DNA of 64,000 nt from positions 69,474 through 133,473 of the forward strand of contig CAYNFE010000001.1 in NCBI GenBank assembly GCA_964396475.1. Direction: 5' to 3'. Source of the DNA: Candidatus Woesearchaeota archaeon. Lineage in GTDB: Archaea > Nanobdellota > Nanobdellia > Pacearchaeales > UBA284. The position numbers were made by a program, and so were the translations under genes. Below, piece by piece: positions 1 to 64,000 of the stretch. The first letter of the stretch is position 1; every line of letters starts with the position of its first letter. The notes beneath the pieces were generated by a model. The model did not search any database. It worked only from the letters and a program-made list of their open reading frames with translations, and was not told where the DNA came from.

Positions 1-522
1 CTTAGGTTCGCTTTTAGGTTTGATTTCTTTTTCTTCTTTCTTCTCTCTTTCCTTTATTTCTTTTTCTTTCTTTTTTGTTTCTTTTTTCTCTGTTTTCTTT
101 TTTTCAGCCGCTTTCTTTTTCTTTATTTCAGCCTTCTTTTCTCTCTCTCTTTCAATTTTTTCTAAGAATTTTTTAATATTTAAGTTTGCGATATTAATTT
201 TTTTCTCAAGAGCTTTTTTCGCTATCTCTATTCTTCTTTTCTGTCCAACTTTTCCTATAAAAATAATTTCATCTTTCTTTATTTCCTCTAAATCTTTAAG
301 AGCATAAATTAATCTCTGTTTTAATCCATTTATTTTACCTCTTGTTTCTCTTGGAGCACCATAACCTATAGATGGTCTTTTACCGTATCCTCTTCTTCTC
401 TCTCTCATTTTATTATCTCTTCCCTTGGGTTTTCTCCATACTTGCTTCTTTTTCCTTCTCCTTCCCAATCTTGATTTTTTTGTATTATCTCTTCTTAAAA
501 AAGAGGATTTTTTTCTTTTCAT
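1..522 (-). CDS. rpl32e: 50S ribosomal protein L32e (eL32), partial; C-terminus runs off the window start
   Basis: Absent from the ORF track because it is open-ended. Hand translation from ATG 522-520 gives MKRKKSSFLRRDNTKKSRLGRRRKKKQVWRKPKGRDNKMRERRRGYGKRPSIGYGAPRETRG...IGKVGQKRRIEIAKKALEKKINIANLN, then a Lys/Glu-rich tail with no stop before position 1. Lies directly downstream of L6, as in archaeal spc operons. Confidence 0.85.
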   Translation of the reverse strand, partial: MKRKKSSFLRRDNTKKSRLGRRRKKKQVWRKPKGRDNKMRERRRGYGKRPSIGYGAPRETRGKINGLKQRLIYALKDLEEIKKDEIIFIGKVGQKRRIEIAKKALEKKINIANLNIKKFLEKIEREREKKAEIKKKKAAEKKKTEKKETKKKEKEIKEREKKEEKEIKPKSEPK

Positions 523-523
523 C

Positions 524-1081
524 TTAGTGTTTTGCTGATCTACCTTTTTCTTTTTTAATTATCCAAATTCCATCTTGAAATACTCTTTTGTCTTTCTTCC
601 TGATTCTTGAAGCACTCTCAATATCTGCAGCTTGCTGACCAGCTAATTCTTTATTTATCGAATTTATTTTAATAATATCTCCTTCTATTTTTATCTCAAC
701 ACCAGGTATAAGTTTTACAACTCTGTCTTTATTTTCACCAAGAAAATTTTTTATTATAAACAGATTTTTTTCTTTATCTATCTTGACACTTGTTGGAAAA
801 TGTGTTGAACATATTTGTAATTGGTATTCATAACCCTCGCTCACACCCTTAATCATATTTGCAATATGGGCAGCTATAGTATGAATTAATTTTTTCTCTT
901 TTTTTGAAGCTTTATTATACCATATAACTATCTGATTATTTTCTTTTTGTATCATAATATTTTTAATCTTAAAAGTTTTCTCTAGACTGCCAAGTGGACC
1001 ATTGACAACTACTATTGGCAATTCCACTTTTACTTCTATTTTTTCAGGAATCTCTATTGTTTTTTTAATTTCTTTTCTCAT
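524..1081 (-). CDS. rpl6: 50S ribosomal protein L6 (uL6)
   Basis: 185 aa ORF with a two-domain uL6-like sequence (IEIPEKIEVKVE..VVNGPLGSL). Position between S8 and L32e. Confidence 0.9.
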   Translation of the reverse strand: MRKEIKKTIEIPEKIEVKVELPIVVVNGPLGSLEKTFKIKNIMIQKENNQIVIWYNKASKKEKKLIHTIAAHIANMIKGVSEGYEYQLQICSTHFPTSVKIDKEKNLFIIKNFLGENKDRVVKLIPGVEIKIEGDIIKINSINKELAGQQAADIESASRIRKKDKRVFQDGIWIIKKEKGRSAKH

Positions 1082-1087
1082 TTTAGT

Positions 1088-1474
1088 TTAGTAGCAATAA
1101 GCAATCAAACTTCCCCCTATATTTTTTTCTATAGCATCTTTATGAGTCATCAAACCTTTATTGGTTGATATTATAATTATACCAAACCCTCTAGCAGGAA
1201 GATATCTTTTAACATATTTATCAAATTCATTTTTTTTCACAAAAAATCTAGGTTTGATTGCACCACATTTATTTAATTTTTTAATTTTTATCTTAACTTT
1301 CCTAAATCTATCTTCCTCAATTTCAAAATCTTCTATATACTCATTTTCTTTCAATATTTTTAACACACCAAGCATCAAGTTAGATACTGGCATAATAGCT
1401 GTTTCCTTTTTTCCAGCCTTTTTGCAATTCATCATATCATTCAACATATTTGAAAGCCAATCTCTTACTACCAT
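1088..1474 (-). CDS. rps8: 30S ribosomal protein S8 (uS8)
   Basis: 128 aa with a uS8-like C-terminus (STNKGLMTHKDAIEKNIGGSLIAYCY). Operon position S14-S8-L6. Confidence 0.9.
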   Translation of the reverse strand: MVVRDWLSNMLNDMMNCKKAGKKETAIMPVSNLMLGVLKILKENEYIEDFEIEEDRFRKVKIKIKKLNKCGAIKPRFFVKKNEFDKYVKRYLPARGFGIIIISTNKGLMTHKDAIEKNIGGSLIAYCY

Positions 1475-1482
1475 TTTTCCTC

Positions 1483-1725
1483 CTACATATATTTTTTAAA
1501 ACCTATTTCTTTAGCTATTTCTCTAAAACAGTGTCTGCATAAATGCAATCCATATTTTTTGATATGTGCACCATATCTTCCGCATCTCACACATTTATAA
1601 GCCGCTATCCCAAATTTACGATCTTTTGGTTTACAAAATTTTAAAAATCTGGCTTTTATTACTGGCTTATTTTCCAACTGCTTTAATATTTTTCTCCAAT
1701 CACTTGCTGTCATTTTATTCTTCAA
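1483..1725 (-). CDS. rps14: 30S ribosomal protein S14 (uS14), zinc-ribbon type
   Basis: [25 protein letters not shown] CxxC..CxxC motif typical of archaeal uS14. The N-terminus is about 25 aa longer than usual. Confidence 0.9.
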
Positions 1726-2230
1726 TATTTATTTCAAAATTTTTTTTAAAATATTCTAGGGTTTCTTCTTTACTTATGCTGTGTTTTGGCCCTACCTTAC
1801 TTCTTGCTCTTTTTCTCTGAGATATTCTAAAACCAGGCCTCTTTAATTTAACAACAACATCAAAACCAAGTATCCCGATCTCTCTTTGATAAGATAGAGT
1901 TGGAATTTCGATATATTCTTTTATACCAAAACTTAAAAACCCACGATTGAACTGTTTTTTTCTAATGCTCGGAATTCCACCGAATAACATTTTCAATAGT
2001 TCATCAGTATTTTTCCTTATGGTTACTTTACAACCTATAGGCAATCCTGGCCTTATTTTAAAAGCTGGAATTCTCTTTTTAGCTAATGTTTTGACAGGAG
2101 TTGCTTTAGTAATTAATTTTAACATCATTATTGATCTTTTTAATTTTCCTGGATCTGCTGTTGCACAATGCAAAGTTATACTATCTATTTTGATCTGTTT
2201 CATTTTTTCTGTTTTATTTTCTTTATTCAT
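1715..2230 (-). CDS. rpl5: 50S ribosomal protein L5 (uL5)
   Basis: 171 aa with a uL5-like sequence ([26 protein letters not shown]). Operon position. Confidence 0.9.
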
Positions 2231-2889
2231 TTGAATTCTCCCTTTTCTATCACAAATATGTTTTCCTTTGATATTTTGAAAGTTTTATCTTCAATAACAA
2301 CAGAAATTTTATTATCTATCTCAGAAATCTTTCCTATGTTTCCTATATGTTTTCCACCAATAATAAACACAAAAGCTCCCTTAGCTAATTTTAAACAGTC
2401 TATAATATTGTTTTTCTTTAAGTCTAGAATTAGAGTATCTCCAACTTTGAAATCTTTCTTGTCAGTTATAAGATTTTTTCCATCATATAAATTAATCTGT
2501 ATTTTATTGCCTTTGATATTTTTTTTACCTATCACCTTACAAGGTTTTTTCAAAGCTCTTTCCTTATTTATCTCTTGAATAATTAATTTACCTTTTTTTG
2601 TAAGATATAAACTAAATGTCTTTTCAAGTTTTTTAATATAAATTCTATCAAAAAGACCAACATTGAATTTTTCATCCTTAACTATCCTATTGTTAATAAA
2701 AACCAATCCTTCTTGCAGTACTTTTTTAGCCTCTTTTCTAGTTTTAACCTCTTTTAATAAATCTCGAAGTATTACTAATAATGGAAAGGATATTTTTGAA
2801 GTATAAGGACCCTTACCTCTAATAATAAATCTTTTTCCTTTCCTTGGCAGGGACCAACTTTTTGGCATAGCTATTCTTTTTAGATGCAT
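2227..2889 (-). CDS. rps4e: 30S ribosomal protein S4e (eS4)
   Basis: N-terminal MHLKRIAMPKSWSLPRKGKRFIIRGKGPY is the eS4 signature. Archaea/eukaryote-specific protein between L24 and L5. Confidence 0.9.
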   Translation of the reverse strand: MHLKRIAMPKSWSLPRKGKRFIIRGKGPYTSKISFPLLVILRDLLKEVKTRKEAKKVLQEGLVFINNRIVKDEKFNVGLFDRIYIKKLEKTFSLYLTKKGKLIIQEINKERALKKPCKVIGKKNIKGNKIQINLYDGKNLITDKKDFKVGDTLILDLKKNNIIDCLKLAKGAFVFIIGGKHIGNIGKISEIDNKISVVIEDKTFKISKENIFVIEKGEFK

Positions 2890-2890
2890 C

Positions 2891-3277
2891 TTATTTTTCT
2901 CCTCTATTCAATTTTTTATTTCTTTTTTTATCTTCTAAATTTAATTCCAAAATTATTAAGTTAGATGGATGGAATGGAACATTGACTTTTGTTCCATCTT
3001 TTCTTGTTTTTTGTATTCCTTCTATATATACAATTATTTTTTTTGTACTAATTACAGATACCTTTCCCTTTTTCCCTTTAAATGTTCCTCTAATTATCTT
3101 AACTGTATCTCCTTTTTTTACAGGGAAAGATCTTTTCTTGTATTTTTTCTTAAGTTCTTTTGATAAATGTGTAGCTAACATTTTGTATTTCAAATGTAAG
3201 GGGGCTTTCGCTTTGTATTTTCTCTGTTTTCTAGGCTGTTTAGATGCCTTCCATTTCTTTGAAAATTTTTGTTTCAT
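2891..3277 (-). CDS. rpl24: 50S ribosomal protein L24 (uL24)
   Basis: SKQPRKQRKY..APLHLKYKMLATHLSKELKKKYKKRSFPVKKGDTVKIIRGTFKGKKGKV (KOW motif). Operon position. Confidence 0.9.
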   Translation of the reverse strand: MKQKFSKKWKASKQPRKQRKYKAKAPLHLKYKMLATHLSKELKKKYKKRSFPVKKGDTVKIIRGTFKGKKGKVSVISTKKIIVYIEGIQKTRKDGTKVNVPFHPSNLIILELNLEDKKRNKKLNRGEK

Positions 3278-3295
3278 TTTTTTTATTTTTAATAT

Positions 3296-3697
3296 TTAAA
3301 TAATTAAACTTGCTATTCTAGAGATAAAGGGCCATCTATCTGCAGATTCTCTAGCAATAGGACCTTTAATTTGGGTTCCTTTTGGATTTCCTTCTTTATC
3401 TTTAAGCAAGACAACAGCATTATCAGCAAAACTTATATGTTCTCCAGTAGCTCTTCTATATTCTTTTTTCTGCCTTACAACCACAGCAAAGAACACTTGT
3501 TTTTTCATTTTAGGATTTCCTTTACGAACACTTACTCTTACTAAATCTGCTACGCCACAGGCTAGCTGTCTTCCTTTTCTACCCTTTCCTCTCTTTACTG
3601 CCACGATTCTTACAATCTTTGCTCCACTGTTGTCAGCAACATTCACTCTACCTCCAAGATTTATTCCTTTTATTATTCTAGCTGATACTGCTTTCAT
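3296..3697 (-). CDS. rpl14: 50S ribosomal protein L14 (uL14)
   Basis: 133 aa with highly conserved uL14 sequence (VADNSGAK...FADNAVVLL...GTQIKGPIARE). Confidence 0.95.
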   Translation of the reverse strand: MKAVSARIIKGINLGGRVNVADNSGAKIVRIVAVKRGKGRKGRQLACGVADLVRVSVRKGNPKMKKQVFFAVVVRQKKEYRRATGEHISFADNAVVLLKDKEGNPKGTQIKGPIARESADRWPFISRIASLII

Positions 3698-4032
3698 TTT
3701 ATCTTTTCAATCACGATGAAATGTATGATCTTGCTTAAAGGCCTACATTCACCAATCTTTACTATATCTCCAATATTTATTTTTCCGATTAAACATTCAG
3801 GTAAGTAAGCATGTAATTTTGTGGAGGTTTTGGAGAAACGTTCATATTTTTTATTATAAACCAATCTTTCAAACTCAATAACCACTCTTTGACCAATCAC
3901 TTTTATAACAGCACCCCGGAAATATCTCCCACGTATGCTCAATTGTCCATGAGTAGGACACTTCTTATCATTACACTTCACAGTATCTTTTTTTTCTTTA
4001 TTTTTTCCTTCTTTCTTTTCCTTCATTTTCAA
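3694..4032 (-). CDS. rps17: 30S ribosomal protein S17 (uS17)
   Basis: CPTHGQLSIRGRYFRGAVIK...KLHAYLPEC...GDIVKIGECRPLSK matches archaeal uS17. Overlaps the upstream rnp1 by 35 nt, so the true start could be a later Met. Confidence 0.9.
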   Translation of the reverse strand: MKMKEKKEGKNKEKKDTVKCNDKKCPTHGQLSIRGRYFRGAVIKVIGQRVVIEFERLVYNKKYERFSKTSTKLHAYLPECLIGKINIGDIVKIGECRPLSKIIHFIVIEKIK

Positions 4033-4204
4033 TCCTGAATTTTATCTGTTCTTTAAGTAATTTTTTTATTCCTTTTCTTGTCTCAACCACAAGCAAATTT
4101 TTTGTCTCATCTATCACTTTACCTTTTATTCCTTTAAGTGATGTATTCTTTGCATCCACTATCTTTATTTTGTTCCCTATCAATAACTGCGATACTTTCT
4201 TCAT
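3998..4204 (-). CDS. rnp1: RNase P protein component 1 (Rpp29/Pop4), minimal form
   Basis: 68 aa: LIGNKIKIVDAKNTSLKGIKGKVIDETKNLLVVET..G matches the Sm-like Rpp29 core. Conserved archaeal position between L29/SUI1 and S17. Confidence 0.7.
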   Translation of the reverse strand: MKKVSQLLIGNKIKIVDAKNTSLKGIKGKVIDETKNLLVVETRKGIKKLLKEQIKFRIENEGKERRKK

Positions 4205-4234
4205 TTTTTCTTGTTTTTATTAACTTGTATTTTT

Positions 4235-4525
4235 TTATTCTATATTTTCTTTGTTGAAACCCATTTCTATCAATTTTTCTTTTACACTTTTCACATGATT
4301 TCCCTGCAATTCTATTGTGCTGTTCTTCACTGTACCTCCACACGCTAATTCTTCTTTTAATTTTTTTGCTGTTCCTTTAGTATCACTATCAATTCCTGAA
4401 ATCATTGTCACTATTTTTCCAAATCTTCTTTTCGTTGTCCGAATTTTTATTTTTTGTTTTGTTTTTGCTAATTCTTTACAAATACAAGCTTCTGTTGGTA
4501 AGCCACAATTTGGGCATATATTCAT
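4235..4525 (-). CDS. sui1: translation initiation factor SUI1 (aIF1)
   Basis: N-terminal CxxC..CxC knuckle followed by KIKIRTTKRRFGKIVTMISG...LKEELACGGTVKNSTIELQGNH, the SUI1 fold signature. Confidence 0.85.
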   Translation of the reverse strand: MNICPNCGLPTEACICKELAKTKQKIKIRTTKRRFGKIVTMISGIDSDTKGTAKKLKEELACGGTVKNSTIELQGNHVKSVKEKLIEMGFNKENIE

Positions 4526-4526
4526 C

Positions 4527-4721
4527 TTATTCTTTGGTTTGATTTAGCTGAGTATGAATTCTTGCCATCGTTCTTTTAATTTCCTTTAATTTTTTAGTTC
4601 CGGCAGTTGCCTGGCCTTTTTGTATTCTTAATTTTAATAGTTCTAATTTAAGCTCTTGTAATCTGTCTAATAGTTCTTTTTTATTCAAATTTTTTATTTC
4701 TCTATTTCTCAATACAGCCAT
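4527..4721 (-). CDS. rpl29: 50S ribosomal protein L29 (uL29)
   Basis: 64 aa helical protein (LRNREIKNLNKKELLDRLQELKLELLKLR). Position between S3 and SUI1. Confidence 0.85.
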   Translation of the reverse strand: MAVLRNREIKNLNKKELLDRLQELKLELLKLRIQKGQATAGTKKLKEIKRTMARIHTQLNQTKE

Positions 4722-4722
4722 T

Positions 4723-5487
4723 TTATTCTTTCCTTTCCTCTACTTTTTCTTTTATTTCTTCTTTCTTTTTTGTCTTTTTCTTTTTCTTAATTTTTTTGGT
4801 TATTTTTTTCTTTATTTCTTCCTTTTTAGCTTCCTCTTCTTCTTTAATTTTTCTTTCAGTCTCATTGAGCTTTTCTTTTATTTCTTCTTCTTTTATTTCT
4901 TCATTTATTTCTATTTTATCAGGAATTTTTGTACCTTTTGGAACTATGGCTACTTTTACTCCAACAACTCCAGGTCTAGTGAATGCTTTTGATGTGGCCC
5001 TTCTTACAATCTTTGTTTCTCCAGTCTTACTAAGATAGCCAAAAGCAAAACGCCAGCTTCTTGAACGTTGACTTGGCAATCTACCACTTAATCTTATTTC
5101 TGCACCAAGAGCACCTGCCCTCATAATACGTTCAAGCTGTCTATAAGCAATTAATTTAAAACTAAGTGGACCAAACCTTTCAAGTGATAATGCTATCTGG
5201 TCTGCAACAGTTTGAGCATCAAATATTGGTTCTTGAAGTTCTGATACTTCTATTTGTGGGTTCTCTAGTTTGAATTTTTTCTTTATTGATTCATTTATTT
5301 TTCGAATAATCTCTCCACCACGGCCTATGACTAGCCCAGGTCTAGAGGTAATAATAACAATTTTTTCTCCTACTGGTGTTCTTTCAATTCTAACTTCACT
5401 AATCTTCCCTTTTCCAATAATTGTTTTTATGAACTCTTTTATTTCAAATTCCTGTTTTTTTGCTTCAATAAATTTCTTTTCAATCAT
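4723..5487 (-). CDS. rps3: 30S ribosomal protein S3 (uS3) with Lys/Glu-rich C-terminal tail
   Basis: KH domain (VIITSRPGLVIGRGGEIIRKI) plus the uS3 C-domain. The last ~60 aa are low-complexity K/E. Confidence 0.9.
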   Translation of the reverse strand: MIEKKFIEAKKQEFEIKEFIKTIIGKGKISEVRIERTPVGEKIVIITSRPGLVIGRGGEIIRKINESIKKKFKLENPQIEVSELQEPIFDAQTVADQIALSLERFGPLSFKLIAYRQLERIMRAGALGAEIRLSGRLPSQRSRSWRFAFGYLSKTGETKIVRRATSKAFTRPGVVGVKVAIVPKGTKIPDKIEINEEIKEEEIKEKLNETERKIKEEEEAKKEEIKKKITKKIKKKKKTKKKEEIKEKVEERKE

Positions 5488-6050
5488 TTTTCTTCTTCTC
5501 CTTTCTTTTTTTCTTTCTCTGTTTCTTTTGTTTTTTCTTCCTTAGATTCGCTCTTAGGCTTGATTTCTTCTTTCTTCTCTTGCTTTTTTTCTTTTTTAGT
5601 TTCCTTTTTGATCTCAATTGTTTCAAGATTCACATGTGTTCTTTTGAAATGTTTTCCACCATATGCTATTCTTGTTCCTCTATAAGGTCTAGAAGCTTTA
5701 TTTGCAATAGCTTTACTTATAATCAAAGAATCTGCGTCAAGTCCTTTTGTTGTAGCGTTAGCTATAAGATTTTTTAATAATTTAATAAAATATTTTGATG
5801 CCTTTATAGGATATCTTCCAGAAGGTTTTCCTTTTGGCATGTTTTTCCTATGTGGAATCTCTCCTTTCATAGGAACAGCAACTTTTGCTCTTATCACTTT
5901 TTCTAAAATTTCTAATGCTTTCTGCGGATTTTTCCCTTTAATGAATATACATATAGCAATGGAATGTTTTGTGCTAATAGGAAGGTTTTTTCCTACTGCT
6001 TTTGCTATCTTTACTTTTTTCTTTTCTTGCTTCTTTTCTTTTTCTGTCAT
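5484..6050 (-). CDS. rpl22: 50S ribosomal protein L22 (uL22) with K/E-rich N- and C-terminal extensions
   Basis: Core KAVGKNLPISTKHSIAICIFIKGKN...GRYPIKASKYFIKLLKNLIANA matches uL22. Both termini are K/E low complexity. Confidence 0.9.
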   Translation of the reverse strand: MTEKEKKQEKKKVKIAKAVGKNLPISTKHSIAICIFIKGKNPQKALEILEKVIRAKVAVPMKGEIPHRKNMPKGKPSGRYPIKASKYFIKLLKNLIANATTKGLDADSLIISKAIANKASRPYRGTRIAYGGKHFKRTHVNLETIEIKKETKKEKKQEKKEEIKPKSESKEEKTKETEKEKKKGEEEK

Positions 6051-6064
6051 TTTATTATTTATTA

Positions 6065-6451
6065 TTATTTAACTGAAAGGAAGGCTGAGCTTCTTGTAGC
6101 ACCTATACCAGGAGTTCCGTGTTGGATTTTTCCCCTAGTTTGTGCAAATTCTCCAAGCCTATGTCCAAGCATCTCTTCAACTATTTCGATAGAGATAAAT
6201 TCCTTACCATTATAGACATTAATCGTAAGACCAACCATTTGTGGTACAATTATTATATTTCTTCTGTGTGTTCTGATAGATTTTCCTTTTTCAGCCTTCT
6301 TCTCACACTGTTTTAAAAATTTCTCTATTGATTCTGTCTGTCTTAAAAGACTTCTTCTTTTCCTCGAAGGTAAAAATTTAGAAAATTCTCTCAGATCTAG
6401 AATTTTTAATTCAGATATTGATTTACCCCTATAATTAAATTCTTTTACCAT
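6065..6451 (-). CDS. rps19: 30S ribosomal protein S19 (uS19)
   Basis: VPQMVGLTINVYNGKEFISIEIVEEMLGHRLGEFAQTR is the uS19 signature. Confidence 0.9.
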   Translation of the reverse strand: MVKEFNYRGKSISELKILDLREFSKFLPSRKRRSLLRQTESIEKFLKQCEKKAEKGKSIRTHRRNIIIVPQMVGLTINVYNGKEFISIEIVEEMLGHRLGEFAQTRGKIQHGTPGIGATRSSAFLSVK

Positions 6452-6452
6452 T

Positions 6453-7154
6453 TTATTTTCTCTTTCCAGTCCTCCTTGGTCTTAACAATCCAACTTTTTT
6501 TCCAGGTGGCGCATTTCTTTTTGGTATCTTACTTTTGATTCTTTTTCCTCTTCCAGAACCAAAAGGATGGTCTATCACATTCATTTTAACAGCACTTGTT
6601 CGTGGATAGATTCTACCACCTACAGCTTTTTTCATATGAAACATCTTTCCTGCCTTAATTATTGGTTTTTCATGTCTGCCACTTGCAGAGACTATTCCAA
6701 CAGTGACTCTGACATTAGGATTAAGAAATTTTTCTTTTTTAGAGGGTAATTGAACATAAATTCCTTTAACATCTTTTTTTCTCACTTTTGCAGTAGAACC
6801 ACTTGTCCTAACTAGCTTTGGACCGGTGCCTGGTCTAGTTTCTATGTTAAAAATAGATGTGCCTATTGGAAGATTACCTAAACTAACAATATTACCAGAA
6901 GAAATTTTTGCTTTCTTTCCAATTTCTATTTTTTGTCCTTCATACATATTTTCAGCAGCAATATTATAGAAAATCTTGCCATTCAATCTTATCTTGGCTA
7001 TTGGAGCACTGTAACAAGCAATATTAATCAATTTTTCAACTACACCAATTCCTTCTGTTGATGGATAACTCACACTAATTCTGAATGCTTTTTTCCTAGT
7101 TCTATAAGTGAGACTTCCTTTTCCTCTTGCTTGCTGTATTATCCTTTTTCCCAT
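6453..7154 (-). CDS. rpl2: 50S ribosomal protein L2 (uL2)
   Basis: 233 aa: GNLPIGTSIFNIETRPGTGPKLVRTSGSTA...MNVIDHPFGSG. Confidence 0.95.
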   Translation of the reverse strand: MGKRIIQQARGKGSLTYRTRKKAFRISVSYPSTEGIGVVEKLINIACYSAPIAKIRLNGKIFYNIAAENMYEGQKIEIGKKAKISSGNIVSLGNLPIGTSIFNIETRPGTGPKLVRTSGSTAKVRKKDVKGIYVQLPSKKEKFLNPNVRVTVGIVSASGRHEKPIIKAGKMFHMKKAVGGRIYPRTSAVKMNVIDHPFGSGRGKRIKSKIPKRNAPPGKKVGLLRPRRTGKRK

Positions 7155-7155
7155 T

Positions 7156-7407
7156 TTATATTATTCCAAGTTTTGTTGCAATATCAATAGCCGGACTTTC
7201 TGGCTTTAATTTGATAAAAGCAATTTTTTTATTGTTTCTTATTTGAACATTCACACTTTTAACTTTAGCCTTAAAATTCTCTGTGAGAGCCTTGGCTATC
7301 TCTGCTTTTGTAGCTTTCATATCAACCACAAAAACAATCTTGTTTTCAATTTCTATCATTTTAATTGCTTTTTCTGTTGTTAGAGGATAAAATAATATTT
7401 TTTTCAT
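7156..7407 (-). CDS. rpl23: 50S ribosomal protein L23 (uL23)
   Basis: 83 aa: YPLTTEKAIKMIEIENKIVFVVDMKATKAEIAKAL. Operon position. Confidence 0.9.
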   Translation of the reverse strand: MKKILFYPLTTEKAIKMIEIENKIVFVVDMKATKAEIAKALTENFKAKVKSVNVQIRNNKKIAFIKLKPESPAIDIATKLGII

Positions 7408-8186
7408 TTTAATTCTCCTACTGCTTTTTCAGTCCATACCGTGAGTCTTCCAGGAACTCCACCTGGAGCAAGAGTAGAGATATTTAATTGATTTACAGAA
7501 GTTATATCAAGACCAAAATTTTTTAATTTTTTTGCTTTCTCTTGTGCGGAAGTAATAAACAGAATTTTTGAACTTTTTTTATATTTTCTTCCTCTTCTTT
7601 TTCCCTTTCCAGCTCTTACTTTCTTAGTTAATTTAATTTTTGTTCCTATTAATTTTGATAAAAAAGCTATGATATCTTTAGATTTTTTTTCTAGGATTGA
7701 GGATTCTATTATTAAAGGAAGATCAGAAGAAACATTTATCTTAGAATATTTTTTTTCAAGAATTTTTTTTGATGCAGTAGCTGCAATTGCTCCTTGAATT
7801 GCAATCTTTTTTTCCCTGATATTTATTTTTTTCCTTCTCTTAACTGCCTTAGGAGGATGTGCTGCCATACCTCCAACAGTTCCTGAAATAAAAGCACCTT
7901 TCCAGTTAAATCTCTCTCCTCTTCTAGAAAGAACTTTTCTAGGAACTCTTGAAACTCCTAGACCATAAAGAGTTTTATAGCGATGCCTTCTGTGGCTTTG
8001 TTTACTACTTCCAGCTCCTTTTCCAGCTAGAGAATAAGAACCATAAGGCTGTTGTTTCTTTGTTGTTTCAAAAACCTTATGAATTATATCATTTCTAACC
8101 ATGACTCTGAACACAGCAGGTAATTCAATTTCTTTGACTTTTTTCCCTTCGAATCCAATCACAGCGACTTTCATTTTAGATATCAT
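7404..8186 (-). CDS. rpl4: 50S ribosomal protein L4 (uL4)
   Basis: 260 aa with archaeal L4/L1e-like sequence (GVSRVPRKVLSRRGERFNWKGAFISGTVGG). Position between L3 and L23. Confidence 0.9.
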   Translation of the reverse strand: MISKMKVAVIGFEGKKVKEIELPAVFRVMVRNDIIHKVFETTKKQQPYGSYSLAGKGAGSSKQSHRRHRYKTLYGLGVSRVPRKVLSRRGERFNWKGAFISGTVGGMAAHPPKAVKRRKKINIREKKIAIQGAIAATASKKILEKKYSKINVSSDLPLIIESSILEKKSKDIIAFLSKLIGTKIKLTKKVRAGKGKRRGRKYKKSSKILFITSAQEKAKKLKNFGLDITSVNQLNISTLAPGGVPGRLTVWTEKAVGELK

Positions 8187-8188
8187 CT

Positions 8189-9160
8189 TTATTTCAATAA
8201 TTTTAAAATATCATAATTTTTTTTGGAGGTTTTTTTTGTTTCGCGTAGAGGTGATGTGAGAAGTAACTGTCTTTTTGGAGCACCCTGTACAGAGCCCCTA
8301 AGTAATATATAATTTGTTTTTATCTTACCATAATGAGGGAATTCAAAAGAAAATTTTTCAATATTTTTAGCAGAACCAGAGTCCAAAAGTTTAGAATTAT
8401 ATTGAAGACGCGTAAAGAAACCATACTGACCAGCCATAGGAGCTCTAAAAGTAACTCTTGAAGGGGTCCAAGCCCCTAAGCTTCCTGGTCTTCTTCTACC
8501 TTTCTCAGATTTATGTTGTTTAAGACTTATACCGAAACGTTTTACAGGTCCTGAAAATCCGTGTCCTTTTGTCAACCCTCTTACATCAATAATCTGGTTT
8601 TCCTTGAAAAAATCCTCTAATTTAAGCTCTTTATCAACATATTTTTTAACAAATTCAAATTTTTCTGAGACATTTCCTCCAAGACCGATTTCAGCTATGT
8701 CTGGACTCTTCTTTATTCCTGTTTCCTTAGGAACACTATAAACAATTATATGTATATCATCATATATGCTTAGTTTCTTTTCAATCTCATTTAGTTTTTC
8801 AATAATTTTTGTTTTTTGTTTTGGAATTTTTATTTTACTTTTTATTTCTTTATCGAGATTATTAGAAAAAAGATCAAAAATAACTTTATTATTCTTATAG
8901 AATCTTATCACAAAAATTTTCATAGAAGGACACTCAATTAAAGTAGAAGGAATTATTATTTGTTTATTTTTAGTTAGAGAATCAGGTGTTAAATCACGAG
9001 CAAAAACACGTATCATTCCTACCTTATAACCAATAAAACCAAGAAGACCATTATGTTTTTTTTGCAGAGGTTTCCAGTTTACACTAGGTAAAAGTTTAAC
9101 TGCTTTCTTTCTTGGCCAGAACTGTAACGAACCAGCCCTTGGCTTGTGTGTCTTTGGCAT
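8189..9160 (-). CDS. rpl3: 50S ribosomal protein L3 (uL3)
   Basis: 323 aa: PRAGSLQFWPRKKA...GYKVGM...KGHGFSGPVKRFG. First gene of the ribosomal super-operon. Confidence 0.95.
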   Translation of the reverse strand: MPKTHKPRAGSLQFWPRKKAVKLLPSVNWKPLQKKHNGLLGFIGYKVGMIRVFARDLTPDSLTKNKQIIIPSTLIECPSMKIFVIRFYKNNKVIFDLFSNNLDKEIKSKIKIPKQKTKIIEKLNEIEKKLSIYDDIHIIVYSVPKETGIKKSPDIAEIGLGGNVSEKFEFVKKYVDKELKLEDFFKENQIIDVRGLTKGHGFSGPVKRFGISLKQHKSEKGRRRPGSLGAWTPSRVTFRAPMAGQYGFFTRLQYNSKLLDSGSAKNIEKFSFEFPHYGKIKTNYILLRGSVQGAPKRQLLLTSPLRETKKTSKKNYDILKLLK

Positions 9161-9266
9161 TTCTGATAGCTAAATTTATTTTTAGTGTCATTCTACCCAA
9201 TACAAACCTCATAAAGGTAAGGACCCATAAAAATTAATCCGATGTTCTTTATAAAGTTTACTGAGC

Positions 9267-9953
9267 TCAAGCTGTAAAATCTTTCTCTTTAATGCTTTCC
9301 TTACCGTCAACAATAGCCTTTCTTATTATCTTTCCAGTTCTTTTTACCCCTAACCTTATTTTTTCATAATCTCCTTCTTTTTCAAGTTCTTTTGGGATAT
9401 TGATATCTTTTATAATATATGTATGCTCGAAATGTACTTTCTTAATCTCAGAAGGTAAATCAAATAAAAATTCTTTTTGAACTTGTGGCCAATATTTCAA
9501 ACTAAGAATCAATTGGCAAAATTTATCATTAACTTTTGCCTTGCTCCCTTTTCCTGGCCTAGGTAGTCTCTTTTTTATCTTTAAATCTATAGAATTATCT
9601 TCAGAAACACAATCAAAAAGAGTATAATTAGCTTTTGACACAAGACTTTTAAGCTCTTCACCACTAATTTTTTTATCAATATCATAAACAAAAAATCCTT
9701 TTTTCTTTTTTCCCTTAAGATCAGAAATTTGTTCTTTAATCATCAAAAGGCCTTTAATCTTAAACTCTGAAGAAAGAAAACTTATAAATTTTACAAGGTC
9801 ATTAGCTAGTTCAAAGCTAGTAGTTATTTTTATCATTGAAGTTTTTCTTATATTGATTATAGCCCTGTTTTCAAACTGTCCCTTACTAAATCTTACAAAC
9901 TGCCTATGCACACTTTCATCAATTTTATTTTCAAAAATTTTTTTTATAAACAT
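9267..9953 (-). CDS. hypothetical protein
   Basis: The ORF track gives 9267..10019, but the first 22 codons overlap tRNA-Val. Trimmed to the internal Met (MFIKKIFENK...). No family recognised. Confidence 0.55.
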   Translation of the reverse strand: MFIKKIFENKIDESVHRQFVRFSKGQFENRAIINIRKTSMIKITTSFELANDLVKFISFLSSEFKIKGLLMIKEQISDLKGKKKKGFFVYDIDKKISGEELKSLVSKANYTLFDCVSEDNSIDLKIKKRLPRPGKGSKAKVNDKFCQLILSLKYWPQVQKEFLFDLPSEIKKVHFEHTYIIKDINIPKELEKEGDYEKIRLGVKRTGKIIRKAIVDGKESIKEKDFTA

Positions 9954-9961
9954 TTTGAAGT

Positions 9962-10034
9962 GGGCCTGGCTGGGATCGAACCAGCGATTTCCACCTTGTA
10001 AGGGTGGCGTCATAACCACTAGACCACAGGCCCT
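9962..10034 (-). tRNA. tRNA-Val (anticodon UAC)
   Basis: Hand-folded cloverleaf: acceptor GGGCCUG/CAGGCCC, anticodon stem CCACC/GGUGG with loop CUUACAA, T-arm GCUGG-UUCGAUC-CCAGC. 73 nt, no encoded CCA. Confidence 0.9.
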
Positions 10035-10104
10035 TTATATAATTAATTGAGAGTAAAACTTTAAAAAGGTTTTCTCCTTTATTTCGAATGTAAATGGAGA
10101 TAAA

Positions 10105-11919
10105 ATGAAGAAAAAAACTCCCAAAAACACAGAAGAAAAAAAATATGATCCTGCAAAGGGAATGGAAGAGATAGAAAAACAGATCCCTGAAAAGGTCAAG
10201 AAAGAAATTGATAAAATTAGGGAGAACCTTAAGGAATTTAAGAGAGCTATTACTAAAAAATTTCCATTTATTGAGGCTATAGGAATTCTCCCTCCACCAG
10301 CCGCAAAAATAATAGAAGAGGAAGAGGAGGTGGAGAAAGAAAAAGATGAAAAATTGATACATGTTGTAATTATAGTTCCAGAAGAAAAAAATAAAGAGAC
10401 AGCTAAGATAAGGGTTGAGGGAATAAAACTTATTCAAGGAATGAAACCTAAGGTATGGCTCCATATTAAAACCACAAAACAATTATGGGAGATATGTTTT
10501 GATGGAAAATATACTTTAATAGAGGCAATGGCTATGTCTTTTCCTTTGTATGATAAAGGTATTCTTGGAGCTTTGAGAGTAGCATCAATTCATAAAACCC
10601 TTGTCCTTAAAAAATTTGAGAAGTATGTTGTTAGTTATGTTCTTGTTGGTTCTCTTGTAAGGGAAGAAGCAAAAAAAACAAGCGATGTAGATATTTTTAT
10701 TGTTATAGATGATACTGATGTTAAGCGTATGAGCAGATATGAGCTGAAAGAAAAATTGAGAGCTATAATATATAGTTATACTATGGAAGCAGGAGAGATA
10801 GCTGGAGTAAAAAACAAGTTAAGCCCACAAATATACATTCTAACAGAATTTTGGGAAGCAGTTAAAGATGCTCATCCTGTTATATTTACATTCATTAGAG
10901 ATGGCGTCCCTCTTTATGATAGGGGAGCTTTCATGCCTTGGAAGCTTCTTTTGAAAATGGGTAAGATTAAGCCAAGTCCAGAAGCTATTGACATGTTTAT
11001 GAGTCTGGGAGAGAGAGTAGCAATTAATGTAAAGAGAAAGTTGAATGAGATAGCAACAGAAGATATTTATTGGGGTATCATAACACCAAGCCAGGCTGTT
11101 TTAATGCTTTATGGAGTGCCTCCACCAGTACCTAAAGAAACTGTAAAACTGATGAGAGATATTTTTGTAAAGAAAGAAAAAATTCTAGAACCAAAATATA
11201 TAGATATTCTGGATAAGATAGTAACTCTCTACAAAAAATATGAACATGAAGAAGTTAAAACTATTACTGGGAAAGAAGTAGATATGCTCTTAAAACAATC
11301 ATCAGAATATATTAAAAGATTAAAAGAATTAATGGATCAAATAGAAAAGAAAACTAGTGAAAAAGAAATCATAGAGATTTATGATTCTATTTTTAATCTT
11401 CTTAAAGGAATTCTTGGAAAAGCAGGAGAGACAGTAATGCTTAAAAAATTTGAAGATGAATTAGTTAAGAAAACAAAATTATCTCCAAGAAATCTTATTC
11501 TTCTAAACAAAATAGTCGATGCCAAGAAAAAATATAAAAAAGGAAAGATAACAAAACAAGATATATCAGAAGCAAGAAAAGCATCTCATGAATTAACTTC
11601 AGCACTTTTAGAATACACTCAAAGACGAGAGATTTTAGAGATAGAGAAGCACAAAATAGATCTCATTTACAAAACTAAAGAAGCTGGAAAAGAAATAGTG
11701 AAAAAAGGAGAGGTATTATTGTTTAAAGATTCAGCATTCATTATCCCTGACATAACTCTTGATATAATAAAGAAATTCAGTGAAGAGAAAATTAGAGACA
11801 GCAATAAAGAAGAGTTAAGAAAAAATTTAGCAAAGAAAGGAAAAATCGAAAAAAAGATTACACCTAAACTTCTAGAAGCACTAAGAAAACTTTTTGGAGA
11901 GTTTGAATTGATTTTTTAA
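10105..11919 (+). CDS. large nucleotidyltransferase-domain protein of unknown function
   Basis: 604 aa. GSLVREEAKKTSDVDIFIVIDD is the G-S...D-x-D signature of the Pol-beta-like nucleotidyltransferase fold. The rest is helical and K/E-rich and unassigned. Confidence 0.6.
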   Translation: MKKKTPKNTEEKKYDPAKGMEEIEKQIPEKVKKEIDKIRENLKEFKRAITKKFPFIEAIGILPPPAAKIIEEEEEVEKEKDEKLIHVVIIVPEEKNKETAKIRVEGIKLIQGMKPKVWLHIKTTKQLWEICFDGKYTLIEAMAMSFPLYDKGILGALRVASIHKTLVLKKFEKYVVSYVLVGSLVREEAKKTSDVDIFIVIDDTDVKRMSRYELKEKLRAIIYSYTMEAGEIAGVKNKLSPQIYILTEFWEAVKDAHPVIFTFIRDGVPLYDRGAFMPWKLLLKMGKIKPSPEAIDMFMSLGERVAINVKRKLNEIATEDIYWGIITPSQAVLMLYGVPPPVPKETVKLMRDIFVKKEKILEPKYIDILDKIVTLYKKYEHEEVKTITGKEVDMLLKQSSEYIKRLKELMDQIEKKTSEKEIIEIYDSIFNLLKGILGKAGETVMLKKFEDELVKKTKLSPRNLILLNKIVDAKKKYKKGKITKQDISEARKASHELTSALLEYTQRREILEIEKHKIDLIYKTKEAGKEIVKKGEVLLFKDSAFIIPDITLDIIKKFSEEKIRDSNKEELRKNLAKKGKIEKKITPKLLEALRKLFGEFELIF

Positions 11920-11920
11920 A

Positions 11921-12178
11921 ATGAAAGCTGTTGTTGTTAGTTTTAGACGTGGAAGACATACTTATAAACCAAGACATTTCATTATTCAGACTGAAAAATC
12001 TAAGAACAAAAAAGATGCAGAAAAATATCTAGGAAAGAAAGTGGAATGGAAAAGTCCTGCAGGAAAAATCATTAAAGGTAAGATAACAGCATCACATGGA
12101 AATAAAGGACTTCTAAGAGTTGTGTTTGAAAAAGGCCTTCCAGGACAAGCAATAAATACAGAAGCAGAAATAAAATAA
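11921..12178 (+). CDS. rpl35ae: 50S ribosomal protein L35Ae (eL33)
   Basis: 85 aa: RRGRHTYKPRHFIIQ...YLGKKVEWKSPAGKIIKGKITASHGNKGLLRVVFEKGLPGQAI matches L35Ae. Confidence 0.85.
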   Translation: MKAVVVSFRRGRHTYKPRHFIIQTEKSKNKKDAEKYLGKKVEWKSPAGKIIKGKITASHGNKGLLRVVFEKGLPGQAINTEAEIK

Positions 12179-12211
12179 AAAAATAAAAAAAAATAAAAAA
12201 ATTTTATATTT

Positions 12212-12385
12212 TTATTCTGTAGGTTCTTCAGTAGTTTCTTCACTGGCTTTTTCTTCTGTATCCTCTTCTTCTACTTTTTCTTCAGTAGTTTCTTCATTAC
12301 TTTCTTCTGTTTCAGTTTTAGGATTTTCCTCACTAGTTGTTTCTTCAGTCTCTTCTTCTTTTTTGTCTTCTTCTTCACCTTCCAT
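12212..12385 (-). CDS. possible small, extremely acidic protein (57 aa)
   Basis: Below the ORF-track cutoff. Hand translation gives MEGEEEDKKEEETEETTSEENPKTETEESNEETTEEKVEEEDTEEKASEETTEEPTE. GGAGGT lies 6 nt upstream of the ATG. The low-complexity composition makes coding status uncertain. Confidence 0.3.
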   Translation of the reverse strand: MEGEEEDKKEEETEETTSEENPKTETEESNEETTEEKVEEEDTEEKASEETTEEPTE

Positions 12386-12533
12386 TTTAACCTCCTATAA
12401 AAAATTTAAATTAAAATAAGCAGAATATTATTTTTTTCTTTTCTCTATTTAGAAATTTAATCTACTTAATATTTAAATCTTTCTAAAAACATTAAGCGAA
12501 AATCTTTAAAAACTTCTTTTTCTTTAACATGAG

Positions 12534-13211
12534 ATGCAGATCAAATTACTTATTGATGGTGGGGCAATGAAACCAGGCCCAGCCATAAGTCAGAAGTTAG
12601 GACCTTTAGGGATAAATTTAGGTAAAGTTATAAGTGAGGTTAACAAAGCCACCACAGATTTTAAGGGAATTAAAGTTCCTGTCACTCTTGACATTGATTC
12701 AAAAACCAAAGATTTCACTGTTACTGTTTCAACACCACCAACAGCTGAACTTTTGAAGAAAGAACTTGGATTTACAAAAGGCTCTCAACAGCCTGATAAG
12801 ATTAAGGTGGCTAATGCTGCTATAGAATATATTATTAAAGTTGCTAAAATTAAGCAAAAAGATATGTTTGTTGATAGTCTTAAAGCAGCTATAAAATCTG
12901 TTTTAGGTTCTTGTGTTAGTAATGGAATTCTTGTGGAAAGCAAAGATCCTAAAGAAATCATAGAAGAGATTGAGAAAGGAGTTTATGATAAGATAATTTC
13001 TGAAGGAAAAGAAATTCCTGATAAAGAGAAACTTGATAAGCTAGATTCTGATTTCAAAGAAGTTCAGAAAGTTCAAGAGGCTCTAATTAAAGAAATACAG
13101 AAGAAAGAAGAGGAAAAAGCAGCAGCAGCTGCACCTGCGGCACCTGGTGCTCCAACAGCAGAAGCTCCTGAGGAAAAGAAAGAGGAGAATAAGGAAGAAA
13201 AGAAAAAATAA
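12534..13211 (+). CDS. rpl11: 50S ribosomal protein L11 (uL11) with ~60 aa C-terminal extension
   Basis: N-terminal DGGAMKPGPAISQKLGPLGINLGKV and the full uL11 core. The extra tail ends EEEKAAAAAPAAPGAPTAEAPEEKKEENKEEKKK. Confidence 0.9.
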   Translation: MQIKLLIDGGAMKPGPAISQKLGPLGINLGKVISEVNKATTDFKGIKVPVTLDIDSKTKDFTVTVSTPPTAELLKKELGFTKGSQQPDKIKVANAAIEYIIKVAKIKQKDMFVDSLKAAIKSVLGSCVSNGILVESKDPKEIIEEIEKGVYDKIISEGKEIPDKEKLDKLDSDFKEVQKVQEALIKEIQKKEEEKAAAAAPAAPGAPTAEAPEEKKEENKEEKKK

Positions 13212-13220
13212 TTTAATAAG

Positions 13221-13230
13221 ATTTAAATAT
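13221..13230 (+). promoter_or_regulatory. TATA-box-like element upstream of tRNA-Pro
   Basis: ATTTAAATAT lies 23-32 nt upstream of the tRNA 5' end, the spacing expected for archaeal promoters. Confidence 0.35.
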
Positions 13231-13252
13231 CAAACAGCTTCTTTTAAATTAG

Positions 13253-13327
13253 GGGGCTGTAGTGTAGTTTGGTTTAGCATTAGAGGTTTGGGACCTCTCG
13301 ACCCCGGTTCAAATCCGGGCAGCCCCA
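13253..13327 (+). tRNA. tRNA-Pro (anticodon UGG)
   Basis: Acceptor GGGGCUG/CAGCCCC, anticodon stem AGAGG/CCUCU with loop UUUGGGA, T-arm CCCGG-UUCAAAU-CCGGG. 75 nt. Confidence 0.9.
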
Positions 13328-13340
13328 TCACATAATTAAA

Positions 13341-13553
13341 ATGAGAACAAAAAAAACAAAATCAATAGCTCGTTTTGGTGCAAGATATGGTGCTGTTGTC
13401 AAGGAAAAAGCCAGAAAAGTTGAATCAAAACAAAAAAAAAGACAAAAATGCCCTTTCTGCAAGAAACAATCTGTGAAAAGACTTTCTAAAGGATTATGGC
13501 TCTGTAAATCTTGCAAGAAAAAATTCACTTCTCAAGCCTATTATATTAAATAA
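13341..13553 (+). CDS. rpl37ae: 50S ribosomal protein L37Ae (eL43)
   Basis: SIARFGARYGAVVKEK...CPFCKKQSVKRLSKGLWLCKSCKKKF zinc ribbon, the L37Ae signature. Confidence 0.9.
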   Translation: MRTKKTKSIARFGARYGAVVKEKARKVESKQKKRQKCPFCKKQSVKRLSKGLWLCKSCKKKFTSQAYYIK

Positions 13554-13612
13554 TAAATTAGATAGTTCAAGAAAAACTTAAAGTTTATAAATAAAAAGAA
13601 ATAAGGTAGAAT

Positions 13613-13750
13613 ATGGTTACATACAAATGTTTTTTCTGTGGTAAAACAGTTTCAGCTAAAGCATTGAAAGAACGTTTTTCATGTCCCTACTGTGGCTCTA
13701 AGGTTTTTTTTAAACCAAGGACAGCTGTTAAGAAAATCAAGGCGGTGTGA
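13613..13750 (+). CDS. rpoP: DNA-directed RNA polymerase subunit P (RpoP/Rpb12)
   Basis: 45 aa ORF absent from the track: MVTYKCFFCGKTVSAKALKERFSCPYCGSKVFFKPRTAVKKIKAV. CxxC..CxxC zinc ribbon and the conserved archaeal position right after L37Ae. Confidence 0.8.
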   Translation: MVTYKCFFCGKTVSAKALKERFSCPYCGSKVFFKPRTAVKKIKAV

Positions 13751-14097
13751 GTATAATGATAAAAAAAGAAAAAGAGAAAAAGCCAGAACAAAATTTAGTT
13801 CAACTTCAGTTAGCTGAACAAAATCTTCAAAATCTAGTTCTACAGAAACAAGTATTCCAACTTGAATCAATAGAAACAAATAATGCTCTAGAAGAATTAA
13901 AAAAGAGCAAAGATGGGGATGTTTATAATATTGTAGGTTCCTTAATGTTCAAATCAAATAAAGAACAGCTCACAAAAGATCTAGAGAAAAAGAAAGATTT
14001 ACTTAATTTGAGAATTAAGAGCATTGAAAAGCAGGAAGAAGATATCAAAAATAAACTTTTAAAGGTAAGAGAAGAAGTATTGAAAGGTATGAAATAA
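13747..14097 (+). CDS. pfdB: prefoldin beta subunit
   Basis: 116 aa with two coiled-coil arms flanking a central hairpin (DGDVYNIVGSLMFKSNKEQL). Conserved L37Ae-RpoP-prefoldin neighbourhood. Confidence 0.8.
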   Translation: MSIMIKKEKEKKPEQNLVQLQLAEQNLQNLVLQKQVFQLESIETNNALEELKKSKDGDVYNIVGSLMFKSNKEQLTKDLEKKKDLLNLRIKSIEKQEEDIKNKLLKVREEVLKGMK

Positions 14098-14192
14098 TAA
14101 TTAGCTTTGTAAAAGATACTTTAAAATATATTAAAAATAGTATCAAAAAATTTATAAAGTAAAGAAATTTTATAAATAGGATTTATTAAAAA

Positions 14193-14567
14193 ATGGGCAT
14201 ATTTGGTAAGATTTTCAGAGGAAAAGGTGGAGAAACACCAGAATCTCCAGAATATATTGAAGTTGATGTAGGTAAAGAAGACAAGAAAGTCAAGATCATC
14301 GTTAGGCCATTTATACTTAAAGCTTTTGATGATATAAATAAGATTCTTGAAGCTCTAAGAGATGGTTACACTATAGCTTTGATAGATATTAAGCCTCTCA
14401 AACAAAAAGATGTTGTTGAACTTAAGAGGTCAATATCTAAGTTAAAGAAAACAGTAGATGCACTTGAAGGAAATATTGCTGGTTTCGGAGAGAATACTAT
14501 TGTTGCTACTCCTCCTTTTGTTGACATATACAGAGGAGAGAAATTAAGAAAAGTAGAAAAAGTTTAA
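14193..14567 (+). CDS. sepF: SepF-like cell division protein (DUF552 family)
   Basis: 124 aa. The pattern IVRPFILKAFDDINKILEALRDGYTIALIDIKPL...ELKRSISKLKKTVDALEGNIAGFGEN resembles the archaeal SepF core. Confidence 0.55.
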   Translation: MGIFGKIFRGKGGETPESPEYIEVDVGKEDKKVKIIVRPFILKAFDDINKILEALRDGYTIALIDIKPLKQKDVVELKRSISKLKKTVDALEGNIAGFGENTIVATPPFVDIYRGEKLRKVEKV

Positions 14568-14574
14568 AATTTAA

Positions 14575-15228
14575 ATGAAAGTTCTATTCGTGCCTTCTAA
14601 ATATAAAATTCATTTTTCTTTAGGGAATATAGAATCAAAAAGATTACCTTCTAAAATAGGGTTAATAACAACAATCCAGCACACAAATTCTTTAAAAAAA
14701 ATAAAAACATTTCTAGAAAAACATAAGAAGAAAGTAATAATTAGAAAATCTGAATTTCTGGAAAAAGGACAAATCTTAGGTTGTGATGTCAGTGCAGCCA
14801 CAAAAATACAAGATAAAGTTCAAGCCTTCCTATATGTTGGTTCAGGAAAATTCCACCCTTTACAGCTCGCATTAGCAACAAATAAACCAATCTATATCTA
14901 TAATCCCCTTACAAATCAATTCTCAAAACTAAAAGCAGAAGATATAAACAAAGCAAAGGCAAGAAAGAAAGGTCAGAAGCTCAAATTCTTATCAGCACAA
15001 AATTATGGTATTCTCGTATCAACAAAACCAGGCCAAAATAAACTCAAACAGGCCATAGCTCTAAAAAAGAAACTGGAAAAACAAAAAAAGAAAGCCTATA
15101 TTTTTATGTTCAATACCCTAGACATAAATCAATTAGAGAACTTCCTAAAAGTAGAATGCTGGATAAACACATCTTGTCCTGGCCTCAGTCTAGAAAATCC
15201 TTTTATCTGGATTAATGACATAGAATAG
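14575..15228 (+). CDS. dph2: diphthamide synthesis Dph2-like protein, short form
   Basis: Motifs GQILGCDVSAA, YVGSGKFHPL, ILVSTKPGQ and WINTSCPGLS match the Dph1/Dph2 family. It is only 217 aa. Confidence 0.6.
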   Translation: MKVLFVPSKYKIHFSLGNIESKRLPSKIGLITTIQHTNSLKKIKTFLEKHKKKVIIRKSEFLEKGQILGCDVSAATKIQDKVQAFLYVGSGKFHPLQLALATNKPIYIYNPLTNQFSKLKAEDINKAKARKKGQKLKFLSAQNYGILVSTKPGQNKLKQAIALKKKLEKQKKKAYIFMFNTLDINQLENFLKVECWINTSCPGLSLENPFIWINDIE

Positions 15229-15244
15229 TAAAGAGGACTATAAG

Positions 15245-15763
15245 ATGATAGAATACAAAAAAGCAACGTTCGATAAAATTGAAGATATATTAGAATTAGA
15301 GAATAGTTTTTTTAAAAGTAAAAGTGAATCACCTTCAGAAACAAGAGAAGGGATAGAATTATTTTTAAGATTAGGTGGAGAATGTATAATCCAATACTTA
15401 AATAATAAACCAAGTAGTTATGTGGGGATTATTAAAGTAAAAAATCTGGATGAGAGAATAAATTCTTTGTCTAATAATTCTCCTCTTAAGAAAGTCTATC
15501 AAAGAAGGATTTTAGAAAATTATAGAGATTATTATTTTGTTCATTCTTGGGTCAGTTTAAATCAAGAAGCCAGTGGTTTATTTCATAAAATTTTTGGAAA
15601 GAATAGTAAATATTATGATAAAAAATTAGTAGGATTTTGTCTAAAATCAGATAAAAAAGCTTTAAATGCTTATTTAAGATTTGGGAAGGTGGTTGAAGAA
15701 ATAGCTGATTTATATTCTTCTAGAACTGTCCATTGTGTGTTGATATCTAAAAATAGAGAATAA
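15245..15763 (+). CDS. hypothetical protein (possibly GNAT-like fold)
   Basis: 172 aa clean ORF with a plausible start. No confident motif. Confidence 0.4.
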   Translation: MIEYKKATFDKIEDILELENSFFKSKSESPSETREGIELFLRLGGECIIQYLNNKPSSYVGIIKVKNLDERINSLSNNSPLKKVYQRRILENYRDYYFVHSWVSLNQEASGLFHKIFGKNSKYYDKKLVGFCLKSDKKALNAYLRFGKVVEEIADLYSSRTVHCVLISKNRE

Positions 15764-15809
15764 TTTCCTAACTCAATAAGTAATCAGACTAAGAGTCAGA
15801 ATTCTAAAA

Positions 15810-15890
15810 CGCCGGGACTGGGACTCGAACCCAGATGCCCAAAAAGGCCCAGCTTTCCAGGCTGGTGCGATACCATTACGCGATCCCGGC
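15810..15890 (-). tRNA. tRNA-Ser (anticodon GGA) with long variable arm
   Basis: Acceptor GCCGGGA/UCCCGGC, anticodon stem CCAGC/GCUGG with loop CUGGAAA, long variable arm (GCCUUUUUGGGC), T-arm CUGGG-UUCGAGU-CCCAG. Confidence 0.9.
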
Positions 15891-15910
15891 ACATCAACAA
15901 GAGCATATAA

Positions 15911-15920
15911 AGATATAAAA
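15911..15920 (-). promoter_or_regulatory. TATA-box-like element upstream of tRNA-Ser
   Basis: TTTTATATCT on the minus strand, 21-30 nt upstream of the tRNA 5' end. The region is shared with the divergent EndoQ-like gene. Confidence 0.35.
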
Positions 15921-15942
15921 ATCTTTTTTACCCCATTTAAGA

Positions 15943-17166
15943 ATGCAGATTATTTCAGACTTACACATACATTCAAGATTTAGCAGAGCAACAAGTCATG
16001 AGCTAAATATTCCTAATTTAGAAAAATGGGCAAATATCAAGGGAGTTGACTTGCTTGGGACAGGTGATTTCACACATCCTTTATGGATTCAGGAAATAAA
16101 AGACAATTTAAAAGATGAAGGAGAGGGAATTCTTAAAACACTGAATGGCTTTCCATTTATTCTTCAAACAGAAATATCCTTAATGTACAGCCAGGGAGGA
16201 AAAGGAAGAAGAGTGCATATTGTCATTCTTGCTCCAAATCTTGAGACAGTCCAGCAAATCAGCAGCTATTTTGGAAAAAAAGGCCGTTTAGATTATGACG
16301 GCAGACCAATTTTTGGCATACCTCTACCTGAAGTTGTAGAATCTTTAAAAGAAATCTCAGATGACATTGAAATAATTCCTGCACATATCTGGACACCTTG
16401 GTTTGGTCTTCTTGGCAGTAAATCTGGGTTTGATTCTTATGAAGAGGCATTTGATGATCAGGTTAAACATATCCATACTCTTGAGACTGGTTTAAGTAGT
16501 GATCCAAAAATGAACTGGAGACTTAGCAAGCTAGATAAGTATACTATAATTTCTTCTTCTGATTTACATTCTTTCTGGCCTTGGAGACTTGGAAGAGAAG
16601 CCACTATTCTTGACTTGCCTAAATTAACATACAAAAATATCATTAAAGCCATAAGAAAAAAAGAAGGATACAAAGGTACGATAGAAGTTAATCCAGCATA
16701 TGGCAAATATCATTTTGATGGTCATCGCCTCTGTAATTTCTCATGTCCACCAAAAGAAGCAAGAGAAAAATACAAGAATATCTGTCCTATATGTCATAAA
16801 CCACTTACCATAGGTGTAGAACATAGAGTAGAAGAACTTGCAGATAGAAAAGAAGGTTATAAGCCAAAAAATGCTTTTGAATTCAAAATCCTTTTACCTC
16901 TTCATGAAATTCTTTCTAAGCTGCTTGGTTCAGCAATGGCAACAAAAAAAGTATGGGCTGAATATAATAAATTGATTGATAAATTCAAAAATGAATATAA
17001 TATCCTTCTTAATGTTCCAGTAGAAGATTTAAGAAAAGTGACAACAGATAAAATTGCTGGAGCCATAATTAAAAATCGTGAAGAGAAAATCAAAGTCAAA
17101 CCTGGTTTCGATGGTGAATATGGCCAGGCAATAATAGAATCAGAAAAACAAGAAAAGCTTTTTTAA
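15943..17166 (+). CDS. PHP-domain endonuclease Q-like protein
   Basis: N-terminus MQIISDLHIHSRFSRATS...KGVDLLGTGDFTHPLW and an internal zinc finger (CPICHKPLTIGVEHRVEEL) resemble archaeal EndoQ (TIGR00375-type). Confidence 0.6.
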   Translation: MQIISDLHIHSRFSRATSHELNIPNLEKWANIKGVDLLGTGDFTHPLWIQEIKDNLKDEGEGILKTLNGFPFILQTEISLMYSQGGKGRRVHIVILAPNLETVQQISSYFGKKGRLDYDGRPIFGIPLPEVVESLKEISDDIEIIPAHIWTPWFGLLGSKSGFDSYEEAFDDQVKHIHTLETGLSSDPKMNWRLSKLDKYTIISSSDLHSFWPWRLGREATILDLPKLTYKNIIKAIRKKEGYKGTIEVNPAYGKYHFDGHRLCNFSCPPKEAREKYKNICPICHKPLTIGVEHRVEELADRKEGYKPKNAFEFKILLPLHEILSKLLGSAMATKKVWAEYNKLIDKFKNEYNILLNVPVEDLRKVTTDKIAGAIIKNREEKIKVKPGFDGEYGQAIIESEKQEKLF

Positions 17167-17188
17167 TTCTTTTAACCTTATTTTATTA

Positions 17189-17260
17189 GCCCTCATAGTT
17201 TAATGGATAGAATACGGGCTTGCGGAGCCTGCGATCGCGGTTCGAATCCGCGTGGGGGCA
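17189..17260 (+). tRNA. tRNA-Arg (anticodon GCG)
   Basis: Acceptor GCCCUCA/UGGGGGC, anticodon stem CGGGC/GCCUG with loop UUGCGGA, T-arm CGCGG-UUCGAAU-CCGCG. 72 nt. Confidence 0.9.
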
Positions 17261-17275
17261 TTAGCTATTTAAAAA

Positions 17276-18085
17276 ATGAAAAAATTATTGATTGTGTTAA
17301 TATTGGTATTATTTCTTGTTTCTGGCTGCATCCAAGAACCAACATCAAGAAAAAGAATTCTTGAATCAGCCAAAGTTATTAGAGTTGTCGACGGTGATAC
17401 TATAAAATTAGAAAATGGAGATACAATTAGACTCTTACACATAAATACAGCAGAGAAAGGAGAAGAGTGTTATGAAGAAGCAAAAATAAGATTAGAAGAA
17501 CTAGTATTAAACAAAACAATCTGGCTTGAAAGAGACATGCAGAACCTAGATCAATATGACAGAAAATTAAGATATATTTTTCTAGAATACAATACAGATC
17601 CAGAAAATTATGATGGATTTGTGAATTTAATAATAATAGAAGAGGGTCTTGCTGCCTTACTTATTATTGAACCAAACATGAAATATAAAGAGATTTTTGA
17701 ATTTGCAATAGAAAAAGCAGAAGGATGTCTTTTTGAAAAAAGTTCATTTTCTGGATGCTTTTCTATAGAAGAATTTAATTATGATCCTGAAGATAGTGAT
17801 TGTAAAAATCCTAATGAAGAATATGTAAAAATAAAAAATAATTGTGAAGATATTAACATGAATGATTGGATAATAAAAGATTCTGCCAGGCATGTTTATA
17901 GATTTGAGAATTTTATATTAAACTCACAAGAGAGTTTTACACTACATAGTGGCTCTGGTCAAGATAATGGGAGTGATTTATACTGGCAGATGAGTGGAAG
18001 CTGTCCTGTGGTTTGGAATAATGATGGGGATAGCTTATTTTTGAGGGATTCCGACGAGAAACTAGTTCTTTATTACAGTTACTAA
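17276..18085 (+). CDS. secreted lipoprotein: staphylococcal-nuclease-like (SNase) domain fused to a lamin-tail domain (LTD)
   Basis: Signal plus lipobox-like LVSGC. The stretch VIRVVDGDTIKLENGDTIRLLHINTAEKGEECY is SNase-like. The C-terminal EYVKIKNN..DINMNDWIIKDSARHVYRF..FTLHSGSG is LTD-like. Confidence 0.75.
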   Translation: MKKLLIVLILVLFLVSGCIQEPTSRKRILESAKVIRVVDGDTIKLENGDTIRLLHINTAEKGEECYEEAKIRLEELVLNKTIWLERDMQNLDQYDRKLRYIFLEYNTDPENYDGFVNLIIIEEGLAALLIIEPNMKYKEIFEFAIEKAEGCLFEKSSFSGCFSIEEFNYDPEDSDCKNPNEEYVKIKNNCEDINMNDWIIKDSARHVYRFENFILNSQESFTLHSGSGQDNGSDLYWQMSGSCPVVWNNDGDSLFLRDSDEKLVLYYSY

Positions 18086-18088
18086 AGG

Positions 18089-18100
18089 TTTTTAAATTTT
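18089..18100 (+). promoter_or_regulatory. TATA-box-like element upstream of tRNA-Met/Ile2
   Basis: TTTTTAAATTTT lies 18-29 nt upstream of the tRNA 5' end. Confidence 0.35.
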
Positions 18101-18117
18101 AATTGTTTCTCTTATTT

Positions 18118-18190
18118 GCCGGTATAGCTCAGTGGTTAGAGCACGAGTCTCATAAGCTCGGGGTCGGGAGTTCAAATCTCCTTACCGGCA
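18118..18190 (+). tRNA. tRNA with CAU anticodon (elongator Met, or Ile2 if C34 is modified)
   Basis: Acceptor GCCGGUA/UACCGGC, anticodon stem CGAGU/GCUCG with loop CUCAUAA, T-arm GGGAG-UUCAAAU-CUCCU. The G1:C72 pair and the lack of a GGG/CCC anticodon stem argue against an initiator. Confidence 0.85.
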
Positions 18191-18200
18191 CTTTTTAAAA

Positions 18201-18404
18201 ATGAAAAATAAAGATAAAAAATTTCCAATAATTTTGTTACTTTTAGCAATAATAGTAACTTTTGGAACATTTCTTGTAAGTTCTATGCATGCTACAATAA
18301 CAGGAGCAGTTATTGGTAGCGTTTTTTCTGGATGGACCTTAATCTGGGTAATTTTGATATTAACAGCAGTATTTATAGGACTAAGCATCTTGCATGAAAA
18401 ATAA
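18201..18404 (+). CDS. small membrane protein (2 predicted TM helices)
   Basis: 67 aa, strongly hydrophobic with a basic N-terminus. Preferred over the antisense ORF 18182..18388. Confidence 0.45.
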   Translation: MKNKDKKFPIILLLLAIIVTFGTFLVSSMHATITGAVIGSVFSGWTLIWVILILTAVFIGLSILHEK

Positions 18405-18426
18405 AAAGAAAAAAGAAAAACTAGTT

Positions 18427-18741
18427 TTATTTTTTTACTAAAATTATATCTATTGTTGAAACATTGACTTTTTTACCTTCTTTATTTTCAAATTCTTCAC
18501 TATTTATCTGAATATCTTTCACTTCAATTCCCTGTTCCTTAAGGAAGCGTTTTGTAGCAACTTCTGCGACATCAACTGCTCTAGAAATGAACTTACCTCT
18601 TGCTTTAATTGTAACTTCTTTTGCTCCCTTAGTTGTAAACTGCATCACTACTCCTGTCACATAGTTCATAAACGGTTTTCCTCCGATAAAGACAATGTTG
18701 TCATCTGTTCTTGTTCTTTCAGTCATTTTTTTAACCTCCAT
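18427..18741 (-). CDS. albA: DNA/RNA-binding protein Alba
   Basis: NIVFIGGKPFMNYVTGVVMQFTTKGAKEVTIKARGKFISRAVDVAEVATKRF is the Alba signature. Confidence 0.9.
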   Translation of the reverse strand: MEVKKMTERTRTDDNIVFIGGKPFMNYVTGVVMQFTTKGAKEVTIKARGKFISRAVDVAEVATKRFLKEQGIEVKDIQINSEEFENKEGKKVNVSTIDIILVKK

Positions 18742-18789
18742 AACTTTTGTTTTTTGTTATCTGTTTTCTAAGCTATATACTTAGCATGA

Positions 18790-18981
18790 TTACTTACTCT
18801 TTTCTTTTTTGACTAATCTTGTTATATAACCGGCAATACTATTTCTATTTTTTTTATTTACTTCTAATGTTTCATTAAGTATTTTTTTATTTTTTTCAAA
18901 GTCATCTGTGAATAAATTAGGATATTTTTCTATTAATTTTCTGGTTGTTCTCTTGATTGCTAATGATTTCACTCTGCCCAT
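18790..18981 (-). CDS. rps17e: 30S ribosomal protein S17e (eS17)
   Basis: MGRVKSLAIKRTTRKLIEKYPNLFTDDFEKNKK...NSIAGYITRL matches eS17. Confidence 0.9.
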   Translation of the reverse strand: MGRVKSLAIKRTTRKLIEKYPNLFTDDFEKNKKILNETLEVNKKNRNSIAGYITRLVKKEKSK

Positions 18982-19010
18982 TTGTTTATTTTAGTCTCTA
19001 TATATAAATT

Positions 19011-19679
19011 TTATGGGATTAAAGGATTTCTCCCTTTAGCCTTCCCTTTATATCTACCACGGGCTTCAACCTTTTTAATCCTTTCTATAATTATACTTGA
19101 TTGTTTTGATTTCTTATAACCTTTGACTACAGAACCAAAATATTTCTCCCATCTCTTAAAGTGTTTTGCCTCAAGAGCCTCTCTCAATAAATGTAGATCA
19201 ACAGCTTTATCCTCTGCTCTAGCTGAATGAAATCCTAAACCAAAATCAATAAAATAAACATCTCTATTTTTTAGAATCATATTGCTAGTAGTCAAGTCAC
19301 CATGAATAATTCCAAAGTCATGAATCAAAGCTGTATTTCTACCTATCTTTTCACAGACAGCTAAAGCTTTTGTCAAAGGAAACTTATCCAATGAATCACT
19401 TAACAATTTTCCCTGAATATACTCCATCTCAATCTCTGTTTCTGGTTCAAATCTTTTTCTTGCCATCCCATTAATAGCCTTAACTCTAGGAACAGCAATA
19501 ATAGAAGCACTCTTTCTCAGTATCTTTGCTTCATGTCTAGTTCTACTTGTTCTAAGAAACAAATCTAAATGTTCGTGACGATAGCCTTTCTTAATTCTTC
19601 TCTTTAAGAGCGAATTCCCTTTTTTAATAAGCAAGGCTTCTGCCCCTCTTCCAATAATTTTTTCTTTCATCCTAATCAA
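19011..19679 (-). CDS. bud32: KEOPS complex kinase/ATPase Bud32 (PRPK)
   Basis: GAEALLIKK...RHEAKILRK...IIHGDLTTSNMIL..VYFIDFGLG is an atypical RIO-like kinase core. Stand-alone, with no Kae1 fusion. Confidence 0.8.
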   Translation of the reverse strand: MIRMKEKIIGRGAEALLIKKGNSLLKRRIKKGYRHEHLDLFLRTSRTRHEAKILRKSASIIAVPRVKAINGMARKRFEPETEIEMEYIQGKLLSDSLDKFPLTKALAVCEKIGRNTALIHDFGIIHGDLTTSNMILKNRDVYFIDFGLGFHSARAEDKAVDLHLLREALEAKHFKRWEKYFGSVVKGYKKSKQSSIIIERIKKVEARGRYKGKAKGRNPLIP

Positions 19680-21127
19680 TAACTCTTAGCTATCCATATA
19701 ATGTGTTTAGCTTTCTTTCCACAGTAAACACACTTACCTCTTGCTTTAGCTTTTTCGTTTATCCCAATAATTTTTGCGCCCTGTGTTTTTGTTTTAATCC
19801 AATCCTCACATTTTTCATTGCCGCACCATTCGCTAACTGTTAATTTCTTATTTTTGATGGCTTTTGTTAATTCAGCCATGTTCTTGACTTTTGTTGTGCC
19901 TTTCTTTAGCATATCTTCTGATTTTTTAAGTAAATTTTTATGAATATCGTCGAGAATTTTCTTAATTTTATCATTCATATCTTTTGTCCTTACTATTTCT
20001 TTTTTCCCTGTATCTCTTCTAACAGCTATAATTTGATTTTTTACTAGATCTTTAGGTCCTATTTCTATTCTTAGTGGAATACCTTTCATTTCCCAATCAT
20101 GAAACTTATAACCAGGACTATATTCTTTTCTATTATCTAAAAAAGTCCTGAATTTGAGATTCTTTTTTAATTCTTTTGCTTTTTTTAGAACTTTTTCCTT
20201 GGTTTTTTCAAAAAGAATAGGGATAATTACAATTTGAACAGGAGCAACTCTTGGCGGAATAATCAGACCCTTATTATCACCATGAATAGCTAGCATTATT
20301 CCTATCATTCTTGTTGTTATTGCCCAGGTGTTTTGCCAGACATACTCTTCTTTTCCTTGCTTGTTCAGGAATTTTATATCGAAAGCTTTAGCAAAAATCT
20401 GTCCGTCATGATGAAAGTCTGGCCCTTGAACAACTCTACCATTCGGAAGAAGACACTCAATAGCTTTTGTAAATTCAGCGCCAGCAAACTTCTCTGATTC
20501 TGTCTTTCTACTGACAAAGCCAGCTATAGCCAGATAATCTCTTAAAATCTCATTATAAATTCCTAGAATTTGTTTTTCCTCAATTAGAGCTTCTTTCTCT
20601 GTTGCAAAACAAGTATGTCCCTCATTCCATAAGAATTCTCTAGGTCTTATTAACAAGATAGGATGTTTAAATTCCCATCTTACAACATTATTCCATTGAT
20701 TATATTTTAAAGGAAGATCTCTCCAAGAACGAATCCATTTTGAATATGAAGTATACATTGCTGTTTCAGAGGTTGGCCTGATTGCCAATCTCTCTTGCAA
20801 TTTTCTTTTTCCAGCTTCTGTCACCCAGGCCACTTCTGGCGAGAAACCTTTTAGATGAGATTCTTCTTTCTTAAGCAATGATTCTGGAATAAAAAGAGGA
20901 AAATAAACATTCTTTATCCCAAGTTTCTTAAATCTTTTGTCTGTTTCTTCTTTAATTTTTTCCCAGATAGCATAAGCAGAAGGCTTCAAGATTTGACATC
21001 CAGAAACAGAACTATAATCAACTAAATCTGCTTTTATAACTGCTTGAGTATACCACTCACTATACTCATCTTTTTCTACTTCCAGACCTAATTTCTTACT
21101 TGTTTTTTTCTCCTTCTTTTTTAGCAT
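19676..21127 (-). CDS. proS: prolyl-tRNA synthetase (archaeal/eukaryotic type)
   Basis: 483 aa. Class II motifs (RPTSETAMY, NQWNNVVRWE, FHHDGQIFAKAF) plus a C-terminal Zn-binding domain ending in Y. Confidence 0.9.
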   Translation of the reverse strand: MLKKKEKKTSKKLGLEVEKDEYSEWYTQAVIKADLVDYSSVSGCQILKPSAYAIWEKIKEETDKRFKKLGIKNVYFPLFIPESLLKKEESHLKGFSPEVAWVTEAGKRKLQERLAIRPTSETAMYTSYSKWIRSWRDLPLKYNQWNNVVRWEFKHPILLIRPREFLWNEGHTCFATEKEALIEEKQILGIYNEILRDYLAIAGFVSRKTESEKFAGAEFTKAIECLLPNGRVVQGPDFHHDGQIFAKAFDIKFLNKQGKEEYVWQNTWAITTRMIGIMLAIHGDNKGLIIPPRVAPVQIVIIPILFEKTKEKVLKKAKELKKNLKFRTFLDNRKEYSPGYKFHDWEMKGIPLRIEIGPKDLVKNQIIAVRRDTGKKEIVRTKDMNDKIKKILDDIHKNLLKKSEDMLKKGTTKVKNMAELTKAIKNKKLTVSEWCGNEKCEDWIKTKTQGAKIIGINEKAKARGKCVYCGKKAKHIIWIAKSY

Positions 21128-21218
21128 CTTTTTCTATCTGTTTTAATACATTTAATCTTTTAAACTTTTTTAATCATTTTTCAGAAACCTTTAAATAAAT
21201 TATTCTCTCCTTAGGATT

Positions 21219-21797
21219 ATGAGTATACTTGAAAAAGAGGATGAGAGGCAAAATATACTTGGTATTCTAAGAAATACACGTAAAGCCCTAAAAACAAATG
21301 ATACATTACTCCTTAAAGAAATGTCAAACAGGACTGTTCATGGTGCTTCGATCTCTAAAGATCCAGCTAGTATTTCTATTGCTGTTACAGTCTATGCCTT
21401 AAGTAAGATAATAGGACGCAGAGATTATACTGAACATAAAGAATGGTCTTCTTTTCTTTCCAAAGTTAAAAGAAGTATTAACAAAGCTATTGACCATCTT
21501 GAAAAAAAAGATATAAAATTTTTTCATGAAGATATGAAAGATATAAGAAAATCTGCTAATGAAATAGCAGGTCGTTTGAAAATCTATATTAAAGATGTTT
21601 TTAGATTTGCTCAGATAAACAAAGCTTCTAGGATATATGAGCATGGTATTTCAAGAGCCGAAACAGTCAGACTTTTAGGTATAACAGAATGGGAACTTGC
21701 CGAATATGTAGGTAAAACAGGCATCCCTGATGTTTCACTCAGTTTGACAATGCCAATAAAAGAAAGAATAAATTTTACAAAAAGATTATTTGAATAA
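21219..21797 (+). CDS. hypothetical protein with C-terminal helix-turn-helix
   Basis: 192 aa. GISRAETVRLLGITEWELAEYVGKTG looks like an HTH. Its stop overlaps the next start by 1 nt. Confidence 0.5.
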   Translation: MSILEKEDERQNILGILRNTRKALKTNDTLLLKEMSNRTVHGASISKDPASISIAVTVYALSKIIGRRDYTEHKEWSSFLSKVKRSINKAIDHLEKKDIKFFHEDMKDIRKSANEIAGRLKIYIKDVFRFAQINKASRIYEHGISRAETVRLLGITEWELAEYVGKTGIPDVSLSLTMPIKERINFTKRLFE

Positions 21798-22468
21798 TGA
21801 AAGCTAAAAAAGCCCTTATTTTTGATTCAGGATCTATAATTACACTAGCTTTAAATGACTTACTTTATATTTTAGAACCTCTCAAAAAGGCTTTTGGAGG
21901 AGAATTCTATATTACAGAGTCAGTAAAAATGGAGATAGTAGATAGATCAATTAAATCAAGGAAGTTCATGTTAGAAGCATTAATGATAAAATCTCTAATT
22001 AATAAAGGAATTTTAACAGTGGCTCATTCCACCAACACTATGAGGAAAGAAACTAAAAGAATTCTAGATATAGCAAATCATACTTTTAACACAGAAGAAG
22101 AGTGGATTAGGTTAATTCATGAAGGAGAAACTTCTTGTCTTGCGCTCTTTAATATGGTTGATGCAGAAAAGAAAGCAATTGTTGTCGATGAAAGGACCTT
22201 AAGAATGCTATGCGAAGCTCCTCAAAATTTGAAAAAACTTCTTGAAAAAAAATTAGATAAGAAAATAAAACCAAGAGAAGAGAATTATAATTTTTTCAAA
22301 AATTTCAAGGTAATTCGTTCTTCTGAATTGGCATTTATTGCTTACAAAAAAAAGATCATCAGTTTGCCTGCAAAATCTCAGGATGCTATTAGAGCTATTC
22401 TCTACGCTACAAAATATAAAGGGTGCGCTATTTCTAATCATGAAATTGAGATTGCTAAAAAACTATGA
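21797..22468 (+). CDS. PIN-like domain protein (putative nuclease)
   Basis: 223 aa. Acidic residues in IFDSGSIITL, ITESVKMEIVD, GETSCLAL and VVDERTLR are arranged as in PIN-fold nucleases. Confidence 0.45.
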   Translation: MKAKKALIFDSGSIITLALNDLLYILEPLKKAFGGEFYITESVKMEIVDRSIKSRKFMLEALMIKSLINKGILTVAHSTNTMRKETKRILDIANHTFNTEEEWIRLIHEGETSCLALFNMVDAEKKAIVVDERTLRMLCEAPQNLKKLLEKKLDKKIKPREENYNFFKNFKVIRSSELAFIAYKKKIISLPAKSQDAIRAILYATKYKGCAISNHEIEIAKKL

Positions 22469-23469
22469 AAGAAGCATCGTATTATGAAAAATTAAAAGAA
22501 AATACTGTTAGATGTAGACTCTGCCCTAGATTCTGTATAATTAAATTAAATGATAGAGGAAATTGTGGAGTTCGTGAGAATAAAAATGGGAAGCTTTTTA
22601 GTCTAGTTTATGAAAATCCAGTTTCTATTGCTCTAGACCCAATTGAAAAAAAACCCTTCTATCATTTTCTTCCAGGACAACAAGCATTGAGCATTGCAAC
22701 TGCCGGCTGTAATCTGCATTGTTTGTATTGTCAAAATTGGGAAATCTCACAATGTAAACCTGAGAAAGCCTCTTCTTTTAAAATGTCTCCAAAAAGAGTT
22801 GTTGAAGAAGCTACAAACAGAGAAGTTAAGATAATGAGCTATACTTATACAGAACCTACGATATTTTATGAGTATATGTTAGATATAGCAAAATTAGCCA
22901 AACAAAAAGGAATTAAAAATACTACTGTGACTAATGCATTCATAAATCCAGAGCCAATAACAGAACTTTGTAAATATTTAGATGGAACTAATGTTGATTT
23001 TAAAGGTAGCGATAAGTTTTATAGAGAATTAAGTGGAGCATGGCGTAAGCCAGTAGAAGAGGCTATAAAGATTATGCATGAAAAAGGAGTGTGGATTGAA
23101 CTTACTAATTTAATTATTCCAGGACATAATGATAAAGAAAAAGATATTATTAAATTAGTAAATTGGATTAAAGAAAATTTAAGTGTAGATGTTCCTTTGC
23201 ATTTCTCAGCTTTCTATCCAACATACAAGATGTTAGAGACACCTCCAACTAATCCAAAGATTGTCATTAAGGCAAGAAAGATGGCTATGGATGCTGGGCT
23301 TCATTATGTTTATACAGGTAATATTAATGATAAGGAAGGCTCTACTACTTTCTGTCCTAAATGTAATAAACCAGTCATAATCAGGACTGGCTTTATGATT
23401 AAAGAAAATAGACTTATCGACGGTAAATGTCCTAATTGCCAAGAAAAGATTGCAGGAGTATGGAAATAA
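22465..23469 (+). CDS. AmmeMemoRadiSam-system radical SAM enzyme (PflA-like activase family)
   Basis: CRLCPRFC...GNCGVRENKNGKL...DPIEKKPFYHFLPG...ATAGCNLHCLYCQNWEIS (CxxxCxxC) and a C-terminal CPKC..CPNC. Confidence 0.8.
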   Translation: MKEASYYEKLKENTVRCRLCPRFCIIKLNDRGNCGVRENKNGKLFSLVYENPVSIALDPIEKKPFYHFLPGQQALSIATAGCNLHCLYCQNWEISQCKPEKASSFKMSPKRVVEEATNREVKIMSYTYTEPTIFYEYMLDIAKLAKQKGIKNTTVTNAFINPEPITELCKYLDGTNVDFKGSDKFYRELSGAWRKPVEEAIKIMHEKGVWIELTNLIIPGHNDKEKDIIKLVNWIKENLSVDVPLHFSAFYPTYKMLETPPTNPKIVIKARKMAMDAGLHYVYTGNINDKEGSTTFCPKCNKPVIIRTGFMIKENRLIDGKCPNCQEKIAGVWK

Positions 23470-23522
23470 TTAATCACTTTAAAATAACAAATTTTATATA
23501 TTAGTTCTTCTTTTGTTTTTAT

Positions 23523-24206
23523 ATGATTGTTTTGATAGAACCTAATAAAAATAAAAAGAAAAAACTCTGTGATCTAATTAATAGAGAAAGAATAGTTCCT
23601 GTTAAATTTCCAGGTGAAGTTTTAAATTTTTTATATAAATATCAGAAAAAAGTAGATTTAATTATTGCTAATTCTAATATGCCTTTTGTAAGTGATCTCA
23701 TCTCAAAAAAATTATTAGAAAAGTTATGTAGTAAATTAAATCTACCAAGAATTCCTTTAGTTGGATATTACAAAGAAGAGGATGAAAATACTAAAAAATT
23801 AAAAGAGGCAGGCATAGATTTGATTAAATATGATGAAAGAAATTCTGAATTTCCTTTTCAGTACCTAAGTTTAATCAGAAAAGAATATCCTGGATTAAAT
23901 ATTGATGTAACAAATATAATGGAAATTAGAGATTATTGGTTAGGGATAAAACAAAAGCCAGAAAAAAAAGAATTGGATTCAGAAGAAATAGAAGATATAT
24001 TAAATGTACTTTCACCTACTGAAGAAAAAGAAGTAATGGATATAACAGAAATTTCAGCACAGGTCAAGCCATATATAACTCAAAATGAATATGATAAAGT
24101 AGTAGATGAGCTTGATGAATGGAAGAAAAAATATAACAAACTAGAAAAGGAACATAAAGATTTAAAGGTTTCTGTTAAAGATATAATAGACACTGCTAAG
24201 AAATAA
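23523..24206 (+). CDS. hypothetical protein, degenerate receiver (REC)-like N-domain plus coiled coil
   Basis: 227 aa. MIVLIEPN...VDLIIANSNMP resembles a CheY-like fold lacking the N-terminal acidic pair. The C-terminus is acidic coiled coil. Confidence 0.4.
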   Translation: MIVLIEPNKNKKKKLCDLINRERIVPVKFPGEVLNFLYKYQKKVDLIIANSNMPFVSDLISKKLLEKLCSKLNLPRIPLVGYYKEEDENTKKLKEAGIDLIKYDERNSEFPFQYLSLIRKEYPGLNIDVTNIMEIRDYWLGIKQKPEKKELDSEEIEDILNVLSPTEEKEVMDITEISAQVKPYITQNEYDKVVDELDEWKKKYNKLEKEHKDLKVSVKDIIDTAKK

Positions 24207-24207
24207 A

Positions 24208-25260
24208 ATGGAGAGGGCAAAAAAATATTCTATAGATAGGCCAAGACTTGTTTTTGATTATGCTTTACCAATATTTCAGTCTTTAGTGGAAGATAGCCAT
24301 ACTAAAATAAAGGTTCCTCCAGAAAAGAGATTAGTTGGCACTGCAATAGATATAATTTCATTTATTTATCGTTTTTGTTATAAGGATTTAACTGTAATCC
24401 TGCGTCATGAAGGTAAGACTAATTTTTTTGAAAAAAAGACAAAACACATCCCTATGATTTTAGAATTGATAATTGATAAAAATATTTCACCAAAAAATTT
24501 TGTCAGAGGAGGTCACAAAACAGCAATAATTCATCCTCCTTCAGAATATGATTATAGTCTAGCTTCTGTAAGCTCTTCACCATTGTTTAAATCAATAAAA
24601 AGAAAATTTCCTCTTGATGAATTTCTACACAAGTTTTTTGATCTAAAACCAGAATATAAATCAGGAATAATGGTATCTTGTAATTCTACATTTGGATTTA
24701 AGATAGATTGGAGATACCAAAAAGATAATCTTGTTTCTGAATTTCAAAATCATTATCTAGATTCTTCCAAAACCATGAAAAAGATATCACAAACCTTATT
24801 TAATTATGATTGGTCAGTTATACTATCTCTTGCTGTTGATGTGATGGCGGGAAAGTCAAAGGAAGAAATAACTAGAAAAAGATATCCTGAAGAAGAAAAA
24901 GATTTCCTCAGAGAAAGATTAGATAGAAAAATTGAGAAGGCTATTCATAAATCAGCTCCTTGTTTTATTAAGGGATTATCTAAAGGAGAAAATTCATATG
25001 AAATTTGTAAAGCAAATAAATTATGTAGTTGGAATTATTCAAGACTCTATGGATCAAAAATTATGAGTGCTCTTATCAACCGTTCAAAAAGAAAAGAGGA
25101 TACTAAGAGAATTTTAGATTATTATTATAAGGTTACTGGAGAAAATATAGATGTTAAAACTTTTTTGAATGGAATTAGTTTAGAAAGATCAAAAAGAAAA
25201 AGAAAAAGAGCACTGGTGCCATATAAAGATCAACAAAAAGCCTTAGTTTCACTTTCTTAG
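24208..25260 (+). CDS. hypothetical protein
   Basis: 350 aa ORF starting 1 nt after the previous stop. No family recognised. Confidence 0.5.
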   Translation: MERAKKYSIDRPRLVFDYALPIFQSLVEDSHTKIKVPPEKRLVGTAIDIISFIYRFCYKDLTVILRHEGKTNFFEKKTKHIPMILELIIDKNISPKNFVRGGHKTAIIHPPSEYDYSLASVSSSPLFKSIKRKFPLDEFLHKFFDLKPEYKSGIMVSCNSTFGFKIDWRYQKDNLVSEFQNHYLDSSKTMKKISQTLFNYDWSVILSLAVDVMAGKSKEEITRKRYPEEEKDFLRERLDRKIEKAIHKSAPCFIKGLSKGENSYEICKANKLCSWNYSRLYGSKIMSALINRSKRKEDTKRILDYYYKVTGENIDVKTFLNGISLERSKRKRKRALVPYKDQQKALVSLS

Positions 25261-27012
25261 AATTTTTATTATAACCCATAATGCGAATATCACTACAATA
25301 ATTAGTGGAACGAGCCACCAATTATCATTGATAAAGTATAGTGCATTATCAAGGAATGCTAATCCTGTTAAGCTTGGTAGATAATTTGTAGCTAATCCAA
25401 ACTTACTGAAATGACTTATTTTAGCAGAAACTTCATGAACACTTTTATCATCAATGCTGCTTAATGTTACCCATTTTCCTAACTGTTCATCATACATTAT
25501 AATGAAAAGTCTGCCTTTGGCTTCGTCTTCATGATATCTTATTCTTACTTCAGCATCTGGTTCAAATGCAACTCCTGAAGGTAAGAAATCATATCCTCTA
25601 ACTAGCATCATATTTGCTGGCAACGTAGGCATCATTCCAGCAGCCCTTATACTGATTATTTGTTGAGGATTCTTTAGTAGACCATCTTCTAATCTTATTT
25701 CTGAACAATCTGGAATAACAACAAAGGCCATTCCATCATTGCTTTCTATTGTTAATATCCCTTCACAAGTAATAGGTCCTTCTTCTTCCTCTTCTTCTTG
25801 ACCTGGAGCACTCTTACAATCTTCAGGACAATTATAATAAGTTTCTCCCCATTCACAAATTCCATTACCACAAACTGGAGCAGGAGCTGAACCACCACCT
25901 CCACCTCCTCCTCCGCCACCTCCGCCAGAGGATCCAGTAATTGTCATTTGTAAATTATCTTCATTATTATCCCAATTAATACACTCATTATCAGAATCAA
26001 CTACAGCTCTCATTGTGTAGGTTCCGTCTCCAGCTGCAGACCATGTATCTGATACATTAACTGTTGAGCCAGCACCAACATCACCAACATTAATTGTTCT
26101 TATCAAGAGATTTCCACGATAGAGTGTTACAACAACATTTGAAGCATTAATTGTAGTATTCCTATTAACATTTGTGAAAGTAACATTAAAAGTTACTATA
26201 GTTCCATCTTTCACACTATTATCTGAAACAGTGAATGTGTCTATTCCAAGATCTGAACCAAAAATATTAATATTTGCATTAGTATGGCTAGGCTGATAAT
26301 TGAAACCAGCACTATCTTTGTAATTAGCTATTGTCTCCAAAATCTGCACACCACAATAATCAGTATTAATATTAACAGATCTTGTCTGTGTGTTTCCAGA
26401 TAAGATAGTTGTATAGAAGAAATTATCTACCACACCTTCAGCTGTTAGAGTTGTTTGACCATCAACATCATAAGCATCTCCTGTTCCAGTATTACTTATC
26501 CATAGATCTATCAAGCTGTTTTGTTTAGCAATTAAGTTAGCTGGGAGTAATGGATAAGCAAGCAAGATATTTGGAGGTAAGACAGTTGATTGTATTGTGA
26601 TATTTCTTGTAACACTACAGTTGGCTTCATATTCTACAATAATTTGGATAGTATAATTTCCTGGGCTAGTTGAGTTCATAAGCCAAGTGTAATAACCTCC
26701 ACCCAAACCATCATCAATTAAAGTGGCAGGATTGCTTCCTGAAACTATGACTATGCCGGCTGGAGTCCAGTTAAGCCAAACCGGTTGTCCTGCTCCGCCA
26801 AATAAATCATAATATGTTAGATTAAAATTCTGACCTACTTGCAAATCACTTGGTGAGTAAGTTATTATTTTTGTTGTTCCACTACCAGAACATTCTGCTG
26901 CCTGACCAAAAGTTGTCATGATTGTTATAATTACAGCCATCAAAAATGCAATTGTTATGAGTTTTATCTTGACTTTCTTCTCCATTTTATATTTTCTTTT
27001 CTTTTCTTTCAT
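25249..27012 (-). CDS. C-terminally anchored surface protein with CARDB-like domain and Gly12 linker
   Basis: 587 aa. Contains an N-terminal signal/TM and a CARDB-like segment (TFNVTFTNVNRN...VNVSDTWSAAGDGTYTMRAVVDSDNECINWDNNEDN). A 12-Gly run, VCGNGICEWGETYYNCPEDC, a C-terminal TM and KILRK follow. Confidence 0.75.
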   Translation of the reverse strand: MKEKKRKYKMEKKVKIKLITIAFLMAVIITIMTTFGQAAECSGSGTTKIITYSPSDLQVGQNFNLTYYDLFGGAGQPVWLNWTPAGIVIVSGSNPATLIDDGLGGGYYTWLMNSTSPGNYTIQIIVEYEANCSVTRNITIQSTVLPPNILLAYPLLPANLIAKQNSLIDLWISNTGTGDAYDVDGQTTLTAEGVVDNFFYTTILSGNTQTRSVNINTDYCGVQILETIANYKDSAGFNYQPSHTNANINIFGSDLGIDTFTVSDNSVKDGTIVTFNVTFTNVNRNTTINASNVVVTLYRGNLLIRTINVGDVGAGSTVNVSDTWSAAGDGTYTMRAVVDSDNECINWDNNEDNLQMTITGSSGGGGGGGGGGGGSAPAPVCGNGICEWGETYYNCPEDCKSAPGQEEEEEEGPITCEGILTIESNDGMAFVVIPDCSEIRLEDGLLKNPQQIISIRAAGMMPTLPANMMLVRGYDFLPSGVAFEPDAEVRIRYHEDEAKGRLFIIMYDEQLGKWVTLSSIDDKSVHEVSAKISHFSKFGLATNYLPSLTGLAFLDNALYFINDNWWLVPLIIVVIFALWVIIKILRK

Positions 27013-27013
27013 T

Positions 27014-30000
27014 TTATGTGATTGTTATTTGTGTATTATTACTAAATTCATGGTTTCCAGCCCAGCTTGTTAAAGTCTTAAGTCCAGTTGTTGTTGATGT
27101 AACATTCCAGTTTGCTATTTTGAACTGGCTAGGAGCAAGGTCATACCACTGAATAGCTGGCCATGTTGGCAAGATAGTTAATCCAGAGCTGACTTCTAAT
27201 TCAACTCTTAAGTCATAAAATGATTGGGTAGCCCATAAATTCTGTATAACACTTCTTACAAGGAATTGCTGTCCAAGAGGATAGCTTGACTGGTTTGTTG
27301 TTGGCCTGAAAATTGAACAATCAATAGCATCACAGACTTTCCATACTCTTACATCTTGGCTTAGTTCATTATTAGCTAGATTAGTTTCACCAGGAACAGG
27401 TAAGCTTTTAACTTTAACAGTTCTCCAGTTATCATTATTAGCATTCCACAATAAAGTAACTTCTTGTGTCTGACCAATATCTAAGTTGATAAGCTGCCAG
27501 TCTACAGGAACTGAATTGTCCTCTAATGTGACATTAATATTAGTTTCATTTTGATTTCCAACATTACTTACATTAGCTTTTACATAAACTACATCATAAA
27601 GCCATGCAGTTGAACTTGAAACAGATTTATTAGTTCCATTAACTTCCTTGATTAGCTCGATTGAATCAACACTTATATCATGTATAGCTTCTAAGACAGT
27701 AATAAAGTGTGTTGCGCTTCCTTCTGAATAATTCTCATTACCTGCATAATAAGCTGTGATATTATAATATCCAGGATTATTATACACTGAAATATCTGTA
27801 AGAGGACTAGCTCCAAAAGCAAATTGTGTTCCGTTTCTCAATAAACTTAAATCACCAGTTGTTGGAATATTAAGTATACCAGTATGATTAACACTCTCTC
27901 CTTCTGTAATTATTATGTCACTATTTAAACTATTCAAATATAATGTAACAGATGAATTTGCTTTGTTAATTGTTAGGAAATATGTTACTGAAGCTGAACT
28001 ATGATTCTCATCCCCGTTTGAAACAGCAGTATAACTATAATATCCAGCTGCAAGAGTGGCTATTTCAGATTGAGGAGATGTTCCATTAGCGACCATTGTT
28101 CCATTTCTATACAATGTTATATAGCCATAAGGTGTTGTTCCAGTTGCATTGCTAATTGTTCCATAATCAATTGTCAAATTATTCTCAATACCATTCAGAT
28201 AAAGATGAACTTCTCCTGGAAATAAGGCACTTACAATTAATATATTATTAACAGAAGCTGCTGTCCAATTCTGGCTTCCAGTTGTATTACAAACATATCC
28301 ATAAGCCCCTTCTGGAAGTGTAGCAGTTTCATAAATCAAAGTGTAGCCGCTTGCTACTAAAGTATCATTTCTATATAAGTTAATCAAAACTTCATTATTA
28401 TTTGCTTGGCAAGTTATGTTAGTTTCTGTTCCTACTGTAACATTCCATCCAGGCTGAGCACTTAAATTAAGTACTGTTGTTCCTTGAGTAACATTCAACC
28501 ATCTTGTCAGACTTTGTTCAGTATAATTTTGTGAAGCAGGATAATAATATGTATAATTATATAATCCAACACCTAGCTGTGCTATCTCAGTTGCAGGACT
28601 TCCACTTGCTACTATCTGAGAATCTCTGTAAAGTAATGCATTGCTAGCTCCTTGACTGATGTCTAACCAACCAGTTGCATTTGTAGTTGAATTAAAAAGA
28701 ACACTCAAATCATTTTCTTGTCCATTTAGGGCTAGATATATAGTATGATTATCTTGCATTATTATATAAGTTAATAGAGAAGTTGAGTTCCATTGGTTAA
28801 TTGTATCATTTGCATACCATCTATAATTATATGTTCCTACAGCTAAATCAGAAAAAACAAAACTACAGTTTGTATCTAATGAAGGCAATCCAGGATTACA
28901 TACAGGAGTATAATTTGTTCCATCAAATTCAAATATTACAGTATCAACACCAAAATCATCTAGCCATTCTATACTGAAATCATAAGGACCTGAACCATAA
29001 ACAACAGGACTTATAGGATTGACTTGTTCATTCAACCACCAAGGAGGTAAGTCTACTAGAGAAATAATATTTATTGTTCTATTTCTTTCATTATCACTAG
29101 GATTTTCATCAACAAAACCTATAATTGTTGCATTTAAAGTGATATTATATGTTCCAAGTTCATATCCTGTTGTATCCCAATCATATGTTGGATAAGTAAA
29201 AACATTAATTACAGATTGTGTTGTATATAATACTATTTTATGAGTTGAATTGACTAGATAGTAGGTCATATTAACTGTCTCTGGCTGTGTTCCATAATTA
29301 TTCACTCTTGCTTTTAATTCATATGTTAATCCTTGTGTTAAATTTGCTGGATCATCTAGTATTGCTGTACCATTATAACTTATTCTTATTCCATTAACAG
29401 TATTAGTATAATTATTATCTATTCCAACATCATGTATAATCACACTTGTATTAACAATAAAAGTCCAATTCTCAACTGCGAAAGCACTATTGAAAGCATC
29501 ATCTATACATTCAACATTCCATAGATAAACTCCATTTGATAAGTTATTATAGTTCCAATTTCCATTTGTGGCATTAGCTGTCTGTTGGCTTCCATCTACT
29601 TGCCATGCTCCACTTGTATTACTATAGATATTACAATCTAGAAGTAAGTCCATATTATCTGTTACATTATATATTATAGTAACATTCTCATTAGTTACAG
29701 AGTTATTAGGTGGGAATATCAGATTTACAACAGGAGGCTCTATATCTGGAATTGTTGTATTAATAGTGAATGTCCAATTTTCTATAGCAAAAGCACTATT
29801 GAAAGAATCATCAATACACTCAACATTCCAAGTATATGTTCCATCAGGAAGATTTAGATAATCATAAGTATCTGTTGTTGCATTAGCTGTCTGTTGGCTT
29901 CCATCAATCTGCCAACTTCCACTTGCATCACTATAAATATTACAGTCTAATAATAAATCCATATTATCTGTTACATTATATATTACAGTTACATTCTCTA

Positions 30001-33000
30001 TAGGAATTACAGATCCATTTAATGGTGAAACAAGATTTACAACTGGAGGTTCGATATCTCCAGTTATTGTTACAGTTATATTATAAACACTATCAAATGA
30101 ACTACCACCAAATTCACAAGTTGTTGTAACAGTTATGTCTGAAATTCCAACTGCAGCAGCTGTAACATTCCATTGTGTTATAATTGTAGTTCCGCTAGTG
30201 ATATTTCCTAGAACATTAACAGGAGTTGGGGTTGTTAATACAGTATTATTTGAGAAAGTTATTGTTGCATTACAGTTAACAACATCTCCACCAACAGCAG
30301 TGATATTAGCCTCAGTCAAGAAAACATCACTTAAGTTAAATACAGCATTATCATTTGGTTGAGTAATTATTGTTGTCGTATTTCCATAACCAGGGATAAC
30401 TTGTACAACAAACCATGTTGTCTCAGTAGTATTCCAATTATTACTAGTATCATTAGCAAAAATTCTAACACTATAATTTCCAACTTGCATAGTATTTATG
30501 AAGTCGTATAGATATTGGTCTACTGCCATTCCAGGACTCATAGTAAAATTATTCATTGTTAGATCAGGATAAGTAACTTGAGCAAGAACAGTATCTACAG
30601 CAACATTATCTCTTGCAAATGCTGACAATAAAGTATTTTCTGATTGATTTATGAATTGAGGTATTGCATTAACATTCCATACATCTGGAGGAATAATGTC
30701 AGGACCACTAACATTAACAATAAAAGTCCAATTCTCAACTGCGAAAGCACTATTGAAAGAATCATCAGTACACTCAACATTCCATAGATAAACTCCATTT
30801 GATAAGTTAGTATAGTTCCAATTTCCATTTGTTGCATTAGCAGTCTGTTGACTTCCGTCAATCTGCCATGCTCCACTTGTATTACTATAGATATTACAAT
30901 CTAGAAGTAAGTCCATATTATCTGTTACATTATATATTATAGTAACATTCTCATTAGTTACAGAGTTATTAGGTGGGAATATCAGATTTACAACAGGTGA
31001 TTCAGTATCATTAAGTACTGTAACATTAATCCAGTGTGTTTCAAAACTACTTGAATAATTCTGACTACCTGGATAAATAACACTAACATTATGTATTCCT
31101 GTTTGATTGAAACTTGTGATATTAGTTACAGTATAATTATCTACATTAATAAGCTGGGTGTCAAGATAGAGCTGAAGTTCATAAATTCCTTGTCTTGATT
31201 GTATGGCATCTGTATCTTCATTAGGATTAGGCATGCCATCAATCACAGGATACTCTTCTTGATGTGGACTAGGATGTACTGGAATAATTAAATAACCAGT
31301 CATATTAACAATATCATTTACACTAACAGTTATATTGTCATCAATTCCATTAAGTCTTAAGTTTACAAGAGAAAATGCAGGATTAACAATCAATATATTA
31401 TTTATAGATGCGGCACTCCAATTCTGATTTCCGCTCGTATTACAAACATATCCATAAGATCCTACACTAAGTAAGGAAACATCAGGATTATTTACAATCT
31501 GTCCATTTCTATATAAGTTAATTAAAACTTCATTATTATTAGCTGTGCAAGAAACATTTGTTGTTGTTGGATAAGTCACATTCCAGCTTGGTTGTGAGTC
31601 AAGTGTTAATATTGTTGTAGCAGGATCTATAATATATAAAGCAGAAGTGCTAGCTCCACTATAATTCTGTGTTGCTGTGACATTACATATATAATTATAG
31701 CCAGAAGGATTTGCAGCCAATGTAATAGGTAAATTATTTTCATTTGTTACATTAAAACCATCTCTCCATAATTCAGCATTAGCCTCAGGATTTGTACAAG
31801 AACATGAAGCTATGAATGGCTGTTGATCATAAGTAATAGGGCTCTGAGGAACAAAGTTTAATGTACATGAACTATTTGTCTGTCCAACTGTCAACCATCT
31901 TGTCAGACTTTGTTCAGTATAATTTTGTGAAGCAGGATAATAATATGTATAATTATATAATCCAACACCTAGCTGTGCTATCTCAGTTGCAGGACTTCCA
32001 CTTGCTACTATCTGAGAATCTCTGTAAAGTAATGCATTGCTAGCTCCTTGACTGATGTCTAGCCAACCAGTTGCATTTGTAGTTGAATTAAAAGGAACAC
32101 TCAAATCATTCTCTTGTCCATTTAATGCAAGATGTATTGTATGATTATCTTGATTTACAACATATAAACTAGAATTGCTTGCGCCATGATAATTCTGTGT
32201 TTCAGTAACATTACAAGTATAATTAAATATGCCTGCTGGAAGAGGAATTGGAATATTATTGTATTGTGTGATATTTACATCATATATCCAAAGTTCAGCT
32301 TGAGCTTCGGGGTTTGTACAATAACAAGAAGCATTCACATCCACTGGATAAACACTAGGACTTTCTGGATCAAAATTTAAGAAACAACTAGTATTAAGCA
32401 AAACATTGACAACACTAACATTCCATGCTAAAGCATCTTCTCCTCCTTTGTTATCATAAACAATAACATAAACATCATGAAGTCCAGAAGCATTGTAATC
32501 AGGCTGATAATCATAAGAAGAAATTGTTGAAACTTCCTGTCCATCTAAATTCCATGTATAATATAAAGGATCATTGTTAGGGTCAGAAGCCCAAATTTCA
32601 AAATGCAATGTCTGACCTTCATCAACACTTGGAATTAAATCTTGAGGAACATAATCATTAATAACAGGAGGTTGATTAATACCTTCGAACCAAATTGTTA
32701 TTCTATCAGATTCAACAACATGATTTCCTAAATCCTTTGTTTCTGAATAATAAGTATGATTTGCTGGCTGTGTTTCTGTCTTGACCTTAACAAAAGTACA
32801 TGTTGTCTGGCCACCACAATCCTTATATCCCCATTCTTGACCATCTTCATAAATTTTAATCCATCTTATTCCAGCATTTTCAAGATAATCAGTTGCAATA
32901 GCTGTTAATACTGCAGTTGTATTTGTATGTGTTGTATCAGAAAAAAACTGGAGTGTTGGAGGAGGATCAATTCTTCCATCATCAATTCCTACAGGACTGA

Positions 33001-33118
33001 TTCTATTTTCAAATCCTGGTTCAATAACATCAGTAGGGACAACAAAAGAACCAAGCAAGAGAGGTATGAGTATAAAAATTGGAATTAAACTCAAAATTAA
33101 TCTAGCTCTATTATTCAT
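27014..33118 (-). CDS. giant secreted repeat protein (2034 aa), adhesin/S-layer-like
   Basis: Uninterrupted 6.1 kb ORF with an N-terminal signal/TM (LILSLIPIFILIPLLLGSF). Contains a PKD-like segment (YYTWNLDGQEV), CARDB-like segments, internal near-identical repeats and very many N-x-S/T sequons. No C-terminal anchor. Confidence 0.8.
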   Translation of the reverse strand: MNNRARLILSLIPIFILIPLLLGSFVVPTDVIEPGFENRISPVGIDDGRIDPPPTLQFFSDTTHTNTTAVLTAIATDYLENAGIRWIKIYEDGQEWGYKDCGGQTTCTFVKVKTETQPANHTYYSETKDLGNHVVESDRITIWFEGINQPPVINDYVPQDLIPSVDEGQTLHFEIWASDPNNDPLYYTWNLDGQEVSTISSYDYQPDYNASGLHDVYVIVYDNKGGEDALAWNVSVVNVLLNTSCFLNFDPESPSVYPVDVNASCYCTNPEAQAELWIYDVNITQYNNIPIPLPAGIFNYTCNVTETQNYHGASNSSLYVVNQDNHTIHLALNGQENDLSVPFNSTTNATGWLDISQGASNALLYRDSQIVASGSPATEIAQLGVGLYNYTYYYPASQNYTEQSLTRWLTVGQTNSSCTLNFVPQSPITYDQQPFIASCSCTNPEANAELWRDGFNVTNENNLPITLAANPSGYNYICNVTATQNYSGASTSALYIIDPATTILTLDSQPSWNVTYPTTTNVSCTANNNEVLINLYRNGQIVNNPDVSLLSVGSYGYVCNTSGNQNWSAASINNILIVNPAFSLVNLRLNGIDDNITVSVNDIVNMTGYLIIPVHPSPHQEEYPVIDGMPNPNEDTDAIQSRQGIYELQLYLDTQLINVDNYTVTNITSFNQTGIHNVSVIYPGSQNYSSSFETHWINVTVLNDTESPVVNLIFPPNNSVTNENVTIIYNVTDNMDLLLDCNIYSNTSGAWQIDGSQQTANATNGNWNYTNLSNGVYLWNVECTDDSFNSAFAVENWTFIVNVSGPDIIPPDVWNVNAIPQFINQSENTLLSAFARDNVAVDTVLAQVTYPDLTMNNFTMSPGMAVDQYLYDFINTMQVGNYSVRIFANDTSNNWNTTETTWFVVQVIPGYGNTTTIITQPNDNAVFNLSDVFLTEANITAVGGDVVNCNATITFSNNTVLTTPTPVNVLGNITSGTTIITQWNVTAAAVGISDITVTTTCEFGGSSFDSVYNITVTITGDIEPPVVNLVSPLNGSVIPIENVTVIYNVTDNMDLLLDCNIYSDASGSWQIDGSQQTANATTDTYDYLNLPDGTYTWNVECIDDSFNSAFAIENWTFTINTTIPDIEPPVVNLIFPPNNSVTNENVTIIYNVTDNMDLLLDCNIYSNTSGAWQVDGSQQTANATNGNWNYNNLSNGVYLWNVECIDDAFNSAFAVENWTFIVNTSVIIHDVGIDNNYTNTVNGIRISYNGTAILDDPANLTQGLTYELKARVNNYGTQPETVNMTYYLVNSTHKIVLYTTQSVINVFTYPTYDWDTTGYELGTYNITLNATIIGFVDENPSDNERNRTINIISLVDLPPWWLNEQVNPISPVVYGSGPYDFSIEWLDDFGVDTVIFEFDGTNYTPVCNPGLPSLDTNCSFVFSDLAVGTYNYRWYANDTINQWNSTSLLTYIIMQDNHTIYLALNGQENDLSVLFNSTTNATGWLDISQGASNALLYRDSQIVASGSPATEIAQLGVGLYNYTYYYPASQNYTEQSLTRWLNVTQGTTVLNLSAQPGWNVTVGTETNITCQANNNEVLINLYRNDTLVASGYTLIYETATLPEGAYGYVCNTTGSQNWTAASVNNILIVSALFPGEVHLYLNGIENNLTIDYGTISNATGTTPYGYITLYRNGTMVANGTSPQSEIATLAAGYYSYTAVSNGDENHSSASVTYFLTINKANSSVTLYLNSLNSDIIITEGESVNHTGILNIPTTGDLSLLRNGTQFAFGASPLTDISVYNNPGYYNITAYYAGNENYSEGSATHFITVLEAIHDISVDSIELIKEVNGTNKSVSSSTAWLYDVVYVKANVSNVGNQNETNINVTLEDNSVPVDWQLINLDIGQTQEVTLLWNANNDNWRTVKVKSLPVPGETNLANNELSQDVRVWKVCDAIDCSIFRPTTNQSSYPLGQQFLVRSVIQNLWATQSFYDLRVELEVSSGLTILPTWPAIQWYDLAPSQFKIANWNVTSTTTGLKTLTSWAGNHEFSNNTQITIT
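28496..28756. repeat. intragenic repeat A, copy 2 (261 nt, near-identical to 31892-32152)
   Basis: Direct comparison: constant 3396-nt offset with only a handful of substitutions. Encodes ...NGQENDLSV.FNSTTNATGWLDISQGASNALLYRDSQIVASGSPATEIAQLGVGLYNYTYYYPASQNYTEQSLTRWL. Confidence 0.9.
29451..30047. repeat. intragenic repeat B, tandem copies 1 and 2 (~290 nt each)
   Basis: Encodes the ~100 aa module PPVVNL..P.N.SV...NVT.IYNVTDNMDLLLDCNIYS..SG.WQ.DGSQQTANAT...Y.NL..G.Y.WNVEC.DD.FNSAFA.ENWTF. Copy 1 (29451-29734) is near-identical to 30714-30997. Copy 2 is more divergent. Confidence 0.9.
30714..30997. repeat. intragenic repeat B, copy 3
   Basis: 284 nt, near-identical to 29451-29734 at a constant 1263-nt offset. 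Confidence 0.9.
31892..32152. repeat. intragenic repeat A, copy 1
   Basis: See 28496-28756. Confidence 0.9.
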
Positions 33119-33126
33119 TTTTTAAT

Positions 33127-34716
33127 TTATTTCTTTTTAGCTGGTATATAGTGAAGTTCTAAACCACCACCATTTCCATCTTCATTAGTTTTAAAATAAG
33201 CACCAAAACTAATATCATCATAAACTAAAGATCCTGAAAATTTGTGGCTTTTTTTAAAGGAATTATAATTATGCTCTAACCATGTTGCCCAATTCATATT
33301 ACTATAACCCATTTTTGTCTTAAAGTTCCATTGACTAGGTTCATCATAAGTTTTTTCCATGTCAAATTCTGCAAATGGTCCCCAAAATTTTCTAGTAAAG
33401 TCAATATTATTATATTTATGTAATATTTTTTTGTAAACATCATTAATAGATACATTTCTGTCAATATCTCTTCTTTTTAATAAATAATCATTAACAATTC
33501 CTTTTTCTGCTATATTTTTTGGAAGGATATTTACGGCAAAAATCAAACCACCCCCAATAGACCTATCACCAACACCAAATCTTAATGAATTATCTACATT
33601 TTTTATTTTAGAATTTAGTGTTTGTTCAAGATACCAAGGAGATTCTCCATTAGACTTAAAAAAACACCTATCAAAATCTACTCTATAATCTAGGCTCTTA
33701 TCTTTCTTCCCTACTTCAGCCAATAAATTCAAATAATCAGTATTAATCTGGGTTCTGTCTGTAATTAATGAACTTTTATTTCCTATTTCATGGCTTGATA
33801 TAGGGATAGTATCAATATAAGTCTGATTTCCATTTATTCTTACAATTGTTTGTCCATTTATATCTGTGATAATATTAGTATTATTTCTTATTTCATTATC
33901 AATTGTATGATTTTCTAAAACAGTTCCCAAGCCAAATTTTAAATTAGGTTGTGGTTTGATTAGATATTCAAATCTTCCAGAATTTTTGTTGTCTTTATTT
34001 TGTATCCTTGTTCTAGAATCAGTTAAAACATTAATATCAAGATCTGTTTTTGTTATAATTTCTATTCCTTGGTTCTCTCTTGTAGAATCACCATAAACTT
34101 CATGATATCTATTTGTAGTATTATCTTCTGTGACTATTGTACTGTTATTATTTCCTATTTGGAATGTAAATTTACCTAGTCTTAAATCAAGTCCTTTAGA
34201 ATTTCCTTTATCATCTATATCTTGGTTTGATAAATCTTGTTCATCAATAATCTGAGAGTATGCTCCATTTTGGATTAATCCATTTTCTGTTTTTGAGCTA
34301 GATGTTGAATCACTTTGTTGAGATGATATTCTTCTCATATCAATATTTCCAAATAAACCCACCTTTCCATTATAATCTACTCCACCCAAAACACCTAAAC
34401 AAGCAGTTTCTCCATCTTTTTTTGTTTTTACATGCATATAAGGAACAGCCATAAATTCTATATTACTAAGTTTTACCCTAGTTCGAAGATTTCCATTAAA
34501 ACCAAAGAGATCATCTTTTCCAAAATAAGTCTCTCCTGAAAAAGAATAATCAACAATTTCTTTTTTAACCCCTAATGTATCTATCTTTGCACTATCTTCC
34601 TCTAAAACTATCACATCTAAAAAATTATCATTGGACTCTTTTGGTTTTTGTTCTTTATCAGCTGGAGAAGTTCCCATTAGAAACGATAAAATTATGCTTG
34701 ATAATGTACTCATCAT
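33127..34716 (-). CDS. secreted beta-rich protein of unknown function (porin-like sequence texture)
   Basis: 529 aa, first gene of the 34716->25249 operon. Weak N-terminal hydrophobic segment and N/D/S/T/G-rich sequence. Many short alternating hydrophobic/polar stretches are flanked by Gly (ACLGVLGGVDYNGKVGLFGNIDM, LDLRLGKFTFQIG, SIGGGLIFAVNI, ISFGAYFKTNEDGNGGGLELHY). Confidence 0.6.
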   Translation of the reverse strand: MMSTLSSIILSFLMGTSPADKEQKPKESNDNFLDVIVLEEDSAKIDTLGVKKEIVDYSFSGETYFGKDDLFGFNGNLRTRVKLSNIEFMAVPYMHVKTKKDGETACLGVLGGVDYNGKVGLFGNIDMRRISSQQSDSTSSSKTENGLIQNGAYSQIIDEQDLSNQDIDDKGNSKGLDLRLGKFTFQIGNNNSTIVTEDNTTNRYHEVYGDSTRENQGIEIITKTDLDINVLTDSRTRIQNKDNKNSGRFEYLIKPQPNLKFGLGTVLENHTIDNEIRNNTNIITDINGQTIVRINGNQTYIDTIPISSHEIGNKSSLITDRTQINTDYLNLLAEVGKKDKSLDYRVDFDRCFFKSNGESPWYLEQTLNSKIKNVDNSLRFGVGDRSIGGGLIFAVNILPKNIAEKGIVNDYLLKRRDIDRNVSINDVYKKILHKYNNIDFTRKFWGPFAEFDMEKTYDEPSQWNFKTKMGYSNMNWATWLEHNYNSFKKSHKFSGSLVYDDISFGAYFKTNEDGNGGGLELHYIPAKKK

Positions 34717-34853
34717 TTTCCCTTTAGCCTTTAGTTCTCAACGAACTTATTCTATTTATTTTTTTTCTTTTTTAAATCTTTCGCCTTTCTAAACTAAAAA
34801 GTAGTGACAAGAAGGTAGTAAAAAATATATAATATTTTTCTTTATCTTTTAGA

Positions 34854-36167
34854 ATGAAAATATTTTTTACTGTCTTAATTTTAATTCTTCTGTTACCTTC
34901 AGTATCTGCGATAGTGATAAATGAAATTTTACCTGATCCAGAGAGTGATTGGAATGGTAATGGACAGAATGAAACATATGCTGATGAATGGATAGAGTTA
35001 TTTAATACTGGGCAGACAAAAAATTTAACTGGGTGGAAAATAGGTGATAAGGTTGAGAATTATACTTTAAATCATATTATATGTTCTGGATGTTTTTTAG
35101 TTTTGTTTGGTTCTGAAACTTCTTTACAGTTGAATAACAATGATGAAACTGTTTATTTTTATGATAACAATAGTATTCTTATTGATTCTTATTCATATTC
35201 TTCTTCCTCTGATGACTTATCTTTTGGAAGATGTCCTGACGGTAATGCATCTTGGCAATCAAATTTAAATCCAACACCAGGACAAGCAAACAACTGTTCG
35301 CAACAACAGCAAGAAGAAAAAGAATTAAACTTAGATTATCCAGGGCAAGTCGAGTGTGAAGAAGAATTTTATATTGAGATTGAAGCTTCTGGTTTTGAAG
35401 ATGGTGATTATGATGTCAAAATAGATATTCTTAGTGAGAATGACGAAGAGAGAATAGGAAAAGTGTGGAATGAAGAAGATGAGAAATGGCAGTCCACAAA
35501 TAATTATATAATAGAAATTTTAGAAATTGAGAATGACGAAGGAGATGTAAAATTAAAATATAAGATAGAGGATTTTGAAGGAGATGCTATACTAAGGCCA
35601 AGGATAAGGAAAACAGGTTCAAGCTCTTATGAACAGTTTGATGATGAAGATATAGAAGTGGAATGTAATATCCAAGAGGAATCTGAGATCAAAATTCTAG
35701 AATGGCCTACAGAAGCTAGATTTGGTGAGGAGATTAAAGTAGAAATTGAAATTTATCGAGGAGATACAGCAAAATATGCAGTTTATATTTATGTTCAAGA
35801 CAATGAAGGATCAAAAATGAGTGATAAAATTAGTTTACATGCTGATGAAAAATTCCAGATATATACTGAAACTATAACATTGACACTTAAATGCGAGAAT
35901 GAACAAGGAACTTATGAAATTATTGCAGAAGGTTTTGATACTGAAGATAGAAAAGAAATAACAATAGAATCTTGTGAACCTGAATCTGAAGAACCTATGG
36001 TTGAATCTTCTAAAACTGAAACTACCAAGACTAAAACTTATCAATCTAGTCATTCATATCCTAGCTCTGTAGAATCAGAAAATCTTCTAATCAATAAAAC
36101 TTTACCTTATATTTTGTCTTCAATAGCATTACTTCTCGTCATTTATTTAATAATCAAGAAGATTTAA
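34854..36167 (+). CDS. C-terminally anchored surface protein with N-terminal lamin-tail domain (LTD)
   Basis: 437 aa. After the signal peptide comes IVINEILPDPESDW...DEWIELFNTGQTKNLTGWKIGD...ETVYFYDNNSILIDSYSY, an LTD pattern. An acidic middle region, a C-terminal TM and KKI follow. Confidence 0.7.
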   Translation: MKIFFTVLILILLLPSVSAIVINEILPDPESDWNGNGQNETYADEWIELFNTGQTKNLTGWKIGDKVENYTLNHIICSGCFLVLFGSETSLQLNNNDETVYFYDNNSILIDSYSYSSSSDDLSFGRCPDGNASWQSNLNPTPGQANNCSQQQQEEKELNLDYPGQVECEEEFYIEIEASGFEDGDYDVKIDILSENDEERIGKVWNEEDEKWQSTNNYIIEILEIENDEGDVKLKYKIEDFEGDAILRPRIRKTGSSSYEQFDDEDIEVECNIQEESEIKILEWPTEARFGEEIKVEIEIYRGDTAKYAVYIYVQDNEGSKMSDKISLHADEKFQIYTETITLTLKCENEQGTYEIIAEGFDTEDRKEITIESCEPESEEPMVESSKTETTKTKTYQSSHSYPSSVESENLLINKTLPYILSSIALLLVIYLIIKKI

Positions 36168-36202
36168 AAAGAAGTATCATTTTTTATTAAAATAAAAATA
36201 AA

Positions 36203-36676
36203 ATGGACCAAAAAGAAATAAGAGATAAGCTTGCACATGAATGGCTTCGTACCCATCTAATTTTTGAAATATTAGGAAAGCCAGCAGAACATATAGAGAA
36301 AGCAATGGATATGTTATTAGAAAAGCTTGCAGAAGAGAAAAATATAGAACTCTTAGATAAGAAAACCAATAAAGCAAAACCTGTAGAAAAAACAAAACAG
36401 GTCTTTACCACTTTTGCAGAAGCTGAAGTTCTTATTAATAAATTACCTCGTCTTATAGAAATTATTTTTGATTACATGCCTTCTTCAATTGAAATAGTGG
36501 AACCAACAGTATTGAAATTTAAAAATGAGGATGTGAATGCTTTGATAAATGATTTGGCTGCAAAACTTCACCACTATGATGCTATTTCAAAAAAATTAAA
36601 GATAGAGAGAGCTGCTCTTATAAAAAGACTCAAGGAAGAATTAGATAAGAAAGAAGAAGGAAAGGAAGAGAAATAA
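36203..36676 (+). CDS. hypothetical cytoplasmic protein
   Basis: 157 aa, helical and K/E-rich at the C-terminus. Preferred over the two antisense ORFs. Confidence 0.5.
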   Translation: MDQKEIRDKLAHEWLRTHLIFEILGKPAEHIEKAMDMLLEKLAEEKNIELLDKKTNKAKPVEKTKQVFTTFAEAEVLINKLPRLIEIIFDYMPSSIEIVEPTVLKFKNEDVNALINDLAAKLHHYDAISKKLKIERAALIKRLKEELDKKEEGKEEK

Positions 36677-36679
36677 AAA

Positions 36680-36937
36680 ATGAGTATAGATAATAAATTC
36701 AACAAATCTGGTAAAACTAAAGAAATAATCAAAGATATGTTTTTGATCGGAACGTTATTTGGGGGAACTGCTAATTTAATTTATAATATCACAACAGCAG
36801 AGGAATTTACCCGCTTAGAATCTTTAGGTTATTTTATTAAAGGTGCTGGATTTGGTGCAATTGCAGGATTAGTTCTTGGTTCATTATGTAGTATTATCTA
36901 CATAAGTATTAATAAGCATAGAATTAAAAAATATTAA
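36680..36937 (+). CDS. small membrane protein with Gly-zipper-like helices
   Basis: 85 aa: GTLFGGTANLIY and GAGFGAIAGLVLGSLCSIIY. Confidence 0.45.
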   Translation: MSIDNKFNKSGKTKEIIKDMFLIGTLFGGTANLIYNITTAEEFTRLESLGYFIKGAGFGAIAGLVLGSLCSIIYISINKHRIKKY

Positions 36938-36947
36938 AAATAAAAAA

Positions 36948-39080
36948 TTAACGTCTTCTTATACTTGAGGGTCTCTGAAATTTTTTCTCATATTGTTTTG
37001 ATGCTTCTTTCAAGAATTCACCCATCTCTTTTCTTGGTTTTTTTCTTATTAGAATATAAATAATGATCAGTATAATTATTATTGCTGCAGATATTATTAT
37101 GCCCCAGGTTCTTCCAGGTGTTGCTTTCTTTTTGCAAGCATCAGCTGGCACACAACAAACAAATGTATCTTTTGCTGCAGTAATATTTCCTTCACAGATT
37201 TCATTTTCTTCTTCTCTACAGATTTTACCTCCTAATTCAGAACAAGTTTTTTCTTCTAAACCTATACTTGTAATATTTATAGTCATAGGAAGGGTTGTAG
37301 TTATTTTTTCTGAATTATATTTTGCTTCAGCTATAATTTCTCCTTCATAGACTCTTGCTATTACTGGTGAAAATGAAATTGTTATTGTTTCTTTTTCTCC
37401 TCTAATAATCTCCTCTATAAAACTTGGATCTATTCTCTCAACAACACCAATCAAGGCAGAACTGTAAGTTAGGGAAATATCTATAATATCTCTATCAAGT
37501 TTATTTTCTAATCTAATGCTAATTGTAAAAGGTCCTTCTGAAACATCTGCTGTTTTTGTGATATTTTTTTCAATGAAATAAAATCTTTTTTGTATCAGGC
37601 TTTCATTAAGCTCTGTAGTTTTATTTTCCCATTCTTGTTCTGTTTCATTTATAATCTCTTGCTGTTCACTCTCATTAAGCTCTTCTTCACTTGAACCCAC
37701 AGAACCATTTATCCCCTCCTGTCCAGTTTTTTCTGTAAATATCAAAATAGGGATTGAATAATCATAATGTTCCTGAGAAATTTTAGATCTGTAATCAAGG
37801 GCAAGGTTTTCAAAGATAGTTCTTCCATCAACTGTAGTTACTTGAGGAATATCAAATCTCAAATTTTTTATACCATTGACAGGCAAATTTGTTATAATAC
37901 TGGAATTAAGCATATTTGTTTCTATGACTATATCACTTATTCCTTTGTTCAATAAAATTAAATCAAAGGTTCCGAGACTTTCTGTTTTTATGATGCCTGG
38001 CCAAAATGCAAGTAAGGGTTCTATGTTTTTATTTTGAAAACCAAAGACAAGCATGAATGATTCATCCACTAGAGATAAAGTTCCTTGTTCTAAAAGCCAG
38101 CTTTCAGATTTTTCTATAGAATCTAAATAACTTGAGTTTGAATAATTATTAGATTTTAAAATGAAAGTAGCGAGACTAGTTGCTTTTATATCTGATTCAT
38201 AACTAGTTAGATTTTTTGGCCACCATCCACTAGTTGTCTGTGAATTTAGAATATGATTTAATATTTCAGAATCTTTTGTCAAATAATAAATAATAGCTTT
38301 TTCTTCGATATTAATAGCATTTTCTTTCAGCCAAGAAATTCCAGCAGCATTAACACTATCATTCTTATCTAATCTTCCTGTCATTGCAAGAGAAAATAAA
38401 GCATAAGCTGTAGCTTCTGTATCACATGGACTGCCCCAGCATCCAGTATTATTATCTTGAGAAGTTTCTAGAATGTCTTGCATTTCCTGTCTTACTAAAC
38501 TATCTTTAAAATTTATAAGAGTAAGGGCATTTAATCTCATACTACATTCTTGATTTATGCAAGAATCATCTCTCTCCTTGTAAGTTGTCAATGCTTCCTC
38601 TTCCAATATATGTGAAAGTGCACCTGCAGAAAGAATATGTTCTTCTAGATCTAGAGTAAGCCATTTATTTTCAACTCTAGGTCTTAAATTTTCATATCTT
38701 GATGTTGTTATCTTTTTAATAGTTAAAGGTGTATTTGCAACATATAAACTTCCATCTTTACAAGTTCCTCTGACTCTCAACAAATAATCATTAGGTTCAT
38801 TAGGTAAGTCAAACCATAAGAAATATTTTGTATCTGTTACTTTTGAGATAAAAATATTAATAGGAAGTTGAGTGCTTCCTCTATAAAAAAAGATATCGCT
38901 AGAAAGAATGTCTCTCATAACATCAGCATCTAATTCAACCTGTACTGTTTCTTCTGGAAGATAAACTGTTTTTGCAAGGTTCAAATTAATGCAAGCTAGG
39001 GCACTAACATTACTTATACAAAAACAAAAAATGAAAATCAATACTATTATTATAAAAAAAATAAAATAATTCTGCCTCAT
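36948..39080 (-). CDS. membrane-anchored surface protein with prenyltransferase/terpene-cyclase-like alpha/alpha-toroid region and one six-Cys module
   Basis: 710 aa with an N-terminal signal. Segments CWGSPCDTEATAYALFSL, AGISWLKEN and NSQTTSGWWPKN resemble QW/SQHop-cyclase-type repeats. The juxtamembrane CSELGGKICREEENEICEGNITAAKDTFVCCVPADAC is followed by a TM and a basic tail. Confidence 0.6.
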   Translation of the reverse strand: MRQNYFIFFIIIVLIFIFCFCISNVSALACINLNLAKTVYLPEETVQVELDADVMRDILSSDIFFYRGSTQLPINIFISKVTDTKYFLWFDLPNEPNDYLLRVRGTCKDGSLYVANTPLTIKKITTSRYENLRPRVENKWLTLDLEEHILSAGALSHILEEEALTTYKERDDSCINQECSMRLNALTLINFKDSLVRQEMQDILETSQDNNTGCWGSPCDTEATAYALFSLAMTGRLDKNDSVNAAGISWLKENAINIEEKAIIYYLTKDSEILNHILNSQTTSGWWPKNLTSYESDIKATSLATFILKSNNYSNSSYLDSIEKSESWLLEQGTLSLVDESFMLVFGFQNKNIEPLLAFWPGIIKTESLGTFDLILLNKGISDIVIETNMLNSSIITNLPVNGIKNLRFDIPQVTTVDGRTIFENLALDYRSKISQEHYDYSIPILIFTEKTGQEGINGSVGSSEEELNESEQQEIINETEQEWENKTTELNESLIQKRFYFIEKNITKTADVSEGPFTISIRLENKLDRDIIDISLTYSSALIGVVERIDPSFIEEIIRGEKETITISFSPVIARVYEGEIIAEAKYNSEKITTTLPMTINITSIGLEEKTCSELGGKICREEENEICEGNITAAKDTFVCCVPADACKKKATPGRTWGIIISAAIIIILIIIYILIRKKPRKEMGEFLKEASKQYEKKFQRPSSIRRR

Positions 39081-39118
39081 TTTAATAGATAGAGAAAAAA
39101 GAGTTAATAAATTTTTTC

Positions 39119-41530
39119 TTATTTCTTTGACATCTTTTTTAACTTTTTCAATGTTTTTTCAAGATCTGATTCTGCTTTTCCTCTGGTTCTTATTTTTGCT
39201 TTTGGTGCCTCAGGCAGTTTTGGCTTTGCCATAGATGCAGGCATGGGTCTCATAGGTCTTGACATAGCAGCTTTTGGAACTGCTCTAACTGGACCTGGAC
39301 CTCTTGCTGGCCTAACTGGTCCCGGTCGTCTAGCCATTGTTGCTGGAATTCTTGTTCTTGAAGGCATGACTGGTCTTCTAGGAGGCATTGTTCCTGGTGG
39401 GAAAAGTTCTAGCTTTTTCTTTGGTTTTGGTTTTTTGAATTTGAAGAAATATAATAATACAGCTGCGATAACAACCAATATAATAATTAACCATAACCAC
39501 CACAAGCTAGCTGGCTTTTTACACTCACCCTGGCTAGGACAACATCTTGTGGTATCACTAGCTTCTATATAATCAACAGAACATTTTTCATCGCCAATAC
39601 AGGTTGTTCCTGCCTGTCTAGCACAAGTTCCAACACATCTACCAGTACAACAATTCTCAACATCTCTTGTTTTTTGTATAAACCCATCAAAACAATCTTC
39701 ACCAATATCACACTCTTCTCCTATATTACTACAACTAACATCTTCTACACATTCTACAGTTGTTCCTACACAACACATGTCAGTATCTTGTGTTGTTGTG
39801 AAACCGACAGTATTCCAGGTTATACTATTCACACAAACCTCTCCAGAGCTACATACAATACCAATATCAATACAATTTTGTTCAGAAGCATTTGCAGGAA
39901 CACAAGAACCTAAACAACAATCACCATCTAGTGTATAGACAGTATCGCCGTAACACTCTTCTCCAGCTTCACAGACAGCTCCTCCAGCTTCGCTACATTC
40001 TGCATCAGCGTATTTTTTACAACAATAATCTTCCCAGTCAGGACAAACTATAGTCCAAACATCAAATTCATCTGCTTCACACTGTTCTTTACAGACTCCA
40101 CCAGCATCACTGCATTCTATAGTTCCTCCTCCAAGCCAATGACAACAAATCTGTCCTGTTGGGCAATCAAAAGGAAGTTCTATCCATTCTGGAGCACAAG
40201 TTAAATTTTCAGTACATTCATAAAAAGGACCTTGATCCTCACATGCTCCTCCTACTCCGCCAGTTCCAGGACAGAGATAAGGCCAAAATACCCATAAAGC
40301 AAATGCAGTATCTCTAATAGAATTTTTTCCAGCCTCCCCATAAGCACTTGAGACAAGATCTCCATTTGGTTCTTGATTAGTAATTAAATAATTTTTTGCC
40401 TTGCTTATAGCATCTGGGCCTGTTCCACCTAAAGCTAAGCCAGCATGAGCAGTATCATAAACTCTTCCATAGACAATAGGTTGTATCAACCAATAGCCTT
40501 TATCTATGCCTACAATTTTTTGTGCATTTAGTATTGTATCAGAATATCTTGACTGGGTTGTCAAAGGATATAAGAAAGATTCAGGGAAAAATTTTATATT
40601 TTCTTCTGCAAAAACTACAAGATAAGGAATGAGCAGATTTGCATTCTCAGTATCTCCTTGTCTTGATAAAACATATGCTGTCCATGCAGTTCCTTCATAA
40701 TCGCAAGTTCCAATGTTAAGAGGATTAGATTGACAATAAGATGGAACTCTTAATTCTAGAGGTTGTGGTTGGTCTTCAATCTTATTTGAACCTGGCACTC
40801 CTGGTTTGCCACTTTTAGTCTCGCTTGAAACATGCCAAATCTCGCTGCCTGCTTTTTTGTAAAGCAGAGAAGTTCTATAGACTTCAGTATCACTCCAACA
40901 CTTAATAGTATATATATTACTATAACACTGGGAACTTTTCTCTACTTCAAACCAATAATCTCTATAAGTTCTTTTGAAACAGTCAGTAGTATTCAACATC
41001 TCAACAGTTTTATCATCATTAACTTTAAATGCTAATTTCTCATCATGTCCAGCATAAATTATTGAACAGGTAGCATTATGACCTCGCTCTACATCTATCT
41101 GTAAATACCAATCAATTCCTTGAGTTTGAGTCATATTTTGTCCAAGAAGCCAGTTCTTTATTTTGGTAGTATTTTCATCAAATTCATCCAAAGCCATTTT
41201 TGCAAGAGCTGTTTCAGTCAACAGACACTGACTCTCTGAGTTTGGTCTAGGTCCAGCCCCCCAACATTTTATTTCTGGTCCAACATAGGCTTTGGAGTTC
41301 AAAGCGCTTCTCCCAGGATCAGTAAGAGTAGTATTACAGTATAAAGCAAGGAGAGAGAAAGCATGTTGTTTATTATTCAATTCAGCCCAGTGTCCTCGTA
41401 CTTTATTTATAAGCCAATCATAAGCTTCAGCAACTTTATCTTCTTCAGTTTCTTGGGCTAAAGTAAAACTAATACTGGAAATAAGAATTAAGATAAGAAT
41501 AGTACAAAAAACTACACTCTTTTTTATCAT
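39119..41530 (-). CDS. membrane-anchored surface protein: alpha/alpha-toroid-like region, six tandem six-Cys modules, TM, Pro/Arg-rich cytoplasmic tail
   Basis: 803 aa with an N-terminal signal. Toroid-like repeats (AYDWLINKV, IKNWLLGQNMTQTQGIDWY, GTAWTAYVLSRQG, AKNYLITNQEPNGD) precede the Cys array at aa 420-670. The TM LWWLWLIIILVVIAAVLLYFF and a 107 aa tail follow. Confidence 0.6.
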   Translation of the reverse strand: MIKKSVVFCTILILILISSISFTLAQETEEDKVAEAYDWLINKVRGHWAELNNKQHAFSLLALYCNTTLTDPGRSALNSKAYVGPEIKCWGAGPRPNSESQCLLTETALAKMALDEFDENTTKIKNWLLGQNMTQTQGIDWYLQIDVERGHNATCSIIYAGHDEKLAFKVNDDKTVEMLNTTDCFKRTYRDYWFEVEKSSQCYSNIYTIKCWSDTEVYRTSLLYKKAGSEIWHVSSETKSGKPGVPGSNKIEDQPQPLELRVPSYCQSNPLNIGTCDYEGTAWTAYVLSRQGDTENANLLIPYLVVFAEENIKFFPESFLYPLTTQSRYSDTILNAQKIVGIDKGYWLIQPIVYGRVYDTAHAGLALGGTGPDAISKAKNYLITNQEPNGDLVSSAYGEAGKNSIRDTAFALWVFWPYLCPGTGGVGGACEDQGPFYECTENLTCAPEWIELPFDCPTGQICCHWLGGGTIECSDAGGVCKEQCEADEFDVWTIVCPDWEDYCCKKYADAECSEAGGAVCEAGEECYGDTVYTLDGDCCLGSCVPANASEQNCIDIGIVCSSGEVCVNSITWNTVGFTTTQDTDMCCVGTTVECVEDVSCSNIGEECDIGEDCFDGFIQKTRDVENCCTGRCVGTCARQAGTTCIGDEKCSVDYIEASDTTRCCPSQGECKKPASLWWLWLIIILVVIAAVLLYFFKFKKPKPKKKLELFPPGTMPPRRPVMPSRTRIPATMARRPGPVRPARGPGPVRAVPKAAMSRPMRPMPASMAKPKLPEAPKAKIRTRGKAESDLEKTLKKLKKMSKK

Positions 41531-41542
41531 ATTTTTCTAAAC

Positions 41543-42934
41543 TCACATATATTTAAAAGACTTTCGTTTACTTTGTCTTTTCTGTTTTCTCTTTTTTCCT
41601 TTTTCTTCTCTACTCTGTCTTTCTGCAATCATAGCTCTTCTTAAAACATAATTCACAGGATTCTTTATCTTCTTACATATTGGAGGATGAACATCAGTTG
41701 GGCAGACACCCAAATCAAGATAATAAGCATTTAAATTGCAATTAGGAGGCAATCTAGGTTCTTGTTTTTTAAACCATTGCAATTGTGTTGCAATATAATT
41801 TTCTTTAAGTGCCCTATAATTTAATTTATTCCATTTCTTAATTCTGGATTCAACATCTTCCATACTTAAACCAAGAGACCTAAAAAAATTGATAAGAATA
41901 AATAGAGCTCTTTTCCTTCCATCATGTTTCATTCCAAGCAAGATATTTTTTATACAAGGTGGAAACATTTCTTCATTTAGTTTATCTATTTTAATTTTTG
42001 GAAATGGAGTTTTTTTCTTTATTTCTTTTTCTTTGATTTCTTCTCGCGCTTCTTTTCTTGCTTTCCAATCTATGGCTTGAACAAATAACTCTTTGGCTTC
42101 TCCTTGCTCAGGTTCAGACATGAAAGGTTTAACAAAAATTCTCTCAGGTTTTGCCCATGCTGGATGAAAGGCTTTAATTTGGTCAGATCTTATGACTACA
42201 CTAGCTAGTCCTGTTCTTTCATGTAAAGAGTATGCCATTCTATAGAGGTGTCTTGGGGCAATAAGCACAGTATCAATTTCCAGAATACTAAAAGGATTGA
42301 ATCTAGCTTCTCCTTCATCAATTAAAGCCTCGATAGGTTTTCCAGTAGCTTTAGATATTTCTTTTAAACTGCTCAATTTTAAAATTCTCTTAGCAAGATC
42401 TTGATATATCATATCTTTAAGGTAAGCTGCAATCAACCTTGGACCTTCTGGAAAAAAATCTTTTACATCCATCTCATTAATTTTTGAAGGAAAGGCCTTG
42501 AATTTAAGACCGATATGAAAACCACTGCCTCCACTAAATTTCAACCCAAAATTTCTTACACCATGGAAATACAAAGCTTCGCAGAGGAGCCAGGCTGCTA
42601 TTTTACTGTATTCAATAAATTTGCAATCTATGTCCAAAATAAGGTCCCATCCTTGTCTCATCTTATTTAGCTGTTCTATTCTTAGATCAGTGCTTAAGTC
42701 AAGAGGAGTGTTCCATAACTCTTCAGAGACATGAAAAGATGTTGCTCCTCTGGCTGCAAGATTAGCAATATCTTGTGGATATTCAATTATATCGGGTCTC
42801 TTCCCAAAAGTATCAAAATAAAGAGGAATGGTTTCTTTATTTTTTGCTTGCTCAGCTAAGGCAGCTTGTACATCTTTTCTTAAATAATAAAAATAAGCAG
42901 TTTTTCTTAACCCTTCCAACTTTTTCATTAACAA
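41543..42934 (-). CDS. priSL: fused archaeo-eukaryotic DNA primase (PriS catalytic domain plus PriL Fe-S C-terminal domain)
   Basis: AEP motifs LILDIDCKF, FSGGSGFHIGL and EIDTVLIAPRHLYRMAYSLHERTG. C-terminal FPPCIKNIL...GRKRALFILINFF...PPNCNLNAYYLDLGVCP...PPICKKIKNPVNY matches the 4-Cys PriL-CTD. Confidence 0.8.
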   Translation of the reverse strand: MLMKKLEGLRKTAYFYYLRKDVQAALAEQAKNKETIPLYFDTFGKRPDIIEYPQDIANLAARGATSFHVSEELWNTPLDLSTDLRIEQLNKMRQGWDLILDIDCKFIEYSKIAAWLLCEALYFHGVRNFGLKFSGGSGFHIGLKFKAFPSKINEMDVKDFFPEGPRLIAAYLKDMIYQDLAKRILKLSSLKEISKATGKPIEALIDEGEARFNPFSILEIDTVLIAPRHLYRMAYSLHERTGLASVVIRSDQIKAFHPAWAKPERIFVKPFMSEPEQGEAKELFVQAIDWKARKEAREEIKEKEIKKKTPFPKIKIDKLNEEMFPPCIKNILLGMKHDGRKRALFILINFFRSLGLSMEDVESRIKKWNKLNYRALKENYIATQLQWFKKQEPRLPPNCNLNAYYLDLGVCPTDVHPPICKKIKNPVNYVLRRAMIAERQSREEKGKKRKQKRQSKRKSFKYM

Positions 42935-43030
42935 AATTAGAAGTGAAAATTTAAATAATTACTTATGATTAAAAATATTCAATAAGAAACACAATAACAC
43001 AATAAACTTTAAAAAGTTCTGAACTCTAAG

Positions 43031-43777
43031 ATGCCTATGTTAATTAAATTAGATAATCCAAAACTTCTTGCCGATAGTATTTCATTGCTTTCAGATCTAG
43101 TCTTGGAAGTTAAGGCAAAAATAAATAAGAATGGTTTTGAGATAACAGCAATAGATCCTGCTAATGTTGCTTTAATATCATTAAAAATTCCAGCAAAAGT
43201 TTTTTCACAATTTGAATTAGATAAAAATAAGGAAGAAGAACTTGGATTGAATCTTGAAGATCTTAAACAAGTACTAAGAAGAGCATCACCAAACTCACCC
43301 CTCATAATAGAAAGGAAAGATAATACTATTAGACTAAAAATAAGGGAAAAATCAAAGAGGGCTTTTAGTTTAGCTTTAATAGATATAGAAGCTGAAGAAA
43401 AACAAATCCCAAATCTAAATTTCTTATCTAAAATAGAGCTAGACTCAAGAAGTTTTTCAGAATCAATAAATGATGCATCAATAGTTGCTGACTCTTGTTC
43501 TTTTAATGCCTCAGAAAATCTTTTTTTGATAGAGGCAAAAGGAACCCTAAATTCAGCTAAGACAGAATTTAACAGTGATGAGATAAAAATAGATTCTAAA
43601 GAAAATTCAAAATCCAAATATAGCTTAGATTATCTTGTTAAGTTTGCAAAAGCATCAAAATTATCTGATAAGGTTAAAATTAATTTTTCAAATGATTACC
43701 CTGCAAGATTTGATTTTGTTAACAAGGAAGGAATTGAGTTAAGTTTTATTCTTGCTCCGAGGGTAGAAGAAGAATAA
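43031..43777 (+). CDS. pcn: DNA polymerase sliding clamp PCNA
   Basis: 248 aa with a two-domain PCNA pattern (LSDLVLEVKAKINKNGFEITAIDPANVALISLKIP...LGLNLEDLKQVLRRA...YSLDYLVKFAKA). Confidence 0.9.
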   Translation: MPMLIKLDNPKLLADSISLLSDLVLEVKAKINKNGFEITAIDPANVALISLKIPAKVFSQFELDKNKEEELGLNLEDLKQVLRRASPNSPLIIERKDNTIRLKIREKSKRAFSLALIDIEAEEKQIPNLNFLSKIELDSRSFSESINDASIVADSCSFNASENLFLIEAKGTLNSAKTEFNSDEIKIDSKENSKSKYSLDYLVKFAKASKLSDKVKINFSNDYPARFDFVNKEGIELSFILAPRVEEE

Positions 43778-43824
43778 AAGGGGAATAGAATAAACTTTAT
43801 AAATATTAATTTGTTATTAGAAAC

Positions 43825-44649
43825 ATGGATAAAAGAGGACAGGTTACTCTGTTTATTATTATTGCCATTGCCATCGTAGCTGCCGCGGTTCTGGCTGTCG
43901 TTTTCTGGCCCGCTATATCTACAATGTTTATGTCTCAACAACAAGCAGAAACTTTTTTAGCTAGCCAGGCAGAACCTTTGAGAGATTCTGTCTATGATTG
44001 TGTTTATTTCGCAAGTTATCCTGCTCTTGAAAGAATGGGTTCACAAGCAGGCTATTATGATACTACTGGCCTAGATTCATTATATTTTACTGGTTCTGAT
44101 TATGTTGTTGTCATGTTTAAAGACTCTGCAAAACAAAGAATAAACAAACTTCCAAGCAAGACACAAATAGAAGAGCAATTTTCTCTCTTTTTAGAAAGAG
44201 AGGGTTATTTTGAGATTGATGATTGTTTGAATGATTTTTCTTCTTTTAAGAGAAAAATGGATGTTGAACCCGGACAAAAAGAGATAACAGCATCAATAAA
44301 TCCTGATTTTATTGTATTAGAAGTAGATTGGCCTATAAAAATAAGCAAGCAGACAGCAAGAGCAACTGCTGAGCAGACAGTCAATCAAAGACCAGTAACT
44401 TTCCTCATACCTTTAGGAAATTTATGGTATACTGCTAATAGGATTGTTGATTGTGAAACGCAGATAGATTGTGATTATGAGGGTCTTAAATGGGATGAAG
44501 AGACATGGGATGATCCTTACACACTTCAATATGTAAGCAGAGATGCTCTAAGTATTAATGAAAATCAAATTGTCTTTTTACTTGAATCAATTCCCTCAAG
44601 AACAGGAGAATTTCCATATAAATTTAATTTTGCAATAGATAGGACATAA
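43825..44649 (+). CDS. class III signal peptide (type IV pilin-like) protein, paralog A
   Basis: The N-terminus MDKRGQVTLFIIIAIAIVAAAVLAVVFW has a charged-Gly-Gln junction plus a hydrophobic helix. Paralogous to 52772..53521. Confidence 0.65.
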   Translation: MDKRGQVTLFIIIAIAIVAAAVLAVVFWPAISTMFMSQQQAETFLASQAEPLRDSVYDCVYFASYPALERMGSQAGYYDTTGLDSLYFTGSDYVVVMFKDSAKQRINKLPSKTQIEEQFSLFLEREGYFEIDDCLNDFSSFKRKMDVEPGQKEITASINPDFIVLEVDWPIKISKQTARATAEQTVNQRPVTFLIPLGNLWYTANRIVDCETQIDCDYEGLKWDEETWDDPYTLQYVSRDALSINENQIVFLLESIPSRTGEFPYKFNFAIDRT

Positions 44650-44665
44650 AAAATAAAATAAAAAA

Positions 44666-46480
44666 ATGAAAAAAATATTTACAATACTAGTGATGATTTT
44701 GATAGTTAGTATGACATTCAGTGTATCATTGTCCTTATCTTCTAAACAAGTTGAAGCTCAGGAACAAGAGGGCTGTTGTCTTGATACAGGAACAGGACAA
44801 CAGTGTGTGAGAACAACAAGAACAGAGTGTCCAGGAAGATTTTTTACTGGTCCTCCATATGATTGTTCTAATATACCTGAATGTACTCCTCAGACATGCA
44901 TTCCAAAAAAGAAGGATGAACCTTGTCTGAGAAATAAACCAGCTGCTGAATGTAGAGCTATGGGTGGAGTTCCAGAAAATCAACCTTTAGAATCAATTCC
45001 TCAATGTAAACCAGGTTGCTGTATTATTGCAGATGGAGTGAAGGCAGAAGTCTTGCAATATAGACAGTGTGAAAATCTTACTACAGCCTTAGGTTATGAA
45101 TTAAATATGATGGAATTTAGAGATGATATAACAAGTCAGGTAGAGTGTAAGAAAGTTGGTTCTCCAAGTGATTTAGGTTGCTGTGTTTTAGGGGCAGGTT
45201 CTTGTGCTTATGGTCCAAGACGAGAGTGCCAGGAAGGAAATTTTGTGCCTTTACAGGGTGGCTATTTTTGCAGAGATGTTGCTGACTGTGCTTTAACTAC
45301 TAACTTTTATTATGATTGTGGAAAATTACCTGGAAGTGAAACAGATATTTATTGGTTTGATAGTCAAGGCAATCAAGAAGAAATGACTGAAGATGGAGAT
45401 TGTAATTATCCTGATGCTCTATGTACTAAAGACAATATTGGAAATGTTTATTGTATGAGTACTAAATGTGAAAATATCTTTTTAGAAGACCAAATCATGT
45501 CAGATCATCCACCAAAAGTTGATATTAGAACAAGAACAGTTAATCTACTTACAGGAACTAGTGTGTGTTATAATTTTTATACAGCTTATGGAGATGAGAG
45601 AATGCAAGAAAGATCAACAGGCTTGCAGAATCAGATTCTTCACTGCTCATTTGGTAAGATAGATGTTGAGGGTTTAGGCCAGGATAGAGAAAAATTATGT
45701 ACTGAGGGAGGAGATTCTCCTGCTCTAATCCATGGAACAGTCAAAGAAAATAAATGGGATGAATGCAGTAAATGCGGATCTTCAGAAGGATTATTTGGAT
45801 TTGGTAATGAGGTTGGTGATTTCTTAGGGCCAGCTTCCATAGGATTGCCAACAGGAACAATGTTTTCAAGTCTATTTGGAGATTATTGTAATAAAGATAA
45901 GTGTGAGGGATTAAATGGAAATCCTGGTTATGGTGATTGTTATTATCATGAAGATGTTGGCAAAATAGGTTTTGGAACACCTATAGGTTCTTGTGATCCA
46001 ATATATCCACCAGGACTTGCAAACAGTCAGTGTACAGATTGTGGGGGTGGAGGAGATGCAGTATGGAATCTTTGTACAGAAGCAGAGTGTTATAGTAAAG
46101 GAGACTGTCAATTCCAGCCAGCTAGCACATGGTTGAGAGCAGGAACATTCATATGGTTCGCACCAGGCCTTGCAGTTGGAGAAAGAATAAGCCAGATAAT
46201 TCCAGAATGTATTATAACCACATCTTACTGTGCAATCAACAAACTAGATCCAGCATGCTTACACTCTTCAAATTATAATATATTAAGTTGTCTAGCAGAT
46301 AGAGGAAAAGCTTATGCAATCTGGGCGCCAGTATGGATAATCAATGGCAAGCTTATGGGGGCAGCCTGGAATGCCTTAAGTGGAGAGGTAACAAATAAAA
46401 TTGTATCAGAAGGAAAGAAAGCTGTTTTTGGTGGCGGCGAACAAGGAGGAGAACAAGGCAACCAAGGAGGTAATGAATAA
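44666..46480 (+). CDS. Cys-rich secreted protein of unknown function (604 aa)
   Basis: Signal peptide, then three GCC modules (EGCCLDTGTGQQC, PGCCIIADGVKAEV, LGCCVLGAGSCAY). Many further Cys, two amphipathic/hydrophobic C-terminal segments and a Gly/Gln/Glu tail. Confidence 0.7.
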   Translation: MKKIFTILVMILIVSMTFSVSLSLSSKQVEAQEQEGCCLDTGTGQQCVRTTRTECPGRFFTGPPYDCSNIPECTPQTCIPKKKDEPCLRNKPAAECRAMGGVPENQPLESIPQCKPGCCIIADGVKAEVLQYRQCENLTTALGYELNMMEFRDDITSQVECKKVGSPSDLGCCVLGAGSCAYGPRRECQEGNFVPLQGGYFCRDVADCALTTNFYYDCGKLPGSETDIYWFDSQGNQEEMTEDGDCNYPDALCTKDNIGNVYCMSTKCENIFLEDQIMSDHPPKVDIRTRTVNLLTGTSVCYNFYTAYGDERMQERSTGLQNQILHCSFGKIDVEGLGQDREKLCTEGGDSPALIHGTVKENKWDECSKCGSSEGLFGFGNEVGDFLGPASIGLPTGTMFSSLFGDYCNKDKCEGLNGNPGYGDCYYHEDVGKIGFGTPIGSCDPIYPPGLANSQCTDCGGGGDAVWNLCTEAECYSKGDCQFQPASTWLRAGTFIWFAPGLAVGERISQIIPECIITTSYCAINKLDPACLHSSNYNILSCLADRGKAYAIWAPVWIINGKLMGAAWNALSGEVTNKIVSEGKKAVFGGGEQGGEQGNQGGNE

Positions 46481-46833
46481 TGTCAATAGGAAAATATATT
46501 GCTGTAGGATTAATAAGTGCTGTTGTAGGAACTGGTATAACATATCTTGCAACTACTTCATATTATCAAAATCAAGTCAATAATCTACAACAAGAAAATA
46601 TTGAACTAACAAAAGAGAATACTAAACTCGAAAAAAAGTATGAAGGTATGAAAAATTTATTTTTAGAATCAATATCTCTGGAAATAAAAAGTATGGAAGA
46701 AGATTTAAAAGAAGAAGATAAAAGCCAAAAATTTAGCTGGAAAGAATATGAAGAAGAAAAAGAAGCCATAAAAAAAGAAATTCAAAAAGAAATCGGACCA
46801 AATGAACTTGAGAAAAAACTGACTGAAAAATGA
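46480..46833 (+). CDS. single-pass membrane coiled-coil protein (117 aa)
   Basis: N-terminal TM (IAVGLISAVVGTGITYLA) followed by heptad-like K/E/L sequence. The start overlaps the preceding stop by 1 nt, and its stop overlaps the next start by 4 nt. Confidence 0.6.
   Translation: MSIGKYIAVGLISAVVGTGITYLATTSYYQNQVNNLQQENIELTKENTKLEKKYEGMKNLFLESISLEIKSMEEDLKEEDKSQKFSWKEYEEEKEAIKKEIQKEIGPNELEKKLTEK
46732..46781. repeat. 50-nt segment repeated at 47724-47773 (encodes FSWKEY-acidic-EAIKKE)
   Basis: tttagctggaaagaatatgaagaagaaaaagaagccataaaaaaagaaat versus tttagttggaaagaatatgatgatgaagaagaagccataaaaaaagaaat. Confidence 0.8.
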
Positions 46834-49800
46834 AAAATAAATCACTAAAAATATTTTTTGTATCAATCTTAGCATTGACTATAATCCTATCAGCTTTACC
46901 TTTGTTGAATGCACAAAAATTTGAAACAATAAGAAAGCAAGAAGACCCAATAGTTGCCAACCTTAGTTTAGCTAGACTTAATTTATACCAAGAGGACATG
47001 GAAGATGGTCGGTATAGAATTAAATGTGATATAACAGGTGCAGAGTATACTATGGATCATAAATATGAATATCAAGTTAATATTATTGTAGAGGACTTAA
47101 ATACTGGAAAAGAAAAAAGATCTACAGCAACATTAAAAAAACACAAAGGCATTTTTGATCCAGGTTGGGATACACGAACTAGATGGGAATTATTTAAAGA
47201 TCAAATGTTCTTACCAGTTACCTTAGGTATAGGAAATGCTTTACAAATAAGAAGTAGGATGGCAAATAAGGGACAGAGTTTTGGAGAAGCTATCAATCCT
47301 ATGGCAGATTTTTGGCCTACTACTAAAGGAGCATATTTAATTATAGGTCCTGAAGTTGAAAAAGCAAATATAGTTTGTAATTATTATTATAAAAAACCAG
47401 GAAGAGCGCAGGTATTTGAAGGACCAGTCTATATACTAACTACTTCATTTACCAAAACTTTAACAGGCCCTGTAGAACTATGGCAAGAACCAAAACAAGG
47501 AGATAAGGTAGCTGCTGAACTTCAAAAAATAGAAACTAAATTGATTGACATAAGAGTTTATAAAAAAATGGCAGGTGACATTGGTAGGCCAGATTTAATT
47601 CCAAGGGTAAAGGCTCTAGAAAAAAAACTTGAAGAGTACAAAACAGAACTAGAAACTAATGGGGAAAGTGCATTAGCCTCTGATGCTGGGATTACTAGTC
47701 AAGCAATAGCAATTACTGGTTACTTTAGTTGGAAAGAATATGATGATGAAGAAGAAGCCATAAAAAAAGAAATGTCAGGCACAGGAAAAGGAAGAGGCCT
47801 GGAACCACCAAGAACTACAACACCACCAAAACCAGAACCAGAATCAAATTGTGTAAAAAATGGATTAGGTTTTTGTACATTAGAAGAAAATTGTAAACCA
47901 CCTGAAAGAATTTGGAAGCTATCAAGTGATAAAGATGATTGTCCACCAAAATTCATAAATTCTGGCATGACAAGAGTAGAACAAGTTTGTTGTGCTGAGA
48001 ATAAAGATATAGAATGTTCTAGAGTTATGGGAGATTCAAGTTATGAATGTACTGATGTTAGTGGATGGGAATCAAAAATGGTAACTAATTATTGCCCTGA
48101 AAGAGGCAGAGCAACTTGCCCAGGTGATTTAAGATGTTGCAAACCCCCAACATGCGGAAGTGAAGGAGGTATTGTTGTTAAAACAAGGCCAGAAGAAATA
48201 GAAAAATGTAAGCAGCCAACAAAATCTGTTTTCAAAATAGAAGAGGGTATTTGTTGTGAGCCAAAAGAAGCTGAAAGAGAGGCTCCTAAAAAAGTAGGAA
48301 CATTAGGAAGACTTTCTGTATGTGTTGGTAAGTATTGGTTATGGGGTAAGGAAAATGACATAACTTTCTTGGAAGCTGCTAAAAAAAGTTTGAGTGAAGT
48401 TACAGGAGTTTCAGGATTACCTACTATTAATGTAGAACAATTTAAAACACTAACACCAGAACAGAAAAAGGAACAAACTGATAAATGGAAAGAACAGCTT
48501 TTCAACAAAAGAAAAGAAATCTTAGATGATGAAAAACTTAAAGATCAAGCAGAAAAAATAGCAGAAGCAGAAGATAGTCTTGAAAAAACAGGGATGATTC
48601 ACGCAATGACATGGTCTGAGATTTCCTCTAATATAATATCATGTGCTCTAGGTGCTTACAAAGCTGGAAGATTAGCTTTCCAAGGTGGCGAGAGAAGCAT
48701 GGGAAAATGTTCAGCTGAAATGCCATTGCCTGGAACAGAAGCTTGTTTGAGTTGTAATAAAGATCCTTATAGAATCTGTACTAAAGAAAGGTGTGCTATC
48801 TTAGGAACTTGCATAGCTGTTCCAACTGAAAAAGGTGACCAATATAATTGTATTCCTGGAGAGTGTGAAGAGCTTGGCCTTGTAGGAATGGAAGATGGAA
48901 TTATTGAATGGTATATTAATGGAGAAATGGCACCAGAAAGTCCAAAACAAGCTGATATTAGTCAAGGCAATATAAGGACAGACATAGGGGAGATTCCTTT
49001 CAATACAAAGATGATAATAGTTAATTTGACAACTGACAAGCCAGCTCAGTGTAGATGGATTTTAGATGAAAGGGGAGCTGAGTTTGAAAATATGGAAGAG
49101 TTTGAAGATAATTATTATCCTATGTTACCAGGAGGAATTCCAGGATGGCAGTATGCTGGAATAATGTTGCCAGGTGATGTTGCTAGAGATGAAGAACATA
49201 GAATATTTATCAAGTGTAATAATGCTTGTAATATTGCGCATGGAGCAAGCTATGATCAAAATTATATAGAATTCAAATTAGCAAAGAAACCAGATCAATT
49301 ACCTCCAATAATAGTACATATTGATCCTCCAAACCATGCTGTCATAAATGGCGACTGGAAAAACCTGACTGTTAGTTTCTGGCTTGATGAGCTTGGTAAT
49401 TGTAAATATAGTGATAAGTCAATGAATTACACAATCACTTATGAAGAGATGAAGTACTTTAATGAGAAACCAAATGAAAACTCTAGTGTTATTTTCGGGA
49501 GATGCTATCCGGATGAATGCATTCACTTGACTGGAGCTCAATGTACTCACTGTGAACTTGAATTAGACTTGAGCAAAGGTTATGAAGAATTAAACTGGAC
49601 TGAAATGCCTCCAGAAATGCAAGAACAGCTAGAAGAATCGTTGTCTAATATAACAAAATTATTTAATTTCATGATAAGATGTGAGGATACTGCTCATAAT
49701 ATAATGATTGAAGATGACACTTTAGATTATATCTTTATGACAATGCCTGGCTATAACATCAGTGTGATAAGGCCAGAGATGGATGAAAGAACTTATGACA

Positions 49801-50366
49801 GGCAGCCAGAGATAGAAGTAACAAGCGAGCCAAGAGTGACAGAATGTAAATACAAGACTTATCAGGGTCATGGTCCTAAAACCCCTCCAGCATGGGATGA
49901 GATGTATTATATAGATGAATATATGGATATAGTGCATTATGGCAAACATAATGAAACACTTAATGCAACAAAAACAGGAATGCTTCATACATTATGGGCT
50001 AGATGCAGTGATAAATGGGCTATTGAGGCTATAAATTTCACTAAATTCTATACTATATTAGATGAAGATTCTCCAATAATCATAAGAATGTATCATGATA
50101 CTACAGTAGGAGATTATCTACTTATTGAGACAGATGAAAATTCAACTTGTGTTTATGGAACAAGCTCTAGTATTGCATGTAATTATAATTTCACTGAGGG
50201 AACAACAATGACAGGAAACAATGAAACAATACATGCAACTTATTGGCAGCTTGATCATCTCTATTATATCAAATGTGTAGATGAATGGGAGAATTATCCT
50301 GGCAGAGCTCCTGAAGCTAACGCATGTACAGCAATAATAAATCCTTACGAAGTTCCTCCACTATAA
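46830..50366 (+). CDS. giant Cys-rich secreted protein of unknown function (1178 aa)
   Basis: Signal peptide (IFFVSILALTIILSALPLLNA) and a coiled-coil segment, then the linker PPRTTTPPKPEPES. Six-Cys-like modules and a CxxC..CT...C module precede a long C-terminal region. No TM anchor. Confidence 0.75.
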   Translation: MKNKSLKIFFVSILALTIILSALPLLNAQKFETIRKQEDPIVANLSLARLNLYQEDMEDGRYRIKCDITGAEYTMDHKYEYQVNIIVEDLNTGKEKRSTATLKKHKGIFDPGWDTRTRWELFKDQMFLPVTLGIGNALQIRSRMANKGQSFGEAINPMADFWPTTKGAYLIIGPEVEKANIVCNYYYKKPGRAQVFEGPVYILTTSFTKTLTGPVELWQEPKQGDKVAAELQKIETKLIDIRVYKKMAGDIGRPDLIPRVKALEKKLEEYKTELETNGESALASDAGITSQAIAITGYFSWKEYDDEEEAIKKEMSGTGKGRGLEPPRTTTPPKPEPESNCVKNGLGFCTLEENCKPPERIWKLSSDKDDCPPKFINSGMTRVEQVCCAENKDIECSRVMGDSSYECTDVSGWESKMVTNYCPERGRATCPGDLRCCKPPTCGSEGGIVVKTRPEEIEKCKQPTKSVFKIEEGICCEPKEAEREAPKKVGTLGRLSVCVGKYWLWGKENDITFLEAAKKSLSEVTGVSGLPTINVEQFKTLTPEQKKEQTDKWKEQLFNKRKEILDDEKLKDQAEKIAEAEDSLEKTGMIHAMTWSEISSNIISCALGAYKAGRLAFQGGERSMGKCSAEMPLPGTEACLSCNKDPYRICTKERCAILGTCIAVPTEKGDQYNCIPGECEELGLVGMEDGIIEWYINGEMAPESPKQADISQGNIRTDIGEIPFNTKMIIVNLTTDKPAQCRWILDERGAEFENMEEFEDNYYPMLPGGIPGWQYAGIMLPGDVARDEEHRIFIKCNNACNIAHGASYDQNYIEFKLAKKPDQLPPIIVHIDPPNHAVINGDWKNLTVSFWLDELGNCKYSDKSMNYTITYEEMKYFNEKPNENSSVIFGRCYPDECIHLTGAQCTHCELELDLSKGYEELNWTEMPPEMQEQLEESLSNITKLFNFMIRCEDTAHNIMIEDDTLDYIFMTMPGYNISVIRPEMDERTYDRQPEIEVTSEPRVTECKYKTYQGHGPKTPPAWDEMYYIDEYMDIVHYGKHNETLNATKTGMLHTLWARCSDKWAIEAINFTKFYTILDEDSPIIIRMYHDTTVGDYLLIETDENSTCVYGTSSSIACNYNFTEGTTMTGNNETIHATYWQLDHLYYIKCVDEWENYPGRAPEANACTAIINPYEVPPL

Positions 50367-50395
50367 GATTTCTTTAATTTATTTTAGAATTGGAA

Positions 50396-50502
50396 TGGGG
50401 CCAGAGGGACTCGAACCCCCGACTGACGGTATCTCCGTTAGGGTTGATAAGGGATGTGCCCTTATTCTGGAGCCGCCTGTTTTACCATTGAACTATGGCC
50501 CC
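50396..50502 (-). tRNA. tRNA-Trp (anticodon CCA) with a 36-nt intron
   Basis: Acceptor GGGGCCA/UGGCCCC, anticodon stem GGCGG/CCGUC with loop CUCCAG^intron^A, T-arm GGGGG-UUCGAGU-CCCUC. 107 nt precursor, 71 nt mature. Confidence 0.85.
50431..50466 (-). other. tRNA-Trp intron at canonical 37/38 position
   Basis: Intron AAUAAGGGCACAUCCCUUAUCAACCCUAACGGAGAU. Its 3' GGAG can pair with CUCC of the anticodon loop to form a 4-bp helix flanked by 3-nt bulges (AGA and AUA), which is BHB-like. It has an internal hairpin AUAAGGG/CCCUUAU. Confidence 0.7.
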
Positions 50503-50525
50503 TGATAATATGCTCAAGAATAAGT

Positions 50526-50535
50526 TATTTTAAAA
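50526..50535 (-). promoter_or_regulatory. TATA-box-like element upstream of tRNA-Trp
   Basis: TTTTAAAATA on the minus strand, 24-33 nt upstream of the tRNA 5' end and immediately after the hjc stop. Confidence 0.35.
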
Positions 50536-50540
50536 CCTTA

Positions 50541-50927
50541 TCATCTGACGAATCTCTCAAAACTTTTTCCTCTTCTTTTTATGTCATCAAATGAGATTGC
50601 AAGTCCTTTTCCTGTCTTATCTAATTTGTCTGGATGAATAAACCACCAACCTTTTCTAAGAAACTTGATTGCAAGAATAGGATTTAAACCAAAATTTTTA
50701 GCAAACTTGATTAGCTCTGATATTTGTTCTTTTCTTAGATATTTTTTATTATTGCTTGAAATTTTAACTTCAACAGCATACTTCTTTTTACCGTTTCCAG
50801 CAAACAAATCACAGTTAGTTTCAGAAATCATGCCGCTTCCAGCTACTCTTGCAACAGAAAAACCCTGCTGACTTAATAAATGAAGCAATTCTCGTTCAGC
50901 ATCACTTCCTCTTTTCTTGTTTGCCAT
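50541..50927 (-). CDS. hjc: Holliday junction resolvase Hjc
   Basis: KRGSDAERELLHLLSQQGFSVARVAGSG...CDLFAGNGKKKYAVEVK...ILAIKFLRKGWWF matches archaeal Hjc with its catalytic E..D..E.K. Confidence 0.85.
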   Translation of the reverse strand: MANKKRGSDAERELLHLLSQQGFSVARVAGSGMISETNCDLFAGNGKKKYAVEVKISSNNKKYLRKEQISELIKFAKNFGLNPILAIKFLRKGWWFIHPDKLDKTGKGLAISFDDIKRRGKSFERFVR

Positions 50928-50928
50928 T

Positions 50929-52779
50929 TTATATATGTAGGGTTGGAAGTTCAGGGTATTCTTTTTCTTCTTTTACTTTATCTAAACATTCTTGGTTTAT
51001 TATCCCTTTGTAATGTTTTAAAATATCTTGAGAAAATTTATAATCAAAAACATCTCTACAAGAAAGATAAATAAATTCTGCAGTAAAAGCCCAACCTTCA
51101 ACAGCTTCTACTCTATGTCCAACTCGTATTGTATAATCTTTTTCAGAATTAAGATATCTAGAATAATGTTTTTGTAATATTTCATTTATTTTTTTACCAG
51201 GTTCAGAAGTATTAAGAAAAAAAGAAATATCTTTATCAAAATCATCTTTTTTTTCTTTATTAATATAATTGAACCATATTGCATGTCCTCCTTCATGAGT
51301 TGAAACATCAAAAAGAGTATGATGTCCTATTTCTTTTACACGATTTGCACCACTACTTATACCATATTCGTCATTTGATACTACAATTTTATCCTGTTCA
51401 ATATCATAAAATCCCTTTCCTAATGTAATATCTGAAATTTCAATTTTTTCTGGTATTGTATTTCTCGCTTCTTTTAAATAAAAAAAATCTAATTCTTCCA
51501 TAGCTTTTTTTGTAATTCCTTTATTTAAATCAACAATAGTAACAGGATATTTTTTATCTTCTTCTTTCCATACTGTTTTTCCTCTTTGGTCTATATCTAA
51601 ATATTTTCCCCTGCTAACCTCTATTTTTTTAATTTCAAAAAGATTCTCAGTGTTGCTTTCTATATTTATTTTTGGTTTTCCATTTTCAAAAATAACTCTT
51701 TGACCATTGTAATCTATCTCAACATTTGAAGTATCACTGATTGCAATTTTATCATTAAGGGCAATAGCATTTAAATTTCCCTTTTCAAATATATTATTAA
51801 ATTTCAGAATTTCTCTCTCAGGATTGATGGTTTCTTCAAAAATAAATAAATTTTCCCCATTTATTATTAAATCACCTTCTAGATAACTTATAGTTCCTTT
51901 TTTCAATAAAAAGTCATTGTTAAATTTTTCTTCACCAACACTATTCCATAAAACTTCACCATCAACAATAGCATCTCCAATTTTAATATCTTCAAGGTTT
52001 ATTTTTAAAACATATCCTAAAACATCATCTTTTTCTAATCTTATTTTAATTGGTTTATCACTCTTTATTTTTTTTGAATTCAACATAATTTCTTTACCTG
52101 CTTCAATAGTTATATCTCCTGTTCTAATATTTACAATAGTTGTATTGAGAAATTTTATATTTGAATTATAAATTCTCAGCTGTGGATCATCATAGTCTTC
52201 CACAGGATAAAATTTTAATGTTCCTCTTATTTTAGAGAAATTACACCAATCACAATAAAAATAAGTACTATCCTTATTAGTTACAATTTTTATAGGGGCT
52301 TCTTCCCATGCGTCTCTAAAATCCCCTCCACCTATCCATTTTGGTTGTAGTTTATTCAAGGTATCTAAATTTTCTAAATAAAAAGAAGGCTCATCCAATT
52401 CTCCAGAAAAAAATACCTTTTTGTTATCAATATCATATCTGCATCCTTCTTTTGTAGCTATACTAATTTTTTCATTAATTAATATAGTTTTCCCTCTGAA
52501 AGACGAACTCATTTTAATGTTATTTATATTTCTACCATTTTCTAAAATAAATTTAATATCAGCAATGGTTGATATCTCTCCATCAATCATTCTTACTTCA
52601 AGTATGCCATCTTCTCTCATGTTGGCTTTTTCAATATTGCCTTTGAGTATATAATTGTATATTTTCTCTCCATTAGAAAAATCTCCATCATTCAAAATAT
52701 CTGCTTTAACATCATACATAGAAACAAATATAAAAATAAAAAATAATACAAAAAAAATTATTTTTAGATATTTATTCAT
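50929..52779 (-). CDS. secreted protein with single HExxH motif (putative zinc metallopeptidase)
   Basis: 616 aa with an N-terminal signal/TM (IIFFVLFFIFIFVSM). A long beta-rich N-terminal part precedes C-terminal FDVSTHEGGHAIWFNY and a downstream EAVEGWAFTAE. Confidence 0.5.
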   Translation of the reverse strand: MNKYLKIIFFVLFFIFIFVSMYDVKADILNDGDFSNGEKIYNYILKGNIEKANMREDGILEVRMIDGEISTIADIKFILENGRNINNIKMSSSFRGKTILINEKISIATKEGCRYDIDNKKVFFSGELDEPSFYLENLDTLNKLQPKWIGGGDFRDAWEEAPIKIVTNKDSTYFYCDWCNFSKIRGTLKFYPVEDYDDPQLRIYNSNIKFLNTTIVNIRTGDITIEAGKEIMLNSKKIKSDKPIKIRLEKDDVLGYVLKINLEDIKIGDAIVDGEVLWNSVGEEKFNNDFLLKKGTISYLEGDLIINGENLFIFEETINPEREILKFNNIFEKGNLNAIALNDKIAISDTSNVEIDYNGQRVIFENGKPKINIESNTENLFEIKKIEVSRGKYLDIDQRGKTVWKEEDKKYPVTIVDLNKGITKKAMEELDFFYLKEARNTIPEKIEISDITLGKGFYDIEQDKIVVSNDEYGISSGANRVKEIGHHTLFDVSTHEGGHAIWFNYINKEKKDDFDKDISFFLNTSEPGKKINEILQKHYSRYLNSEKDYTIRVGHRVEAVEGWAFTAEFIYLSCRDVFDYKFSQDILKHYKGIINQECLDKVKEEKEYPELPTLHI

Positions 52780-53521
52780 TTTTTATAGCAAATTGGAAAG
52801 TATAGTATGGTTGATTTTTTAATTTAAATTCTTGATCATCTAACTTGTACAAAATATCTTTTTCTATAATAAAAGGAGTAATAATTATATTATTATTTTC
52901 TTGGAAATAAGATACTAATTCAAGATCAATATAGCCAGGATCTTCTATGTTACTTTCAGTTAAATTTTCTGCTATTTCTATTAGTTTTTTAATTCTCAAA
53001 GAATATTGAAAATTATATTCGTCATCTAATCTAATTGTATGATCATGAAGAGTAACAGTTATTGGCCATACAATAATTAAGAAAATTTTATCTTCATCGA
53101 TTTTTACATCAACATCTGGATTACCTTTAGAAATTATGATGTCTGTAAATGTAGAAAAATTAATTTCCTCTATTTTTTGCTCTATTTTTTTAGATATTTG
53201 TTCTTCAATCATCTCCAAGGACGGAATCAATAATTCTTCATCATAATAATAGTATGGTATTTTTTCAAAATTAGTGCTGAGACTTTTATCAGGAGGCATA
53301 TAACTATAACCTCCCTGCAAACCCGCTAATATAAAACTATTAATAATTTTTTCATCTAAACTATCTTTTATATAATAATTTAGTGAACTAATCTCTGGAG
53401 TTTTTTCTAGTTGTGTTCTTTGATAATTTTGATAAATAAAATAGGCAGCAAGACCGGCAGCAACAATCACTATTGCAATAATAATGAAAAGCGTTACTTG
53501 ACCTCTTTTGTTTTTATTCAT
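52772..53521 (-). CDS. class III signal peptide (type IV pilin-like) protein, paralog B
   Basis: N-terminus MNKNKRGQVTLFIIIAIVIVAAGLAAYFIY. C-terminal and internal blocks align with 43825..44649. Confidence 0.65.
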   Translation of the reverse strand: MNKNKRGQVTLFIIIAIVIVAAGLAAYFIYQNYQRTQLEKTPEISSLNYYIKDSLDEKIINSFILAGLQGGYSYMPPDKSLSTNFEKIPYYYYDEELLIPSLEMIEEQISKKIEQKIEEINFSTFTDIIISKGNPDVDVKIDEDKIFLIIVWPITVTLHDHTIRLDDEYNFQYSLRIKKLIEIAENLTESNIEDPGYIDLELVSYFQENNNIIITPFIIEKDILYKLDDQEFKLKNQPYYTFQFAIKNE

Positions 53522-53591
53522 GTTTTTTTCAGTATAATAATATATTTAAAGTTTTGTTGATTTTAACTTTTTAATTTTTAGGACACAAAAA

Positions 53592-53843
53592 ATGCAAACT
53601 GATCAAGAAAAAGGAAATACTTTGCTTAGAATATTAACCCCTTATGTAATAACAAGAGATCCTTATGAAGCTGAAATGTATTATAAGATAGCAATGGATT
53701 TTTATAAAAATGCAGATGTTAAACCACCTTTTGAAGCAATAAACATTAAAAACCAAATAGATAAAGAAAAAGAGAAAAAATATATAGAAAAAATTATTAA
53801 TAAATTGTATGAATTTTCTATAAATCTTGAGGCAATACTGTAG
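53592..53843 (+). CDS. hypothetical protein
   Basis: 83 aa ORF. Its 3' end overlaps the convergent 53818..53985 gene by 26 nt. Confidence 0.4.
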   Translation: MQTDQEKGNTLLRILTPYVITRDPYEAEMYYKIAMDFYKNADVKPPFEAINIKNQIDKEKEKKYIEKIINKLYEFSINLEAIL

Positions 53844-53985
53844 TTCTATGATTTGCCTTAGCTCTCTCTTCAGCCTCTTTTAATAATTTTTCTACTTTCT
53901 TGTTCAAAGCTTCAGCAAGATTAGCTGAAACTCTAAGCTCTTTGACAACTTCTTTTATTTTTGATTTTATCACGATTTCTACCAT
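53818..53985 (-). CDS. small histone-fold-like protein (DUF1931-like)
   Basis: 55 aa ORF absent from the track: MVEIVIKSKIKEVVKELRVSANLAEALNKKVEKLLKEAEERAKANHRTTVLPQDL. The pattern (V.KSK.KE....VS.....L...V..L...A..RAKAN.R.TV...D) matches the DUF1931 family as I recall it. Confidence 0.5.
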   Translation of the reverse strand: MVEIVIKSKIKEVVKELRVSANLAEALNKKVEKLLKEAEERAKANHRTTVLPQDL

Positions 53986-54011
53986 ATTCTACTTGTATGA
54001 ATTAGAAATTT

Positions 54012-54194
54012 TTATGGTTTTTTTCCAATGATTCTATAAACCTTAGTTCCACAGACTGCACACTTACCTTTTACTGCCCAGACACCTTTTTTTATCTCTA
54101 CAAATTCTGGATTTACTACTTCTCTTTGTTCTTTGCATTTCATACATCTTGCCATGTACTTCTTTTTTTCTTCTGTCTTTTTTTCTTCTGCCAT
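54012..54194 (-). CDS. small zinc-ribbon protein (DUF5679-like)
   Basis: 60 aa: CMKCKEQREV...KGKCAVCGTKVYRIIG, two CxxC pairs. Confidence 0.45.
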   Translation of the reverse strand: MAEEKKTEEKKKYMARCMKCKEQREVVNPEFVEIKKGVWAVKGKCAVCGTKVYRIIGKKP

Positions 54195-54251
54195 TTTTTT
54201 CCTCCCTTTTTATATCGATATTTATCTTTTTAGTTTTATAAATCTTACTTT

Positions 54252-56045
54252 TTATTCTCTTAACAGCATTTCTAATTTTTCTAATCTTTCCTTAGAAATT
54301 GTTTTTACTTTTCCTTTTGTTATTTGCTTAACGCGTGTCCTAGAAAGATCAATTTCTTTTGCAAGTTTTCTTATACTATTTTTTTTAATATGTTTTTTTA
54401 TTTTACTTATTATTCTTTGTGTAATAAAAGTAGGCTTTTCAATAAAAGGAATCTTATCTAAATCACACATTTTTTTAAGTTCTTTTGATGAGTAGTCTTT
54501 TTTAATATGTTTTTTATAAATTATATCCACAATTGGTTTTGCAATTTTTTTATTTTTACATTTTAAGGCTTCCTGAACTGTGCTTGAAGCAATTGGAATA
54601 TTTATTTTTTTTAAAATATCTGTATAATTAAAACCGTCTTTTTTAAAATTTTTAACGAGAGGTTCCACATCTTTAGTAAAATAATATTCACAAAAAAGTC
54701 TACTATTTTTTGGTCTGGTTCTTTTTAATATTTTCTCAAAATCATATTTATATTTGTCTGAAATTTTAGGTGAGAGTGCAAAATGTTTTTTAATTGATAT
54801 CAAAGCTTTTTCAGATATGACTTGATTTCCAATACCTTTTAATTTGTTTCTAAGCGTAATTTTAGCTAGACCTAATCTCTTTGCCACCTTACTTAAGTTA
54901 TTATTAGAGATCTTGACTTCAAGTTCAAGTATTTCTTTTACGTCGGCTGTGATGGGTATATAACCACTACATCTCTTAATCACACCATATAATTTAGAAA
55001 TATTTTTTATTTTCAAATCTTCACATATGTTTTCTAGAGCGATTTGTTTCTTTAATTCCTCCCGTTCCTCCTTACTTACTTTTTCTCTCAATTTCTTCTT
55101 TTCTTCTTTTAAAAATAATCTTTTTAGATATATCTCTCTAATACTTTTTTGTTTTTCCCAAGGAAATGAAGTAAAAAATTGATTTTCTGAAGGATATATT
55201 TTTTTTAATTGCTCTACACTATATTTTTCAAGATCTAACATTTCTAAACTTATTTTATCCAAAATTCTCTTCGGTATGGTCTTTACCTCATTATAATTAT
55301 ATTTTTCATAAGTGTGATTATTACAATTAAGATATGAAGCGGCTTTTTTACAAGAGCCTTTTATTTCAGTAAACTCTTTGACTATTTTTCTTGTTAGAGA
55401 CTCTTGCTTTTTTTTAGATTTTGACCTGGATTTTGACCTTAATACAATTCTTTCATTTCTAAAAACATCTTCTTTTTTAATTTCTTCTATCTTTTTCTCA
55501 ATAAGCTTTTCAACTAAAATATCTAATTTGTCTTTTCTTATCTTTCTTGCATTTCCATGAATTATATTCTGGAATTTCCACACACTTATTTTAAGATCTT
55601 TTGATGGTTTTCTATAACTTCCGTAAATAACATGTGGAAAATATGTTAAATAAAGCTGGTAAGTCTTTCTGACTTGTTTAGTGACTGGATATAATTTTTT
55701 ATCAACAGCAAGTAACATCCTGAATTTTGTTTTCGAAATTGGTGTTGTTTTTTCTAGTATTTTTTCAAGATCATTCATATTTATTTCAGATGTTCCATAA
55801 TGTTCTATTAAATAATTTGTGATCAATCTAAAAGAATTCTCTGGCATGACTTGATTTCTAGATTTATTTCTTAGTATAATCTCAAAATCATCCTTATCTA
55901 AATTTGCTCTTTTTGCTGCTTCACTTATATTATTATTAAAGATTTTAACATAAAGTGATGAATATTTTTTAACTTCATCTATAATAGGAATATAATCACC
56001 ATTATTATTTTTAATCTGAACCTTAGCCATAACTTTTAAGTACAA
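54252..56045 (-). CDS. multi-HTH protein with internal duplication, unknown function
   Basis: 597 aa. At least three HTH-like segments (NNNISEAAKRANLDKDDFEIILRNK, NNNLSKVAKRLGLAKITLRNKLKG, NSIRKLAKEIDLSRTRVKQITKGK). The true start may be Met6 (MAKVQIK). Confidence 0.55.
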   Translation of the reverse strand: MYLKVMAKVQIKNNNGDYIPIIDEVKKYSSLYVKIFNNNISEAAKRANLDKDDFEIILRNKSRNQVMPENSFRLITNYLIEHYGTSEINMNDLEKILEKTTPISKTKFRMLLAVDKKLYPVTKQVRKTYQLYLTYFPHVIYGSYRKPSKDLKISVWKFQNIIHGNARKIRKDKLDILVEKLIEKKIEEIKKEDVFRNERIVLRSKSRSKSKKKQESLTRKIVKEFTEIKGSCKKAASYLNCNNHTYEKYNYNEVKTIPKRILDKISLEMLDLEKYSVEQLKKIYPSENQFFTSFPWEKQKSIREIYLKRLFLKEEKKKLREKVSKEEREELKKQIALENICEDLKIKNISKLYGVIKRCSGYIPITADVKEILELEVKISNNNLSKVAKRLGLAKITLRNKLKGIGNQVISEKALISIKKHFALSPKISDKYKYDFEKILKRTRPKNSRLFCEYYFTKDVEPLVKNFKKDGFNYTDILKKINIPIASSTVQEALKCKNKKIAKPIVDIIYKKHIKKDYSSKELKKMCDLDKIPFIEKPTFITQRIISKIKKHIKKNSIRKLAKEIDLSRTRVKQITKGKVKTISKERLEKLEMLLRE

Positions 56046-56099
56046 AAGAAATAGATTTAAATATTTCTATGTTTTTTTATAACTGTTTATAAAAATTCT

Positions 56100-57587
56100 T
56101 TATTTCTCAGGTTTCATAAAAGGGAATAAAATAACATCTCTGATTGATGGAGAATCTGTCAATAACATGATAAGTCTGCCAACACCAATTCCCAAGCCAC
56201 TTGTAGGAGGCATCCCGTATTTCAAAGCCTCTATAAAATCTTTGTCAATAGGCATAGCAGCTTCATCACCTTTTTTCAGAAAACTAGTTTGTTCTTTTAG
56301 TCTTTCTTCCTGTTCTTTTGGATCGTTCAACTCATCATAAGATTTAGAGATTTCCATTCCCTTGATCAGTAATTGAAAACTATTTATTTTTGTCTTATCT
56401 TTTTCATTTTTCTTTGCTAAAGCAATCATTTCAATAGGATAATGTGTAAGAAAAGTAGGCTGAATTATTTTTGGCCTGGCTATTCTCTTATATAATTCAT
56501 CTAAGAGAGCACCATAGTGCATGCATTTATTGACATCAATATTTTTCAATTTCTTAGATATTATTATCTTCTTTAATTTTTCAAAAGTGTTTTCTTTGTT
56601 AATATCTATTTTTGTTTCTTTTAATATTAAATCCCTGAATTTTATTTTTTTATAAGGTGGTTTTAGATCAATCTTAGTTCCTTGATACTCTATTTTACTT
56701 GTACCAAGAACTTTTTTAGCGATGTAATAAACAATCATCTCGTTAAATCTTATGTTGTCTTCATAATTTGCATAAGCCCACATTGTTTCCATCTGCAAAA
56801 ATTCTGGATTATGGGCCCAATCAATACCTTCATTTCTAAAATCAGGAGAAAATTCAAAAATCTTATCATATCCTCCAACTATTAATCTTTTCAAATACAT
56901 TTCATTAGATATTCTTAAATATACCTTTATATCTAAGGCATTTAACTTAGATTCAAAAGGCTTGGCACTTGCCCCCCCATAAATTGGTTGTAGTATGGGG
57001 GTTTCAACTTCAATAAAACCATTCTTGACTAAAAATTCTCGCATAGCCCCAATAATCTTACTTCTTTTCATAAAAACTTCCTTGACTTTAGGATTCATTA
57101 TTAAGTCCAGATAGCGCTTTCTGTATCTTTCTTCTTTATCTTTAAAACCATGCCATTTCTCTGGTAGAGGCATCAAAGATTTTGTAAGAAGTTCTATTTT
57201 GGAAACTAAAATGCTTAATTCACCTCTTTTTGTCCGAAAAATAATACCCTCTATTCCTACAATATCTCCAGCATCAATAAATTTTTTGAAAAAGCCAATT
57301 TCCTTTGTTGGAGTTTCTTTTTCTTGAATGACTAGTTGAATTTTTCCTGTAGAATCCTGCAATGCTACAAAAGAGATTTTTCCAATATCTCTTACAGTCA
57401 TAACTCGCCCAGCAACACTAACTTTGTCTTTTGTTTTTTGTCCTGGCTTTAGATTAGAATATTTTTTTAAGATATGAGAAGCGTAATTTTTAACATTATA
57501 TTTGTATTTATAAGGATTGATTCTTTTGTCCAATAATCCTCCAATTTTCTTTTCACGCTCTTTTATTATCTGTTCCTCTCTTGTCAT
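56100..57587 (-). CDS. lysS: lysyl-tRNA synthetase, class II
   Basis: 495 aa. OB-fold anticodon-binding domain (VSVAGRVMTVRDIGKISFVALQDSTGKIQLV) and class II core (FRNEGIDWAHNPEFLQMETMWAY, GLGIGVGRLIMLLT). Confidence 0.9.
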   Translation of the reverse strand: MTREEQIIKEREKKIGGLLDKRINPYKYKYNVKNYASHILKKYSNLKPGQKTKDKVSVAGRVMTVRDIGKISFVALQDSTGKIQLVIQEKETPTKEIGFFKKFIDAGDIVGIEGIIFRTKRGELSILVSKIELLTKSLMPLPEKWHGFKDKEERYRKRYLDLIMNPKVKEVFMKRSKIIGAMREFLVKNGFIEVETPILQPIYGGASAKPFESKLNALDIKVYLRISNEMYLKRLIVGGYDKIFEFSPDFRNEGIDWAHNPEFLQMETMWAYANYEDNIRFNEMIVYYIAKKVLGTSKIEYQGTKIDLKPPYKKIKFRDLILKETKIDINKENTFEKLKKIIISKKLKNIDVNKCMHYGALLDELYKRIARPKIIQPTFLTHYPIEMIALAKKNEKDKTKINSFQLLIKGMEISKSYDELNDPKEQEERLKEQTSFLKKGDEAAMPIDKDFIEALKYGMPPTSGLGIGVGRLIMLLTDSPSIRDVILFPFMKPEK

Positions 57588-57621
57588 AATCTAAATAAGA
57601 AAAAATCATTTAAATATTTAA

Positions 57622-58194
57622 TCAATACACTTCTCTTCTATCAAGTTCATTCTGCACTATAGCTAAGGTTTGACTTGAGAAGTATTTGATCTGCCCAACA
57701 GAAATCTTTTTCACTTTATTTTTTATCCTTCTTAACTCTTGTTTTGGAATCCCTTCTTGATCACCAAAAATAAAAACAGGATTCTTATCTATCTCAACTG
57801 TCCTGATATCCTCTCCTTTAGCATCAAGAAGATAAATTGTCCTTCCTTTCTTGCTTAAATCTTCAACAATATCTGAGAAATTTTTCTTTTCAATCCAGCA
57901 TCCAGAAAATACCTCATTCCTTCTACTTTTTTTATATTTATACAGCATTCTTTTGATTAATCCAGATATATCTTTTTTGCTAATTATTTTAGGATTAGTT
58001 ATCTCAAGATGTTTTGGAGGATCAGGAGGGCCATAAAATACTAGATGCATTCTAATGTTCTTTCTCATAGCATTAGAGACAAAAAAAGCCATAATAATAG
58101 AATGACAAGCTATATCTAATCTTCCGGCAGCCATGAGATCTTTGATATTTCCACTTGTTCTTGCCTTTTTGGAAAAATAAATAAATTCTCTCAT
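57622..58194 (-). CDS. trmY: tRNA (pseudouridine54-N1)-methyltransferase TrmY (DUF358, SPOUT)
   Basis: MREFIYFSKKARTSGNIKDLMAAGRLDIACHSIIMAFFVSNAMRKNIRMHLVF matches the TrmY N-terminal signature. Confidence 0.75.
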   Translation of the reverse strand: MREFIYFSKKARTSGNIKDLMAAGRLDIACHSIIMAFFVSNAMRKNIRMHLVFYGPPDPPKHLEITNPKIISKKDISGLIKRMLYKYKKSRRNEVFSGCWIEKKNFSDIVEDLSKKGRTIYLLDAKGEDIRTVEIDKNPVFIFGDQEGIPKQELRRIKNKVKKISVGQIKYFSSQTLAIVQNELDRREVY

Positions 58195-58235
58195 AAAATA
58201 ATAAAATTTATAATACTTAAATATTCTATGTTTAG

Positions 58236-58538
58236 ATGGACAAAGAAGTAGAATATTTAATTATGAAATTTAAGATCTATGCAGAAAAGAATAAAAGATT
58301 AGGTTTTGCTCCAACTAAAAAAGAAGAAAAAAAATATAAGAATGTAACTTTAGACTATATTAAAAATCAATTATATAATCGAGAGCCAGGAGAAGTACCG
58401 ATTCCAAGATCATTGAATCCAGAAAAAGGAAAGATTATATATGAAACCTCTCATGGCTTAAAAACTATATTGCTTAAAAATTTAGGTTATGAATTAAGAG
58501 ATGGTATTTGGCAAAAGAAAATAAAGAAAACTAAATGA
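58236..58538 (+). CDS. hypothetical protein
   Basis: 100 aa ORF. No family recognised. Confidence 0.4.
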   Translation: MDKEVEYLIMKFKIYAEKNKRLGFAPTKKEEKKYKNVTLDYIKNQLYNREPGEVPIPRSLNPEKGKIIYETSHGLKTILLKNLGYELRDGIWQKKIKKTK

Positions 58539-59328
58539 TTCTTTCTGGTTTTAATACCTTATCTTTTTGTTTTTTAATTTTATCAGAATCAAAGAAAGGC
58601 CTGACAAGAGCAACCACTTTTTTATTATAGAAAGCAGCTATTATTTTTTCCTTTTCAAATTTTCCTTTTATTTTCTTGATGTCCTCTTTTTCTAAAAATT
58701 TTCCTTGTTTTAATTTTTCTACAGCTTCTTTTCTGACAAAGATAATTGGAGAAACCTTTGAAATCAATTTTTCTGCTGGAATTATTTTATTCTTAGTCAG
58801 TTTTTCTATTTTTATTGCTTTTTTTATTAAAAAAGGGCCTTGACTAATTCTTCTTAATAAGGTCATATGTGCTCCTACTCCAAGTGCTTGACCAAGATCA
58901 TGAATTAGTTTTCTAATATAAGTTCCAGCTTCACATTTAACTCTAAAAACAAAATTTTTATCTTGTTTTCTTAAGATTTTGAATTCATAGATAGTTCTTT
59001 CTCTTTCCTTCCTTCTGACTCTAGATTTTCTTGGTGGTAATTGTTTAATTTTCCCGAGAAATTTTTTCTTAATAGTTAATTTTAATTTTTTTAATGAAAC
59101 ATCTTTATGAAGATGAGCCATGCCTTCATATTCTTTATTGAGTCTTTCAAAAAGAGGCATTAATTTTGTTGCTCTGTTTAATGCGATAAGCAAAACTCCA
59201 GTTACATTAGGATCTAAAGTTCCTGCATGTCCAGCTTTCTTTGCTTTGAATTTTTTTCTTACTAAATCACAAGCTTGAAATGATGTTTTCCCTGCTGGTT
59301 TATCCAAAATAACAAAGACTTTTTCCAT
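58531..59328 (-). CDS. cbf5: tRNA/rRNA pseudouridine synthase Cbf5/TruB family, short form with PUA-like C-terminus
   Basis: ILDKPAGKTSFQACDLVRKKFKAKKAGHAGTLDPNVTGVLLIALNRATKL contains the catalytic Asp motif (GTLDP). The VTGVL variant is Cbf5-like. Confidence 0.8.
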   Translation of the reverse strand: MEKVFVILDKPAGKTSFQACDLVRKKFKAKKAGHAGTLDPNVTGVLLIALNRATKLMPLFERLNKEYEGMAHLHKDVSLKKLKLTIKKKFLGKIKQLPPRKSRVRRKERERTIYEFKILRKQDKNFVFRVKCEAGTYIRKLIHDLGQALGVGAHMTLLRRISQGPFLIKKAIKIEKLTKNKIIPAEKLISKVSPIIFVRKEAVEKLKQGKFLEKEDIKKIKGKFEKEKIIAAFYNKKVVALVRPFFDSDKIKKQKDKVLKPERII

Positions 59329-59389
59329 ACTTAAATTTAGAGGAAATTTTTTAAATACTTTATGTATTCTAACTAAAGGCTAAGAGAAA

Positions 59390-59770
59390 ATGAAAGAAAG
59401 CATTGAAACATTAGTTATTAAAGAAATATTTGAAAAATACCAAGTTAAAGTACTTATAGTCATAGGTGGGGATCATAAAAAAAATTATAGTGTTCTAAAG
59501 CCAGTCCTCGGATTAAAAGAAGTTTTACAAATATCTCATGACGAAAAAGGACATAAAATTTGCAAGTATGTTAAAAAATCTGATATTGTTGTTACAGTAC
59601 CTTTTAAAAAAGATGTTTTTAAATATTATATTAAACAAGCCCTCGAAAAACATCCTAAACCTTATGTCCACACTCATGGCGGATCAAGCAGCACTAATAT
59701 AGTTGAGAGTTTGTATGATAAAAAAGAAAGGCTAGAGCCAATTCTTCAAAAAGGTTGTGGAGAAATCTAA
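59390..59770 (+). CDS. hypothetical protein
   Basis: 126 aa ORF. No family recognised. Confidence 0.4.
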   Translation: MKESIETLVIKEIFEKYQVKVLIVIGGDHKKNYSVLKPVLGLKEVLQISHDEKGHKICKYVKKSDIVVTVPFKKDVFKYYIKQALEKHPKPYVHTHGGSSSTNIVESLYDKKERLEPILQKGCGEI

Positions 59771-60331
59771 TTACTTTTCTAATGCTTTTCTATGTATTAT
59801 TGGTTTAGGTTGCTTTGGTTTTTCATGTCTAATCTCTGGTTTTGCTTTTGCTATTTCTTTATGTAGAGCTTTTTCTTTCTCTTTTTTCTCTTCTTCCTTT
59901 TTCTTTTCCTCTTCTGTCTTTTTTTCTGGTTTCTTTTCTTCCTTTTTCTTCTTCCTCTTCTTTTTTTCTTCTTCTTTCTTCCTTATTTTTTCAATCTTCT
60001 TATTCAATCTTTCTTCTTCTTTTTTAAATTTTGGAGGAAGTGCTTGAAACTCTACCTTAATATTTCCTTCAGAATCTTTTATCGCTTTAACAGTAATTTT
60101 TTGAGGTGGTTTTTTTATTCCTCTAAGCCATACAGCCTCATTAATCCATCTATCAATCTTGACCTTTTTTAAATCCCTATCACGAACTTTCATATGTTTC
60201 GCTACAAATTCTTTTATTGCTTTCATAGCTTTCTTAGCCCTTTTATATTTTGGAGCTTTCAACCATTCTTTTCTTAAAGGTATTGTATATATTCTTTCTT
60301 CTTTTTTTATTTCTTTTTTTACCTTTGCCAT
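59771..60331 (-). CDS. rpl31e: 50S ribosomal protein L31e (eL31) with ~90 aa K/E-rich C-terminal extension
   Basis: The core ERIYTIPLRKEWLKAPKYKRAKKAMKAIKEFVAKHMK...VKIDRWINEAVWLRGIKKPPQKITV matches eL31. It is followed by low-complexity K/E sequence. Confidence 0.85.
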   Translation of the reverse strand: MAKVKKEIKKEERIYTIPLRKEWLKAPKYKRAKKAMKAIKEFVAKHMKVRDRDLKKVKIDRWINEAVWLRGIKKPPQKITVKAIKDSEGNIKVEFQALPPKFKKEEERLNKKIEKIRKKEEEKKKRKKKKEEKKPEKKTEEEKKKEEEKKEKEKALHKEIAKAKPEIRHEKPKQPKPIIHRKALEK

Positions 60332-60351
60332 CTTATTCTAGTATATTGATT

Positions 60352-60582
60352 TTAAAATTTTCTTCTTATTTTTCCATATTTTATTTTTCTTTTTCCCTTT
60401 CTTTTTATAGCTCGTTTTATTTTTGTTCTTCTCCATGATCTCTTAACTCTAGTCAATCTTGAAGGATGAACTCTCTTTCCTTTGCCTAGAGCCTTAGGAA
60501 TGACCCAAAAAGGAGTCCATCTTGTTCTCCTCTGCTGTTTTCCAAGACGTAATTTTTTTGATAAGGATTTATTTCTTGCCAT
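60352..60582 (-). CDS. rpl39e: 50S ribosomal protein L39e (eL39) with basic C-terminal extension
   Basis: MARNKSLSKKLRLGKQQRRTRWTPFWVIPK...HPSRLTRVKRSWRRTKIK matches eL39. There are ~25 extra basic residues. Confidence 0.85.
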   Translation of the reverse strand: MARNKSLSKKLRLGKQQRRTRWTPFWVIPKALGKGKRVHPSRLTRVKRSWRRTKIKRAIKRKGKRKIKYGKIRRKF

Positions 60583-60586
60583 TTTT

Positions 60587-60880
60587 TTATTTTTTTATTT
60601 TTATGTTAAAATTAGATTTAGTATTAGATTTTTTTCCTTGTTGAATATCTAAAAGCAAATTCTTAAATTCAGAATCATTTATTGGATTCTGTATCTGTCC
60701 GAGTTGAGAGGCTTGAGCTATCATTGCAATAGCTTTTATTGCAGTTTCAGGGTGAGCTATTTTCAAATTTCCATAACGTGAGATAGCTTCCTTACTCATT
60801 TTTTTCTTTGCTGTATTTTCCAATAACATGATTTGCTGCATCAATTCTACTTCATTAAAATTTGAATTTTTTTTATTCAT
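60587..60880 (-). CDS. PDCD5/TFAR19-like DNA-binding protein
   Basis: 97 aa. KEAISRYGNLKIAHPETAIKAIAMIAQASQLGQIQNPINDSEFKNLL matches the archaeal PDCD5-like family. Conserved position between S19e and L39e. Confidence 0.7.
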   Translation of the reverse strand: MNKKNSNFNEVELMQQIMLLENTAKKKMSKEAISRYGNLKIAHPETAIKAIAMIAQASQLGQIQNPINDSEFKNLLLDIQQGKKSNTKSNFNIKIKK

Positions 60881-60886
60881 TTTAGA

Positions 60887-61324
60887 TTATGATTTTAGCT
60901 CTGTTGCAAGAGCTTCTAGAAATTCCTTGCCTTTCTTTGTTAATCTTCTTCCGGCACGTTTCTCTTTAATATGCTCAACAAAACCAACTTTTGTCCCTTG
61001 TTGTACTATTGTCCTGATAATCTTTCCACTAGCTTTATAGAATTTTTCTGGTTTAACCCCTCTATTTTTTTTCGAGCCATATTTTGTTCTTAATTTTGAA
61101 ATTCCAACAACACCATTAACATAAATAGTTCTTAAAATGCTAGCTGCTCTTATATACCACCAATCATCTTTTTCAGGAGGCCTCATTTTTGATATTCCTG
61201 TTTTGACAAATGTCGCCCATTCCGGCATTTTAAATTCATCCATAGCCTTTAATCTCTCAGCTAAAACTTCTATAAATTTCTCTGCCTTGATTTCTCTTGG
61301 TGTTATTTTTTTAATTTTCGCCAT
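60887..61324 (-). CDS. rps19e: 30S ribosomal protein S19e (eS19)
   Basis: MPEWATFVKTGISKMRPPEKDDWWYIRAASILRTIYVNGVVGISKLRTKYGSKKNRG is the eS19 signature. Confidence 0.9.
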   Translation of the reverse strand: MAKIKKITPREIKAEKFIEVLAERLKAMDEFKMPEWATFVKTGISKMRPPEKDDWWYIRAASILRTIYVNGVVGISKLRTKYGSKKNRGVKPEKFYKASGKIIRTIVQQGTKVGFVEHIKEKRAGRRLTKKGKEFLEALATELKS

Positions 61325-61554
61325 TTTCTTATGAACATAGTAAAGCCAATAATCTTGGCTGTGAAATCTTTTCCTTCTCTCTTTTTAAGCTCTGAACAAA
61401 TATCTTGAGCTATCTTTTGTGCTTCTTTTCTATCTCTTGTAGCACTTTTAAGTATAGATACTTTAATTAAATCTTTCTTTTTAAATGTTTTTTCAAGATT
61501 ATCAAGGAAATTTTTAGTCAAACCTTGTTTGCCAAGTTGAAAAGAAACAATCAT
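61303..61554 (-). CDS. CRS1/YhbY-family RNA-binding protein
   Basis: 83 aa: FQLGKQGLTKNFLDNLEKTFKKKDLIKVSILKS...A..I...L..........IG matches the YhbY fold pattern. Confidence 0.65.
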   Translation of the reverse strand: MIVSFQLGKQGLTKNFLDNLEKTFKKKDLIKVSILKSATRDRKEAQKIAQDICSELKKREGKDFTAKIIGFTMFIRKWRKLKK

Positions 61555-62099
61555 TTTTTAATAGAAAATCCTCCGGCTGGAATTGCTTGTAAAATTTCTT
61601 CTTTACTAAATTTATATTCTTTCTTTTCTAGAATTTCCTTTATTTTTTCAGTAATCATTTCTTTAGGAATTTTGCCTGGTGTAAGAATAGCTAAACATTT
61701 AATTTTTGGAACTATAGGAACTGCTCTAATTTTCTTTTTTTGAACTTTTAAACATAATTTTAATCTTACTTTTGCTTTTTGAACTTTGCCAAGAACACTA
61801 AAAGTTCCTGTTTTCTGTCTTTTCTCCTTTAGTACTTGTTCTCCTATAAATATATGAATTTCCATTTCTTTTCTCCTCTTTTTCCATCCTTGACTAAAAC
61901 AAGCACAAAATACTGCAGCCTCTTTGATATCCTGGGCTGTTATTTTTCCTTTTAGAATGCAGAAAGGACTTCCAGGAGTTTTGGTATGCAAGATAATATC
62001 ATTTTTCTTTGCTTTCTTGACTAATTGTTCATTCTGTTGAGCACTTTTTCCTGCAAGAACAAGTTTGCCTTTAGATGTGTAAAACCATCGATATTTCAT
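61551..62099 (-). CDS. DUF814 (NFACT-R) domain protein
   Basis: YRWFYTSKGKLVLAGKSAQQNEQLVKKAKKNDIILHTKTPGSPFCILK matches the DUF814 core of the Rqc2/NEMF-related family. Confidence 0.65.
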   Translation of the reverse strand: MKYRWFYTSKGKLVLAGKSAQQNEQLVKKAKKNDIILHTKTPGSPFCILKGKITAQDIKEAAVFCACFSQGWKKRRKEMEIHIFIGEQVLKEKRQKTGTFSVLGKVQKAKVRLKLCLKVQKKKIRAVPIVPKIKCLAILTPGKIPKEMITEKIKEILEKKEYKFSKEEILQAIPAGGFSIKK

Positions 62100-62176
62100 A
62101 TCTAATTAAAGAAAAGACCGTTTTAAAATTTAATGCTTAACAAAAAATTTATAAATAATTCATGTGAGTTGTTCTT

Positions 62177-62584
62177 ATGGCTAATGGGGAATTAGAACTA
62201 GATAAAGAGACTAAGAAAGACTTGTTTGGATTATGTAATTGTCTTTTTAATCCATTTTGTGAGACAGATAAAGATCTCACAAACTTTTTATGGGAACTTA
62301 AGAATTCTTTCTTAGATGCAAAAAATAAACCACCAAAACCAGCAAGATCATTTTTTGATCATTTTAGATATATCTCACAATTAATAGCTTACAATACAAT
62401 AGATAAGACTGTTTATTTAACAGTTAAACAGTATAAAATAAACTATCATCCAGATGAAATTTCTCTTATGTGGATAACAAGAGAAAAAAATCTTGGCTAT
62501 GGAATTAGAATTGAATCAAAACGTGTTTTATTTAAATCAGAAGGAATAGAAATAGAAAGCTTATCAAAACTTAATAGGTGTTAA
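62177..62584 (+). CDS. hypothetical protein
   Basis: 135 aa ORF. No family recognised. Confidence 0.4.
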   Translation: MANGELELDKETKKDLFGLCNCLFNPFCETDKDLTNFLWELKNSFLDAKNKPPKPARSFFDHFRYISQLIAYNTIDKTVYLTVKQYKINYHPDEISLMWITREKNLGYGIRIESKRVLFKSEGIEIESLSKLNRC

Positions 62585-63954
62585 ATCTTCTTAATTTTTG
62601 AACCTTTATTAGTATCCTCAACAATATAACCTTCTTCTCTAATTTGTTTTCTTATTTTATCTGATAATTTGAAATTTTTCTTTTTTCTAGCTGCTTCCCT
62701 CTCTTTGACAAGCTTTTTAATTTTATCTGGAATCTTTATTTTTTCTTTCCTTAGAAGATCAAGAGCAAAAATCTTATCCATTTTCTTGATTGTTTGTATT
62801 TTCCCTTCTGCTTTCTTGTCTCTCACTAATTTCCATAAAATTGAGAGTGCTTTTGGCATATCAAGATCATCATCTATCGCCTTCTCAAATTCTTCTAGAT
62901 ATTTCTTATTGATTTTTTTATCATCTTTTATTTCTGCTATAAGATTTTTTAATCTTTCATAAGCATTTTTTGCAGCATCAAGACTTTTATAAGAAAATTC
63001 AAGCTGTGTTCTATAATGAGCAGTAAAACAAAAATATCTATAGTCAAGAGAATCATAACTTTTTTTTTCTAATTCTGAGATAGTTTGAATTTCTCCTTTG
63101 CTCTTAGCCATTTTTCCTCCTTTGAATAATAGCCATCTTGCATGCAACCAATAATTAACAAATTTTTTTCCAGTTGCTGACTCGCTCTGTGCAATTTCAT
63201 TTGTATGATGTACTGGAATATGTTCTTCTCCTCCTATATGAATATCAATTGTTTCTCCTAAATATTTCATTGACATTGCTGAACATTCTATATGCCATCC
63301 TGGAAATCCCTTACCCCAAGGACTCTGCCATTGCATCAAATGTTTTGGTTGATTTGTAATCCATAAAGCAAAATCACTAACATTTTTTCTTTCAGGGTCA
63401 ACTTTAACCCTTACTCCTTTCTTAAGCTCTTCTAATTTCAATTTTCCTAATTCTGTATAGTTCTTAAATTTAGAAGTATCAAATATTAGACCAACTTTTG
63501 TCTTGTAAGTATAATCATTCTTCTCTATTTTTTCAACTAGCTTTATCATCTCTTTTATGTGTTCAGTTGCTTTAGCCCAAATGTCAGGTTCTATAATATT
63601 TAATTTTTTTAAATCATCCTTAAAGACATCAGTATACTTATCAGCTAATTTCAGCATAGATTCTTTTGTTAAGGGTAGCCCTTCTCTTCTCAAAGCCTTA
63701 ACCATTTTATCTTCCCCTACATCAGCATCACTAGTAAGATGACCAACATCAGTAATGTTCATCACATGCTTTACTTTATAATTGTCATATAACAAAATCC
63801 TTTTCAAAATATCAACAAAAATATATGTTCTTAGATTTCCAATATGCTGATACCAATAAACAGTCGGACCACAACTATAGAGAGTAACAAGACCTTTTCT
63901 AATCGGCTTGAATTCCTCTTTTTTTCTTGTTAATGTATTATAGAGTTTTAACAT
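62581..63954 (-). CDS. cysS: cysteinyl-tRNA synthetase
   Basis: MLKLYNTLTRKKEEFKP...LYSCGPTVYWYQHIGNLRTY (HIGH variant), GWHIECSAM and KMAKSKG (KMSKS variant). Confidence 0.9.
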   Translation of the reverse strand: MLKLYNTLTRKKEEFKPIRKGLVTLYSCGPTVYWYQHIGNLRTYIFVDILKRILLYDNYKVKHVMNITDVGHLTSDADVGEDKMVKALRREGLPLTKESMLKLADKYTDVFKDDLKKLNIIEPDIWAKATEHIKEMIKLVEKIEKNDYTYKTKVGLIFDTSKFKNYTELGKLKLEELKKGVRVKVDPERKNVSDFALWITNQPKHLMQWQSPWGKGFPGWHIECSAMSMKYLGETIDIHIGGEEHIPVHHTNEIAQSESATGKKFVNYWLHARWLLFKGGKMAKSKGEIQTISELEKKSYDSLDYRYFCFTAHYRTQLEFSYKSLDAAKNAYERLKNLIAEIKDDKKINKKYLEEFEKAIDDDLDMPKALSILWKLVRDKKAEGKIQTIKKMDKIFALDLLRKEKIKIPDKIKKLVKEREAARKKKNFKLSDKIRKQIREEGYIVEDTNKGSKIKKI

Positions 63955-64000
63955 CTAAGAAAAATAAGAAAAAATAGTTTTTAATTTTAACTAAAATAAG

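Follow-up and report, generated by a model that had tools for sequence, protein, structure and literature searches.

Organization of the Locus

What a 2034 aa giant and the two smaller proteins encoded directly on either side of it do for an archaeal cell, and whether they do it together, is the question raised by a locus found in a 64,000-nucleotide stretch of DNA (the whole analyzed stretch, hereafter the window). The three open reading frames, here referred to as A, B and C, were exactly as originally predicted (529, 2034 and 587 aa, all co-oriented on the minus strand with gaps of 8 nt between A and B and 1 nt between B and C), apart from a later revision of the start of C.

33127..34716, minus strand: gene A, 529 aa (open reading frame list)
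27014..33118, minus strand: gene B, 2034 aa (open reading frame list)
25249..27012, minus strand: gene C, 587 aa as called, with a probable true start at Met10 (26985)
34717..34853, no strand: divergent intergenic region between A (minus) and an LTD-domain membrane protein gene (plus), from sequence reading

Because all C orthologues begin at the equivalent of Met10 in the window, the real start of C is probably at 26985, and the B-C gap would then probably be 28 nt. The divergent intergenic region is AT-rich with TATA-like runs and is presumed to hold the promoter of the unit; TATA-like boxes are uninformative here because the genome is 30% GC. The A-B-C unit is tight and operon-like, and its genes may be co-transcribed. 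It lies in an archaeal region of about 30% GC with a Pacearchaeota-type core genome. Archaeal PCNA, PriL, Hjc and ribosomal proteins are encoded in the window, and NCBI names the organisms carrying C homologues Candidatus Pacearchaeota, in line with the earlier guess of a DPANN archaeon.

Domain Architecture of the Giant Protein and the Downstream Membrane Protein

The following features were recognized in proteins B and C:

33038..33118, minus strand: B aa 1-27, hydrophobic N-terminal segment, candidate signal-anchor (MNxxARLILSLIPIF..PLL, alignment)
31859..32956, minus strand: B aa 55-420, globular part with the strongest conservation (lineages 65-79% identical to one another)
29443..31005, minus strand: B, three copies of a 300-nt unit, Y_Y_Y/Big_7-like modules (repeat and domain searches)
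28490..28768, minus strand: B, 279-nt unit, 95% identical to 31886-32164
27359..27625, minus strand: B aa ~1832-1920, CARDB-like module (sub-threshold, 20.1 bits against a cutoff of 22.7)
25963..26253, minus strand: C aa 254-350, CARDB domain (E 4.6e-9, 36.8 bits, cutoff 22.7)
25816..25929, minus strand: C aa ~362-399, poly-Gly hinge (8-13 G) followed by a cysteine knot (invariant in alignment)
25252..25377, minus strand: C aa 546-587, P-x-L-T-G, ~16 aa, (G)NWW, TM helix and K/R tail (conserved)

Protein B is an acidic chain of 221 kDa (pI 4.05) with 110 N-x-S/T sequons, compared with 43.9 ± 5.6 in shuffled sequences (z 11.8), and all of its orthologues are sequon-enriched as well (about 2.5-fold, z 12-15). 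The hints of PKD-like, CARDB-like and Ig-like domains noted earlier were borne out by domain searches: the CARDB domain of C and the Y_Y_Y (40.7 bits, cutoff 26.6) and Big_9 (30.7 bits, cutoff 23.6) domains of B lie above their cutoffs, with PKD_4 borderline and CARDB sub-threshold in B. The most conserved part of B holds Big_9/PKD at aa ~148-230 together with conserved sequons. Copies of the 300-nt unit (29443-29742, 29752-30051 and 30706-31005; 93% and 69% identical) encode modules at aa ~700-810, 1015-1125 and 1125-1230, and the 279-nt unit (aa ~321-413 and ~1453-1545, 94% identical) marks an Ig-like module that was recently duplicated within the gene. The length of B ranges from 1791 to 2240 aa between lineages. 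We regard B as a putative multi-Ig-domain glycoprotein, and its location at the surface is supported. Pfam/NCBIfam searches found no homology of B to any known S-layer family and PDB searches no sequence relatives.

The original prediction described B as an anchorless protein with a signal peptide and no C-terminal anchor. A scan of its 2034 aa indeed revealed no C-terminal TM segment, the single hydrophobic segment being N-terminal (aa 3-33), but the signal peptide was not established. Across five lineages, 13 of the 21 N-terminal residues do not vary, a conserved AxA-type cleavage site is missing, and the segment is followed by a proline-rich spacer of 20-62 aa that is unalignable between lineages. 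This combination of a near-invariant segment, no conserved cleavage site and a spacer of variable length is more like a retained signal-anchor, making "anchorless" doubtful; in the topology that we infer, B may be N-terminally anchored.

Protein C has a signal-like segment at its N-terminus and, as predicted, a C-terminal TM segment (aa ~560-587) with a basic tail (...KILRK), and its assignment as a surface-located type-I membrane protein is supported. Every element of its architecture is conserved across orthologues, including the cysteine knot motif CGNGICEWGE..CPxDC (invariant G366-G374, C381, C386, C395 and C399). Sequons are not enriched in C (z 1.5 against shuffles).

A Predicted Barrel-Like Protein Upstream of the Giant

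Pfam and NCBIfam searches with protein A gave no hit, and homologues were limited to 3 among 5.8 billion proteins and 11 clusters among 1.84 billion proteins; we consider A a new family.

34666..34716, minus strand: A aa 1-17, short hydrophobic N-terminal segment, conserved (alignments)
33148..34557, minus strand: A aa 54-523, 20-strand beta meander (AlphaFold2 secondary structure)
33709..34362, minus strand: A aa 119-336, polar "crown" above the belt (model and hydrophobicity analysis)
33787..33897, minus strand: A aa 274-310, the family's most conserved stretch (conservation scan)

The N-terminal segment ends in S/T-x-P and has no basic n-region. In the family alignments most members lack a canonical Sec-type signal peptide, which was seen only in the most divergent one, P0022 (MRKVSLLLLLACLFGFGSLAYA|QD). 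N-glycosylation sequons are unenriched (z 0.3 against shuffles). Protein A is putatively exported and membrane-inserted. AlphaFold2 with 13 sequences gave a pLDDT of 84 and a pTM of 0.72 (79-84 pLDDT across all five models); with 4 sequences the pLDDT was 28. In the modelled meander the turns between strands are tight, and aa 407-443 form a helical hairpin insert. A belt some 10 residues high was present in 20/20 strands, with a hydrophobic face (+0.34) and a polar face (-1.14; z 7-8 against shuffles), in statistics that take only the strand boundaries from the model. The belt falls at the start of odd strands and the end of even ones, and thus at one level. Above it, six long strands of 30-38 aa form a crown of three hairpins that are polar on either face in their distal portions. 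The most conserved stretch (IRNxTNIxTDINGQTIV...YxDTIP; N287, a G288-like residue and I304 invariant) spans the tip of hairpin b09/b10.

Foldseek returned 168 PDB matches at E<=1e-3, and all 50 of those listed were beta-barrel proteins of bacterial outer membranes, with 22-strand TonB-dependent receptors at the top and 24-strand ushers among them (best E 2.7e-8); the matches are weak, with TM-scores of 0.2-0.35 and an rmsd of about 30 Å. The outer-membrane barrel class was recovered again from a viral structure library. Protein A is therefore predicted to be barrel-like and to resemble these proteins, and the "porin-like texture" first noted in its sequence is backed by both structure prediction and hydrophobicity analysis. 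Its strand number (20) approaches the 22-24 of the receptors PiuA, Fiu and FptA and the ushers FimD and PapC, its dyad-repeat hydrophobic belt has the height seen in many-stranded outer-membrane barrels, and its last strand ends near an aromatic residue in most members (...TITFGF, ...AGYNF, ...LHYIP). Unlike those barrels, A combines low TM-scores with the absence of a plug, a TonB box or a Pfam match, has tight turns on both rims in place of long outer loops, extends three hairpins as a polar crown, and belongs to an archaeon in which neither an outer membrane nor BAM machinery is known. To our knowledge, outer-membrane-type beta-barrels are not established in archaea, and we know of no archaeal barrel insertase. 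A 20-strand barrel that stood open in the energised membrane of the cell itself would have to be plugged.

Conservation of the Locus among Relatives

Conservation of the triad had been named in advance as a check, and the A-B-C order was kept in all related loci that were long enough to show it (L001, L005, L006, L008, L010, L013-L015, L019, L021 and L024, from three collections). Genomic context was examined for 10 of the 11 A-family clusters, and in 10/10 the gene was directly upstream of a giant of ~2000 aa. A-B spacing was 1-50 nt where read. Some related loci carry an extra gene for a small membrane coiled-coil protein, A-B-(small)-C, with spacings around it of 3-41 nt where read; at three loci without it B-C spacing was 1 nt. 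Neighboring genes (LTD, MJ0538, 710/803 aa and radical SAM) were likewise common to related loci, and flanking genes of 350 and 227 aa were present in some and absent in others. Because the whole neighborhood is syntenic, conservation of the triad alone is no proof of functional coupling, and the A-B-C linkage may partly reflect general synteny.

Identity to distant relatives was 53-61% for B versus 58-63% for the radical SAM gene. Since B is conserved like its housekeeping neighbors and the cluster lies in a conserved core block, a constitutive envelope structure is no worse a fit than a host-specific adhesin. Compared with the Pace33H genome, A was by far the fastest-evolving gene of the neighborhood (33% identity, versus 77% for C, 81% for radical SAM and 77% for the B N-terminus). 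An in-frame TAG interrupts A in that complete genome, suggesting that A may be dispensable. In a more distant relative (L023), the slot upstream of the giant is occupied by a protein of 476 aa for which no homology to A was detected; it still has the N-terminal motif, the size and a ...QYGF at its C-terminus.

A Proposed Cell-Envelope Module and Its Alternatives

The original prediction could not match the locus to a described archaeal system, yet B and C parallel the slaA-slaB S-layer operon of Sulfolobales, a bicistronic unit for a large glycosylated sheath protein and a C-terminally anchored stalk protein (PMC5744192). The two pairs would be functionally alike and non-homologous, the likeness being one of design: adjacent, co-oriented genes with the large one first, a large protein highly N-glycosylated (in B, sequons only) and lacking a C-terminal anchor, and a smaller partner of beta-sandwich domains anchored by a C-terminal TM helix. 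They differ in that no sequence similarity to any solved structure was found at E<=1, B is an Ig chain strung like beads and carries a conserved N-terminal TM segment, a poly-Gly hinge and cysteine knot in C take the place of the trimeric coiled coil of SlaB, and a third, barrel-like gene precedes the pair.

Tight spacing, invariant order, the constant position of A before the giant, the sequons, pI and Ig modules of B, the conserved architecture of C, the fold and belt of A and the slaA-slaB likeness together lead us to propose a cell-envelope module that is transcribed as one unit and confined to a single Pacearchaeota (DPANN) lineage, with B as coat, C as stalk and A as membrane-embedded barrel-like base or pore, a proposal that we give about an even chance of being right. 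The main exposed component would be B, a densely N-glycosylated acidic chain of ~220 kDa and about 20 Ig-like modules, forming an outer coat as an S-layer-like canopy or long fibrils. Counting against the proposal are these many tandem Ig modules, which are commoner in adhesins or fibrils than in lattice proteins, the lack of homology between B and known S-layer families, the synteny of the whole neighborhood, and, for A, the missing canonical signal peptide of most members, the low TM-scores, the want of a known archaeal insertase and the in-frame TAG in Pace33H. B could be held at the membrane by its own signal-anchor and proline-rich spacer, by C, or by both, with C as a type-I stalk comprising, from the outside in, two beta domains, CARDB, the poly-Gly hinge, the cysteine knot, a beta domain and the C-terminal TM helix. 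A, exported and embedded by its bilayer-sized hydrophobic belt, would serve as base or pore element, the conserved tip of its projecting crown docking on B or C at a conserved region close to the membrane. These functions, like the mutual contacts of A, B and C, are putative; if the proposal holds, A would be a new barrel-like component within a lineage-specific envelope module.

Giant surface proteins are familiar in DPANN archaea from the SPEARE proteins of Nanohaloarchaeum antarcticus. Like these and the Micrarchaeota S-layer protein SLP_Mh, B is a large, secreted, candidate glycosylated protein for which cleaved signal versus anchor is in question; it lacks the canonical archaeal S-layer domains that SLP_Mh carries (bioRxiv 10.1101/2021.04.28.441871) and the protease or nuclease modules of SPEARE, and its flanking genes A and C are without described counterpart.

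The DPANN affiliation, the string of Ig-like, PKD and CARDB modules in B with its recent intragenic duplications and variable length, the fast evolution of A (as expected for an arms race or host tracking) and its bilayer-type belt without sequon enrichment would also fit a host-attachment apparatus, in which B is a long glycosylated adhesin reaching the host, C its tether, and A a secreted barrel inserting into the host membrane and opening a passage for metabolites or lipids that the reduced symbiont is unable to synthesize. We consider this unlikely, as B is well conserved within a syntenic core block, the lineage has no known host, A would have to be released from the cell, conservation in A is found at the crown tip and not in the belt, suggesting a conserved partner within the same cell, and the matches listed for A (PDB, viral library) include no toxin-like or lipid-transfer folds. 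A barrel gene adjoins that of a giant repeat-rich exoprotein in TpsB-TpsA and CdiB-CdiA, and intimin and invasin join a barrel to a chain of Ig-like domains for surface display. The position of the ~530 aa barrel-like gene directly upstream of a ~2000 aa exoprotein with an Ig-domain chain recalls these designs (tpsB-tpsA, cdiB-cdiA, inverse autotransporters), and the listed fold matches of A are exclusively outer-membrane barrels, among them ushers and autotransporter beta-domains. A type V-like secretion pair (two-partner secretion or a split inverse autotransporter), with A carrying the Ig-repeat passenger B across an outer layer or anchoring it there, would imply an outer membrane-like compartment in these archaea. 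It is highly improbable: A lacks a POTRA-like N-terminal domain, matches none of the Omp85, ShlB and autotransporter families in Pfam and is modelled with 20 strands rather than 12 or 16, B has no TPS domain (Pfam) and carries its own conserved N-terminal TM segment, and an outer membrane has not been reported for Pacearchaeota.

The preferred envelope module would also fail if A were a soluble or cytoplasmic beta-rich protein, over-confidently modelled from a shallow alignment, and the three genes encoded separate surface proteins that are syntenic neighbors without joint function. The 13-sequence basis of the model, its collapse with 4 sequences, the low TM-scores and high rmsd, and the missing Sec-type signal peptide of most members would agree with such a protein, as would the synteny of the whole region and the non-homologous L023 protein with mere neighborhood. 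We judge this quite unlikely. All five models reach similar pLDDT, the belt is statistically strong, occurs in every strand and lies at the geometrically consistent end of each long one, and a soluble protein gives no reason for a 20-strand meander to turn a hydrophobic face outward. The short gaps joining A to B in all ten clusters examined exceed the synteny of the flanks, and the L023 protein retains the N-terminal motif, the size and the C-terminal end noted above.

Genomic Layout of the A, B, and C Genes

Three adjacent minus-strand genes, here called A, B, and C, are present exactly as described in the original prediction, which had read a three-gene surface operon from the sequence alone; sizes agree, and the intergenic gaps of 8 nt (A-B) and 1 nt (B-C) were confirmed.

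Genes of the A-B-C cluster (window coordinates)
34716..33127, minus, gene A, ORF of 529 aa, predicted barrel-like protein
33118..27014, minus, gene B, ORF of 2034 aa, giant Ig-module protein
27012..25249, minus, gene C, ORF of 587 aa, membrane-anchored CARDB protein

In an alignment of eight C orthologues, all start at the equivalent of Met10, so the true start of C is probably 26985, which would set the B-C gap at 28 nt. The window has a GC content of ~30%, and its archaeal core genes include those for PCNA, PriL, Hjc, ProRS with an archaeal C-domain, and the ribosomal proteins L3, L4, and L11. Together with the NCBI name of the C homologues and related genomes, Candidatus Pacearchaeota, these genes bear out the earlier assignment to DPANN. 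Codon adaptation relative to ribosomal-protein genes was tried as a proxy for expression, but it tracked GC3 and did not separate highly expressed genes, and for this reason no inference about expression was drawn. The 3′ end of C overlaps by 12 nt (25249-25260) with that of a convergent 350 aa gene (24208-25260, plus strand). This gene and a neighboring 227 aa gene have no Pfam match, occur only in the closer relatives (loci L001 and L010), and are missing from the related loci L005-L007.

Conservation of the Gene Cluster in Related Genomes

Homologues came from queries with A and C, from an exhaustive search with a profile of A, and from look-ups of the encoding contigs, and GTDB species genomes and JGI metagenomes were scanned with the conserved N-terminus of B. 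HMM mapping of 25 loci revealed a single arrangement wherever the contig was long enough, consisting of an LTD protein on the opposite strand, A, B, a small gene in some lineages, and C, with a radical-SAM gene on the opposite strand either right after C or 1-3 genes further on. Out of 1.84 billion proteins, those of the A family fell into only 11 clusters at 50% identity, and a giant of ~2000 aa was encoded directly downstream of A in all 10 of the clusters examined. Orthologous giants without the flanking genes, which the original prediction had named as a counterexample, were looked for in the related loci and not encountered. A weak exception is L023, a more distant relative (46% identity in the B N-terminus), in which a 476 aa protein is encoded at the upstream position (L023:8377-9807). 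Neither hmmsearch nor hhalign (probability 0.9%) detected homology between this protein and A. It resembles A in its N-terminal motif MIKELLIFLLAQTNP and in size and composition, has the C-terminus ...QYGF, and may be an A analogue diverged past recognition.

Because the flanking genes are syntenic too, conserved gene order alone is no proof of functional coupling. The small intergenic gaps (A-B 1-50 nt where read; B-C 1 nt at three loci) and the exclusive association of A with B go beyond general synteny.

The small gene, found between B and C in a subset of lineages, encodes a protein of 121-148 aa with an N-terminal TM helix and a coiled coil.

Positions of the small gene in related loci
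L005:9574-9996
L006:9628-9993
L007:1422-1868
L012:7786-8136
L019:16487-16927
L024:18094-18528

It was absent by tblastn from the window, L001, L008, and L010, and tblastn also ruled out that it is hidden in or fused to B or C of the window; the B proteins of the window and L005 align end to end. A 117 aa TM/coiled-coil look-alike (46480-46833; weak match, E 0.01) sits inside another secreted-protein cluster of the window. One 8.1 kb contig with A, B, and the small gene (L012/L018, JAIMAA010000083.1) belongs to a MAG labeled Candidatus Bathyarchaeota, most likely a binning error given the gene content of the contig.

Protein A Is a Predicted Beta-Strand Meander With a Hydrophobic Belt

Sequence searches with A returned no match in Pfam, NCBIfam (noise only), or the PDB. 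AlphaFold2 modeling from a 13-sequence alignment gave a pLDDT of 84 and a pTM of 0.72 (79-84 pLDDT over all five models). An alignment of 4 sequences had yielded a pLDDT of 28; the 13 came from the exhaustive search. In the model, residues 1-50 are disordered and followed by 20 antiparallel strands with tight turns in an all-next-neighbor meander, fourteen of them 10-14 residues long and six 30-38 residues long (aa 119-336), and a helical hairpin lies at aa 407-443. Foldseek comparison with the PDB gave 168 matches at E ≤ 1e-3. Beta-barrel proteins of bacterial outer membranes made up all of the 50 matches listed; TonB-dependent receptors came first, and ushers were among them. In a viral library, the folds matched were SusC-like, OMP, porin, and autotransporter beta-domains. 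TM-scores to barrels were low (0.2-0.35); a closed barrel is a candidate reading of the model.

The strand boundaries of the model and family-averaged hydrophobicity were the sole inputs to a test for a membrane belt. All 20 strands carried a belt of ~10 residues with a hydrophobic face (+0.34) opposite a polar face (-1.14), with z-scores of 7.3 and 8.0 relative to shuffles. Among the six long strands, the belt lies at the start of odd and the end of even ones, which places it at one geometric level, and the remaining 20-28 residues are polar on both faces, forming a crown above it. Together, these features of the model are what marks a transmembrane barrel whose lumen is polar and whose crown, also polar, is predicted to be several nanometers tall. 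A lipid-transfer groove of the ‘beta-taco’ type was rejected as the primary reading, since the hydrophobic positions are confined to the ~10-residue belt and LptD-, TamB-, or VPS13-like folds were not seen among the matches listed.

Export of A is likely, judging from a short, uncharged, hydrophobic N-terminus ending in S/T-x-P; a canonical signal peptide was seen in one member only (P0022). Phe or Tyr occurs within the last ten residues in 10 of 12 full-length members. None of the 33 ORFs scanned in the 64 kb window was Omp85-like. The A orthologue of the complete Pacearchaeota genome Pace33H (L010:8392-9988, CP061211.1) has an in-frame TAG at codon 433; beyond it, the same frame still encodes conserved sequence that can be aligned up to the usual C-terminus (...LGILYVPR*). 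A recent pseudogene, a sequencing error, or read-through/recoding could account for this.

Protein B Is a Sequon-Rich Giant With a Conserved N-Terminus

Mature B has a computed mass of ~221 kDa and a pI of 4.05. Pfam identified Y_Y_Y (40.7 bits, cutoff 26.6), and segment scans added Big_9 (30.7, cutoff 23.6) and PKD_4 (27.4, cutoff 27), the Big_9/PKD region lying at aa ~148-230. B also has three copies of a Y_Y_Y/Big_7-like module, one CARDB-like module close to its C-terminus, and many mutually related ~90 aa repeats without family assignment, for a total of about 20 beta-sandwich modules. At the DNA level, repeats of 300 nt (93% identity) and 279 nt (95% identity) point to recent duplication of two module types; orthologues range from 1791 to 2240 aa. 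No similarity to solved structures or S-layer families was found among PDB sequences or in NCBIfam.

B contains 110 N-x-S/T sequons compared with 43.9 ± 5.6 in shuffles (z 11.8; 2.5-fold enriched), and four orthologues showed similar enrichment (z 12-15). The same shuffle test showed no enrichment in A (z 0.3) or C (z 1.5), which argues that B is the exposed, putatively glycan-covered component.

The giant had been described as anchorless, and indeed no C-terminal TM is present. Its one hydrophobic segment is N-terminal and near-invariant, with 13 of the first 21 residues identical over five lineages (MNxxARLILSLIPIF..PLL). In these lineages it is not followed by a conserved small-x-small cleavage site, and the next 20-62 residues form a proline-rich spacer of variable length before a highly conserved first domain. 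This pattern somewhat favors a retained signal-anchor and tether over a disposable signal peptide, so the description as anchorless may hold for the C-terminus only.

Protein C Resembles a Membrane Stalk

All architectural elements of C are kept in the eight orthologues. A signal peptide is followed by two beta domains, a CARDB domain (Pfam, 36.8 bits, cutoff 22.7), an invariant run of 8-13 glycines, a cysteine knot (CGNGICEWGE..CPxDC), an acidic or polar linker, and a beta domain ending in ...HFSxFAL; a P-x-L-T-G motif, ~16 residues, (G)NWW, a TM helix, and a K/R tail complete the protein. By these predicted features, C is a type-I stalk-like membrane protein. PDB sequence matches of C were artefacts of the Gly linker.

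The P-x-L-T-G motif, TM helix, and basic tail recall sortase signals, but the motif differs from the LPXTG and PGF signals of sortases and archaeosortases and is not adjacent to the TM helix. The window ORFs scanned included no sortase-like gene, and a sortase-like signal in C is a lead only. A word-indexed search with the C-terminal anchor module matched a single fragment, and a local HMM search of all loci recovered the module only in C orthologues; within the sequences covered it is therefore not a shared sorting module.

Comparison With Known Surface Systems

The closest known design is the slaA-slaB operon of Sulfolobales (PMC5744192). As in that operon, B and C are adjacent, co-oriented, and kept in order in all loci, and are presumably co-transcribed. 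The SlaA sheath is heavily N-glycosylated and has no membrane anchor of its own; B is sequon-rich (putative N-glycosylation) and has no C-terminal TM, and its near-invariant N-terminal TM segment with the variable spacer suggests a retained anchor. The SlaB stalk is built of beta-sandwich domains, a coiled coil, and a C-terminal TM helix; C has CARDB/beta domains and a C-terminal TM, with a poly-Gly hinge and cysteine knot at the position of the coiled coil. Homology was tested and not found, with no significant match to any PDB chain and none to a Pfam or NCBIfam S-layer family, so A-B-C would work like slaA-slaB without being a member of that family. Canonical archaeal S-layer families (Methanococcus/Pyrococcus-type S-layer domains, DUF1608, PGF-CTERM) were likewise absent from A, B, and C in Pfam and NCBIfam, including for the giant, whose homology to a canonical S-layer protein would have counted against the original prediction. 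For CARDB/bacterial-type Ig-like repeat proteins, curated HMM cut-offs were exceeded by C (CARDB) and B (Y_Y_Y, Big_9, PKD_4).

With respect to TonB-dependent transporters, A has no TonB box and no TonB_dep_Rec or Plug match in Pfam, and its model lacks a globular plug. POTRA, Omp85, and TPS domains of two-partner secretion were not matched in A or B (Pfam), and the TpsB transporter is a 16-strand Omp85 barrel, whereas A is modeled with 20 strands and lacks an alpha/beta N-domain. The literature searched contained no description of the A-B-C cluster or of OMP-like barrels in DPANN, except for one passing mention that Altiarchaeales may have a distant relative of the PopA porin-like family (PMC12228718).

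Evolutionary Rates and Proposed Role

Amino acid identity of window proteins to two related loci
Protein; Pace33H complete genome (L010); L005
A; 33%; 32%
B; 77% (N-terminal 800 aa); 61% (full length)
C; 77%; 51%
Radical SAM; 81%; 63%
350 aa gene; 77%; not present

Of the genes in the region, A evolves fastest; B is conserved on a par with its housekeeping neighbors. Within A, conservation peaks where one crown hairpin has its tip (aa 274-310) and is lowest in the terminal strands, which may suggest that this tip docks to a conserved partner and leaves the rest free to vary. The divergence of A (33% identity vs. about 77-81% for its neighbors) marks it as a likely contact point with a host or virus, and A could be of use as a marker when host range or arms races are studied in DPANN.

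The best-supported reading, to which we give an even chance, is that A-B-C is a lineage-specific envelope module, in which B would form a glycosylated coat, C a membrane stalk, and A a membrane-embedded, barrel-like base or pore contacting B and C. A role in host attachment, as the original prediction had proposed, would fit the fast evolution of A, but the conservation of B and its core-genome location make this rather unlikely. That A was mis-modeled and the three genes are mere neighbors seems improbable in light of the belt statistics and of the exclusive linkage between A and B, and a type-V-like secretion pair, for which the membership tests failed, is very unlikely. The original observation was real and accurate, its interpretation right in part. 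Functional statements on the three proteins are predictions throughout.

The novelty rests mainly in protein A. Its model would allow A to be the founder of a genuine membrane-embedded, OMP-like beta-barrel family in archaea, very fast-evolving and confined to loci beside a giant putative glycoprotein in one Pacearchaeota lineage. This idea, with A serving either as the membrane base or pore of a new three-part archaeal envelope or as a pore placed by the symbiont in the membrane of its host, is possible but doubtful. If true, A would be a first credible case of a transmembrane beta-barrel in archaea, one that assembles without BAM, and would raise the question of its targeting and insertion. 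To our knowledge, the outer membranes of bacteria, mitochondria, and plastids are the only ones with transmembrane beta-barrels, a view that would be challenged if a conserved protein of archaea had a bilayer-type belt. Pacearchaeota are a widespread group of ultra-small archaea without cultured members, and we know of no account of their envelope or host interface. A 2017 review of archaeal S-layers noted limited to no information for recently proposed phyla, Pacearchaeota included (PMC5744192). With A-B-C there is now a concrete candidate for the principal structure of their surface, and it offers three targets for metaproteomics, antibodies, and subtomogram averaging.

Other Surface Genes and Observations in the Window

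Three genes adjoin the operon and are syntenic in loci reaching upstream of A (46-74% identity). The envelope region may span about 25.2-41.5 kb of the window. The 710 and 803 aa proteins have no Pfam match, nor do those of a second surface-gene group.

Additional surface genes (window coordinates)
34854-36167, plus, Lamin-tail-domain protein, signal peptide and C-terminal TM helix
36948-39080, minus, 710 aa protein, signal peptide, TM helix near C-terminus
39119-41530, minus, 803 aa protein, signal peptide, TM helix near C-terminus
43825-50366, plus, second surface group, 274, 604, 117, and 1178 aa
50929-53521, minus, second surface group, 616 and 249 aa

The 274 and 249 aa proteins both begin ...KRGQVTLFIIIAI..., resembling an archaeal class-III (type IV pilin-like) signal. 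A Staphylococcal-nuclease and Lamin-tail-domain protein with a lipobox-like N-terminus, MKKLLIVLILVLFLVSGC (17276-18085, plus strand), is kept in L005-L007 and is probably a surface-tethered nuclease. ProRS (19676-21127, minus strand) is 74% identical to L007 and only 40% to L005 and L006 in the same syntenic slot, whereas adjacent genes show about 58-68% identity to all three loci alike, which suggests two divergent ProRS forms or replacement by transfer in the lineage.

Follow-up and report, generated by a model that had tools for sequence, protein, structure and literature searches.

The window, i.e. the entire stretch of 64,000 nt that was analysed, comes from a very small archaeon of symbiotic type and harbours two neighbouring genes, here called A and B, which follow a fused PriS/PriL primase gene on one strand (Table 1). 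The ORF calls and the sequence place 12 nt between the primase and A and 38 nt between A and B, and the primase ORF is matched by Pfam (DNA_primase_lrg, 2e-6; DNA_primase_S, 0.0065) and NCBIfam (PriL, 5e-11), confirming the arrangement given in the preliminary description of this DNA; the true primase start is probably the ATG at 42928. These genes belong to a near-universal block, in which PCNA diverges from primase, A and B, and the MJ0538-like and LTD genes converge on B. The A-B pair was kept in 68 of 82 loci, on the same strand in 65, and the distance between the two genes had a median of 61 nt. A giant repeat protein of 2034 aa is encoded nearby (27014-33118).

The TATA-like box TTTAAATA is centred 23.5 nt before the ATG of A. 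In most of 81 orthologous loci such an element lies 18-29 nt ahead of A, compared with at most 7 % of these loci for any bin located at least 30 nt upstream, and it is a candidate for A's own promoter, probably giving rise to a leaderless mRNA. A second paralog, A', has no primase next to it and is flanked by homologues of both the pilin-like p274 and the Cys-rich 604-aa protein; envelope proteins, i.e. the pilin-like p274 and Cys-rich membrane proteins, neighbour both paralogous clusters. Considering the position-conserved TATA-like box and the primase-less A' cluster, the adjacency to the primase, which had been pointed out earlier, is real and conserved, but probably reflects no functional or obligatory transcriptional link.

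Table 1. Positions of genes and protein features in the window
Feature	Position	Strand	Remarks
LTD-domain protein	34854-36167	+	convergent on B; syntenic in nearly all loci
MJ0538-like protein	36203-36676	+	convergent on B; synteny kept at almost every locus
Gene B	36948-39080	-	710 aa; predicted type I membrane protein
B TM helix and cytoplasmic tail	36951-37112	-	TM, residues 657-680
B juxtamembrane six-Cys module	37122-37256	-	residues 609-653; module HMM i-E 1.3e-14
B two beta-sandwich 'leg' domains	37269-38012	-	residues 357-466 and 500-604; AF2
B toroid	38040-38705	-	12 helices, residues 126-347; paralogous to A head
B N-terminal Ig-like beta-sandwich	38718-38990	-	residues 31-121; AF2 strands
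Gene A	39119-41530	-	803 aa; predicted type I membrane protein
A cytoplasmic tail	39122-39436	-	Pro/Arg/Lys-rich linker and C-terminal helix
A TM helix	39437-39502	-	residues 677-698; AF2 helix and hydropathy
A stalk	39509-40246	-	six six-Cys beta mini-modules, residues 429-674; pLDDT 73-96
A toroid, C-terminal helices	40271-40705	-	residues 276-420
A beta-sandwich insert in toroid	40730-41137	-	residues 132-267; AF2 strands
A toroid, N-terminal five helices	41141-41446	-	residues 29-130; AF2, Foldseek
A signal peptide	41456-41530	-	residues ~1-25, putative cleavage between FTLA and QE; hydropathy
Fused PriS/PriL primase	41543-42934	-	463 aa; context gene upstream of A
TATA-like box	41550-41557	-	within last codons of primase gene
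p274	43825-44649	+	class III/type IV-pilin-like signal MDKRGQVTLFIIIAIAIV
Cys-rich 604-aa protein	44666-46480	+	context gene

Both proteins start with a hydrophobic signal (residues 1-26 in A, with an AF2 helix at 5-21; 1-33 in B) and have a single C-terminal hydrophobic segment (672-701 and 655-682, respectively) followed by a Lys/Arg-rich tail. Hydropathy and the module HMM thereby recovered the signal peptide, six-Cys module(s), TM helix and basic tail previously ascribed to both. The ectodomains would be extracellular, with their cysteines probably forming disulfides.

In the AF2 model of A (mean pLDDT 85.9), the N-terminal toroid half consists of helices 29-44, 53-62, 67-79, 104-116 and 122-130 (pLDDT 91-98) and carries an ETALAK motif (105-110). 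The inserted beta-sandwich of 136 residues contains a WYLQID motif and four conserved Cys (invariant residues W141, C155, C184, C202 and C211), and invariant CDYE (276-279), PYL (302-304), YDT (358-360) and RDTA (406-409) mark the C-terminal half. Two QW-like motifs are present in the A family consensus, lying at 334-347 and 378-392 in A, where the second is degenerate. Within the stalk, the module HMM identified five canonical six-Cys copies (470-674) but missed 429-468, where visual inspection of the sequence, together with the beta elements of the AF2 model, led us to assign a sixth, divergent module. The tail is disordered at 699-781 (pLDDT <50) and ends in a helix (785-802 in AF2), whose motif E-x-[ED]-L-E-K-T-L-x-K-L-K-K (785-803) is kept in homologues of 30 % identity.

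In the B model (mean pLDDT 81.8), the two legs are linked by an acidic, disordered stretch (467-496). The toroid of B in this genome lacks the beta insert of 84-98 residues found after residue 209 in 18 of 21 B homologues. The six-Cys module of B also matches the A modules by BLASTP, and no window protein other than A and B contained a copy detectable by the module HMM. The B tail, KPxKEMxEFLxExSKxYEKxFQRP, is nearly invariant among homologues. All peptides quoted in the preliminary description were present, i.e. GTAWTAYVLSRQG (280-292) and YLITNQEPNGD (381-391) in A, and CWGSPCDTEATAYALFSL (214-231) and NSQTTSGWWPKN (279-290) in B. The single architecture it gave to both proteins is approximately shared, but B adds the Ig-like domain and two C-terminal beta-sandwiches, and A the toroid insert.

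Both AlphaFold models are confident, with an ectodomain pLDDT of ~90-97, and contain an alpha/alpha toroid of about 12 helices (pLDDT ~91-98 in A, 77-97 in B), a fold that had been proposed from the sequence and was borne out by AlphaFold and Foldseek. The best Foldseek matches of A were all 6-hairpin toroids, i.e. the squalene-hopene cyclase (SHC)-like 8PAK at the top (E 1.5e-3, TM 0.53 normalised to the target), AprG, alpha2-macroglobulin (A2M), C5, C3d, intrinsic factor and transcobalamin; those of B were C3, C3b, A2M, C5 and C4 chains (E 4e-11 to 1e-8). 8PAK was also the best sequence-profile match of the family (2e-4 to 3e-4), with a weak match to Alicyclobacillus SHC (4e-3), both falling in the C-terminal toroid of A (276-420). 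Single family members matched Pfam SQHop_cyclase_C/N below threshold and one A-family member matched TED_complement at 0.044, while no Pfam or NCBIfam model matched A or B. Although BLASTP relates A and B only weakly (E 6e-4 and 2e-3), hhalign aligned A 30-424 with B 122-368 at a probability of 99.6 % (E 8.7e-25), and the two heads are, judging from their sequences, clearly paralogous, as previously suggested. The fold superfamily is known, and A and B represent a variant of it that forms an uncharacterised family.

With the SHC-type proteins, i.e. the single-domain 'squalene-hopene cyclase' of Cystobacter fuscus (8PAK, and the related 8PAJ), which is one alpha/alpha toroid of about the size of the A head, and class II terpene cyclases such as A. 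acidocaldarius SHC (1GSZ/2SQC), A and B share the QW-like A/K-x-x-[YW]-L-L-x-x-Q-x-x-x-G-x-W and [D/E]-T-A helix starts. In contrast to these, they appear to be secreted, membrane-anchored and disulfide-bonded, carry a beta-sandwich in the barrel, lack DxDD and a second (beta/gamma) domain, and remain below the Pfam SQHop_cyclase thresholds. A motif search of the A and B heads found no CGEQ, DxDD or DDxxD, in agreement with the preliminary description, and the D-x-D-D-T-A position of SHC reads I-R-D-T-A in the A family (weak HMM alignment).

The thioester domain (TED) of complement C3/C4/C5 and alpha2-macroglobulins is extracellular and, like the toroid of B, flanked by beta-sandwich domains; A likewise matches A2M, C5 and C3d. 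However, A and B lack the thioester motif, MG-ring, bait region and a CUB split by the TED, the B head derives from the A head, and a toroid is missing from many orthologues of B. C5 illustrates that a thioester-less TED can act purely as a binding module. AprG (9LFY/9LFQ/9LFI/9C9B), a small single toroid like the A head, occupies ranks 2-14 except 11 in the Foldseek list of A (E 4e-3 to 2.5e-2, TM ~0.47-0.49 to target, identity 12-14 %), with no match found to the A family at the sequence level. Its depositors name it a transaldolase of apramycin biosynthesis. It differs from A in being an actinomycete enzyme that acts in biosynthesis within the cytoplasm. Since it was crystallised with GlcNAc/GalNAc, this toroid subtype can bind sugars.

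In a set of 5.8 billion proteins, more than 339 homologues of A and 22 of B were found, and the A head profile retrieved 910 clusters at 50 % identity; therefore, the observation is not due to chance. The A family is almost confined to genomes labelled Pacearchaeota, Woesearchaeota or Nanoarchaeota, occurring in hundreds of related genomes. Identity in A amounts to 44-48 % in the head, 38 % in the stalk, 31 % in the tail linker and 53 % in the cytoplasmic C-terminal helix, the most conserved region. As the best-conserved part of the ectodomain, the head is unlike the fast-evolving tip of a host-specific adhesin. Two toroid proteins, as described initially, occur in a subset of lineages, but most B orthologues (~400-490 aa) have no toroid and share only the legs region of B. 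Since A is still accompanied by these short forms, what is constant in the role of B lies in the legs, the module, the TM helix and the tail.

Several functions could be considered for such proteins. The invariant Glu, Asp, Arg and Tyr at the inner-helix N-termini of A also resemble the active site of an (alpha/alpha)6 glycosidase or lyase, which argues against a mere binder. A, but not B, would then be an extracellular enzyme in which E279, D359 and D407, together with R406 and Y303, cut or modify a glycan, e.g. of a host cell wall, EPS or its own glycocalyx, in the manner of such enzymes or AprG. The retention of the acidic and aromatic set in A' and its loss, for the most part, in the B head fit an enzyme and pseudo-enzyme pattern, and the structural neighbours include AprG with its sugars and, weakly, GH105 and GH76. 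Yet these GH matches are poor (Foldseek probability 0.47-0.63, E ~0.2-0.4), the toroid fold generally shows [D/E]-T-A where its inner helices begin, as a structural signature, and with ~240 residues apart from the insert the toroid is smaller than expected of a GH barrel. Furthermore, sequence searches of Pfam, NCBIfam and PDB matched neither GH or PL families nor those of other enzymes; neither protein could be assigned to a glycoside-hydrolase family, an outcome that would have contradicted the preliminary description, and we consider an enzymatic A unlikely. It is likewise improbable that A and B form an S-layer or main surface lattice of self-assembling, membrane-anchored glycoproteins without a specific external ligand. 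A C-terminal TM anchor with stalk, paired genes, N-glycosylation sequons (7 in A, 15 in B) and near-universality in the lineage would agree with this, as would the S-layer known from a micrarchaeon (cited in PMC10936187). However, fast divergence is the rule for S-layer proteins, whereas the A head keeps invariant polar motifs down to ~30 % identity and both proteins have conserved cytoplasmic motifs; the giant repeat proteins nearby are equally good lattice candidates.

An idea raised in the preliminary description, in which the cyclase-like toroid would supply a cell unable to make isoprenoid lipids with such lipids, or with some other hydrophobic metabolite, captured from the membrane of a host, seems quite unlikely. 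Proteins that bind squalene and prenyl diphosphate have this fold, the sequence likewise shows an affinity to SHC, DPANN symbionts take lipids from hosts (bioRxiv 10.1101/2023.12.06.570485), and the stalk would set the head ~10-20 nm off the membrane. On the other hand, the conserved residues, judging from the sequence, are polar or charged and do not suggest a hydrophobic funnel, the substrate cavity of SHC lies between two domains where only one is found here, and no lipid-transfer partner was identified. The earlier premise of a genome without lipid synthesis was not established either; according to one survey, genes of the mevalonate pathway are present in Pacearchaeota (PMC10936187). Least of all do we expect B, with A, to be a thioester-less alpha2-macroglobulin- or complement-like protease trap or opsonin defending the cell surface. 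The best matches of B, i.e. C3, A2M, C5 and C4, extend over ~750-830 aligned columns, and the TED_complement match points the same way, but TM-scores are 0.25, B has neither CGEQ nor a bait region, its beta-sandwich domains number three where seven or more MG domains would be needed, and its toroid duplicates the SHC-like head of A. Since most B orthologues lack the toroid, the C3-like order is not constant in the family and may stem from domain fusion.

Our tentative preference, possible though somewhat short of probable, is that A and B form a stalked complex, non-catalytic and possibly heteromeric, which serves in binding at the cell surface and whose cytoplasmic tails are conserved. The shared juxtamembrane Cys module and the paired genes support a complex, although the gene adjacency could also reflect very slow genome rearrangement rather than physical interaction, as housekeeping genes (PCNA, primase) lie within the same conserved block. 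Integrin alpha/beta, a pair of type I membrane proteins, one with Cys-rich mini-modules making up its stalk and the other with beta-sandwich legs, offers a purely functional analogy: A and B likewise combine a head, Cys-rich or Ig-like legs, a TM helix and a short conserved tail, but no homology was detected, the head folds differ and an A-B heterodimer is hypothetical. In the proposed binding complex, A and B would be non-enzymatic subunits of a conserved, Pacearchaeota/Woesearchaeota lineage-specific envelope complex, with the squalene-cyclase/TED-type toroid head of A and its inserted beta-sandwich kept off the membrane by the six-module disulfide-rich rod. The part of B would be to provide legs made of beta-sandwiches; in the sub-lineage studied here, it would also bring a second toroid head that arose by duplication. 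We propose that the head binds a conserved ligand or partner, for which the invariant ring of E279, Y303, D359, R406 and D407 at the inner-helix N-termini is a candidate site, and that the conserved short cytoplasmic motifs of both proteins may connect it with a partner inside the cell. A and B would thus be surface proteins that have the squalene-cyclase/complement fold without its catalytic motifs and are probably binders rather than enzymes.

The window is AT-rich (~30 % GC) and carries many archaeal housekeeping genes, including those for ribosomal proteins, aminoacyl-tRNA synthetases, PCNA and Hjc. Three consecutive ORFs on the minus strand encode a primase and two large proteins, designated A (803 aa) and B (710 aa), with gaps of 12 nt between primase and A and 38 nt between A and B. 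The 463 aa product of the first ORF is a fused small/large-subunit primase (Pfam DNA_primase_lrg 2e-6, DNA_primase_S 0.0065; NCBIfam PriL 5e-11). A and B each begin with a hydrophobic signal and, near the C-terminus, have a single hydrophobic helix before a tail rich in Lys and Arg; they contain 47 and 14 cysteines, respectively. An HMM of the six-Cys unit (38–48 residues) detected five canonical copies in A and a single one in B but no copy in the other ORFs of the window, while a sixth, divergent copy at residues 429–468 of A was assigned by eye. The preliminary description of two membrane-anchored proteins with a shared layout, located on the same strand behind the primase, is therefore accurate with regard to ORFs, gaps, hydropathy and six-Cys units.

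AlphaFold2 run on the family alignments yielded a mean pLDDT of 85.9 for A (block means 91–98 over residues 31–420) and of 81.8 for B (block means 77–97 over the toroid). Both models contain an alpha/alpha toroid (the head), which is followed in A by small beta modules (the stalk), whereas in B an Ig-like sandwich precedes the head and two beta-sandwiches (the legs) follow it. Although BLASTP between A and B was only marginal, profile–profile comparison aligned residues 30–424 of A with residues 122–368 of B (probability 99.6 %, E 8.7e-25), and by this measure the two heads are paralogous. An insert of 84–98 residues, corresponding to the beta-sandwich inside the toroid of A, is present in 18 of the aligned B homologues; the remaining ones, i.e. 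the window's own B, where it is missing between residues 209 and 210 (region of window positions 38452–38454), P0122, P0124 and P0139, lack it.

Positions of the three ORFs and of the features of A and B (ORFs in window nucleotides, all others in residues)
Feature	Position	Strand	Basis or remark
Primase ORF, 463 aa	41543–42934	-	first of three consecutive ORFs
A, 803 aa	39119–41530	-	second of three consecutive ORFs
B, 710 aa	36948–39080	-	third of three consecutive ORFs
A, five toroid helices	29–130		AlphaFold2
A, beta-sandwich inside toroid	132–267		AlphaFold2
A, remaining toroid helices	278–415		AlphaFold2
A, six small beta modules	between toroid and TM helix		AlphaFold2
A, TM helix	677–698		AlphaFold2
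A, disordered Pro/basic linker	after TM helix		AlphaFold2
A, terminal helix	785–802		AlphaFold2
B, Ig-like sandwich	31–121		AlphaFold2
B, twelve toroid helices	126–347		AlphaFold2
B, first C-terminal sandwich	357–466		AlphaFold2
B, acidic disordered linker	between the two C-terminal sandwiches		AlphaFold2
B, second C-terminal sandwich	500–604		AlphaFold2
B, one Cys module, then TM helix	C-terminal of 604		AlphaFold2
A head, motif E-T-A	105–108		invariant or near-invariant
A head, motif C-D-Y-E-G-T-A-W	276–283		invariant or near-invariant
A head, motif P-Y-L	302–304		invariant or near-invariant
A head, motif Y-D-T	358–360		invariant or near-invariant
A head, motif R-D-T-A-F	406–410		invariant or near-invariant

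Together, the AlphaFold2 models, Foldseek and the family profiles bear out the alpha/alpha toroid that had been predicted from the sequence. The top PDB match of A in Foldseek was 8PAK, a single-domain squalene-hopene cyclase (SHC)-like structure of Cystobacter fuscus (E 1.5e-3, TM 0.53 normalized to the target), accompanied by chains of AprG, by alpha2-macroglobulin (A2M), C5 and C3d, and by intrinsic factor and transcobalamin; setting aside scattered matches of low probability to its beta-sandwich parts, these are six-hairpin alpha/alpha toroids throughout. The modest E-values reflect the nature of the query, a long chain of several domains interrupted by an insert. B matched chains of C3, C3b, A2M, C5 and C4 (E 4e-11 to 1e-8, ~750–830 columns), with a TM of only ~0.25, i.e. 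the order of the domains is as in C3/A2M chains while their packing is different. Among PDB entries there was no whole-architecture match (TM ~0.25 or less normalized to the query), and viral structures gave none either (best E 0.05, probability 0.12). At the sequence level, scanning A and B against Pfam and NCBIfam returned nothing meaningful, nor did PDB searches with either single sequence, whereas the A family profile matched 8PAK (2e-4 to 3e-4) and Alicyclobacillus SHC (4e-3); the B family profile found only a beta-sandwich in the PDB (E 0.17). The best Pfam matches of 20 family heads were SQHop_cyclase_C (1.9e-4), SQHop_cyclase_N (1.6e-3) and TED_complement (thioester domain, TED; 0.044), all of them weak and to be read as E-values only. 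The A family alignment also contains the QW-like motifs L-x3-Q-x3-G-Y-W and A-K-x-Y-L-L-x2-Q-x3-G-x-W, the second being degenerate in the window's A; the strict pattern occurs in 7 of 67 members and the loose Q-x(2-5)-G-x-W in 47 of 67. The fold superfamily is a known one, while the A/B family has no Pfam or NCBIfam entry and is unnamed in all sources. In its modelled architecture, a beta-sandwich sits within a secreted toroid, which is carried on a stalk of Cys modules and linked through a TM helix to a conserved tail. A literature search on DPANN combined with macroglobulin, squalene-hopene cyclase, 8PAK or AprG found nothing relevant.

The catalytic signatures of these relatives are missing from the heads, as had been suspected. 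A motif search found neither CGEQ, DxDD nor DDxxD in the heads of A and B; in the families, DxDD occurred in 1 of 20 heads, at non-conserved places, DDxxD in none, and CGEQ in 0 of 20 and 0 of 22 heads. Class II terpene cyclases (SHC/OSC) consist of two fused alpha/alpha barrels (beta-gamma) around the substrate cavity, in contrast to the single toroid modelled in A and in B, and Pfam SQHop_cyclase_N/C gave no match for the window's A or B. The D-V-D-D-T-A of SHC aligns with I-R-D-T-A, in which R406 and D407 are invariant, in a local HMM alignment that is weak and not significant alone. Pfam Prenyltrans gave no match at E <= 1, no prenyltransferase was among the top 50 Foldseek matches of A, and the zinc ligands (Asp/Cys/His) of protein prenyltransferase beta subunits are not identifiable in A or B. 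Terpene-cyclase and prenyltransferase catalysis was rejected on these grounds (no DxDD, DDxxD or Prenyltrans match), as was a thioester (no CGEQ in the heads). The only C-x-E-Q of the two proteins is a CKEQ at residues 480–483 of A, inside a Cys module of the stalk. The invariant C276-D-Y-E279 of A does have its Cys and Glu three residues apart, as C-G-E-Q does, but is not taken as a thioester site because Glu cannot form the bond spontaneously and C276 always co-occurs with the invariant C266, with which it is probably disulfide-bonded. The Cys of the head are all conserved, and their co-occurrence and positions would fit disulfide pairs.

A toroid of the TED type flanked by beta-sandwiches, as in the TEP family, is found in B (Foldseek; TM ~0.25), but alpha2-macroglobulin/complement TEPs contain at least seven MG domains along with a bait/ANA region, and their TED interrupts a CUB domain. 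B, by contrast, has three beta-sandwiches, one before and two after the head, A has only the sandwich inserted in its toroid, and a bait region is absent. Since the head of B duplicates the SHC-like head of A and most B orthologues are headless, the C3-like domain order of B may have come about by fusion of domains; as evidence for membership of the A2M family it is weak. A macroglobulin-like trap without a thioester is accordingly very improbable, given too few beta-sandwiches and no bait region. Transcobalamin and intrinsic factor, in which an alpha6/alpha6 barrel is joined to a C-terminal, cobalamin-clamping beta domain, matched A in Foldseek (E 0.15–0.28, probability 0.3–0.69) but not in sequence. 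LanC-like cyclases, which combine a seven-repeat toroid with a Cys-Cys-His zinc site, were absent from the Pfam, PDB-sequence and Foldseek lists of A and B.

Across the family, the head is the most conserved part of the ectodomain. Mean identity to the window's A over 66 aligned homologues was 0.44 and 0.48 for the N- and C-terminal halves of the toroid, 0.41 for the beta insert, 0.38 for the Cys stalk, 0.31 for the tail linker and 0.53 for the last 23 residues, and the invariant or near-invariant head residues gather at the starts of the inner helices. The terminal motif of A, E-x-[ED]-L-E-[KE]-T-L-x-K-L-K-K, is kept down to homologues of 30 % identity, and the tail motif of B, K-P-x-K-E-M-x-E-F-L...Y-E-K-x-F-Q-R-P, is almost invariant. 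A conserved head combined with conserved cytoplasmic motifs would fit a receptor or organizer whose ligand stays constant and which has a partner inside the cell; an adhesin that diversifies rapidly, or a passive coat, would fit less well. On the cytoplasmic side, A ends in a helix (residues 785–803; 39122–39178, -; AESDLEKTLKKLKKMSKK) that is more conserved than any other region of the protein, follows a Pro-rich linker and has the family motif E-x-x-L-x-x-T-L-x-x-L-K. The MIM1 motif of ESCRT-III is (D/E)xxLxxRLxxL(K/R). The helix of A matches its spacing, a motif resemblance by which coupling to ESCRT would be conceivable; DPANN archaea divide with FtsZ according to a review (PMC7617429).

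Homologues in a collection of 5.8 billion proteins numbered more than 339 for A and 22 for B, all of them unnamed or 'hypothetical'; the named sources are Candidatus Pacearchaeota MAGs, in which the locus tags of A and B are adjacent. A profile of the A head found 910 clusters at 50 % identity (778 at E <= 1e-10), and in the best 150 of the 910 the domain was always N-terminal, most proteins having 580–970 residues. We confirmed 377 A loci (one genome per GTDB species). Archaeal titles were borne by 78 of 80 retrieved loci, mostly Pacearchaeota, Woesearchaeota, Nanoarchaeota and Nanoarchaeia, some only 'archaeon'. The others, i.e. L039 (DATKUW010000034.1, titled Bacillota), which has A along with primase, B and the MJ0538-like gene, and L052 (JAIMAA010000075.1, titled Bathyarchaeota), in which only A and p274, a pilin-like neighbour, are present, are probably mis-binned DPANN contigs.

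For synteny, ORFs were called in the fetched loci and searched with family HMMs and jackhmmer, leaving 82 loci once redundant ones had been dropped. A near-universal block emerged: Cys-rich protein <- p274 <- PCNA <-, then -> primase -> A -> B, then <- MJ0538-like <- LTD (lamin-tail-domain) protein. The primase lies upstream of A on the same strand in 61 of the 69 loci with enough sequence, at <=100 nt in 32 loci and >500 nt in 23; B lies downstream of A in 68 of the 82, on the same strand in 65, with a median gap of 61 nt. In L038, L046 and L047 the whole B/MJ0538-like/LTD block has the opposite orientation with respect to A, so that B is tied more closely to the MJ0538-like gene than to A there. 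B itself occurs as a long class (690–835 aa, Ig plus toroid, as in the window) and a short class (400–490 aa) that matches B only in its C-terminal portion, with the two sandwiches there, the Cys module, the TM helix and the tail. Two toroid paralogs side by side, as the preliminary description had it, are thus found in the window and some lineages and do not represent a general rule, most B orthologues being headless. Some genomes, e.g. CP061211 (L006 and L040) and JAVZYK01 (L008 and L032), harbour a second paralog, A', with an A-type head, stalk, TM helix and Pro-rich tail, divergent from a second p274 and a 1176 aa Cys-rich membrane protein and without primase, PCNA or B. The recurrent neighbours of A-type genes are therefore an envelope set and not replication genes.

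A TATA-like octamer (TTTAWATA, <=1 mismatch) was centred 18–29 nt before the start codon of A in most of 81 loci (57 % of loci in the 18–23 nt bin and 27 % in the 24–29 nt bin, with possible overlap between the two); the 6–11 nt bin held 22 %, and bins >=30 nt upstream held <=7 %. In the window, a perfect TTTAAATA at 41557–41550 (-) lies within the last primase codons, 23.5 nt before the ATG of A, and a similar box at 42948–42955 (-) precedes ATG 42928 by the same distance, which suggests that the primase starts there rather than at TTG 42934, given as the ORF start. From the conserved position of the box, A appears to have its own promoter, beside which read-through from the primase may occur, and the distances suggest leaderless transcripts. 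Considering the primase-less A', this box and the synteny data, a functional link of A and B to the primase was downgraded. The A–B gap (39081–39118, -) contains a T6 run (CTCTTTTTTCTC) of a type able to act as an archaeal terminator, and no TATA-like box within one mismatch was found in these 38 nt.

Members of the p274 family (43825–44649, +; 52772–53521, -; homologues in the fetched loci L001–L085) start with a conserved [KR]-[GAS]-Q-[VI]-T-[LI]-F-[IV]-I-I, in the window MDKRGQVTLFIIIAIAIV and MNKNKRGQVTLFIIIAIVIV, which has the character of class III (type IV-pilin-like) signals. Synteny links p274 to PCNA, and a copy likewise lies next to the primase-less A'. Large Cys-rich proteins of 604 aa (44666–46480, +), 1178 aa (46830–50366, +) and, in L040, 1176 aa (2569–6099), the last with a multi-TM central region, had no Pfam match; in each of the two paralogous clusters, the 604 aa family shares synteny with p274. 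A candidate giant surface protein (2034 aa; 27014–33118, -) is secreted, rich in N-x-S/T sequons and built with long near-identical internal repeats (a block of ~85 residues twice, one of ~100 residues three times), and is followed by a gene for a 587 aa CARDB protein (25249–27012). Two LTD proteins are encoded (17276–18085, +; 34854–36167, +); one, likely a secreted nuclease, carries a fused staphylococcal-nuclease domain, and the second adjoins the MJ0538-like gene in conserved synteny.

Taken together, we tentatively regard A and B as a non-catalytic, stalked surface binding complex, a reading that is plausible while falling somewhat short of probable. The toroid head of A would be presented on a rod of six disulfide modules, with the legs of B and, in the window's lineage, its duplicated head standing beside it; the two proteins would pair via their shared juxtamembrane Cys module and TM helices, and their tails would engage a cytoplasmic factor. 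The likeness to an integrin-type heterodimer is an architectural analogy and implies no homology. Of this picture, the analysis itself establishes the modelled fold, the topology signals, the paralogy, the missing motifs, the conservation and the synteny, whereas surface exposure, disulfides, contact between A and B, binding in place of catalysis and coupling through the tails are inferred. That the head of A is instead a glycan-active enzyme using its invariant carboxylates is unlikely. In favour of this reading, AprG with bound GlcNAc is among the best structural matches of A. Enzymes of the (alpha/alpha)6 GH/PL type (GH105, GH76) matched weakly in Foldseek, and Pfam, NCBIfam and PDB sequence searches gave no assignment to a known glycoside hydrolase or lyase family. 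Assembly of A and B into an S-layer-type lattice likewise has a small chance of being correct. Capture of an isoprenoid or lipid by the head is more doubtful, given that the conserved head residues look polar and that mevalonate-pathway genes have been reported in Pacearchaeota (PMC10936187).

Extending the binding complex to its surroundings, it is a long shot that A, B, p274 and the neighbouring Cys-rich membrane proteins form an undescribed host-contact apparatus of Pacearchaeota and Woesearchaeota, in which the toroid would capture an isoprenoid lipid or glycan of the host envelope and the tails, including the MIM1-like helix of A, would pass this contact on to a partner involved in membrane remodelling or in the cytoskeleton.

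Pacearchaeota and Woesearchaeota are abundant, uncultured archaea with small genomes, and to our knowledge it is not known how they contact their environment or hosts. The A/B pair is among the few large predicted surface proteins that are near-universal and syntenic across the lineage. Since its fold is predicted with confidence and conserved sites can be clearly delimited on either side of the membrane, it offers a concrete handle for antibodies, cryo-ET landmarks, ligand screens and tail-partner pull-downs. The squalene-cyclase/TED toroid superfamily gains a secreted, insert-bearing and probably disulfide-stabilized branch, and a C3-like domain order is seen in B, the head of which is paralogous to the SHC-like head of A. 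No feature of A and B overturns expectations; they represent a lineage-wide, approachable, predicted surface component of an uncultured archaeal group.
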